A stretch of 54,832 bases of DNA, filler included, from Streblomastix strix (Eukaryota), in the NCBI GenBank assembly GCA_008636045.1. It is 3 parts of 3 records of this genome, joined end to end, with 100 filler letters (N's around TTAATTAATTAA, not from the genome) between each part and the next. Parts side by side here need not be neighbours in the genome. Positions count along the whole stretch, not along the records: positions 36,641 to 54,832 come from SNRW01000630.1; 2 more parts are not named here. One strand, written 5' to 3'. Positions within the stretch are counted from its first letter, which is position 1, and every line of letters begins with the position of its first letter. Positions 1-54,832 of this stretch are shown here, in pieces. The translations under genes and the position numbers were made by a program. A model generated the notes under the pieces. That model had not been told where the DNA came from. It was given only the letters and a program-made list of their open reading frames with translations, and ran no database searches.

Positions 1-480
1 TGTCCGTCGAGCTTGACTACATTTCAGAAAAAACGATCAGGCCCTTAAGCGCCTTTATGTCCAAATAAACAGGGAAGCTCGCATTAGCGAAAGGATTGTG
101 ACATAATCCGACCGCAGGGAGGGTTATAAAAAGAATCTATAGATTTTTTTTTATTCACAAAAAAAGATTGTTTTGGGACTAAAAGATCATAAGGTGTTTA
201 CTATTAAAATATCAATTATGAAGAATTAAATAACAATAAGAAAAAAATATTAATGATCATTTTCCCGAAAAATTAATTTAAAAAAATTATGAAGAATTAA
301 TGATTTGAATAAATAGATATGTAAAAAAGTATAATATTTTGAAAAAATGATAGAATATAATTATTATATTCTGTTGAATTAATAAAATTTCAAAAATTTC
401 AAATATGATTCATATATAAATAAGTTTGAAAAAAATAAATATGAATAAAAAATAATAACTCAATCAACATAATTTAATTT

Positions 481-1421
481 TCATGTTATATCCTAGTTAG
501 ATTCAGCATTTTCATTTTATTATTAATATGGTTAATTATCAACAGGAATTTTATTCAAATCAAGATAATTGGAGTTGATAGAAGAATTATTTTTTATTTA
601 AGGAGAAATTGTTCTGATTTGTTTAATTGGATGAATTTGAGATTATTATTATGATTATTAGATTGGTGATACAGAAAATGGAAAATGTGGCGAATTTGAA
701 GATTTAATAATTTTTCTTTTGTGAATTTGAGTATTTTAATTTTAATGAATATTTTATGATGGTAGTAATGATTATTAAATCTATTTCTTCGTTGATATAT
801 TGTCATTTTTTCCATTTTCAATCTAAATATCTTCAATTTATTAATTTATTTATATCTTATTATTAACAGAATCAATATAAGAAGACAATTATGGACTTAA
901 TGAAGAAGAAGGAGAAGAAGATGAAGATAATTATGAATATGTTTATGAATTGTTATTATTTATATCTAAATTATATTATTCAGGTGATTATAATAAAGAA
1001 TTATGTATTGTATTGTTATCAATGATCATTTTATCTGTATGATGAGTTTTCCTGACAACTTTCATTTTCTTTGCTTTTTTTCCTGGGTGAATATTTGTTT
1101 ATTGGAGAATTAGATTGATTTTATGAACTATTATCAAATAATGATTCTTTATTATACTCTTTATTGGAATTTGTATATGAAGCTTCCTTTTAATTATCAT
1201 TGGTTTAATAAACTTTAATCCTTTCTATATTCTACTTGATTAATTTTATTTAGTTTTTTTATTATTCTTAATCTTATTATTAATGTTAATGTTATTCTTA
1301 TTATTTCAATTATTATTATGTTTATGTTACTGCTTCTAAATTACCATTCTATTACATTTATTATTATTAATATTATTAATATTATTAATATTATTAATAT
1401 TATTAATATTATTAATATTAT

Positions 1422-1452
<31 letters not shown>

Positions 1453-1460
1453 ATTATTAA

Positions 1461-1554
<94 letters not shown>

Positions 1555-4325
1555 GATTTTATTCTTATTCTTTCGCTTTATCTAATTCATATTATATTTT
1601 CTAATTTATCTTATTCTATTATCTTTTTGATTTCTACATACTTTATTCTCCAAGAAAATTGATCATTTATATAAATTTGGTTTTCTAGTCTTATAAATAT
1701 TTCTCTTCAATTTATTCCTAGTGTTAAATCCACTCCATTACATCACTTTATCCTTCATTATTCATTTATTCATCATCTTAACTATTAAATATATTTCCAT
1801 CTACATTATCCTATATATTATTATCCATCTTAATTTAATCTCCATATATTTTATCATGTTATTCATTTTTCAGTCTTTTTTCATTCAATATTTCATCATC
1901 AATCAATTATGGGTGTTATTGCTATTATATTTATCTATATGTAACAATTGGAGTATTACTTCTCTCAATAGATTCAGAAGGAATAACTGAAAGTTAAGAT
2001 GATATATGTCTATTTACAATTAGTCCATGATATTGAGCATTCTCATCATAATCACTAAAATCATATATAGAATTTTTATCTGAATTTTAATTGTTTGATT
2101 ATAATTATAATTATATGTTTTTATTAATATTATTATTTAATTATACGTTCATTGTTTATTCATCTTTTTATTAATCATGATCTTAAGTTTCTAATTGATA
2201 TTGAGTTTATAATAAAGGAATTGAAGAATGTGACATTTAATGAAGGTTTGATTATGAATTGTTTAATAATTGTTATTGTTATTATTAATTGAAATATTGC
2301 TGTTATTATTGAATTAATGGTGATTAAATTTGTTATTAAGAAGGAGATTATATTTATTAATTTGTGGATATTTGTATTAAAGGAGTATTTTATGATGATT
2401 GAAAGGAATGATTCAGTTATATAAGTTAAATTGGAGGAGAATAAATTGGAGAAATTTAATGTTATAACTATTTTAATTAAAATTAATCTTTTTGTTATTA
2501 TTAATTATTATATTATTATGTTGAGTTTTTTAATTGCATCAGATTAAATTGAGTCTGAAGAAGAAGATTCCCTTCATTTGTAAGAGATAATGAGTTTTAT
2601 TAAATTGGAGACATATTTAATCTGTTATTAAATCCAAAATTCAATCCTTAATTGTTATGACGTATTATTTTATTTGAAGATGCTCTTCTTCGCTGGATAA
2701 TTTTTCCTTATTAAATAAATATTGGTTTTTGATTTGATGGTTTCTATTATTAATTAAAAGTATTAATAGAGTAAGAAGCAGAAGATTTGGAATTAGGTGT
2801 TTCAATTGGTAATTTATTTAGTTATTGATTTTAGATTTATTCAATTGAAGAATTAATCTATATTTTATTAACCTGATTTTATAATAATGAAAACTTATTA
2901 TATTATTCTTTAATTAATCCAGGATTAATATTGAGTAGGTTAAATGTAGATAATTAATGATTAAATTATAATTATGATCCTTAATTGTATTATTCATATA
3001 ATTGTTTACTTTTTTATTCAATTTCATTTTCCCATTCAAATGGTTGACTCAAATCAATATTATTAATAGTTGCAATTCTGAATATAACTTATAATAATGA
3101 AATGTAGTTTGGTATTTATTTTGGAATGTAATTATCAATTGCACTATATAGCAATATGAATTCTGGAGGAATTCTTAACTATTCTTTCTAAAATATTTGT
3201 ATGATTTGTTTTGAAATAAATGAAAAATTAATAAATAAAATATAATTAAAATTATATAAAAGAAATAAAATACAATTAAAATTATATATAATTAATAATA
3301 TATAAAAGGAAATTAACGAATTTAATATTAATATCAATTGAATATAACAAACCTAACTAAAATATTCAGTCTCATAATCTTATCTTGGATAATATTTCAT
3401 TATTATCTGCATTATGTCCATCAGATCATCTTCTGGAGTTTATTCTTTTTGATTCTAATGATTGGTTCTAATTTATTAATCTTCAGAATCTTGAGATGAA
3501 TTCATTGAAGAATCAAAGATATTATTATTATTATTATTTCGTTAATATAAACTGCCACGGGATATGTTTTAGAAGTTGAATGGTTAACAAGAATTAAAAT
3601 CCACTAAGTACAAATTGCCAGCTGTTTATTTTGAATGCCCAATAACAAAGTTATCCTATCAAAATAACCATAATATTACTAATGTATTCAAAAATAAGTT
3701 GCATACATCATTTATGGAGCAATGAATAAAACCTGCTTGATGAAATGCTTGAATTGCTTCAATCGCTTAATATGCGAATTTCAGAAGTGAATGTATTGAT
3801 AATGTGCAAGGTTGTCGACGAAGAGCAAGGTTTCTGATATTAATATTAAATAAATGAAATATTTAAAAATTAAAAATTGTTCTAACCTTAAACTAGGCCC
3901 AAGTTTTTCAGCAACAATAAAGTTATAATGAAAATGTGATCCAAACTCGATAATTTTGGCGAAGTGCGTAGTATCTAAGTATAATTTATTTAATTTATAT
4001 GTAATACGAACAATAAACTCACACTTTTAATTGACTACATCACTATAGCTTTTGTTGTGAGTGCCATGTTGCTGGGTTCATCTTTTTCAATCTTTACAGC
4101 AACAGATGCCGCCCATGGATTGTCTTTCAACCTTGCAGAAAAGATGATACAGTTGATATATACTGAAAGAATACTTTCAGTTATAAATTTATTGCCGATG
4201 AGCTTGCCCATGGTCAAATTTCGGATTTCAGCTAAATTTATTGGTGAGAAGCTTAAAAATAATTATTATTATTGAAATAATAAATACATAAAATTTTATT
4301 AAAAAAACCATATTATAAACCTCAT
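481..4325 (-). CDS. Casein kinase 1/TTBK-like pseudokinase with a long Gln/Asn/Ser-rich C-terminal tail (multi-exon)
   Basis: With TAR=Gln and GT-AG introns (e.g. 4252-4320, 3656-3706) it reads MSFSPINLAEIRNLTMGKLIGNKF...SVAVKIEK...HFAKIIEFGSHFHYNFIVAEKLGPSL...QAIEAIQAFHQAGFIHCSINDDNFVIG...LYLVDFN. LGPSL and DNFxIG are CK1-family hallmarks. The tail meets a TGA at 1019-1021 in one frame while a second frame continues to TGA 481-483, so the 3' end is uncertain. Confidence 0.75.
1358..1555. repeat. (ATT)n and (TATTATTAA)n microsatellite, read on the minus strand as poly-Gln (TAA) and (QQY)n
   Basis: Directly visible trinucleotide and 9-bp tandem repeat within the kinase tail. Confidence 0.9.
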
Positions 4326-4583
4326 TTATTTCAAGAAAGCTATGAAATCGACGAATTACTAAAGCGCAAAAATATTTCATGAACCAGAAATAAATTGTGA
4401 ATTAAATATTTATTATTGAAATTAAACATTTGTTATTAATCTTTTCCATACTACTCCGAACTAATTTTTCTAAAATAAATATTTTTTTCGAAAACCAAAA
4501 GAATTCTGGTGTTTGGAATTCACATAAAAAACATAAAATTTATCATTTTATGAAGAAACAAATGTATATATTGAGAAATTTAA

Positions 4584-4874
4584 ATGTATGATGCAGAGTA
4601 ATAGAGAAAAAGGTTCACATATGCTGAATATGATGATCTGATAAAAGAAATTGGATCTCAATGTTCACCAGAAGATCCAAAGAAGAAGAAATTAGCATCA
4701 GCAGAAAGTAATGAAGTTGATTCTAAAGGAAAGAAGAAGAAGAAGAATAAGAATGGTGATGAAGATGATGATGAATATGTACTTAAAATCCCAATGTCTA
4801 GATTCAAGGACTATAAGCCTAAATATGTGATTGAACCACCTCCTGTTATTATTATGAGGAAGAAGAACAGATGA
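4584..4874 (+). CDS. Small Lys/Asp-rich hypothetical protein (~96 aa), possibly the last exon of a longer gene
   Basis: With TAR=Gln: MYDAEQQRKRFTYAEYDDLIKEIGSQCSPEDPKKKKLASAES...YVIEPPPVIIMRKKNR*; composition is coding-like between AT-rich flanks. Confidence 0.5.
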
Positions 4875-5268
4875 ATCCATTTTGAATTCACCTCATTATA
4901 TGTTTAATAAAAGTGTTATTTCATTCAATTTAATATATAAACTAAATATTCAAATAAATATCGTTTATTTTCTTTTTATTTAAATGTTTCTTTCATTCAC
5001 TCACTCAAAGAACCTTTACAATCACAAACAAGTTAGTCATTCAGACTTACTATTAAAAATAAAATGAATAAAAAGCGACTCGAAATAAATAAAGTTGAAT
5101 AAACAAAGAGAGAAGGAATAGAAAGATTGAAATGTGAGAAATTGAGTATTGAATTAAAAAAAAGAAAATTAATGTTAATAAAATAATTGATATTGAAAAG
5201 AGGAAATATTCACTTATTTCTCTTCATGCTTAGCAAAATAGTTTCTATTTTTTTCGAGTTAAATGAAT

Positions 5269-7999
5269 TCATTTATTTTCTAATGATGAAACAACTTCAG
5301 GAATTTCAAGGATTTCTTTTGATGTGATCCTTTTCGATGGATCCTGATATATAAATTGAGTAAAAAAATGTGATATTTTTTTACTTATTTTTAAATTAAA
5401 TATTAATGAATATAAATTTTATATATTATATATTCATTATAATTACATATTAACCTTAGTAAGCATTAGTTTAACCAGATTTTTCATTGATTCTGGATAG
5501 ATGCTTGGAATTTCTGAAGGTGGCAAGTTAATAACACGTTTGATGAACTCAACTGCTGAAACATTACCTTCAGTCTACATAAATACAATTATAATAATTT
5601 GAGTAAATAAAACTATTTAAGAAATAATATAAATATTTATATTTATAATATAATAGAATGAAATCAGTAATTGTGAAGTGAAAGAGTCAATGTCATCAAT
5701 ATAATATTAATATATTATATATCAGCTGAACTAATTTTGAGATTCATCATATTTTCATTCTATTATATTATTCAAATATATTTAAATATATAATTTAAGA
5801 CCTTTTAATCGAAAAATGGATGTTTTTATGCGAGGAGCTCATAAATTATCACTCCAAAAGCCCAAACATCAACTGCAATTGTTGATATTAACCTTTATGA
5901 ATAAAATATAATTATATAACAATTAATTTTATTTTAATTATATAATAATTAATTTTATTTCAATTATATAATAATAATAATTATTAATTAATAATATTAA
6001 TATTAACTTCTGGTGTGTTTCATTATCTTTCTCTTATTCATTTGCACTTTCATGCTAAGAATTGCTATTAAGAATCTCAGGTCCCTGATATAGACTAAAT
6101 TAATATTAGTATTATATATAGATATCATAAAATAAATATATAAAATTAAACACTCATTTTCTTTTTCATTCACATTTATATAAACATTAACACACAAGCT
6201 ACCCCCATGATTAGTTGTGTAATCTCGACCAACTTGGAGTTGTCTGGTTAATCCAAAGTCTGCAAGTTTCACTTTGAACCCTTCAGATAGCAGCACATTC
6301 TCCGGTTTGAGATCTAATAGTATCATATTATATAATAAAAACAATATTTGTATATTTTTGTATATAATTTAATTATTCTATGAAAACCTGAGTGAATTAT
6401 GCCATTCATATGAAGCAGACTAAGACTTTAGGCAATCTATCCTACAAACTCCCAAGCTTTCTGAGTAAATTAATAATATACATTTAAATAAATAAGAAAA
6501 TAACTTAATAATATACATTTAAATAAACAAATAATAAAATACATTTGGACTGATTAACATTCCAGACTCCTTCATATTCTCAATAAACTTTCTAAGATCG
6601 CCCTTTTGGCAATATTCTAAAGCAATATATCCTTTAATACCATCTTCATTCACAAAGAATCCAAGTGGTTGTACAATGTGGATGAATGTAGATGGTTTTT
6701 ACGATTTCTTAACGATTCCAAAGATATTCTTCATCATTGCTATTTCTTGTGCAACCTATTCTTTTTCTTGCTGTGTATAATAATCCATTTCTTTCACTGC
6801 TATTTATAGTTATATATTTCTATCTTTCATAAGCCAAACTGTTCCAAATGAGCCTTTGCCAAGTCTTCCAACTAAGTCAACTTTAATAAATATAATAAAA
6901 ACATTTCATATAAAGATAATAATTTTATAAAAATTAATTAATTCATCAAACAATCTGATTTCTTCCATGTAGTTTTGAATGGCACATCCTAAGATTATGA
7001 TGTTATTAATGAAGGTAATGTTGATAATGTTACTGATGATTATTATTTGATAGAAGAACCAAATAATTGACTTTTTCTTTCTTATTTTTCTCGTTTTATT
7101 AGTTCTTCTTATTCTTTTTTAATTTTTAACTATTCTTCTTTTTTAATTCTATCCTCCTCCTTCTTTTTCAATTCTTCTTCTTTTCTTCTTTATTTTTCTT
7201 CTTCTTCTTTTTTCTTTTATTCTTCTTTTAATTTTCTTTTTTATTCTTTTATTTCTGCTTCTTCTTATCTTTTTCTTTCCTTTTCTAAATCCTTTGATTC
7301 TTTGTCTGCATATCTCTTCAATCTCCATGATTCTAAAATCCCAAATGATTCATCAGCATCACCTCCTTTTGTGAGTGAAGCCCTGACAGCAATCTCAAAT
7401 ACAAGTGTAATATTCTTATATAAACGAAGAGAGCATTCAACATATTTAGCTAACTTCAACCTCTTAACAACATCCAATGCTTCACCACGATAAACAAGTG
7501 TAACATCATCTGGTGGATCTTCTCTTAATTCCATTTATAGACCTACCAGAACTATTGGTGCTGTTGGTGCATATTTCTTAATATCTGGATAATACTATAT
7601 AATAAATATCTTTTATAATTATGAAGAATTGTTTAATATATAATACAGTTTTTTCGACTTCCCTAAGTTAGCAAGGTTCTACAATAGAAAAAAGTATCAG
7701 AAATACATCTGCATCAGGAAAGCTGAGAGCTCTAAGTCTATCATATTATTCACAAACTTTGATGAAAAAATAATTAATAATAAATAATAAGTATATATTG
7801 ATATTTTAATACAATTAAAATCCTCAAGAAAAAGTTAGTAGTTAATTCCATCCACATATTGAAGTGATTCATAATTGTCGAAAATAGTGGCAGTATAATT
7901 CTCACAGTATTTATTTTGTGTATATGAGCGTAATAACTATGTTCTCTATTCATGAGTTCCTCCAACAACAATTATTTTGATTTCTTTTGTTCCACTCAT
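5269..7999 (-). CDS. Fusion protein: degenerate Rho/Rac-like GTPase domain, charged coiled coil, NEK-like Ser/Thr kinase (multi-exon)
   Basis: N-term MSGTKEIKIIVVGG...YTATIFDNY...YDRLRALSFPDADVFLILFSI...PTAPIVLVG...KYVECS (Rho family). A continuous E/K/Q-rich helix follows, then LGKGSFGTV, IAVKEM, IALEYCQKGDL, IIHSDLKPENVLL, KLADFGL, GPE, DVWAFGV, DPSKRITSKEIL; TGA at 5269-5271. The GTPase-to-linker frame is continuous through TAA/TAG codons. Confidence 0.88.
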
Positions 8000-8654
8000 A
8001 ACTATGAATTTAAAAAAAAAAAAAAAAAAAAATAAATAAATAAATAAATAAAATAAAATAAAAATAATAATTAAAGAGCTATATCATGTTTTACTGTTTT
8101 AGGAATTTTAATAAAATTACTGATTAAATCTTATTACGGTTTGCTTATTTATACTGATAGTATTTGTTTATATTGATCTTATTGTTATGTAATAAATATT
8201 ACAATAATGAAGAATTGCTGTATAATAATATGATAAAATTTAAATAATAAAGTAACTGTTTACAATATTAAAAGAATAACATCAGAACATCCTTCAAAAA
8301 TGAATAATGCATAAGTTTTTAAGTTAATTATTTTTAATGCATTTTCACTAATTTAATCAACTATTTCGAAATTTAAAAATATGAGAAGATTTATATATGT
8401 TGTTAAAATATGAATATATATGATTGAACAGCTTTATACATGTAATAAAAGCAAGTTCAAATTTATTTTTCATTCTCGTCTTATGAATATACAATTAGGC
8501 ATATGTTGTTATTAAAATAATATATATGATGATTATAAAAAATAATAAGCTATTTTAAATAAATTTATATTAACAGGCGAGGAAATTGAGTTCCAAATTA
8601 AAAAATTATTAATTTTCAATCACAGATTATCCTTATAATTTTACATTGTTCTCA

Positions 8655-11600
8655 ATGAAAAAATAAAACAAATATGATGATGAAAGTGATGAATATATTG
8701 ATGTTTTTGCAGCTGTGCAAGTAGAGGACAGCGAAAATTTGACTTTTCGAGCTCAGCAAGAAGCAAATTCTAGTGCAATCGAAATCACACTGAAGTCATT
8801 GTCTGATACTATTCTCACCCCAATTATTGATGGTTTATATTCTGTTTAAATACTAATGTTTCAGTTTTATTTTTTTTTTAAATTTCATTTACTGTTTTCT
8901 TTTTCTCTAGAAAGTAAATTTACTACAGGATCATAATTTTCAGCATTAAATGATGCATTCAAAGGGCATTAAAATTTATTAGAAAATGATAAATAATTTC
9001 TATCCATTTTAGGAAGCAGATCGAAAGAATCATCTATTTTTTAACAATCACTAAAGAATAATTCAAACTAATAATAATTATAAACATAGTAAAAGAGTGA
9101 AAACTTGTTTGGAATGCTTGATGAATTACTCAAAGATACAGAGGCTGGTTAACAAGAGAAGAAAAACAAAGATAAAACACTTAATAATAAAAATACATTA
9201 ACTCCAGAATTATAAGATGATATTGATGATCAAAACTTATAAATCAAAAATTTAAATACTTATGCAAACAATTAAGAAATAATTAATAATAAAAATAATT
9301 AATAACCCATTAAATAACATGATATTTTCTCGATTGATGATTATTATTTTAGTAAGTTTCAAAACAAAGACAAATTGAACATAAATTCAATTGAAAATCA
9401 ACTCTTTAATTTCTCTTAGAATTATCAATATAATAATTCTTAATAATATTTAAGCAATTTAGATGAAAAATAACCAATTCAAACATAAAACAATAATAAA
9501 CTGAATGAAAAAGAATAAACCAAATAATCAGAAAACAAATCAAATTCAGAATCAAACAATTTTTCTCTTCTTCTTTTATCTGAAGAACTCCGCCTAATGA
9601 AAGAAAGAATAAGTAATAACATAACAGAATCATTCAATGAGACAGAAGATCAGTAAAATGAATCATTAATCAATAATAATAATAAGAATCAATAAATGAA
9701 TAAAGAATAAGAAGAAAGAATCAAAATGTTGTAATAGGATTATGAATGTAAAAGATATGATAGAATGAGATAGTTTGTAACAATAGAAAGAGCTCTTATT
9801 ATTCAGATTAAAACACATCTGAAGTAATTTTGTGAAGAAATGAATGAATTAGAAGTTGGAATTGAGATTGAAAATGAAGATTAATAATAATAATAAAATT
9901 AAAATAAAATGAATGATAAATATAATGAAAACAAAGTATAAGATAAATAAATAATTAAAAGAATAAGAAAGAAATTAGTTTTATAGAAGAAAAATAAGAA
10001 TGGAAAACATATTAATTCTTTTTCTTAATCATTTTCACTTCATCAAATCCAATAATAATAAACCAATAATAATTATATAAATTATGTTTCATAATCATCA
10101 TATTCAACATCATTTATTCCAAAATTCAGATCCTTCTCCCCATTATAAATAAAGAAATATAATGAATAAGGATTTAGATAGTATATATCATAAAGAAAAG
10201 AGTTTGAATAATAAACCGTAAAATAAACAAATAAAGCAAATTAATATTTAGCTTATGATAAAATTGTATCCAAATTATTATATAATATTCCTCTATAAAT
10301 TTCTTAGTAATATAAATCACAATTACAATCAATGTAATAATAAGCATAAATATAATTAAATTAAATTATAGATTAATATGAAGGAAATAATATTATTCCT
10401 AATTTATATAATATTGCAACAATGAATAACTGTGAAGATTAAAATGATAATAAATAATAAATTAATAAATAGAAATAAAATATATCAAATAATAAAACAT
10501 CACTTCAATCAAAATTATCAAATCAATCACAACAATAAACTCATACAGAAACATAATTATTAGGAATTAAACTTCCAATATATTTCATTTCATTTAATGA
10601 AAACACTTCTTAATCAAATTAATAATCATAGTTTTAGTAATTATTAATAACACTAAGATAGAAAAGAGATTAAATAATAAATGAATTCAAATAGAAAGGA
10701 ATTATTAATATTTAAACTTAACCATAATAATAAATCATTTCAACTGTTAATATAAACAATTATATTCATACATTAATTTATTCATTTTTATAACAATTGC
10801 TATAAAAAAGAAATGAAAAACTATCATTAATAGACAATAAGAAAAATAAACCAAAGAAACAATTAAATTAACAACAATAAGATAAAGAGCTATAAAAGCT
10901 ATAAGATTAAATATAACATTAATTGATATAACAATAACAATAGATTTATTATGATAATAAACAATAAACATCTCAAGCAAGTGATTAATATAGGAAAGAA
11001 TTAAATAAATATTAAAATATAAATAAAATATAAATAAACAATTAAAATATGAATATTGGTGAAAATATTGATGTGAACTATAGATAGAAATTAAAGCAAA
11101 ATAGAATGAATACAAATCCAAGATCTAAATTCATATAATTTATTGGAAAATCAAGTGAATATTCATCTGATAATGAACAAGGTATAGAAAATGAATGGAA
11201 AACATTATTTATTATTAAGTAAGAAACAATTGGATTAAATTTGGATAAGAAATAAATATAATAAAAATCTAATAAAACACAATAAAACAAAATTTCAGCT
11301 AATTCCATGTCATATATTATCAATTCATCTACTTAATATACATTCAATACACTTCACCTACTTCTTCATACATTCAATTTCATTAAATATAAATTAAATA
11401 ATAAATAAATGTAATATTAAACATTATACCGATCTTCATCTTCTTAAAGTCTTAATAAATAAAATAATCAATTATAATAATAATAATTAATTAATAAACC
11501 AAATAGAAGCATTTATATTAAAACCCAGAAACCTTTTTATTGTATAAATAAGAAATTGTTGCTATCAGCACCATTACAGATATACAATATAAGTAATACA

Positions 11601-14600
11601 TAACAATAATAAAATACATCATAATAATAATCTCAATAATAATAACAGTAATAATATATTTCACCTTCATCAATACTTACACTTCATCTTTCTTAGAACG
11701 AAATGACTTCATTGCAGAATATAATACCACCTTAAATAAGTAATATGATTAATAATAGTCAAATATAATAATAATAATAATAATAATAATCTTCATCTTC
11801 ATCAAATTAATAATAATTTGCATTAACTTCTCTTTTCTTACTTGATATATCAGGAAATAAATTAAATAATCTTTCATTACCACCCATTTCATAATTACAA
11901 TAATAATCTTAATAATAATAATAATCTTATTCATCTTCAATTAGAACACTATTTCCTCGTCTTGAGTAACTTAAATGTGTTTCTAATTAATTGACAAACT
12001 TTGATTAATTTCTTTCGTTTCCATATTAACAATAAATATAATAATCTTCTTCATCATAATCCTAATCTATATTTACATTTCCAAATCTACTTCTTCTTGA
12101 TGCAAGCGTGAATAAGATCAATACACTTGCTATATTCATTAATTCTCACCTATAACAATAACAATAACCTTCCAATCAACAATCACAATAATAAATAACT
12201 AATTATCTGATGTTTTCTCCATAATAACTATTTCCAAACTTGCTTTCTCTTTCATTATATAGAAATATGATACATAATGGGAGTGCTCCTTCTGCTTTAA
12301 TATAATAATCATCATAATCATAATCATATTCATAGATATAATAATAATAATAATCTTAATCTTCATTATTTTCAGTTCTTCCTTCTTCACTTATATACTT
12401 AGATATCGGGAGGAATAAAATAAATGGTAATCTACCATTGAATAATATATCTAATAATTTATAGTCATTGCATACACTCACATTGTATTATAATGAAATA
12501 AAGGAAATTGGTGAATAAAAAGACTGGAAAGAAATACAAATAAAAAATGAGAAGGAAAAAATCAAAGAAAATAATAAGGAAAAAATGAAAGAAAAAGAGA
12601 AAGAACAAATAAAAGATAAAAAGAATAGAAAAAATATATTAATTACGACATCATTAAATTCATGGACTGTATCAAACTCCGTTTAATAATAAATTAAATA
12701 TGAAATTGTTAAGATTGTTTATTTATTGAAGAAAATGAAGAGAAATAAAAGTGAAAAAGAAAATAAATAAAATAAATAAGCAAATATTTAACAATAGAAA
12801 AACAAATAATAATAAATGCCTATTAAATAAGATAATAATAATATTATTATTAATGTTAATATGGATGAATATGTAGATTCATTATGTCTCATTTCACTAT
12901 CAGAGCTAAGATTGAATGAAAACAGCATATAAATAGGAAGTAAATAGAACAAACAATAATAAAACAAGAAATAAATGCAAATAACATAACAATCATTATC
13001 TTCTTTATTATTTAATCCTTAATAATAATAATAATAATAATAATCAATATAATAATCTAATCCTTCTCCATTCTTCCAATTATTCCTTCCTTCTTTATTC
13101 AGTCTCAATTTATCAGATAACAGAATACAATAATTCACTTATTCATTATTTGCATCTTTCTATTCAATATAATAATTGAATGCATCTTTTAATGAGATTA
13201 ATGAAGGAAGAAGTTATTTGGATGAATATATTGAAGAAAATGTAGAAGAATAGTTAATTGAATATGAAAAGAAGAATGTGAATGAAAATTGTGAATAAAA
13301 CACAAATAATTAAGAATTTGAAAGTGAAATATAATTATATAATATATTCAATTCATTCAGAATGCGACATTCAATTCATTCAATTGAATTCATTAAAGCT
13401 TCAATTGAATAAAGAAAAAGAATAAATAAAGAAAATAGAAAAAGAAATAAAATAAATTCAAATAGAAAACATTCTTCTTCTTCATCTTCATCTAATTCAA
13501 ATATAAATATAAATACAAATATAAATTCAAATTCAAATACAAATATTAATTAACTTTCTCTTCCACATCCACATATTCGCATTCCATGGTTTGCATCATT
13601 GATTCCACTTACATCAATATCAGATACATTACAATCAATATAATTGAATGATAATCAAATACAAACTAAATACATTAATTATTCAATTATATTATTAGCA
13701 TTATGCAATAATCTGAAAGTTATTGATAATGAAGAAGTTAATTCAAAGATTGAAATAAAATAATGTAAATTAGGAATGATAATAAAAAAAGAACCATATA
13801 AAGAGAATAAAATATAGAATTCAACGAATAATATTAATAATACTATTGATTTAGATAATGAATTAAACCCAAATATTATAATTATTCCTCCTTAACTAAC
13901 TATTAAATCATCAAATACATCTTCATCATAAACATCATAATAATAATAATAATAATCTTCAATCAATGCAACTGCATCACTCAAATTAATTCTCTCATTA
14001 TGTAGATCTCCATCATCTATATATTATATACTTGATAATATACTCTATTATAATTCATACTCATCTTATTCTTCTATTTCTACTCTTATTCCATAATCCA
14101 TATTATATAATTATATTGAATATGCACTGAATATTAATATGATATTGAATTATAATAAATATTATAAGAATATGAATAATAAAGAAAATGAATAATAATA
14201 ATAATAATAATAAATTTAATAATAAAAAGATAAAAATAAAGATAAATAAAAAATAAAGAAAGAATTCAGACCTCAAAGTGCTTCAAAATAATAATAATAA
14301 ATAATTGCATCTAACTAATAAACTTAATCTCTTTATTTATCTAAATTATCATTCTGTTCACCATTAATACATTAATATCCAGTTCATATTCAATTCATTG
14401 ATAATAATAATAAGTATTCGTTCTATCTTTCACCAAATATAAACACATTTCCATTCTTTATATCCAATATATTATTATCTTCATTCTCTTAATCATCTTC
14501 TTAATCTTCATAGATTAATTCATTTATATTATAATAATAATCAAATAAACATCCACTTTCAACAATTGATTAATAATAATTTGGAATTATAAATAATAAT

Positions 14601-17600
14601 AATAAATTTGAACTCAATTCACTTCATAAATAATTTCCTCATATATTTCCATATTCTTTTTCTTTCTCTTAATTGAATAAAGATTCTTTTTCTTTTATTC
14701 CACATTTTTATCTTCAAAATAGAAAATAATTTAATGATTATAATATAAATGATAATAATAAATCAAAAATGAATATATAATATTATTATTATGATGATGA
14801 TTATTAATAATAAATAATGAACAATAAATCTAAAATGGAATAAAATGAAGATTAAAACATTCAAATAAATAAAAACAATGAAAAAGAAAATAAAAACAAA
14901 TAAATTAACAAATAAATAAAATAATAATAATCTTCATCATCTAATAATTAATAATTATAACATAATTCACTGTATCAATTAATATAACTACAATCTCATT
15001 CAATATAATAATTAATTATACATTAGTCTATTCAATAATCATTTAGATATATTTTGAATACACATTCAATATAGAAACAATAATTATTTAAATTATTACC
15101 ATCATCTCCATATTAAATATAATAATTATAATAATAACTTCAATAACAATAAATTACTTAATCATCATCATCATAATAATAATAACAATAAACTAATAAA
15201 CAAATAAAAAAAGAATATAAAAACAATGAAAAAGATTATTAATAATCTAATATTTCATCGAATACATTATAATTACAACAATAACAATATATTAAACAAT
15301 AAAGAACCATAACATTATAATAAGCAAGAATATATCGAGAAGAAACACTTCGATTAAGATTATTATAATAATTATTGAATAAATAAAGAAAAGAAATTGA
15401 ATAATTCATATATTTGAGTGTGAAATATATAGAAAATAATGAAAATGAAAGAAATGAAGATAAATAATAATAATAATAGTAATAGCATTCACATTTAAAT
15501 GATAATAATTACTAAACAATAATTTAATTCAATCGACCAGATGAATTTAATTGTATTTATTTCAATATTCCTGATAACAATATTAATGAATAATAGAATT
15601 AATAAATTGAATAAGAATATGAATAAGAAAATAATTTAAATAATAATAATAATTAATAAGCATGGATCCAATCATAAGATGGATGGAATTGGTTTGGAAA
15701 TGAATAATTGAATGAATAAGATTAAGAAAATGAATATGAATTTGAATTTTAATATAATAATTATAACAATAATATATAATTAATATCAGATTAACCACAA
15801 TTTATATTCAATGATTCTGATTGTTATGAATATGATTAAATGAATTATAATAATAATCAATATAATTGTCCAGTAACAATCATGCATAAATGCAATTGTT
15901 AATTAGAATATAATAAATAGAAAAATAATAATGAATAAATTGAAATTAAATCAAAAGAACAAATAAAATAAGAATCAATATATTAATCGCATCTAAATCA
16001 TCATTAATCAAATAATTCTTCTTTTATCCACTATTCTCCAAATATATTCAATATCAACATATAAATGGAACCAAGATGGCTTTAAAATTAATTTATTGAG
16101 TAGAATTAAGTGAAAAAGATACAAAAATGGTGGAAATCAGCAAAATGCGGAGAATGGCAGAAAAAATTGAATTTAAAATATTCATAATAAGAAAAAGAAT
16201 ACAAATAATAATAATAGAAAGAATTAGAGTATAAAAATAAAGAAAAGAATAAAAAAAAAGATAAAGATAATATTCATGATAAAAATGAAGGAATAATTAA
16301 TTGAAAGAAAGATCTTGAAAAGATTATGAAGTAAATGAATGAAAAGAAAGAAAAAGAATAAGAATTGAATAATCTGAATAATCTGAATAATAAATAGAAA
16401 TAGAAATAAAATAATAATAATGATGATTATGATGAAGTAGAAAAGATACTTTCAGGATCATTTGATATGAATGATTTTGATAAGTTCTTAGATGATGATA
16501 ATTATTAAATAACAAATAAAGATAAAATTAAAGATAAATAAAATAATATTGAAACGATAAATTAAAATAATGTTGTTAGATTTAATTAAATAAAATAAGA
16601 AAAAGAAAAATAATAATAGAAATAATAATATTCAGAAGATGATGATGAAGAAGAAGAAGAAGAAGAAGATGATGATAACAAATGGTTAACTGAAAGTTCA
16701 AGTGGATTTGTGAAGAGAAATGATTAATAACAATAAAAATAATAATAACTTTAATAATAATATCTTAGATAATAAAATATCGATGAAGATGATGAAGATG
16801 AAGAAGAAGAAGAATATGAATCAATCAGAAAAAGATCTCAATATCGAGTGTCTAATATATTTGGTGATGTTGGAAGAGTATATGAATAAGAATAATAATA
16901 AGAATAAGAAGATAAAGAAAGAATTGAATAAGAAGAAAGAAGAAGAATAAGAAGATAATAAAGACAATAAGAAATGGATTAAGAGAATATAATTTAGAAT
17001 GAAAGAATTGGAATATAAAGAAATAATGAATTTAATAATGAATTTAATAGAGAAGGATGGATTGATTATTAAATTGAAGATGAAGATGAAGATGAAGATG
17101 ATGATAATTATATTGATTAGAATAAATAAAAAAGAAGAAATAAATAATAATAATAATAAAGAATATAGAGTAGTTTAAATTCAACATATAATACAAATAA
17201 TTCATCATCATTATAATCATAATAATCATAAGAGTCAATTACATCATAATAATCATAAATGAAAAGTGGAAATGCATTATAGTTATTAATTAAATAAAGA
17301 TAAAGAGATATCAGTAAATTAGAAAAGAATGCAGCTAAACAATAATAATAAATAATGAATTATTAATAATAATTAAGTTAATATGATGAAAAAGTTTTAT
17401 AGAGAAAGAATAAAACACAACCAAAAATCATGAATAATAAATCATAATAAAATTAAAATAAGAATCTGAATTAAAAAGAGAAAGATAATAATAATAATTA
17501 ATCTTCCAATGATATTAAAGAAAGAAATAAAGAATAAAATGAATTAAAATAAGAATCGAATAAAAGAGATATAATAATAATGACTCCACCAAATAGACCA

Positions 17601-18221
17601 TCTTCACCAATACTTTTATATTAGAATAAGAATGATAAGGAAAATTAATTATAAGTTTAACAGTAAATATTGTTATTGAATCAGAAGAAATAATAAATGC
17701 AGAATTAACATCAAAACCAATAAATATAAAATTCAAGACAAATTCCTTAGAAATTAATTAGTTTGAATGAACAATAACAATAACAAAAATAATAAAAAGA
17801 GATTTCATAAGAATAATCGTAATAATAAGCATAATAACAATTATAACTGCTTTAAAAGGAAAGAATAATTCGTGGAGCATTTCTTCCTCCATTATAGAAA
17901 GAATAAGAATCAAAGAATATAAATTAATAATAATAAAAAATATCAGGAAATTCATCATAATTATTTAATAAATCAACAACACCCACAACTCCAATAAGAA
18001 AAGTAAGATCAGAAGGAAAAGATTTGAATTCATTTTCAAATTAAATAATATCAAATCCCTAATAATAATAAATATAATCAATTGGAATTATGAACTAAAA
18101 TATAAATACATCATAATCATCATATGGATTGAAACCACAAATGTATACACCACGAAGACCATAATCATCGAATAGACAACATCATTCATCACCATAACTA
18201 ACACATACTATTAATTCTACA
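8655..18221 (+). CDS. Giant (>3000 aa) Gln/Asn-rich leucine-rich-repeat protein with an IQ-like motif (LRR/IQ type), 3' truncated at contig end
   Basis: ATG 8655, intron ~8832-8910, then a very long coding-like stretch with LRR units (FPNLLLLDASVNKINTL, FPNLLSLSLYRNMI, LIYLDIGRNKI, LHTLTLYYNEI, LFSLNLSDNRI, IQQLNASFNEI), an LRRcap-like segment (LLALCNNLKVIDNEEV) and an IQ-like motif VKKIQKWWKS at ~16110-16140. Not every codon was checked. Confidence 0.7.
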
Positions 18222-18321
18222 NNNNNNNNNNNNNNNNNNNNNNNNNNNNNNNNNNNNNNNNNNNNTTAATTAATTAANNNNNNNNNNNNNNNNNNNNNNN
18301 NNNNNNNNNNNNNNNNNNNNN
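18222..18321. other. Artificial contig linker (N44-TTAATTAATTAA-N44)
   Basis: N runs around a six-frame-stop 12-mer; the three contig lengths are nearly equal and descending (18221, 18219, 18192), as in size-sorted concatenation. Confidence 0.97.
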
Positions 18322-18689
18322 ACACATATATTGTTACATCATATAAATATAAAATAAAGAGCCGGAAACAGCCGCGTATGGCCGGGCCGGAAATACCTAT
18401 TTTTTGACAAAATTTCACCAGGCCTATTTAAAAATTCATTTGAAATACTAATTCTGCTTTTAAATTTTAATTATTTATTTAAAACTTTATATATTTTGCA
18501 TATATTTAATAAATGCTTTAATTATTTAATACACATATTTATTTTAAAAATCAAAATTAATGAATTTTTAAAAAATAAAAGTTATTAAAAATTAATTTAC
18601 TAAAAATCCTACTTTGGCTATTGAACATTGTATATATTATATCCAACAACTTCATCTTTATTGAATGATTGCGATAAATTGATTGAAAT

Positions 18690-19300
18690 GATTCTTTTGG
18701 CAGATTCCACAGACAATAACTGCAATTGGATCGCGATTTTAAAAACTGCAAAAGAATGAATGAACCGCAAGTACACTAACAACGCTAGACGACCTCCGCG
18801 CAAAGACTCGTACTAGATACCAAGTTACGCCAACTTAATATCACAAAACCCGATTCAGGTCGCCGTGCAGCTGAAATCGATATTTGTGAACGCGTCACGC
18901 GAAAACATTGAGATAGACCCGATAGACCCTGACTAAACAATTGCGACTCCAGAAGAGGTATCATCGAACGCAATATTGGAAGCACTGACGCTTTTAGCCA
19001 GGCTATCATGATATGAAACGCTGCAGATCGATTTTTACAGAGAGGAACCTTCAAAATAACAAGTCGTTGATACTAGGTAACGCACAAGTGCAGCCATAGA
19101 TTAGATGGCACGGAGATGACATCCGAAACGCAACAATCCACCGCCGTAGCCAGAGCTAGCCTTTTATCAAGTCCTCGCAAATCTAGAAACGAAATTGCTG
19201 CAAAACAGACAGTTATAGGGAACCTTAACATAGATGAAAAATCAAGATTGAATAGCAGCATTAAAATTTAATTTATGCATGTTCGTAAACATATATGATG
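18690..19300 (+). pseudogene. GC-enriched decayed ORF of unknown (probably mobile-element) origin
   Basis: Frame reads ...QRLVLDTKLRQLNITKPDSGRRAAEIDICERVTRKH*DRPDRP*LNNCDSRRG...; several in-frame TGA, GC content well above the flanks. Confidence 0.35.
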
Positions 19301-19702
19301 CGATTTGCAACGTTAGTATGACGCGAGCACTGATGTACGCGATCAAATATTTTACTATAAAAGAATTTATTTAATTTGAATATATTTCCATGTTAATTGA
19401 ATAAAACCAATTAAGATATAAAATATTGTGATTACTACTAAAATTCTTAAATATATGAAAGAAAATAAATGTGACTATATAAATAGATAAAAATATATTT
19501 AATATTAAAGATTTAATTTTTAAAATCTAATATTTTATAAAATTAAAAATTAAATTTTCCAACATTCTCATTGAATTTTTCAGAGAAATTGCTATCTGTA
19601 ATGAGTATGAAATTAACGAAGAGCTATACTTTCTTGAAGCACGAAAGTTTATGCTTGTAAGGCATCTTTAAATTCTTACCATTTGTCTCAATGTGTCTCC
19701 AA

Positions 19703-20707
19703 TCATGAATTCTGTTCAGACGAAGGAAATGTGTTCTGGAACATACCCTGCAATTTTTGTCGTGCTTCATAGTCATGTCTGGTTGTCCAAGCTCTAAGTG
19801 CGTTCTGTAGTTGTATACTCAGAATTGACTCTAAAATGTTGATTGCTGTAGCATATAATTAATCTCCACTTATGAAATGCATTCATTTTAGCAGAAACTT
19901 CTGTACCCCAAATAAATGTTAATCACAAAAGCTTTGATCAGGAGAATAAGGAGGATGTAAAAATCTATTGAAAATAGAATTATCAATGAATTTTTTTGTA
20001 ATAGATGCATTATAGGATAATGAATTATTGAAGTTAATTGCGAAATCTTTAGTATTTATATGATACATTACTCCAACCTTAGTTTCTAACAGTACAAGTA
20101 CTTCATTTTCGAATATTTCTGCATTCATATTTGATCTTTGAGGCAATTAATGAGTTGTAAAGATTCTTTCACCGGAAAAGAAAACTGTCAACATTACCTT
20201 AGGTGCTCCAATTAACTTTCTCTATCTTTCTAGTTGTGGCTCTCCTCTTCTTATCCACTATGCATCTTATTCGTTATCAAAATGTAACCAAGTTTCATCC
20301 GTTGTGGAAAATTTCCAGAATCAGTCAGCTTCGAGAATTTTCACTTACTGAATCATTATCTTAGCAAATGATACCCATTAAATCATATGCAATAGCTCTA
20401 ATTTATGAGATACCCACTTAAAACAAACACGTATGAACTCCGTTTAATCCATAATAATTCGTTTGATTTTGTTTATCTTTCTAAAATGTCTAAACATATC
20501 ATCTGAGTGAAATGTGAGGATTATCTTATAGAGCCTCTACAATTCTTGGCCTAAGACCTGTATATTTTAGTCTACTTACTATAATTCCTATAGAAACAAT
20601 GGTTTCTTAGTTATGTTTAACGTAAAAATTCTTGATGATTTGAAATTCAGAAGATATGGATGGTTCCGTTCAGAACCAATATCTATAATTTTATTCCATA
20701 AAAACAT
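19703..20707 (-). pseudogene. Mariner/Tc1-family (DD34D-type) transposase, decayed
   Basis: KWVSHKL (WVPHEL motif), STTDETWLHFDNE (first D), WIRRGE, KVMLTVFFS, degenerate HDNA (FNNS), HPPYSPDQSFCD (YSPDLAPxD motif); in-frame TGAs at ~20323 and 19883. Confidence 0.88.
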
Positions 20708-21219
20708 TTAAATTATTTTTATTAATAATTTTCGTAAATATTAAAATTTCAAATTTGCTCGTACAAAAAAAAAGTGCAAAAATATTATTTTATTTTATGC
20801 GCCACTAATCGAATGTACTACTCTGCATGGTTTGCAAATATTTATAGTTCAATATTTTTAAATTATTATTTTATAAAAATTTATTATCCAAATTATATAT
20901 TTATTTAAATAAAATGAATTTTTTGATAAAATATTCTCAAAATCATAACTTTGAACATTAATTAATTAAATGATACAAATAATATATGATATATATACGC
21001 ACTATAAATATTATTAATCTAAAACTATGTCAATATAAACGCTGCAAACAAAAGTTTTCTGAAAATATCTAAAATTTTCAAAATTTCCAATATTAAAAAT
21101 AAATATTTAATTATAATCCAATAAGACCTGATAGATATTATCATATTTAAAATTATGCATTCCAATTTTAGTACACATAGTTTATATTTAAATAATAAAA
21201 ACTTATCCGGATGGATCGG

Positions 21220-21260
21220 TTAAAAAAAATTCAATACTTGGACTTATTTTCCGGCCTATA
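21220..21260 (-). mobile_element. Probable 5' terminal inverted repeat of the mariner element with flanking TA
   Basis: Minus strand reads TA-TAGGCCGGAAAATAAGTCCAAGTATTG upstream of the transposase; only a partial match (GGCCGGAAATA) is seen near 18384. Confidence 0.45.
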
Positions 21261-21549
21261 TTTAGATTCAATTGAATTGATCTAAGATGTTACTAATTCA
21301 TGATGATTATCACCATCTGAAGCTATTAGAGATGTATCTTCGTTGAATGAGTTCATCATTTTTTCTGAAATTTTTATTTTGAATATTTAAATTATAATAC
21401 TTATTTATTATTCCAATTTTGCTTCAGAGTTTAAAATATTGATTAAAATAAAATATTGGTAAAATATTAAAAAAAATATATAAATGAAATATGAAAACAA
21501 CCTATAGATCAAGAAATTCCAATTAAAAAATCTAAAAAGATCATAAATC

Positions 21550-21635
21550 ATTCAAAATATTATTTAAATTATTTAAAATATTTTTTGTAATTTAAGATAA
21601 TATTAAGAATATAAAATTATTAAATTTTATATATT
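21550..21635 (+). repeat. Direct repeat copy A (44-bp exact core 21583-21626)
   Basis: TTTTGTAATTTAAGATAATATTAAGAATATAAAATTATTAAATT is identical at 35032-35075, with further imperfect similarity upstream. Confidence 0.8.
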
Positions 21636-22209
21636 ATATATTATATTAATATAACCATAGAATTCTGGGGAAAAATATTCCCCAGGATTCAAAAAATTTT
21701 CCACAGGACATTATCAGAAGCACCAAAGGTTTTTTAAAATAATAAAAATAAATACAGATAAAATATTTCTTATAAAGTGAAAATTAAACTATAGAGAATA
21801 ATTTTTTTCAACAAATAATAATTAAAATTAGTTTTATAGCACAATTAGAATAAATTTATTTAATTTTTTTGATTGAAATTTATTATTGCCCATTATATGT
21901 AAGTGAATATTTATATTTTGATTATTATTTTATACTATTTAGAAGCACTTTCTTCAATTGGAAGTCAAAAAAAATCAATATTATATAATTTAATTATCAT
22001 ATAAGTTCTTAATATATTCTTATAACTATTTATGATCGTCAATAGAAACTTGAAAAGATTTAATGTATATTTAGCAAATATAGACATTTATACTTTATTT
22101 CCATTTCATTTATTATATATTAACTACATATATGAACTAATATAATATTGTGAAGCAAATAAATTAAATCAAAAAAATTTTTTTTTATTTTAAAATATCT
22201 TTTTATTTT

Positions 22210-23605
22210 ACTATAAAATTATTTTTATTGATAGTTAGATTTAAAATTTATCTTCTATATGAAACAAACACTAGCAAGGATCTCATTGGTATATAAATGT
22301 ATAGTGTAAAGTATCATCTATGCATATATATAATATCATCTTAATCTGATTAATATTTATTGAAGATATTGAGATTAAAATATTATTAAGAAAATTTCCC
22401 ATTAATTATATATTAAAATCCATAAATTAATTCATCCTTCGCTGAGATAGTATCTTTCACCAATCCACAGAATCGTTCTATTATCAAATAATTTAATTCT
22501 TCCAATTGTAAATATTCATATCCTTAGAATTCAATTAAAATTTTAGAGATTTAACTAACAAATCTTATACTTATTTTCTCGAATAGTGAGTGATATTATT
22601 CTAATGGATTTGTTGCTGTTATATTCTTTTTACCCTCTAAATCAAAGTCTTACTGAACGTAATTAATCATAAATAAAAGTCTTATTTTAATAGAAAATTA
22701 TAATTATATTTTGAAAGCAATCATATTCCTAAATGAAAAAGCACCAGCCATTTTTGCAAATTATAACTTTTATTATTTTAAGCAAATTTCAGTAACTTAT
22801 TTTATTTGATTTAATATTATCCATTTAATGCCTTACTAGATACGTCTGTTAATGTGAACACATCTTTCAAGTCAATTTTATGCTTCTAAATTTATTTCAC
22901 CGTATCAACTATTTTCGATTATTTTTTCACTTCATTATTATTTTTCAATAATGGTTTAATTATCTATTGATAGTAGTCTTTATTATAATATCTTAGGATC
23001 TTTGTTAAGATACATGGATTTGGTTTACATACACCATTAGATGCAGCGTATCCATAATTCTTATCAGCGTTTGCAGAAAGCTTATTGAATTAGCGTATAT
23101 TACCTAATCCTTAAGCTTTAATCTATTCATTATTGATTCCTTATAATACACAGAAAGTCCATAGATGAGACATTTCCACATTAATCGGTTAAGGATAGTT
23201 ATGAATATCAAGGTTCTCCAATCCATCAGCACACGCTTATGCAAGTTCATCATTCATTTATTCCATTATACCATCATCTTTTATTTTAACTCCATATACT
23301 CTATCGTGTTGCTGTTATGCGTAATCTTTATATGACATTTCAATATCAATATTTTATTTATCAAGAATCTCTCTCAAGCTCGCTAAATGTGATGCATTTT
23401 CCCAATCATTAACTGCTTCATATTTGAGTGTAACTCGTTAGTTATTTTTAGTTTCTCGGATTGATGTATTTGGAGCAACTACTTGATTCTAAACCAATTC
23501 TTTAGTCTCTAATCCATTTTCTATTTTATATTTAGTCATTTATGCAAATACCTCAATATCATAACTATCTGATATAGCTACTTTGACATTACGATTGGAT
23601 TGTAA
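22210..23605 (-). pseudogene. C-terminal part of a viral primase(-helicase) gene, split by the TIR element; frameshifted and truncated before any Walker A
   Basis: LQSNRNVKVAISDSYDIEVFAQM...NQVVAPNTSIRETKNNQRVTLKYEAVNDWENASHLASLREILDK...MNDELAQACADGLENLDIHNYPQPIN...LTKILRYYNKDYYQQIIKPLLK...FCGLVKDTISAKDE; continues the primase half at 31682-32358. Confidence 0.75.
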
Positions 23606-23903
23606 CTACTATACGATGGTGTTTTTCCAGTACCTTAACTTTTTCACGATGTTTTGGATCCAACCCTCCACGATTCTTGCCAAATTGGTCATTCTGGACA
23701 ATTTACCCAATTTGTCAACGATTCTAGCATATTTTTATCATAATTTAAACAATTTGTTCAGAATACTGGGAATCTCAACGATTATTTGAAAATGGAAAGT
23801 TGTGGAAAATCAATATTTAATATCAATTATTCTAATAAATATTTACCATTATTTATATATATTGATTAGGATAAATTACTAAGAAACAAATGCCAAAAAC
23901 GCT
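23606..23903 (+). repeat. Left terminal inverted repeat (298 bp)
   Basis: CTACTATACGATGGT...GCCAAAAACGCT is the reverse complement of 31379-31676 with scattered substitutions and no net indel. Confidence 0.95.
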
Positions 23904-23949
23904 GACCGAGCAATAAATTTTATTCAATAATATTAAAAAATATTATTTT

Positions 23950-25226
23950 GTAAATACAAATTAATCTGATAATGATGCACTAAATATTTTGCAATAAATC
24001 ATACATCTAGCTAGAGCAAAAGAATTACTGAATCTATCGAACTTCATAACACAACTCAAAATATTTAAGAACAAACAGGAATAATAAGTAGTATTGAATA
24101 ATATAGAGAAGGTGATTATTGGAGAAAAATCTATAACATAATGGTATGAAATTTTTGTGTAAGAAGCAAGACAATATAATATACCAAAACGTGGGAAAAG
24201 TGGTCGTTCCAAACTGATAAAATTAAAAGATGAGGAATGAATAAAAAGAGTAAGTAAGAGAATAGAAAAATGAGACAGTTGAGATTGTTAAATTTCCTTG
24301 GAAAACTAAAGTGAAAGCATATGCTAGAATCAATAATGTAGAACCATAAGAAATTCAACAAAGAGTACAAGACTTTTAAATAAAACCATTAAAGTAATTT
24401 CATCGACTATATTTTAGTAACTAGTTTGGTTCTTGTGAGATTGATCTTGTTTATGAATGTAATAACAAAAATAGAGAAGTGAACTATTAATTTGCAATAA
24501 ATATTAATACAAAATATTTGATAGTATTTCCAATAATCAATAAATCAGTATCTAAAGTAATAAATGCGTTGAAAAAACTTATAAATTAATAGCATGTAAC
24601 TAACATAAGATGTGATGGAAAAAGATCCTTCAAAGGAAAGGATGCACAATAATTCTTAGAAGAGTAAGGAATTTAATGCTTTTTCACAGGATCACAGTTC
24701 ATATAACACAATAGAATAGTTGAATCAGTAGTTAAGACTATTCGTAATGGATTTGGTACAAGTAATAATGATTTTGCTGATCCTGATAAATTATAACAGT
24801 TAGTCTATATCTATAATAAGATTCCACACTTAGCATATGAAAATAAATTCTCTCCTGAGGAAGTATAGTATAACTCAGATATTGAAGGGACATTCATTAG
24901 AATGAAAGAATAAGAGTTAAATGATATAAAAAAAATAAAAAGCAGAAACATTATATAATTTTAAATAAGGTAATATATTGATGATTCATCTTGATTTATC
25001 TAAGACTGCTTTCTCTTTCATGAAACGGAGAAGATAATTCAATGAGCTAGCGGAATTCATAGAATATAGGAATAGTAATGTAGTATGTAGACTCTTACGA
25101 TAATTCATATCATATCACAAAAAATTATCTATTGTAGAAATACATATATGCTACTGTAAGAAAGTTAGTGAGAACATAGATTCATTAATCAGTGCTTATT
25201 TATAAAAGTTTGACATAAAAATTTGA
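23950..25226 (+). pseudogene. Retroviral-type (rve, DDE) integrase of the Polinton/Maverick class, disrupted
   Basis: GSCEIDLVY, FAININTKYL, NIRCDGKRSF, HNRIVESVVKTIRNGF, LVYIYNKIPH, then an SH3-like tail (FKQGNILMIHLD...KRRR). In-frame TGA at ~24238 and frameshifts near 24270 and 24940. Confidence 0.85.
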
Positions 25227-25237
25227 AAAAAAATTGA

Positions 25238-28200
25238 TCACATGTAAAGGTAGTTAGATGCATCAACAGTCATAATCTAAATAGCACATGGGTATGATTA
25301 ACTTTTAGAAATATCACTATTAATTACTATCATTTTATCAACCACACCTGTTAATGCAGACTTAGTTATTTTTACCATGGACATCACACCATTTTTCAAT
25401 TAAATTTAAGTAATTGGAACTGATACATTTGAATTATATATAATAAAATTAATGTAATCATCTTTTGTCAAACCACTATTCTTTTCATTAATTCCCTTCA
25501 TTCTTATTACGTCCTCATCAGTATCCTCATCATCATCATCTTTTTTATTACGAATAGCTGAGTAATATTTATGTGCTAGACAAATGATGCTTTCTCTCTA
25601 TGATTCAATAACTCACCTAAGTAGCTTCTTTTTTTTAGCAATTGTACAAACTTACCAAGGTAGCCACTCTTTATAATGATTATCCCAGAATTCTTGATAC
25701 ATAATTACATGTTTGAATTATTATTTATATCCTTCAATCTATGATCCACTAATACATAGTTACATTGAGTCGGTATCCATACAGCAGAAGTGGACACGAT
25801 TCATATCAATACATTTGTATAGGAAGAAGTAAATGAAGCATAAATACTAGAATTTTGAATTGTCTTATGTGAAGATACTTTCTTATAAGCATTTATGAGC
25901 GGAGAATGAATCTGGATTAATTGATACAAGATTGCGGACATCTCAAATCTTTCGTGAGTTAGTGAAACCTTTATTTAATTATTTTAGATATGTTTATTAT
26001 TTATTGTAGATACCAATCTTATCAAATTTTTCATTATTCTAACCATCAGCTCCATATGAACTATTCAATATATTTTAGAAATAAAGTTATTTAGCTTAAT
26101 TATCCTCTCTCATTGTTTATTAACGTTTCTCAGCCATTACTTCTACGAATGATTTGAATCCGGTATGTTTGGCGAATAATACTATCTCTTCAACATCGTC
26201 GATAACGAAATGACAATAATCTATTTACAGTCATAAGTAATATGAGCTAAATGACATAAACTAACCATGTGTAGATAGAATGGAGGCTAATTTTGTTACA
26301 AATTTATTAATAGATAATCATTATTTTTTCATCTTTTCATAAGTGAATTTTCCAATTGTTTTATCATCAATTTTATAAGTGCGCTTCCTCCAGATTGGTG
26401 GAAAGTTAATGTGTTCGTTAATATGATATTTATCAATGTGTCCCTTAACTTATGCTATGAATAGCTATCCTTTTTCCTCTGAGAATCTATCTTCTGAGTT
26501 AATGATATTCATCATCTCTTTTCGCTTGGTGGCTCCATAATCTTGATCATTTGTTTCGCATATTTTAATGCGTTTTATTACTCTTCCAACCATGTTCATC
26601 TTACCTCCAGTATACAGATTATTATTATTATAAATTCAACAGAAAACACTTGGATATAATGAATTAAAATCAAGATCCAAAATATTTGTTATGATGTAAT
26701 TTAATTCGTAAGCCGTTATAATATTTGTTTCAGGATAATATTTTAATTTATTTATGTGGGTTAATCCTTTTTTATTGTATTGATGAAACACTTAGCTCAA
26801 TCTACCATGGATAGATTCGCGTAAAACCAATAAACTTCTTTATCATCAATTATCATAGGTAGATTCTTAACAATAGCGTACATATACATCTATATCACTA
26901 ATTTAGCCACATCAGCATCCTTATTTGATCTTGTAGAGTTACATAGTTAGCAGGCTAGTTTACAGTTATCTTTAGTGTGAGCAATGGTGTTATCAGATCG
27001 TTCAAGAGTTGGCTTGTTTACATTAGTGAACTTAGCATTACAATTGTAGCATTTATTTGGAATCATCTGATTGAAATAATCTATATCATTAGCAGTTACG
27101 TTATTTGTTGTATCTCTTCCTGCTTTGATATCCTGTTGCAAATACCCTTCAACTTTCTTATTGAATTTTTCTGAATAAAATTTATTTTCTTTATTATCTG
27201 TTTCTATATTCTAATCACTATTAATGTCAAAGTCTTCCTACGCATAATTATACTTAATTGAATTAGCGATTTTAGATAAGGATATCTAAGATAGCATATC
27301 AATACCTTACTACCTACATAAATCTATTAAATTTTTGAATGGAGCAAACATATATACAACATCACGAATATTTTAGTACTTTAGATAGGACCATCTATCC
27401 TTGAAATTACTCCAACCATTAGGTTGAGACAAAGTGAAATCTACAATGTATTTTTAATAATCTTTTTCACTAATATTTTTTCGACTAATTTAATTATAAA
27501 AATCCTTATGTTCAAATGGTTCAGTTGATGATAGGAACTAATTTACATTGTTAGTGTTGAAAAATCCATGAGGAAATTTACCCTTAATTAGTTTGGTTCC
27601 AGTCCAATATTTATGAACGAAATTATCGAGAGTCGTTGGAGATATAAATGTAAGAATATCCTTGAACACTAGCTCAAACTTATAGTTTGAATGTCTAATT
27701 GTTACTTACTTCTGTTATGTTGTTGATACAAGGTAAGAGTTATTTTTAAATATAATTTTAGGATATTAAACTAGATATGGAAAAATGATGTTAAAATCAA
27801 ACTTCTCTGAGTTAAATTTAAAGATTGCAACTTGATGAATCTTTTATTAATGTTTTTATTTTTCATTTTCATTATCAAATTTCATAACAGGTTCACACGC
27901 TAAATTTGCATCATTAACTTCATTCGCTAGCTCTCACATTTGCTCTATGAATTTATTCATGAAATCTTATGTTCGAATATCAATATATTTTGATTATATT
28001 TTATTATTAATTTATGTACCAATAAATATAGTTTGTGGTTTGAGTTATGCGTAGATTTATTAGTCATCTTAATTCTATTCTTCAACTGTTTCTGCTTCAA
28101 TGCAAATGTAATTTTTCGTGGGTTATAGTATGTCGCTAACTCCTTATTCATAATCCTTGGGAAATAGCTTAATCTTACCCGTTGCGAATAGTTTTTGATT

Positions 28201-30306
28201 AGTTTTATTTGATTTGAGATATGGCATAAATGGTTGTGCTAACTTATCAAGTTTTGGGTGTTTCTATTAGTCAGGACCTTTGCATAATTCTAGATGAGTC
28301 TTATAATCTCTACCAAAGTGAGCATTAGCACTGTTGAACAACTTCTGGTTGCACTTCTTACATAAGTATCATCCTACTACGCGATCAATATCTTTAATGA
28401 ACATAGCGTGAACTTATGGATTCTCATCACCTTGAATTGTTAATGGGGCTAGTAAAATATGAGTAGTTACCTACTCTTAGTCAACAATATATTCATTTGT
28501 TTTATTGAATTATTTTTCAGAGTGATCATATTCATAAGTCATTACATTTAGCTTGAAGCATTATTGGAATTTTTCTAGATCCGTATCTTAACTGAATCCT
28601 TCATAATCTTTCAACATTTATTTCTATTATTTGTTTAATCTACTCCCATTTTTATGAACTTTTTCGTGAAATTATAGGAATAGTTCAATAGCATTAGCGA
28701 TACGGGTTTTTGTTTAATTAATTTCAGGATGACGTTAAAATGATGCAGCTATAAACCAGCAGATATTATATTCGCAATCAATGGATCTAGTGTAATCATG
28801 TTCATTAAACCATTATATCTCATGTCTTAATTTAGTTCCAAGTGGTAATTCATAAACAATAATAACAAATGAATAAAGTGCTACTTTTCGAATATTCGAA
28901 TACTAGTGAAGAGGCGACTAATCCTCATGAAACATATCATGAATTCTATCCTTGAACGGTTTTAGCGAAGAGTTATCTCGTATGATTATTGGGTAATTTT
29001 TATGAGAATTTTCTAATGATGGTTTGTAATAATGATAGCTGAAGTCGTTTCTGATTCGCTTTTTGTTATGGGTTGATTAAGTAGTTTACCAGATACTTCC
29101 AAAGTCTGCAGCTATCATATATATTTAATTTTTATGTAATTCATGTAGTTACGCTAGTTTGTCATTGAATTATTAAAGATGAATAAATTTATTAAAATAA
29201 TACATATGATAAGGTTCTTTATTTTAAATATTATTAGCCTATGCAGTTATCTAAGATAACCCATAAAGATCAACCTCATTCTATTTACGGAATCGCTTTC
29301 TTGTTTCAATTAATGTATCATTAAATTTCTTCTAATCATCGGGTTAAAAGTACATAAATGCCTTGAGCTAATCAGCAACATTGGCGTTATATTCGTTAGT
29401 GAATTTGAGATCAGGTTCCTATAATTATTTATTTTTATAAAACACAAGTAATGATTCAGTTCGTTTTGCTTATCTAATCGTGTACCCTTCTTAAGTTAAT
29501 TTATTTTTATTTAATTCTGATAATCTTTCATTTTTAACTCGTTTAACCTGCTTGAATGTATTAATGTGATCTTTAACGAAGTGAGTTATTATTTTTCTTT
29601 ATTTAAATCGTTAATATTATCGCTGAATTTTCCTAGCTGCTTGATTTGGTTATATCAAGTCAAAATTACGTGCAAATACCGCTCTTGTATTGGTTACATT
29701 GTCCTTGCCGATTATATTCAAATCATTGATTCATTATTATTTTATTTAATTAATTTATTATACATATTTATCCTTTAACTCTTGAAGTTATCTCTTTGCA
29801 TCTTTGATTTGTTAACGATTTCTCATTGTCTTCTTTACTGTATTGATGGCTTTAATCACATTGTGCTAGTCACTATCATTATTCAATCGTGTTGATTACT
29901 CCTATAATCTTGTAACTTACTACCTAAACTAGATTTACTTATTAATTTCATCTAATTTCTCAGCAGCTAGTTCCAATTCTTATGTAGCTTTTATTCTTTA
30001 TTATTATAATTATATTAACTCATCTTGTACTTTATCTGTGTCATTAATGGTATCATTATTCTATTCATCATTCTCGACTCTGTCGGGTTTTGCTAATGCA
30101 AACTATTCATTTTTTGTTGCAACTGCTTTGTGAACAAACTCACTAATCTTAGTAATGCTACTCTTTGGTCCATTTTAACCATATGCTTTGATTCTTTGTA
30201 GTAACAGTTATTCAAGTACTGGTTTGGTTGATTTAGGATCATATTGAACTTCAAGTTGATTGAGCTTCACATGAACTTCGGAAATTCGAAAATATTTTCC
30301 AGCCAT
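25238..30306 (-). pseudogene. Protein-primed family B DNA polymerase (pPolB), ~1690 codons, disrupted
   Basis: Exo motifs YICIEAET / FNSEKFD / YLKYQNIRDV; polymerase motifs DLDFNSLYPS, NILNSSYGADG, CMDTDSM; zinc-finger-like CKKC...H...C and an HNH-like insert. TGA at 27934-27936 and 26231-26233, frameshift at ~26825. Confidence 0.93.
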
Positions 30307-30493
30307 TTTTGGACTCGATAAAATTTTGTGTTTATACTTTAAGAATCAATATTGACTTTTATTTGTGTAATGTTTGATTAATGTATCGTACTGTTTGATT
30401 ATATTTTGAATTTTGATTGTTCTACTTTGCTTCTTTAATAATAAATGAGCTCAATTAAATATTGATTTAAATCATTTTTTCTATCATTGAAAT

Positions 30494-31357
30494 ATGATTA
30501 GTGAAACAGAAGAATTAAAACAATTATTATATTAAATTTCTGAATTAAAATCAGCAACTACTGTAAGATATTTTGTGTTGGAGAATTATGATATATTATC
30601 GCAAGTTAGTTCATTCATTCTAAATAAATATCTCACAATCCCTGAATATAAATATACAAGACGTAACAATTATATTGAACTTTATCATATAAAAACTAGT
30701 AAATATATATAATATGAATTACTACCAAAATAAATTGAACAGATAAAATAAGTTGAACAAACTGATTCTATTGTACCAGATTCTGCTTCAAATCGAGATT
30801 TTAATATTTAAACAAGTGATCATAATGCCGATTATGCTTCATAAAAATCTTTATTAATAAATTCACAAAAGAATGAAAAAGCTTTATCGTATGAGATTAC
30901 CGATACTGACTTTGCGAGTATTGCTGAATCAATATTGGATGAATAGGTGAAAGTTGATCCATAAATTTTAGATACTGTGATAAATTATGTGATATTATCA
31001 TTGATTGGAAAATAATATAATTAATTGAATGAGTTAATGTAATAATAGATAATAGATATTGAGCAACTTGACTAAGAAAAAAGCTAATATTTTGAACAAT
31101 TAACACAACAGCTACCATAGACACAATACGAATATATCAATCAAAGGATCCTTAATATCGAGCGCGGTATTGTTGGTTTATGGTTAAAAAATATTGGTAA
31201 ATTAATAAATAAACTATTTACTAAAATAAAAGATAAATAGCGAAAGAATTAAATTCCATAGAATGGTTCATAAATTGATGCAAGTGATCTTTAAATATTA
31301 TCTGTGCGAAATAAATTCTATGATATTCCAGTTGTGTAATTTAAGCGTCGTGGCTGA
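30494..31357 (+). CDS. Hypothetical protein of the TIR element (287 aa; probably ended originally at TGA 31376-31378, adjacent to the TIR)
   Basis: Open with TAR=Gln from MISETEELKQLLYQISELKSATTVRYFVLENYDILSQVSSFILNKYLTIPEYKYTRR to ...FKRRG*; a second TGA seven codons later abuts the right TIR. Confidence 0.7.
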
Positions 31358-31378
31358 TTTCAATATTTTTGGAATTGA

Positions 31379-31676
31379 AGCGCTTTTGGCAATTATTTCT
31401 TAGAAATTTATCCTAATCAATATATATAAATAATGGTAAATATTTGTTAGAATAGTTGATATTAAATATTGATTTTCCACAACTTTCCATTTTCAAATAA
31501 TCGTTGAGATTCCCAGTATTCTGAACAAATTGTTTAAATTATGATAAAAATATGCTAGAATCGTTGATAAATTGGGTAAATTGTCCAGAATGACCAATTT
31601 GGCAAGAATCGTGGAGGGTTGGATCCAAAACATCGTGAAAAAGTTAAGGTACTGGAAAAGTACCATCGTATAGTAG
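31379..31676 (-). repeat. Right terminal inverted repeat (298 bp)
   Basis: AGCGCTTTTGGC...ACCATCGTATAGTAG, reverse complement of 23606-23903. Confidence 0.95.
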
Positions 31677-31681
31677 AATAT

Positions 31682-32358
31682 TAATCTATAATAATTTCTA
31701 TTGCAATAGATATGTTATCCTCCATAAGCAGTCGTAACTAAACCTACATTTGGTGAAAGTGAATCAATTAGATTTTATCTTATTTTATCGATTTCTTCAA
31801 TTGATTTATCCTTATGAAGATCTATATCAACTAGTCATAGATTATCTTCGCCCATTAATGAGAAATCAATTAATTTACCAGTTATTTATTACTTACTACC
31901 TTCTTATTATCCTATTTTTGTATAGCTCACTGTATTAATCAGTGTATTTTTATCGTATTCAATTAATGTTTCTGAATCTTCTTCTTACGTATATAATTCC
32001 ACTAACGATTACATTACTTCTTAAAATATATTACTTTCTCTATTTTTTTCATATAAATATATTAAATAATACATTTCTTCTTATTTCTTTTTCGTTCCTC
32101 CATAATAATTACGTAATTCATTGATACATTACTCACATTTCTCTTTAACAATCTATCTGAATCTCAATTTTTTAATCTGTTTATTTTATCTGATCATTTG
32201 TCTGATCATTAATATATTCATTTGTTTATTCAATAATCATTTGTTCAATGATAGCTTTTGCTTTATCATCTGTTTTTCGATTTGTATGAATGTTTACGCT
32301 TAGGTCCTTTTTCAACTCTAATAAATTTAACGTCTGTTTGTTGAATTGATTTTGTCAT
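31682..32358 (-). pseudogene. N-terminal part of the split viral primase (AEP/Prim-Pol-like) gene
   Basis: LVDIDLH (DxD motif I) and VGLVTTAYGGQHIYCNRNYYRL (degenerate T-x-x-GG-x-H motif II) are AEP/Prim-Pol signatures; the frame stops exactly at the TIR element and resumes at 23605. Confidence 0.8.
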
Positions 32359-33619
32359 TTGAAAATTCTTGTGTTGCCAATAAATTTAAAAATAAAATAT
32401 TGAAAAATTTAGAGTAAATATTCTCTTATTTTTGATTCATCTGTCCATCCGACCATTTTCCCTGCAACTTATGGTATATTATATTTTTTTGTCTTATATT
32501 ATCTTTTTTATCTTGATTTTCAAGTAAGGTAATTCAATCATTTTATCCATTCTGTTAATATCTCAGAATATTCAGAGCGACAGACCGAACAAAATCATTT
32601 TGTCAAAATTAGAAGTTTCAACTCGGCACACCTGCACATCTGAACAATTCAATCAATTTCTCAACAGTTCTGAACATAATCATTTGAATACTCAATAAAC
32701 ATAGACAATTCACATCATTTATCTACGTCATTGATCAATTTCATTTATTCTAATAAATCCTCATTAATAATTATATCCCATAGTTCAAGAATTTTTTTCT
32801 ATCATCATATTCATGATCAGCGTATGATCATTGACAACTACAATAATTTTCAAATTAATCAGAAAACATTTAATTTCATATATCTCTGAAATCTTGAATT
32901 AAGGTTATATCTTAGTCATTGATTCCAAATACTTTCTTTTAAATCAATTCTGCAACTATTCATCAACACTAATTTCATCAAATAATGTATTTCATTGATC
33001 GACAAATTAGCTGATATCAATATTTCAATTTCATTAATGAAAACTTGATTCGATAGATTCCTTTATTCGTTATAAACTTATAATATAAGTTAATATTTAT
33101 GGCTTAAATCATAGATTTACGCTATCTGTAGAGAATGAAAATGAAGCATGCCTGAGAATCAAAATCACTACCATTATCTCACACCGTGATTCATATAAAT
33201 TATCCCCTCAAAGAAACCAATAAAAATTTCTATTATGTTTGCTCATACTAATTATTTTACATTAAAAATGCTTTTCCAATAAAACAGCAAACAATAACTT
33301 CATTTATTTTGAACTTTTAAAGTTAATATAAACAGTAGTAACAATAATCATCATAATTAATTTGATTAAAAGATATTGATTTATTTACCGAATAACATTT
33401 TTAACTTTATAATTCGAGGAGATGCTTTATTTTCATTCATTATTTGAATGAGATTTGCCTAAGAGTAGAAATCATATAACTAATCAAATTTTCAAGTTAT
33501 TAATATAAATTATGAATAGATTGAAAATTAATAATATTAAACAGAAATCGATCCACATGCCGTATAATCAGATACAAGCATATTGAGGGATTAGTAAGAA
33601 TAAAATTGCATATTCATTA

Positions 33620-33940
33620 GAGGAAATAGAGGAGCTTGGAATTATCTCTTTTAGATCGTATTCAAAATAAAAATAATGATAACAGATTAAAATATTATAT
33701 ATATTTTAATTTTTAATTATTAAATATGCGCATAAGCGCAATCAACGATCGATTTGGTGGCACAAATCGTAATATATAAGCATTGCGAGAAGAAATTGCA
33801 GAATACATGTTTACGCACGCTGAAAGATACTAGCAAGGATTTGATAATTAGAAATCAATCCAACGATACGCTGCAAGAATATGAAAAAATGAAGAATACA
33901 GGGATGCAGGTCTTTTGTCTGAGCTGCTAAGTTCATGAAT
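33620..33940 (+). pseudogene. Possible OTU-like cysteine protease (deubiquitinase) relic
   Basis: DRFGGTNRNIQALREEIAEYMFTHAERYQQGFDNQKSIQRYAARI*KNEEYRD matches the OTU helical core pattern; a frameshifted GxGN(Y/C)LFRS-like segment lies at ~33625-33660. Confidence 0.4.
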
Positions 33941-34999
33941 TAAGGAGATAAATAACATATATTCAGAATAAATGTAAAATACTTGTAAAAAATTCTTTTA
34001 TAGAAATAAATTTAATTAATTAGAATAGAAAAGTGAAATATTTCAAGAATTAAAAAAAAACAGTCGAATATATTATGTAAATAATAATATATTTGGAAGA
34101 TACAAAATTTTAATTTTTGAATTGGTCTTAATATTTTAATATATTATATGGCAACGGCTTCAACATAAGAAATAATACAGTTTTGTTGTTTTATTTTCCA
34201 AAATAGCCAAAATTATGCATTTTTTACAAAATTATGTAAAATTTTCACGCCTATATTCAAACTAGCGTTGGTGAGAGAGATTGGTACCAAGATTAGCCAT
34301 AAGTAATAAATTTGTAAAGTTGAATTTGCAGGATATCTTCTAAGTCGTTTTGAAATAATTCAAGTTTATAGCTGCCTATCAAGAAGTAACATAGCACAAT
34401 TAATATTAAAAATTTTCCCTCGATCTAGGGATTACTGAATGTTCAAATTCCCAAAAAATATTTAATTTAAGGGAGGGACCATAAAATTTCTGACGCCTTA
34501 TCTATATTTCATCTTTTTTATGTATTTCGATTTTTCTTTAAATGCCTAACTGGATCAAAAGGTTAAAGACTTGATTTTTTATATACTAATAAACATATAT
34601 GACACGATTTACAAGGATAATATGACGCGAGTACTGATATATGCGATTGAGTAGGGAAATTTACTGAAAACACAGCCATCACCAGTAATACACCCATGAT
34701 ATAAAATACTTCACTGTAATTGAATTGATTTAAGTTGATTATTTTCAAGATAATTGAATAAAACCTGAAATCTTCAAGTGTAGTAGTTTTTCAAGAAAAA
34801 ATTCTCTATTCTAAAGATTCAACTAAAAGATTTCCTCTTTCTGGAGCTAAATATGCTGACATTCGGTTACTATTATCCCAAAATTACGTATTTCAGCAGT
34901 AGAATCGAATGATTGCGTAAGTTTGTTAGGTCGTATTTATAAAATTTGTTTCGATTTCGGATAGTTTGGAACTGATGAAACGATTGAATTTATACATTC

Positions 35000-35085
35000 T
35001 TCAAAATATGCTTTATATTAAATAAAATATATTTTGTAATTTAAGATAATATTAAGAATATAAAATTATTAAATTATATATATAA
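35000..35085 (+). repeat. Direct repeat copy B (44-bp exact core 35032-35075)
   Basis: Identical core to 21583-21626. Confidence 0.8.
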
Positions 35086-35179
35086 AAATAATATAGACAT
35101 TCCTTTATGTTTTATACTTATTTATTTATTTGTATCGATGAAATGATTGTTGAAGTGGTGTTAAACATTAATTATACAA

Positions 35180-36497
35180 TCATTTGCTGAAATTGCCTCT
35201 TATACTTGTGTTCTGAGAAGTGTATGATTTTGCTGATGGAGATGTGTATATGCGTGCATACGAATTGGCTGATGTCTAACCATATGAAGGTTATGGTGGC
35301 TTCGGAGGCATGCCTTAGTTTGCTGCTTCACGAAGTGCGCGCATTGCAAGGGCCATTTTATGAATGAATTCTGGAGTTTCATTGATATGAGGGGAGAAAG
35401 TTAGATTATGTTCAAGAGATTTTTCCTAACGAGCTGCTTCTTATCTGATTAAATAATTAAAATAAATAAGAGAGAGGATGAATTTGAAATAGAAAATAAT
35501 TTAAAAATTTTGTCAATTTATATTTGAATTACATACTTTACTCTTTCTATTTTATCTTCTCTTTCTTTTTTTATTCTTTCCATCAATGTTTCAGGATCAC
35601 GCAATACACCAAGTTTTGATTCAACGCCTGATAATGAAATGTAAATTATATAAGGTATAAAGAGAATTATAATTTTTTGAATATAATTGAAGCAAGAGTA
35701 TTAATTACATACCAACATCTCTGGCAAATTATTTAGGAGAGAAGTAACAATCTTATGAATCTCTAAGCTCTTATTCTTATTTCAATCTTTCCATTCTACT
35801 CTCTCTTCTCATTTTCTCTCCTCTATTAATAATTATAAATAAAGAAATATAAGAAAAATAGTCAAGAATGAAAAGAGATTGTTATAATAATGAATTATAT
35901 ATGATATGTACATTCTTTGAATAATATAATGCATACGCAGACATTGCTTCAAATCCTCTTTCAGTCAATTATTTTGATTTCTAATTAATTTATGGAGAAA
36001 AAGTACATTCATATACTTCAGATGGTTCATATCTTGGTCTCATGAGTGCTTTTCTCTTTTAATCTTATTCAAGACGCTCAAGGAAATCACCTACAAAACA
36101 TAATATAATAAGAAAATTTATGTTTTAATGAATATATAAAGATAAAAGAAGTAAGTGTACCCGCTGCGCGTTCTTTTGCAATCATTTTACTTCTCGGACA
36201 TATTTGCGGTCTTTGGTCCTCTATAAAATGGATAAAAAGAAATGGAGAAAATAATATAAATTAATTATAATATTCATTCAATAATTTTGCAATATAATTA
36301 TTGTTTAATTATTAATATTTATATATGAGGAAATTAATATCTACAATATGTAAATATTTCTCAATATATACTTTCTTCCTCCTTATTGTGAAGCATAATT
36401 CTTAATTGTTTATTTGACCATGTATCATTTTATCTCTTCAAAAACTCTTCAAATTCTTCTTTTGTTAATTTCTTCTTTTTTTATCTATTTGGGCTGA
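35180..36497 (-). CDS. 3' exons of a host coiled-coil protein with repeated (C)TFSPxIN motifs, 5' truncated at contig end
   Basis: GT-AG spliced exons give EEFEEFLKRQ, PQICPRSKMIA, DFLERLE, ECTFSPQINQKS, DCYFSPK, VESKLGVLRDPETLMERI, LTFSPHINETPEFIHKMA; TGA at 35180-35182. Confidence 0.75.
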
Positions 36498-36540
36498 AAA
36501 TAAATAATTGTATAAAAGAAATAAGATATGAATAAATATA

Positions 36541-36640
36541 NNNNNNNNNNNNNNNNNNNNNNNNNNNNNNNNNNNNNNNNNNNNTTAATTAATTAANNNN
36601 NNNNNNNNNNNNNNNNNNNNNNNNNNNNNNNNNNNNNNNN
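36541..36640. other. Artificial contig linker (N44-TTAATTAATTAA-N44)
   Basis: Same structure as 18222-18321. Confidence 0.97.
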
Positions 36641-36965
36641 TTGTTGCTTACATTTTTGACGTCCCAGAGTGTTAAATTTAATTGAGTATAGAGGATGAAG
36701 GATGTTGTGGTAGATTCTGCAACGACTCAACTTAAACATTAAATGAGATATTGGTTGGGAACGTAAATATATTAAAGTTGAACGTCGAAAAAGTAAATTT
36801 ATTGAGGGACAGCTATAAAATATGTTTATAAAAAATAAGAAAAATAACAAGCATTTTAGATTTGGGAGAGATAACAAGGAAAATTATTAGTACAGTCTCA
36901 AAAGGATTAATGACTGTGTTAAATAAAATTTGAAACTGTTAATTAATTACTTTTATTTTTATAAA

Positions 36966-38606
36966 ATGGACGGAGATTTACATATGCTTGATGTTGTTTT
37001 AAATCATGATTAGGCACTTTATGGATCAAGTAAGTATAACACCATTGGCTTAATTAACGAAGTAAAAAATATTGAAAATTTAATAAATATAATTAATGAA
37101 GCACCAAAACCTTATAGTCGTGAAGAAATTGATGAAATATTAGATAAAAAATTAAATATATCTGACTAAATTGATGCATACACTAAATAAGAAGAAGATG
37201 TGTTGCAGTTATTGAAAGATGATAAATCAGAGCTCATTGATGCATATTCGAACACTGAAACCGATGCCTTACTCGACGATAAATTAAATATTTCCGATTA
37301 AATCGATGCATACAATAAAACTGAAGCCGAAGTCCTACTCGATGATAAATTAAATATATCCGATTAAATTGATGCATATTCGAAGATTGAAGCCGATGCC
37401 CTAATCGATGACAAATTAAATATATCTGAATAAATTGATGCTTACACTAAATAGGAGGATTATGCTTTGCTATTAATAAAGGCTTATAAAACAGAATTTG
37501 CGGATTATGTTGATTTAGCTTCTACTCAGACGATAACAGGCCAAAAATAATTCGGAATAATTAATGTATCAAGCATATCGAAATAGAATAAAAATGATGC
37601 TTCTATTCTTCTTGCTGGCGGTGGTGATATGCTAGTAAGTTCATAAGTATCATAGCCATAACTATAAGAAGTTCGAGATATTGCATCAGGTAAATCAAAA
37701 GGATATGTTTTCTCAAATTTAGATGATTTGAATACTTGGATGGAAGATTAGGAAAACGTCGCAAAATTAGCAATTGGAGATAATTTATATATAATTGATA
37801 AATAAATCATGGGTTATTGGTGGGATGGCTCTAATCTTCGAGCATTAGAAACAGAACTGCAAGATATGAGCAACATCATGAACATTCTTGGAGCTGCTAC
37901 AGGAGGAGGCAATGCAATAACAGATTTATAATTTGATGGAAATACACTAATACCTGCGAAAAATAGTTCATTTATAACGACTAACTATGATGAAACTATT
38001 ACAGGTTAAAAGACATTTAATACAACTATCCACTCTGTCGGAATATCTGTATAAAATTACGATAATAATTCTGTTGTATGTGCTGGTGGTGGTGTTAAGG
38101 CCATACAGGACATAAATGCAAGCGTTGATTTTTCAAATTATTATAATAAATCATAAACATTCATAAACTGAAATTTATTAAAAATTAAATCTAAAATTAA
38201 ACGTTAGCGATTAAATTGATGCAAACACTAAGACATAAGATGATGCTCTGCTCTTGTTGAAGGCTGATAAAACATAATTGATTGATGCATACACTAAAGG
38301 CTAAGCCGATAATTTGCTCAACAATAAAGCCAATTCAGGTGTTTTATATACAAAAGGAGAAGATGATGCGTTGCTGCTGTTGAAGGATGATAAAACATAA
38401 TTGATTGATTCATACCCAAAAGGAGAAGCCGATAATCTGCTCATTAATAAAGTTAATTCAGGAGTTTCATATACAAAAGGAGAGGATGATGCTCTGCTGT
38501 TATTGAAGGCTGATAAAACTACAACTTATACCAAAACAGAAACTGAATATTTGATATCATAAATTGAAGTTGGTGATGTTGATTTAAGTGGTTATATGAC
38601 ATTATG
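36966..38606 (+). pseudogene. Fiber-like protein with phage tail-fiber-type YTKxE repeats
   Basis: ~21-aa repeats IDAY(T/S/N)KxExDALLDDKLNISDQ and 19/21-aa YTKGEDDALLLLKADK units, plus QTITGQKQF, ETITGQKTF and LLAGGG motifs; frameshift at ~38160 and an apparent junction at ~38605. Confidence 0.7.
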
Positions 38607-39580
38607 GACACGTGGAATGTTAATGGAAAAGGCAAATTTGAAGCGTAATCGTATGCTTATGAATTAGTGAATAAATAAACAGCTTTAATCGAAACGGGTG
38701 TGTAAGGGCTAAATAGAACTAATAATTTGAACAGTGAAATAAAATTAGTGGATGAATTAGCGATATATAAAGCAAATAGAGCGGCATATTTTATTAAAGA
38801 TGGTCCATTTATCATATATAGCTTTGGAGCAAAATTGTCACAATTAGGCGCCAATTATGAAGCATAATAGACTGTATATAAATTATTTTCGACAATTAGC
38901 AAAAAAGTACTACCGCCTAATACGAAATATATGCCTATTCATGTCGAACAACAGGAATTTTCTGCTTTGTTTTTGTTCAAGGATATGTATGATAAATCAT
39001 CAGCTGTATAGGTGGACGTCAGCGGATAATTAAATATGCTAGATTGTGAATTTCAAGGAACATATATTCTTGATAACTATACGAACAGCACATGCACCAA
39101 CGAGTCAGTACCTGAAGATGTAGAATCTCACATCGATGAAGTAATAATAAAACATGAAAAATAATTAAGTTCATCGACACAACCACAATATACGATAACA
39201 AATGTCTAAAATTAGTTTATGATAAATGATTTTTTCCCTTCATCAGCATTTAATACATTCTATATCGTTGATGATGGCACTTGTAGGATATGTGTATTCA
39301 ATTTATATTTCGAATCAAAAGGTTTAGATGGGAGAACGTAAGAAGTTGGTCGTATTGCTAATTATGTAATACACCGCAGATGGTAAAAGTTTGGGCTTCC
39401 CTGCGGCTGTAAATAGAACAAAGGGCGAAAGATAAAATAACTTTCCTGTGAGTTATTTTACTGTAAATTCAGAATTTAAAATGCTATATTTTTAATTATC
39501 AGAACCATAAGAGTCAATACCAGCGGATTCAGCTGATGTTACAAATATTGTGCCAGTGGAATGTATTACTTGTGAAAAAC
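38606..39580 (+). pseudogene. Beta-rich hypothetical viral protein fragment (possible fiber head or minor structural protein)
   Basis: Long frame DTWNVNGKGKFEAQSYAYELV...AYFIKDGPFIIYSFGAKL...; no start codon at the junction; frameshift at ~39375. Confidence 0.4.
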
Positions 39581-39604
39581 GTTTATTTATTGAATGTTTA
39601 ATAA

Positions 39605-39793
39605 TGATTAATAAATTGGACTGCGTTGATTGGACCGAGTCAAAACATCGATGAATTTATTGAATATGGCTCGTAGAAGTGGATTAGATTATGAATGACT
39701 TGATTGGACCAAGTGTGGGACAGGATCGAGTCAAAATTGTTATAAAAAACTGTGGCTAACTGGACAACTGGCCAATTTATTAATGAAAAATAA
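39605..39793 (+). repeat. Intergenic repeat R1 (+)
   Basis: ...GGATCGAGTCAAAA-TTGTTAT-AAAAAACTGTGGCTAACTGGACAACTGGCCAA...GAAAAATAA; aligns over ~185 bp with the reverse complement of R4. Confidence 0.85.
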
Positions 39794-39857
39794 ATCGATT
39801 AATTATTCAAATCCAAAACAATACATATTTAAATTTACTTTTATTATAAATAAACTT

Positions 39858-40173
39858 ATGGCTGTAGGCATATTCTCAAAAATAAAGCAGTTGGTTTAAA
39901 AAGTAGAGAAGGGTCTTTAATGGGCTAATGATAATGTTCATAAACTGTTCATAAAACGATTTGCTTAACCAATACTTGGAGCATTGGGCCCTGTCGGCTA
40001 AACAATAGGCAAATGTTTAGATGTTGCTAGTTCATTTCTTGATTATAGTTATGGTGCAGATAAAAATGGTTAATTTAGGTAAAGATTTTGAAACGTTGAG
40101 AAATGACGAATATTTAAGATAAAAATTACCAATTGATATACAGAGTCGAAGAATATAATTATTGAACCAATGA
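39858..40173 (+). pseudogene. Small protein with an N-terminal amphipathic helix (adenovirus protein VI-like)
   Basis: MAVGIFSKIKQLVQKVEKGLQWANDNVHKLFIKRFAQPILGALGPVGQTIGKCLDVASSFL; TGA at 40089-40091, with a shifted frame continuing to TGA 40171-40173. Confidence 0.5.
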
Positions 40174-40204
40174 AAAACATAAGCATTCACGTTTGATATT
40201 ATAA

Positions 40205-40293
40205 TTATTTTTCTCAATTATTGTTTAGTTGGCCAGTTGGCCACAGCTTTTTGTGGTAGCTTTTGACTCGGTCCAGTCCATCGACTCGGTCCA
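40205..40293 (-). repeat. Intergenic repeat R2 (-), inverted partner of R3
   Basis: 83/89 identical to the reverse complement of 43752-43840. Confidence 0.95.
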
Positions 40294-40358
40294 TAAATAT
40301 TCAATAAATGATTTTTATTTCATTGAGTATTTATTTAACTGTTTCATTTTTTTATTGA

Positions 40359-42080
40359 ATGTAAAAGATGAATAGATTCTTAATGAAAGCCACACATTTA
40401 CAACAAGCAGGGACCATTGAAGAAACAATATTAGATAATGCCGTTGTTCCATTCACTAATGACGGAGAACATCATTATTCAATTAAGGAAATCAAACCAG
40501 AATCTTAAATGCCAGCGTTATTTGATAAGGAGATTATTATAAGTTTATCAGATACTGACCACGACATCATATAGATATAAAATTCGTTCTTGTCAGTAGT
40601 GCTGACAGCTAATATCTAACTCGATGATAAATTTGATAAAATTGACGAATCATATAAAGACGGATTGGTTCTATTCGTAGGTCTCAAATCAGGTTCAAAT
40701 CTTATTAGAGAATATACAATCTACCATAGAGGTAAAACCATCGATGGAAGCCTATAGAATGACGCAACAACTGAATCATTCATTTATAACACAATGAAGC
40801 CAAAAAGTGAGAAAAATAATAGAAAACATATCCATTCCCTTTATGAGAATATTCATAATTTTGATACATCAGCGTGTGGAACATATGTAAGTATGCAAGA
40901 GATTGAAGAGCTAACAGGAAATCAAACAGCGGTTCCATATACAATTCCAATACGTTTCAGAGTCAGTATTCCACTTGATGACATCTTGATATTCTCTGCC
41001 TTCACTGATTATCCTAATGGCCTATTTGGCGATTTAAAAATAAAATTCAAAATTAATCCTCATACATTCGTTTTCTATTAAGTGAATCCAATTATTTCAA
41101 TGGCTAAATATTATATTATGAATAATGATGAATTATTGGGTAGTAGCCAGTAGAAGCTAATGGATATTGATTTGATGCTCAGAAATTGGAGCCTGACATT
41201 CTAATATACCAAATAATTTACATAATTGGGATGCACTGCTAACTTGATTACAAGACTACATGCGGAACCACTAACTGAGTCAGGACTGAAAAATTTAGTA
41301 TGCGACATCAAACCCGTTACCATAAGCATAAAAAATTATGTCATAACAGAGGTCACGGCTAATATGGCAGGTTATAAAGCTACTGATGCATACCTTAATC
41401 GAGTCCGTTAATTCTACAGCTAACGTCCATTTGTTGTCCCTGCTCAGCGTGTGGAAGTATGGCCATTTCCAACATCTGCTACTTTACCGGGAATACGAAC
41501 ATCTTAAGATATTCCTCTATCTCACGTAACTGACTTATGTCTTCTATTTCTTAAAGATGCAAGAGCTACGACTTGCTTTGAAAATATTTGCTATCAGAAC
41601 ATGCAAGTAACCACCTGCGGACGTAATTTCCCAGATATGCCTATGAATACGCTTGACCAATAATTCTTCTAATTATAACTCAATGCGTCAAATCTTGACA
41701 TATTATTCGAAGCTACTGATGAATTTGAAGATGCATTGACAACACCAAGAAATACCGCAACCTAAAGATTGAACCCTAATACAGAATTAACAAGCTTTTT
41801 GAAAACTCTTTAATATGAAAGGAACAGCAACGGAGCACTGACTTTTGACAGACTAGACACTCAGAACCAAAATACTTCTGTCGAACTCAGAGGAGCACCA
41901 ATTTATTAAGGAGCTACAGATTCATACTATAACGTAGATACAAGTGGAAAGAGACCGCCACCTCTTATTTTATGCACAGTTCATGATACGTTTTGGTTAT
42001 TTTCACCTGCAGCGGGTAGAAGTTGCATATATGATACTAACCATTCATTTGATGAGGTGATTGGATCACTAATTGCTTGA
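40359..42080 (+). CDS. Probable major capsid protein (double jelly-roll) of a metamonad Polinton-like virus, intact 573 aa
   Basis: Uninterrupted frame with TAR=Gln (MQKMNRFLMKATH...LFVGLKSGSNLIREYTIYH...FRVSIPLDDILIFSAFTDYPNGLFGDLKIKFKIN...FDEVIGSLIA*); beta-strand-rich, size and context typical of an MCP. The fold assignment is inference. Confidence 0.7.
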
Positions 42081-42193
42081 AATAATTGAACATTTTTATT
42101 TTTTTATTTGTATATATAACTAACACCTAAGCATTAATAATATGGTTAATAAAATAAATCATTAGTTATTTTTTTTATTTTATTTCGTAATAA

Positions 42194-43353
42194 ATGGCTT
42201 CAAATATGATATCTACATAAAACTTAAAATATTACACTATAACATAAAACGATGGAGTTGTTATCGGAGAAATCGGATAGAATGGAGTTGGTTTTGCATT
42301 ACCTTATGCGTTTGTAAATTCTGATAATTAAAGAAAAATAATATTCTGCTAATGTCATTGTTCAAACTTAGGCGCCAACGAATACATTTCTGTTCATAGT
42401 TCAATGGTTCAAGAAGAATTATATTTCGATTAATTTGTTGTTTATTGTAATGAAAAACGATTTTATAAGCCTTTCATCTAATACAACCACAACAGATATT
42501 TATATATATGGTTCTGTTAAAATTAAGAATTAATGGACATAAATTAATAATTAAAATTTGTTCTTGACTTGATGCTTGAATATTGAAAACGTTGTCGAGG
42601 CAAAAACGTATTAGCCCATTGATGCATATATTTTTATTCAAATCATGGGTCCAATTCGTCGGCTGAAATTCAGCCAACGAAAAATAAGATAAAAATACTC
42701 GTGCTTTTGAGTCCGCATCAAAAAGGGCGGACCAATTATTTTATCAAATTAGTTAAGGATTTGATAACGAATATAAAGGTTATTACATTCATCCTATTTT
42801 GATTAATTATGTTGCAATATGGATAAATCCGAAATATGCCGTATATGTTCGTAAAATTATGGATTTATTTGATGAAAGAATACATTTGGAACATTAATTA
42901 GATGATTCCACAAGTATGGCAGAATAAGCTTCAATAACATTTGATAGAGATATGGAAGAAATGAAAGCAAAAAATAACGAATTAAAGGAATAAATTTAAT
43001 TGAAAGATAAAGAAAATAAATAATTGGAAACGCGCGCTGTTCCTGATGGTTATTAAACAGATTATATATTGGCTGTTTTGGTAGAAGATGATGATGTGAA
43101 CGATAACGCTATCCTTAATATCATTCGTAGAAATAAATACTGCACGAGTAAAAAATCAATGAGAGAATTAAAGGATAGTCAATTATTCTATGAAAAAATA
43201 CCTATAAGTATGTCGAAAAATTATGAAATAAAAGATTAGTTATATGAAATGTTTGGAGATTAAATAAAGTTTCATAAGTGCAGATACATCTTTAAACCCG
43301 AACTAATGGATGACGTTATTGATTTTATAAAGCATAAGATGGAACACAAATGA
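42194..43353 (+). pseudogene. KilA-N domain protein, disrupted
   Basis: KGYYIHPILINYVAIWINPKYAVYVRKIMD is the KilA-N C-terminal signature, followed by a coiled coil; several in-frame TGA and frameshifts in the 5' half. Confidence 0.85.
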
Positions 43354-43387
43354 ACGACATTATTTATTTTATTTTTGCAGAAATAAA

Positions 43388-43738
43388 ATGGAAAAAATAT
43401 TATTTGATAACAGAAAACACAATTAATTTACTTCAAAATTATAAATAGAATTAGATTAATAAGATAACGAGGAGGGGATCGAAGGTTAGATTAAATGACA
43501 TAAATATTTTGAGAACTTAAAGGATTTCAAATAATTTATTTCCCAAAATTAATAATAACTATCTAAACTATCAATGTAAAAATTAAACAAATTATATAAA
43601 TTGGAAGGCTATAAGTTATCAAAAATAGAAGGTCAAGTATGTATAAGAACTTGCGCAAAAGATTAACTGAATAAGATTGAGTATAAATTAGACTAGTTTT
43701 TGGATGTTCTGAACCATTTGGTTTAAGCGCTGAAATGA
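43388..43738 (+). pseudogene. Small hypothetical viral protein (116 codons, one internal TGA)
   Basis: MEKILFDNRK...QIK*HKYFENLKDFKQFISQNQQQLSKLSMQKLNKLYKLEGYKLSKIEGQVCIRTC...LVQALK*. Confidence 0.55.
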
Positions 43739-43751
43739 ATGACTTTTTGAC

Positions 43752-43840
43752 TGGACCGAGTCGATGGACTGGATTGAGTCAAAAGCTACCACTAAAAGCT
43801 GTGGCCAACTGGCCAACTGGCCAATAATTGAGAAAAATAA
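43752..43840 (+). repeat. Intergenic repeat R3 (+), inverted partner of R2
   Basis: TGGACCGAGTCGATGGACTGGATTGAGTCAAAA-GCTACCAC-TAAAAGCTGT-GGCCAACT-GGCCAACT-GGCCAAT-AATTGAGAAAAATAA. Confidence 0.95.
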
Positions 43841-43863
43841 ATATTTGCTTTTTTCAAATGTTT

Positions 43864-44650
43864 TCAAATTATTTTAACAACTGTTCCACTCATTTCATAT
43901 TATACCACTAATGCATATTACTTAGTTAGTCGAATATATTCATATCATATTGTTTGTTTATCTGATGGTATCGAAGTTTAATAAAAAAATTAATTAAATT
44001 TTAATCCGTTAAATGAACCGAAAAACCGTAATGAATCAAGATTTGATTTAATCGCAGCATCTAAACCAATGATGTCCTATAAACAAAGAAAGTATGTTAT
44101 TCTGGGCTATCTGTTCTTAAATAATTTTTTAAACAGTGGATTATTTTTAATTTTAAATATACTCATTGCATCGTCAAATAAAACAATTGTATGGGGAAAT
44201 TTGACGTCAAAATTACCTTCTCCACTAGCACCAAGTACATTGGTTAATATATCATCTTTTGATTCTTCAGTTAGTTCTTTTTATAATTATTTTTCTTATA
44301 TTTCATCATGCGCTTATTTGCATTCAATCAAATCATTCAGCACTTAATCCGCTTCGGCATATGGAATAATTTTAGTCGGAATTATAATCAAATCCTTCAC
44401 CTTTTTATAAGTGGTGTCATTATTTGAATCGTTGATATATAAACAGTGTATAACAGTGTTTTTTTAATTAACTTAATTTTATTAACTCTTTGAAGACATT
44501 ATACGTCTTGCCACTGCCACGCTAACTTATCAATAAATTTACAGAGTTATATGTAAAATTTAACTGTTTATGAACAATTGTTTAAATTTCGTGCTTATTC
44601 ACTTTTATTTCTTTTAATATATTATCAACTTTTTATGGTAAACTCGCCAT
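43864..44650 (-). pseudogene. A32/FtsK-HerA-like genome packaging ATPase, disrupted
   Basis: Walker A LLISQRGSGKT, Walker B TIVLFDDA, motif C KNRQPRITYFLCLQD; frameshift at ~44438 and an in-frame TGA at ~43946. Confidence 0.88.
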
Positions 44651-44690
44651 TTTTATTATATAAAACTTTTTTTTATCGATAAGAAATAGA

Positions 44691-45773
44691 ATGTCAGAAA
44701 TACTCGATTTAAAATAAATTAAAAATGAAGCAAGAGAAGAATTTGAAGCGGAAAAAGGCTAAGGCTCAGGTGGTAGTGGTGCAGGTGGGATGATGGACAT
44801 TGATAAAATGGAGGATGATTATAATTATTATGAATCACAAGTTATAAGATAGGACGGAATGAAATCACGAGCAAAACCGTTCGGTAGGCTGCCGTTCTAT
44901 CCTAGTATGATTCAAAGAACAAGAAAGCATGCAGGCCCATAATTTAGATAAGAGGCTGGGGACGTTCTTGCTACACTCGTTGGTTATTTGAATAGAGATA
45001 TAAAGAAAATTAATAGGTTATCGTCTGCCGTTAGTGCTCAAAAATATATAAATGATAAGCATTTAGACAAACGATTTAGAGTATTGGAATAAGATTTGGA
45101 TGATAATCAAGCCACTCCTGATAATGTGGTTGTATTTGATAAGAAAAAGAACGCAATTTATTCAGTCGATGGATATACAACAGCAGTAGGATTTGGCGAC
45201 CCAGAGCATTTACATAAAAGAAATTGGAAGAAATAATATTATTCAGATGTTGATGATTTAGAACGAGCAGCATTGGCAGCCAAATTAAAAGCATCTGGTA
45301 TAAAAGGCTGCCCTTACATGAAATGGCTATCAATGACTAAGCCGCATGTAGTAAGAGCGATAAAGGATTATAATTTCAGAGCATTCACCCTCAATGCCAA
45401 AAAATTCATAGATGCTAATGGAGGCGAAAAATTGCCAATGGCAACCAAACAACAAATAATGGGATCAGCTTGGAATTCAGTTCTTATTTCTCCTGCTGTA
45501 GAAATATTAGAAAGATAAGACGGAAAAATAGACATATATAACAGAAGCAATAAAGTAAATATATAAAAAGGAGATTACGAATTTTTGCCACTTGCTAAAA
45601 GATTGTATAAAAAAGAATTGGCTGCCGCTATTACTCAACTATATTAAGCTGAAGATGTCGATGCAAGGATTTAGTAAGCACTTGGATAAGCCATGCAATA
45701 TTATGGTCAAATGCTAACATAAAGATAGCAATAAATAGGAGGTTTAGATTTAGCAAAATATAAGTTCTAATGA
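44691..45773 (+). CDS. Intact 360-aa hypothetical viral protein (possible core/structural protein)
   Basis: Open with TAR=Gln: MSEILDLKQIKNEAREEFEAEKGQGSGGSGAGGMMDID...EQDLDDNQATPDNVVVFD...IYSVDGY...KYKFQ*; divergent from the ATPase across 40 bp. Confidence 0.75.
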
Positions 45774-45783
45774 TTTAGTATAT

Positions 45784-45968
45784 TTATTTTTTCATGTTTC
45801 GACTATTTGGCGGATCGACTGGCTTTTTTGATGAAAGTTTTTGACTCAATCCACCCAATCCACCCAATCCACCAAAAAGTCATTCATTATCTAGTCCATT
45901 TCTTAGTGCCAATTTCATAAAATTCTTCGAGTTTCTAACTCAATCCACTCAATAATTCAATTTATTAA
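45784..45968 (-). repeat. Intergenic repeat R4 (-), inverted partner of R5
   Basis: Minus strand: AATGAATGACTTTTT(GGTGGATTG)x3-AGTCAAAAACTTTCATCAAAAAA-GCCAGTCGATCCGCCAA; 23-bp exact core (45825-45847) shared with R5. Confidence 0.9.
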
Positions 45969-45999
45969 TGTAATTATTTTTTATTTTTATTTTTAATTA

Positions 46000-48900
46000 A
46001 TGGCAGATAAATAGGGGTAAGACTCATAAAGACGACGCACGCCTCCAATTGTGCCTCAAATTGTGCCTCTGTTAAAGACTCTAGAATTTCCAGAACTATT
46101 ACCATTAAATTTACCACTTAATTTACCGCTTAAATAAACATAATAATAAATGATTTAAATGTAAGACTATATAGGATAGGCGCAAGCACGCGATTATTAG
46201 CCAGTGCCATAATTATAAACAGAATAATAATAATAGGTTTTAATTTAGGACTATATTACGTAAATGTAAGCAAGTAATTATTAACTATTGCCTGAATTAT
46301 AAATGGAACAACGACAATAATAATTGATATAAATGCAGAATTATATTACGTAAATGTAAGCACGGAATTATTAACCAGCCCCTTCGGGGCCAGCCGAAGG
46401 CTCATCTGAATTATCACATGAACTGCAACCCGAACATGGTGAAGCTCACGAAGTCGTTAGACTCAGGGAGGATTATCAATTGGATTTAAGGCCTAAAAAA
46501 TTAACTTCAATTGTTATAAGAGAATTATTGTATTTATATGACCCTTAAATATAATAGAAAATAAATATTAATGAATTGAGGTCATAATTTTCATAAATTT
46601 TAGATAAAATCGGTTTAAATCACGGTAGAAACAATAGAGATATAGTTCGAAATGCAATATTTTAATCCGAACCATTTGCAAGACGCATCAAATAAGACAT
46701 TCAGTAAGGCCTTCAAAACGAATAAATTATCGGTGATGCTTACGCTAAATAATTTATGCAAGAATAGAATAACAAATAGCAAATGAACGCTTAAGACGAA
46801 TAGAGCCAACAGCACAATTAATAATTGGAGCAAGTGATGGAAGATTAGCTAGAGAGACATGCAAATTTATTAAAAGAAATTAAAGAATAAAAAATAAACC
46901 TTAAATAAAATTAGAATGAAGATGTATTTAAAAATGTTAAAGATGAAATAAAATAATATAATGAAGAAAATGAGGGCAAGATTTTTAGGCCAATTGATGC
47001 TCTTAACGTCTTATAGAGCACGATTATGTTATGTGAGCCACAACTCGAATAAGAATATGAAAGAAGAATTTAATTTGAGCGAAAACATTTATAAAATTAA
47101 CACGTAAAATATGACCCATTTTGTGTTCATACTATCAGCCCAACAAAAGAATTTTACAAAAATGATTTAAAAAAGATTGAAGATATCGATGCTTATTTAG
47201 ATGAAATATATTATAAAGAATAAAAATTAGCATTCAAAATTGTATTTGATTTTGGGGTGATTATTGAACGAGTTGATGGCTAAGAAAATGATTAATTAAT
47301 AACATATAAAATTAATCATCCCCTTGAAGCTAGAACAGAGATGAGATCTCCAACTACCATACGCACGCACTTAGATTTGGAGGATTATAAAAGATACATT
47401 AGAAACCACATAATTCAAATGCAAGAGAAAACCATCATGGACACCAAAGAGAAAGTAGTAGGTGTATTTTCATTCATGATTTAGGTGTATCGTCTTCCAC
47501 ATGCAGGCGCTGGGTCGTCGAACAATACCATCATTAAAGAAGCATATTATGAGGCGAGAGATTCGATATATTGATACTGAGAAAAATAATTAAAATTTAT
47601 GTTTCTTTCTTGCATATTCATTTATTACAAAGCCAGATATTAAGGCAGATGGTTCAGTGGTGGCCAAGCGTTATAAGGAGCATTCACGTATTGCAGAAGC
47701 TAAACGATTATTTTAAAGAAACTATGGCAAGAAAATAGATGATAATTACTACGGATTCAATTTTGCAACAGAAGCTGATTAATTTATTTAGAATGAAAAT
47801 TTAAATTTTAATGTATTCGCTTATAAAGATACAACGACAGAAACTGGCAGCTCTTCGAGCAGTTATTATCATTGGAAGCAATACAGAAGAAACAAACAGA
47901 ATGAATAAATTAAAGAATTTAATATACTTTTAATAACCGACACAATCAACGAACTACAAACAGCTCACGTTTTTTATATAAATGATGTTGAGGCACTAAC
48001 TGGTTTAAAATATTGTCCTATCTGTGGTGTGCAGGCTTATAAGACCAGAAATTCAAATTTGTAGTCAAAACTAAAAAGGCATATATAAAAATGTTAAAAA
48101 AATGGAGAAAAGATAATAACGAAAGTATATTTAGAAAAATTTCCAAGGCCATACGTTCCACATAAATTGAATAATGTTAGCTATAAGTATCTTTTGGCAC
48201 ATGGTCGAGAGGATGAATTTAAGCCTACTAAAAATTATATAACATATGATATTGAAACCGTTGAAAGAATATTTAATGAAAAATTCGGGAATAATTCAAC
48301 ACAAATTTCAATTCTTGAACCCCTTTAGATTGCAAGCACAATAAAAATAAAAAAGAAAGTCATTAATGGTTCAAATAATGATTCCGTTGATTAAATTTAT
48401 TCGATTTATTTTGACATTCGAACCCCTACCTTTATTAATGTATGGATTAAATAATTGTTTATGGAAACCAGAAAAGTTATTGATTCAATCAAGTATGAAG
48501 ATGAGACGATACCATAGCATTATGAGGTTCCAGTAATTGGCTTCAATTCTTCAAAATTTGATGTTGCATTGATTTTTAAAAATTTATAGAGTGATGAGTG
48601 GCAAATCATTAAATATCTTGGTAGTGGTTCAAGCGCTAAATAAATCATTGTTAAGCATAACATATCAGGAATCAAATTGAGATTCATCGATGCGATGATT
48701 TATTCTACAAAAATGGAATTAAAATAATTCACTAAAGACTTCACACCTAAAGCGTCAGCAACAACGGAAAAATCAGCAATTCCAACCAAATTAAAATTTC
48801 CATATGAATTCATCAACTTAGATAATTATATTTAAGATCTCGATAAATCAGAACCATTTCTCTAAGATGCATTCAGAAACTCAATTAAAAAATAAAAACA

Positions 48901-51074
48901 TCGGCACTGTTAAGTATCAAAATTATTTGGCTGTTGCTTAATAATTTTCGAACAGATGAGATTATCTTCGACACTACAACCTTGAAGATACCCGCTTAAT
49001 GATTGAGCCCTTTGATTACTTAATTGATATGTTCTTCAATTATAAAATTGACATGTAGCAGTTTATGTCGATGTCTGCATGCGCCAATACAATCAAATAT
49101 GCTCTTGCTTATTTAAACTTCAAACTTGATTAAGATTATACGCCAAAAGATGATTATGCTTCGTTTATTTTGACATAAAATTATTGGAACATTAAAGTTT
49201 AAAATTATTTTGATTAGGATAAAAAAAGAAATAGAGATACAAGCAACAACATCAAGGACTCAGATTGTGCGTTCTACAGAAAATTATTTCTATCAACAGG
49301 ATGCCATATTTGTATAGCACGATTCACAAGCAAAAATCCACCAACATTGGATAGAATCAACAACGATAGGTACTATTCTGCAGATAACGTAAAACCGTGC
49401 TGCTTATTCTGTAATAAATTTAAGTCAAATAAAGATGAAAATTTAACAAGATTAGTAATACAATTAAAAAATTTCTGTCTTTTGAAGTCGCTACCTATGA
49501 CAATAACCGATGAAGAAGTTTATTTAATTTTACGTTCTGATATCACTGGCGGACTATCATAAGTCATGCATCGCTATAATGTTGCAGGTGTAACTAAAAT
49601 AAATTAATTAAAATTTATTAACGGAAAAGTCATTAGTTAAGACACAGATTATACAATGACCCATCTTTTGACTCTAGATTTCAATTGTTAAAATCCCAGC
49701 GTTATGAGCTCAGAACCGCATAAGTTCATTAAATATATGCGAAGCTCACGAAGTGCAGGAGGTAAATTATACATGGCAGGATAAATATTGGATAAAATAA
49801 CTGAAAAATAAACAGCTAGAAATTTAATTTATAATCCAAATCGATTTAATGACATTGAAGGTATGCCGCTATTTATCGCAGTTGTTAAAGGACACTTCGA
49901 CGAATAACAAATAAATGATTTTATTAATTTTCTTCCGATACTGAGAAACATTGATATAATGACTGATTAAAACACGTTAGGTTCATACATGAATAATCTG
50001 CTGCTGAAAAATAATATGCATAATAACAAAATTGAATGAAAATTAACAAATTTATCATCGACGCATAGGTAGTTCATGTCATTTAATAATTATTATTTGT
50101 GGCTTCTCATTGATGATTTTCATTTCATTATTGACGATAATTAATGTCTTATAACGTTCTCGAAGCACGATAGATTCAATCCATTTGTTAACGAATTTAT
50201 GAGTCAAAGAATTTAGGCAATAAATGAATAAAATGATGAAAAAAAATAATTCTATAAATAAGCTATGAACTCAAACTATGGAACTGATGGGATGAATTAA
50301 GAAAAATATTCACAAACGAAATTGTTGAGCTCTGATAGGACTTGGTTGTCTCATCTCTAAGGTTCATTCGTTAATGACTAACAAATAACAGATGATTTAT
50401 TTGCTGTGTAATTTAATGCTGAGAGCTGCAACTGCAACACCTGCCTCCATTCTGCTTATTTCGTGTTAGATAATAGTATATATTGATATATAAATTTTAT
50501 TTATAATTTTATGTATAAAGCATTCGATATGAACAGGATGCACTATATTTGTGGTGATACTGATTCGATGACATGGGCCATCAGCGGCAACCCTGATGCA
50601 GAAGAAGGATATAGGTAGAAATTTAAATATGTCATAAAATACTAAAATTTTTTCGATGAAAATTATCCTCTGTTCTTCGGCTAATATAAACAACTATTGG
50701 GAGTCAGTTATGAGGCAGAAGGAACGGCTTGCATTGCTTTAGCTCCAAAAATTCATTATATTTATAATCCTCTGCCTAATGAGAATGAAAAGGATTATTA
50801 TTATTGTTTGAGAGGAATAATATAAAAATAAAATGTTCAGTTGAACGATGAAGCATTTAAATAATCATTAAATGGAGAATAAATTTAAGCTCAAAATATT
50901 ATTCTTGGTCAAAGAAATAAAAAAATGTCAAAAATTTAAATAAATAAAGTTGGTTTATCATCGATTCATAATAAAATGGTTGTTCTTGAAAATTAATGTT
51001 GTGCGCCATTCTTATACATTAACGGGTAGCAATTGAGTTCAGATAATTACATAATTATTAATGATGAGCACTGA
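46000..51074 (+). pseudogene. Protein-primed family B DNA polymerase (pPolB), ~1690 codons, disrupted
   Basis: Exo YITYDIET / IGFNSSKFD / HYNLEDT; polymerase LDFNCQNPS (degenerate motif A), KQAMNSNYGTDG, ICGDTDSM; zinc finger YCPICG...H...C; HNH-like CHIC...TLDRINN...NVKPCCLFCN. Frameshifts at ~47535 and ~48895, TGA at 48957 and 50037. Confidence 0.93.
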
Positions 51075-51125
51075 TGATAGACACTAATAATAAGCATGAA
51101 TAGGAGCGATAAATTGAAGTAGTTT

Positions 51126-51220
51126 GTGAATGGCTTTTGACTGCACCGAGTGCATCGAGTGCATCGAGTCAAAAACTTTCATCAAAAACTGCTGCCAGCC
51201 TGCCATTCTGCCAGATTATT
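51126..51220 (+). repeat. Intergenic repeat R5 (+), inverted partner of R4
   Basis: GAATGGCTTTTGAC(TGCAYCGAG)x3-TCAAAAACTTTCATCAAAAA-CTGC followed by three TGCCA units. Confidence 0.9.
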
Positions 51221-51279
51221 ATTTGAATCATTAACATCTCCATTAATGCTTTTAATTGTTTTATTTTTGCAAGAAATAA

Positions 51280-51663
51280 ATGCAAAACGAAAATAAATTG
51301 TATGAGGAGATACTTCGGACCTTCGCTCGTGATAAATATTAAAGAGAAGAATATGAATTTGAAGTATAATAAGATATCGATGATAAAGCATTTAAAGTTC
51401 ATTATAAAATGACTCTATCAGAGTTTATAAAAAATATCTTTAAAATTGCAAAGAAAAAATATGTCGATGTTATTGCCGAGAAAGCAGATGAAATAATTAT
51501 TGGAAAGCGAACAGTGGCAGATTGGTATTATTATTATATTTCAGTTTAATCGTAGTATGAACCATCAAAATAAAAAAATAAACAGAAAAATAAATCTAAG
51601 AAACTGAAGAATGGCATTAATAAGAAGAAGAAAAACATTCCTAAAGAAAAGAAGAACAATTGA
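51280..51663 (+). pseudogene. N-terminal fragment of an integrase-like ORF
   Basis: TLSEFIKNIFKIAKKK...KADEIIIGKRTVADWYYYYISVQ resembles LSNFITQLKIFKNK...NIEKVIIGEKSITQWYEIFVQ at the N-terminus of the integrase at 23950; no DDE core follows. Confidence 0.55.
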
Positions 51664-52619
51664 ATATTCAATCATTATGTTTCAATTCAAATCAATGAAT
51701 AAAATATATTTTTTGAATTTATAATGTCTAATAAATTTATTGTATTTAATGAAATGGTTAATACAAATGACAATATTCAAATTAGTTTGAATGATATGTA
51801 ATGATTAAAATAAATCAATTAAAAAATAAATAAATATTATTAAATACAAATAAAATAAACTTCATCTTCTTAATCTGCATTCTTTCTCGAGTATAACAAA
51901 TCCATCTCATTCAATAATGGCTTTGTTGACTAATTCATATCAAATGAAGATGAAATAATTATCAAATATTATTTATATTAAACATTTATATAATTCATAC
52001 CTTAGTTCTGTATTGGATTTCTATGTATTAATTTGAATATGATTATTTATCAGAGTCAATCATCAATGTTTTCAAATGATTGTTTATCTCCTTTAGAATT
52101 AATATATTTGTTATTTCGTTAGAATGGAAGAGTTGATAAATGCAAATTATTGTTGTATCTTTCATTCAATTATCTATATTTTATTGAAGTAGAGAATACA
52201 ATGTTTTATTATAATTATATGCTTACATTGCATTGAAATGTGGATGTGGTTGTTTATTGGATGTTGTTCTTGTTCTTAATAAGAAGAATAATGTTTATTG
52301 ATTTGATTATGTTGGTTATAATCTAAAAGAATAAGAAGGTTATATTAAATGTATTAATCCAGATCTACCATTCATGATATAGATTTGTAATCTGATCTCA
52401 TTACTTTCTTGTATTGCATTGATTTCATTTATAACAGAATATCAAAATGATGATTAATCAAGTTATCTGTTTGAAAAGAACTAAATAATTACAAAAATTA
52501 TTCTAGGAGAGATTATTCAGAGTCAAAATTATTCATCTTTCTATCTATTAATGCTAAATAAAGAATAAGAAATTAATTCTAAAATAATTAGAATCGGATG
52601 ATATTCTTATATCAACAAT

Positions 52620-52880
52620 AAAATAATATAGAAAAGATAATGAACTTCGACTTTAAATAATCTAATCAGGAGCAGTGGATGCAATTCTGCTTACAGTCGC
52701 AAACAAAGAACTTAATTAAGTCACATTTAGGTGCTCATATGCATTCATTCATCTTACATATCAAACTAATCATATAAGTCTGCAATTTGCGTGAATATTT
52801 TGCACATTTATAAGATAACTAGCAAGAAGAATCTTTATATAGGTCCTTTTCGGAAGAACTTATCTACTATTTTGCAGGTT
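52620..52880 (+). pseudogene. Fragment of a host ARM-like helical-repeat gene
   Basis: KDNELRLQIIQSGAVDAILLTVANKELNQVTFRCSYAFIHLT resembles an ARM repeat; surrounding frames are broken. Confidence 0.35.
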
Positions 52881-53887
52881 CTAAATAAAAAAGATAAAAA
52901 GAATAATTACAATATAGGAAATTAAATGAAAATATAAAAATAATAATTGTACGTGAATAATGAATGAGAAATAATTCGGAAAATAAAAATCAGTTTCTAA
53001 CAATTATGTTAAGAATAAAAATTATTACAAATTGCAAAAAGAACAGAAAAATAAAGAAATTAATTAATATTTAAGATTATAATCTATTTCTTTTATCATG
53101 ACAATGAGTTATGCGATGATTAAAATTAGAAAAAGTTCACATGTATTTAGAACGATGCATAAGAAATTGAATATATAATTAATAAATGTTATGAATGTAA
53201 AAATTGTAATAGCGTAAAATTATAAAGTTTTATTAGAGTATAAATTTTAATAGAAGCTGAAATTCGACTTTTTATTGTTCTGGTGTATATTGATAATAAA
53301 AAGAATTAAAAACTAAAATATTATGCCATAAATAATGCATGCACAAAATTAACGGATATTTCGCATTGTTTGAACACATGTACGCTAAATGGTGTGTATT
53401 TTTCTTTCCAAATAAGGCGCTGCTTTTTCTACTCACACTGTAATAGAATTATCTCATAATTTTCGCCTCTATTGTTTCTTGTGTTTGTACGATATTTCTA
53501 CAATTTATTTTAAATTATACAACTTATCTTTCACTTTTAAGCATAATTTTTTGAAATTTATTATTCAGATGAATTTATACTAACGTTTCCATTTATTTAT
53601 TAAATATTTCTTTTAATTTCTTCAGACAAAACTATATTATTTAATAATTTTGGAATTTCAACTCAATTAATCTCTTTATTGCTCCATTAACTTTTAATGA
53701 AATTTTAATTTTTATAATTTGCAATTACAGAATCAATAAATTTTAATTTTTATTTATTATTAATTATATTATAATAGAAAATATTATTAAACTATTTTAT
53801 TGATTTAAGTAAATTTTTACTGTTAGATTCATCCATCATTAACTGATTTATTTATTAACTTTTTTTTCTCATATATTTTCAGTTGAA

Positions 53888-54414
53888 ATGGAAAAATCTA
53901 CTTATCGTCCTGATTAAACTTCATTATTCAATACAATAAGTGGCGCAGATTTATAAGTATGAATATTTTATATTTTATTCCATATTTAATCACTTTATTA
54001 ATTTTTTCAGACAATTATTCCACATTTGACTCAAGATCTCGAATCAGATGTAACAAATCTGCATATTCCTGCACTTAGATAATTACTGGAGATTATATTG
54101 GATAGTATTATTTCATTATCTTATTCTATTATTCTGTTATATTCACATTTACCTTTCTTATAATTTCAGATCGTGAAAACAAAGATTTGACATCGAAATA
54201 CAAATTGATGCTTTTTTTGAACAAATTTGTTGGAAATGTTGAAAAGAATGAAGAATATGTTTGAATTTTTTATTAATTATTATTATTATAATTTAACTAT
54301 TTTTTATCAGGTTCTGAGCACAACAATCTTACATGTTATTGGAGTTCGAAATGGAAGTGATAACAAAATTATTGTTGCTAGTGCTGCAACCGATTCAATT
54401 ATTCTTTCTTTATT
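53888..54414 (+). CDS. 5' exons of a host ARM-like helical-repeat protein, apparently interrupted at ~54450
   Basis: GT-AG spliced: MEKSTYRPDQTSLFNTISGADLQ/TIIPHLTQDLESDVTNLHIPALRQLLEIILD/RENKDL...VEKNEEY/VLSTTILHVIGVRNGSDNKIIVASAATDSIILSLF. Confidence 0.6.
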
Positions 54415-54506
54415 TGTTTTATTTACTTATCATTCAATATAATTAGAAATTTGAACCATATGTTGTAGTTTTGAACTGTGTTGACTTAACTGAAAGAACT
54501 TCCTAA

Positions 54507-54832
54507 TCACAGTTCATCTTGAATCCAATCTTGCGTTAAAGCGCTGAAATAACAATAAACAATAAACAATAATAACAAATTTATATAATAAACAATTAAT
54601 AACATAAACATAAACAAACCCTTCGACTCAATCAGAATATTCAGAACGTTAATCACAAACAGAGACACGTACATATGCGGAGGAATCAACCTTCTGGCTC
54701 CTTCAACAAATACATACTCACTCTCAACCTTATGAGTCTATTTAAGCGTCTAGAACCAGAAAAGCGGCATTCCAATAATCTCACCACTTTTGGGGTCTCT
54801 GGAAACTTCTTTTCCATCTGAACCCCAAATGA
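54507..54832 (-). other. 3' end of an unidentified GC-richer ORF running in from the window edge (possibly a mobile element)
   Basis: IWGSDGKEVSRDPKSGEIIGMPLFWFQTLKQTHKVESEYVFVEGARRLIPPHM...; composition shifts at ~54450. Confidence 0.3.

Follow-up and report, generated by a model that had tools for sequence, protein, structure and literature searches.

Among described systems, the locus analyzed here most closely resembles the endogenous Polinton-like viruses of the Metamonada MCP group (Bellas et al. 2023; PMC10120064). As far as the available part of that text goes, they likewise combine a Streblomastix strix host, code-6 genes, a double-jelly-roll (DJR) major capsid protein (MCP), a protein-primed family B DNA polymerase (pPolB), and many integrated copies. 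In that same part, internal repeats and segments go unmentioned and inverted repeats are only terminal, whereas the repeats considered here are internal. EMALEs carry conserved, type-specific intergenic promoter motifs, and their genes are syntenic within a type (PMC8547959, in part). These motifs likewise lie between genes of endogenous pPolB/DJR viruses, but they are short and upstream, whereas our elements are ~90 bp long, two-armed, and alternating in orientation, with one of them between two 3' ends. In T4-like phages, promoter–terminator cassettes (PeSL, promoter/stem-loop) are exchange points for homologous recombination (PMC4122927 and PMC2839356, in part). They too are repeated composite elements with a stem-loop (predicted in our case), but they belong to bacterial phages and flank accessory genes, whereas core blocks are concerned here and a regulatory role is putative. 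The pdif (pXerC/D) modules of Acinetobacter plasmids, as covered in part of PMC9947245, similarly have oppositely oriented two-armed sites around modules, as well as hybrid sites. Those pairs undergo real inversions by the host XerC/D, whereas here inversion of the MCP block is not seen, the arms are tandem arrays, and no recombinase was found in the viral part. Finally, bidnaviruses and the Drosophila Vesanto virus (PMC8363768, in part) are also pPolB-related and have related inverted repeats around 3–6 kb units; these are the ends of separate ssDNA segments, whereas ours lie inside an integrated genome that is co-linear and encodes a DJR capsid. No description of such elements was found in the literature covered, i.e. 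mostly open-access texts, supplements aside.

The window, i.e. the whole stretch of 54,832 nucleotides that was analyzed, consists of three contigs with N-linkers between them. The source of the repeats is a decayed, endogenous Polinton-like virus of S. strix, a termite-gut protist with genetic code 6. The virus begins at the edge of the last contig (36641), so its left end is missing. Two hallmarks of Polinton-like viruses are present. The MCP has a DJR fold in its predicted structure (pLDDT 91.1), and Foldseek with this model gives E values of about 1e-13 to iridovirus, Sputnik, and PBCV-1 and of 2e-11 to the mavirus MCP. The pPolB, whose gene is in five pieces, matches Pfam DNA_pol_B_2 (PF03175; E 3.8e-7). 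A candidate packaging ATPase shows Walker A and Walker B in translation, without a Pfam match. Neither an integrase (rve or tyrosine recombinase) nor terminal inverted repeats occur in 36641–52500, the left end being cut by the contig edge. Searches with the MCP and pPolB found no relative in the viral contig collection, nor did a search with the MCP in the genome contig collection. The gene map of the viral part is as follows; gene F2, which precedes F3 in other copies, is absent from the window.

36822..38670, + strand: F1, repeat-rich ORF pieces, labeled putatively fibre-like in the preliminary description; no Pfam match at 0.001
38604..39536, + strand: F3 ORF (ORF call)
39858..40091, + strand: ORF A, small, between R1 and R2; amphipathic-looking by eye
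40359..42080, + strand: MCP, double jelly-roll (structure prediction, Foldseek)
42194..42586, + strand: 130-aa ORF (ORF call)
42667..43353, + strand: KilA-N domain ORF, 5' part broken (domain match E 6.7e-10)
43388..43740, + strand: ORF W, small, with an in-frame stop (translation)
43945..44650, - strand: P-loop ATPase, frameshifted; putative packaging role (Walker A/B in translation, no Pfam match)
44691..45773, + strand: ORF X, 360 aa; no Pfam or PDB-sequence match
46000..51074, + strand: pPolB, five pieces, frameshifted (Pfam DNA_pol_B_2)
51280..51663, + strand: ORF Y, after R5 (ORF call)

A motif search of the window returns five matches, against a mean of 0.00 and a maximum of 0 in 100 dinucleotide shuffles, with GAGTC cores starting at +39728 (R1), -40269 (R2), +43776 (R3), -45847 (R4), and +51166 (R5). 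All five alternating elements of the preliminary description are thus recovered at their places and strands. R1 is real as well, but the start it had been given, 39605, marks a sixth, half copy with its core at +39637. The spacers are also as described, with one extra T in R3.

39607..39690, + strand: R0, half copy (left arm and first A-tract) with an inner flank shared with R4; core at 39637
39691..39780, + strand: R1; spacer 39737-39743, predicted left-arm stem-loop
40205..40293, - strand: R2; spacer 40253-40260
43737..43840, + strand: R3; spacer 43785-43793, with an 8-bp inverted repeat on either side of the left arm
45784..45890, - strand: R4; spacer 45830-45837
45877..45969, - strand: R4 inner flank with a half copy; core at 45941, homologous to 39607-39701
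51126..51216, + strand: R5; spacer 51176-51183, 23-bp core identical to R4

The common build spans ~90 bases: roughly three 9-nt units form the left arm and roughly three 8-nt units the right arm, and between the arms two A-tracts enclose a 7–9-nt spacer. Each element lies directly 3' of a gene end (F3, A, W and ATPase, X, and pPolB), and the divergent 5'/5' gap between the ATPase and X, the only one of its kind, has none. Other gene 3' ends (F1/F3, MCP/130-aa ORF, 130-aa ORF/KilA-N, and after Y) also lack an element, which rules out a terminator serving every gene; genes reach the element from both sides, and any mechanism must therefore be orientation independent. The picture supported is that of a real, position-conserved element family at the block boundaries of a pPolB/DJR-MCP virus. 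An Rfam search of 39400–46100 gives 0 matches at E 0.5. Pattern matches elsewhere (at least 120 viral contig loci, one each in the 80 listed, and 74 single matches in prokaryote genomes) are treated as chance, because even the best such loci, compared with the elements and their flanks, give alignments no longer than 41 bases about the core.

These small, dispersed, partly palindromic elements could be functionless MITE remnants inserted in intergenic gaps. We consider this highly improbable: all five full and both half copies lie within the virus, with none in the other 36 kb of the window; eight other copies have an element at the site following ORF A; and no terminal repeats of the element itself are seen.

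Orientation alternates strictly along the virus from R1 to R5. A plain regulatory motif would predict neither this alternation nor the near-perfect inverted pair formed by R2 and R3. R2 and R3 are identical at 83/89 positions, the value previously reported, and at 86/93. They enclose the MCP, KilA-N, and a small ORF, as had been claimed, but the block contains four ORFs in all, the 130-aa ORF having been overlooked. R4 and R5 enclose only the frameshifted pPolB (46000–51074), and their longest common exact string is indeed a 23-bp core with matching spacer. Outside the core they are poorly alike, with left arms matching at 29/45 and right arms at 14/36, the lowest right-arm pair. R1, whose partner was expected off-contig, has its best partner on-contig in R4, its inverted relative: the two share about 190 nt in inverted orientation, including a common 105-nt inner flank (z 11.4, 0/300 shuffles; the other nine pairs have z ≤2.5). 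Stem-loops are predicted in the left arms of R1, R3, and R5. The predicted R3 stem has z of -5.0 and -4.4 on the two strands, while folding is weak in R5 (-1.6, -1.5), R1 minus (-1.3), and R2 (-2.0, -2.2).

One reading of such pairs is that they are site-specific recombination sites with an obligate spacer match, inverting or swapping cassettes like the Acinetobacter pdif modules. The alternating two-armed sites with a central spacer do recall the oppositely oriented pXerC/D sister pairs (PMC9947245, in part), and spacers match pairwise within the window. The arms, however, are not inverted about the spacer: only 1–4/13 positions match, so the elements are not lox/FRT-like as had been suggested. 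In a gapped inverted-arm test only R4 of the five is significant, and its match is distal: the right arm repeats the distal part of the left arm imperfectly and in inverted orientation (17/22, 0/1000 shuffles). Nor is there a recombinase among the 96 frames of at least 90 aa in 36641–52500, on a virus whose left end is missing.

Sister copies bear on the same question, through gene-model peptides whose splice sites were chosen by the predictor rather than through DNA. The upstream partner of the MCP lies on the same strand in 33/33 fused models, i.e. A (24), F3 (7), or F1 (2). The ATPase, expected before the MCP from a flipped MCP block, is there in 0/33 fused models with a viral upstream partner, which excludes an inverted share above about 9% at p 0.05 if both orders are equally detectable. 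The recombination-site model proposed earlier is largely refuted for the MCP block. The 33 do not include seven models whose N-terminal extension has no tblastn match, none of which has an ATPase match: P0049 and P0068 (the latter resembling A by eye), P0154 (F2), P0348 (host-like), and the unassigned P0038, P0129, and P0350. P0300 and P0311 were dropped as gene models of the window's own copy, their contig of 18192 bases being the last piece of the window. Single models also give MCP followed by the 130-aa ORF, by KilA-N, or by ATPase-antisense sequence. No fused partner of the pPolB N-terminal piece occurs among 533 candidates, and no A–pPolB fusion among 17 longer proteins with A. The order fibre–A–MCP is co-linear across copies whose best MCP alignments are 40–92% identical, which speaks against segments that integrate separately.

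Spacers do not track modules either. At the site after ORF A, the R2 spacer of the window occurs in 0/6 other read-through copies and five look R4/R5-like, contrary to the idea that spacer type predicts the module. At the site before the MCP, other copies keep an R2-type right arm, with left arms and spacers of R4 or R5 type. For example, P0009 and P0048 match the R4 left arm at 9/10 and 8/10 residues, and P0119 the R5 left arm at 8/10. P0383 has, between A and MCP, the R5 left arm together with its inner flank (87% over 23 residues), a pattern that is not obtainable by a single crossover in the spacer. In the DNA locus L121, whose MCP region is 92% identical, the left arm is a hybrid of R2 and R4 types, and the viral sequence ends within it. 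Seven distant relatives (L122–L128; MCP identity about 40%, 1.7–2.9 kb) show no element motif match.

Assembled contigs of sequencing runs were also aligned across R1–R4. Contigs of two runs have the R4 right arm with a different spacer and left arm, with loose ends behind 45829 (X2, 4; X3, 3). Consistent with recombination sites, loose ends start precisely where spacer and A-tract meet (45829, 43794), and two single-contig joints connect the ORF A flank to the R4 outer flank (40177 to 45783 and 40191 to 45788, with 23 and 27 letters on the shorter side). Against them, no strand change occurs among the 15 joints listed (434 more exist). Taken with the MCP gene order, spacers, arms, and missing A–pPolB fusions, we regard site-specific recombination as decidedly unlikely.

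R4- and R5-type left arms before the MCP in other copies, a new observation, indicate that halves are exchanged between positions. The elements could instead be mere linkers for homologous recombination, by which divergent lineages swap whole blocks in fixed order, leaving the window copy a mosaic and the element with another job (packaging, chromatin, or replication). Four left-arm types at one position across copies, and three within the window, would fit, and EMALE02 is reported as mosaic (PMC8547959, in part). But left arms change between flanks conserved on both sides (P0009, L121), i.e. as patches rather than block swaps, and we find this explanation rather unlikely.

Gene order upstream of the MCP is kept while the repeat halves differ, so the elements are likely regulatory boundary sites rather than flip switches or segment ends. 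We give about an even chance to the reading that they are position-conserved, probably protein-bound regulatory boundary sites (transcription end and/or start) of a co-linear virus, trading sequence by gene conversion with gene order unchanged. A sequence-specific protein would bind the tandem units, and the function would be transcriptional rather than replicative. Gene conversion among elements may proceed without reordering genes, and the R2/R3 likeness and R4/R5 core identity would then reflect recent patches of conversion or mosaic lineages instead of a spacer code.

Alternatively, the elements may be internal origins or processing sites of one co-linear provirus, whose blocks would be excised or amplified, much like segments, into linear or circular molecules smaller than the genome. 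R2 and R3 behave like terminal repeats of the capsid block, R1 and R4 share sequence in inverted orientation, and viral sequence stops inside the left arm at L121. Iteron-like units beside A-tracts resemble origins. In addition, P0309 has A followed by F2–F3 on a 2745-bp contig, and the MCP models P0318 and P0376 each occur twice, identical, on one contig, two and five locus tags apart. These three tandem cases are gene models, however, which amplification chimeras or assembly duplicates fit equally; the R4/R5 arms are not terminal-repeat-like, and order is co-linear in all 33 informative models. We consider this reading unlikely. It is doubtful, too, that the virus is a co-linear provirus releasing capsid, polymerase, and fibre blocks as separate linear or circular molecules via alternating two-armed junction sites, or else a pdif-like module system in a eukaryotic virus acting on blocks other than the MCP block.

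Apart from terminal repeats and short promoter motifs, little is known of the signals that act in cis in Polinton-like viruses. A ~90-bp boundary element with mobile halves is a concrete target for studying the expression and processing of integrated viral genomes, and with hundreds of copies in S. strix this can be tested on public DNA. Should sub-genomic molecules terminate at the elements, this would be relevant to how segmented pPolB viruses arose, and if blocks are indeed released, the virus would be a missing link that joins monopartite Polintons to the segmented pPolB viruses.

Two ORFs of at least 100 aa are found in the window under genetic code 1, and long ORFs emerge under code 6. 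The MCP ORF at 40359 encodes 573 aa and has 177 homologues, and among the 120 matches listed all are from Streblomastix strix. Its predicted fold (pLDDT 91.1, from a 72-sequence alignment) matches the double-jelly-roll capsids of iridovirus, Sputnik, PBCV-1, and mavirus, and pPolB, KilA-N, and a frameshifted P-loop ATPase are further viral genes beside it. The host element is a decayed endogenous Polinton-like virus, and such viruses have already been reported in S. strix (PMC10120064). Of the three joined contigs, the last carries the virus right up to its edge, so the left end of the virus is missing. The end of fibre-side gene F1 and the whole of F2 are also absent from this copy (38560–38610), while both are present in proteins P0305, P0307, P0310, and P0383 of other copies.

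A separate second element (22721–31817) contains 298-nt inverted repeats (23606–23903 and 31379–31676, 97%), inside each of which an outward-pointing ORF begins. The repeats enclose an rve integrase (24230–24994; PF00665, E = 1.2e-5) and a broken pPolB, 27–38% identical to the one studied here; neither an MCP nor the five-element motif was seen in it. Both pPolBs have a Cys-rich insert (48999–50039 in the one studied here, 26797–27885 in the other) that includes two CxxC pairs and is presumably endonuclease-like by motif; the insert at 48999–50039 has no Pfam match.

Five intergenic elements, each with a left arm, A-tract, spacer, A-tract, and right arm, alternate in orientation along the virus:

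39691..39780, plus strand, R1
40205..40293, minus strand, R2, after the small ORF A
43737..43840, plus strand, R3, closing the MCP block
45784..45890, minus strand, R4, on one side of pPolB
51126..51216, plus strand, R5, on the other side of pPolB

Their pattern matches the window 5 times versus none in 100 shuffles, which upholds the five copies of the preliminary description; the 83/89 identity of R2 and R3 and the exact 23-bp core of R4 and R5 are upheld as well. Two additional half copies have cores at +39637 and -45941. The partner of R1 had been placed off-contig. Because R1 and R4 have a 105-nt inner flank in common (z = 11.4, with z ≤ 2.5 for the remaining nine pairs), the closest long relative of R1 is instead an inverted one on the same contig. 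Between R4 and R5 the arms show little similarity (29/45 positions on the left and 14/36 on the right), and arms around the spacer are not inverted copies (1–4/13 positions match); only in R4 is the right arm a distal inverted copy of its own left arm (17/22; 0/1000 shuffles). A short inverted repeat closes the left arm of R1, R3, and R5, with a predicted stem-loop that is strong only in R3, and an Rfam search of the element region gave no match.

Each element sits just past a gene 3' end, the sole divergent 5'/5' gap being without one, and together they partition the genome into fibre genes, A, the MCP block, ATPase plus X, pPolB, and Y. That the elements are MITE remnants is very improbable. 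We give about even credence to the elements being position-conserved boundary sites between gene blocks, likely transcriptional, that would pair with and convert one another; the tandem units around the A-rich core would be protein-bound, judging from sequence. Against this reading, other gaps holding gene 3' ends carry no element, and it does not predict the strict alternation of orientation. Conserved intergenic motifs of EMALEs (PMC8547959) and PeSL cassettes (PMC4122927) are analogues.

Inversion of the MCP cassette between R2 and R3 would place the ATPase upstream of MCP, co-oriented and at similar distance. Gene order was read from models in which the predictor fused neighboring co-oriented viral ORFs (402 stored proteins; upstream ORF identified by tblastn; the window's own models excluded), the only S. 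strix DNA used besides the window being locus L121. MCP is fused to an upstream viral ORF in 33 models, namely A in 24, F3 in 7, and F1 in 2; 25 are labelled S. strix and 8 come from a second protein set, with best MCP alignments at 40–92% identity (31 printed). No ATPase–MCP fusion occurs among the stored proteins, and inversion is seen in 0/33 informative models. If both orientations are equally detectable, this count rules out, at P = 0.05, that more than about 9% of copies have the block inverted. The test reports on the R2–R3 block and is blind to R4/R5 and R1/R4 inversions; a search for models fusing pPolB to partners found none. In standard-code relatives with ~40% MCP identity (L123, 401–820; L126, 162–566, minus strand), a small ORF resembling A by eye lies upstream of MCP but is encoded on the other strand. 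An additional 209-aa ORF is inserted upstream of MCP in L123, and L124 has a 215-nt ORF missing from L125.

The single order exception, P0309 (A then F2–F3), is on a 2745-bp contig that might correspond to a single turn of a circular molecule. MCP models P0318 and P0376 each have two identical copies on a single contig, with locus tags 2 and 5 apart, respectively; this could be a tandem sub-genomic unit, an inverted duplication, or an amplification chimera. In L121, viral homology to the window ends at 1780–1830, within the element that precedes MCP and inside its left arm, and is followed by nonviral, intron-like DNA with a short repeat. These three cases hint at internal origins or processing sites yielding sub-genomic molecules, which we nonetheless regard as unlikely. 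Segmented relatives such as Vesanto virus have their repeats at segment ends (PMC8363768), whereas here they are internal and the genome is co-linear.

The element that follows ORF A is read through in seven further gene models, six of which extend across the spacer. Under the matched-spacer reading, spacer type should predict the module; the R2 spacer of the window occurs in 0/6. Five (P0009, P0048, P0119, P0220, and P0308) fit the R4/R5 spacer class, as probably does P0012; third positions are uncertain because spacers were back-inferred from peptides. The R1 spacer, too, seems to belong to this class in a decayed form. Left arms at this site are R4-like in P0009 (9/10) and P0048 (8/10), R5-like in P0119 (8/10) and P0383 (87% over 23 residues, including the R5 inner flank), and of another type in P0220; that of L121 before MCP is an R2/R4 hybrid. 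The right arm stays R2-like wherever read. A single spacer crossover would leave an R5-type arm with pPolB and cannot account for such an arm and flank directly before MCP; this needs patch exchange or lineage-wide homogenization. Block-swap linkers acting by homologous recombination are a doubtful explanation, slightly less probable than sub-genomic molecules.

Contigs aligned at 80% likeness to 36700–50400 (R1–R4) cover all 30 bins in 4 runs from 3 samples. Where contigs diverge as loose ends, they do so at the border of spacer and A-tract. Behind 45829, four contigs of run X2 and three of X3 continue into another spacer and left arm; before 43794, two contigs of X3 have a spacer of the R4/R5 class. 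The A flank is connected with the R4 outer flank by two joints, each from a single contig (short sides 23 and 27 letters), and strand changes number 0/15 among the joints listed (434 further joints lie outside the listing). These data are equally compatible with copies that differ in spacer and arms and with crossovers at the border. Crossovers would suit pdif-like recombination modules (cf. PMC9947245), which we rate lower still; Pfam matches among 96 stop-to-stop frames of at least 90 aa in 36641–52500 are only pPolB and KilA-N, with no recombinase. Its absence is provisional: ORFs X, Y, W, and Z have no assigned function, and the search covered the part of the virus on this contig, with the left end beyond the contig edge and the host genome outside the search.

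The matched-spacer or segment interpretation thus fails for the MCP block on order and spacers, while the underlying observation stands with corrections. One provirus releasing blocks as separate molecules, or a pdif-like system on other blocks, is improbable. The cis-element family, apparently without published description, is real, and its halves have been exchanged.
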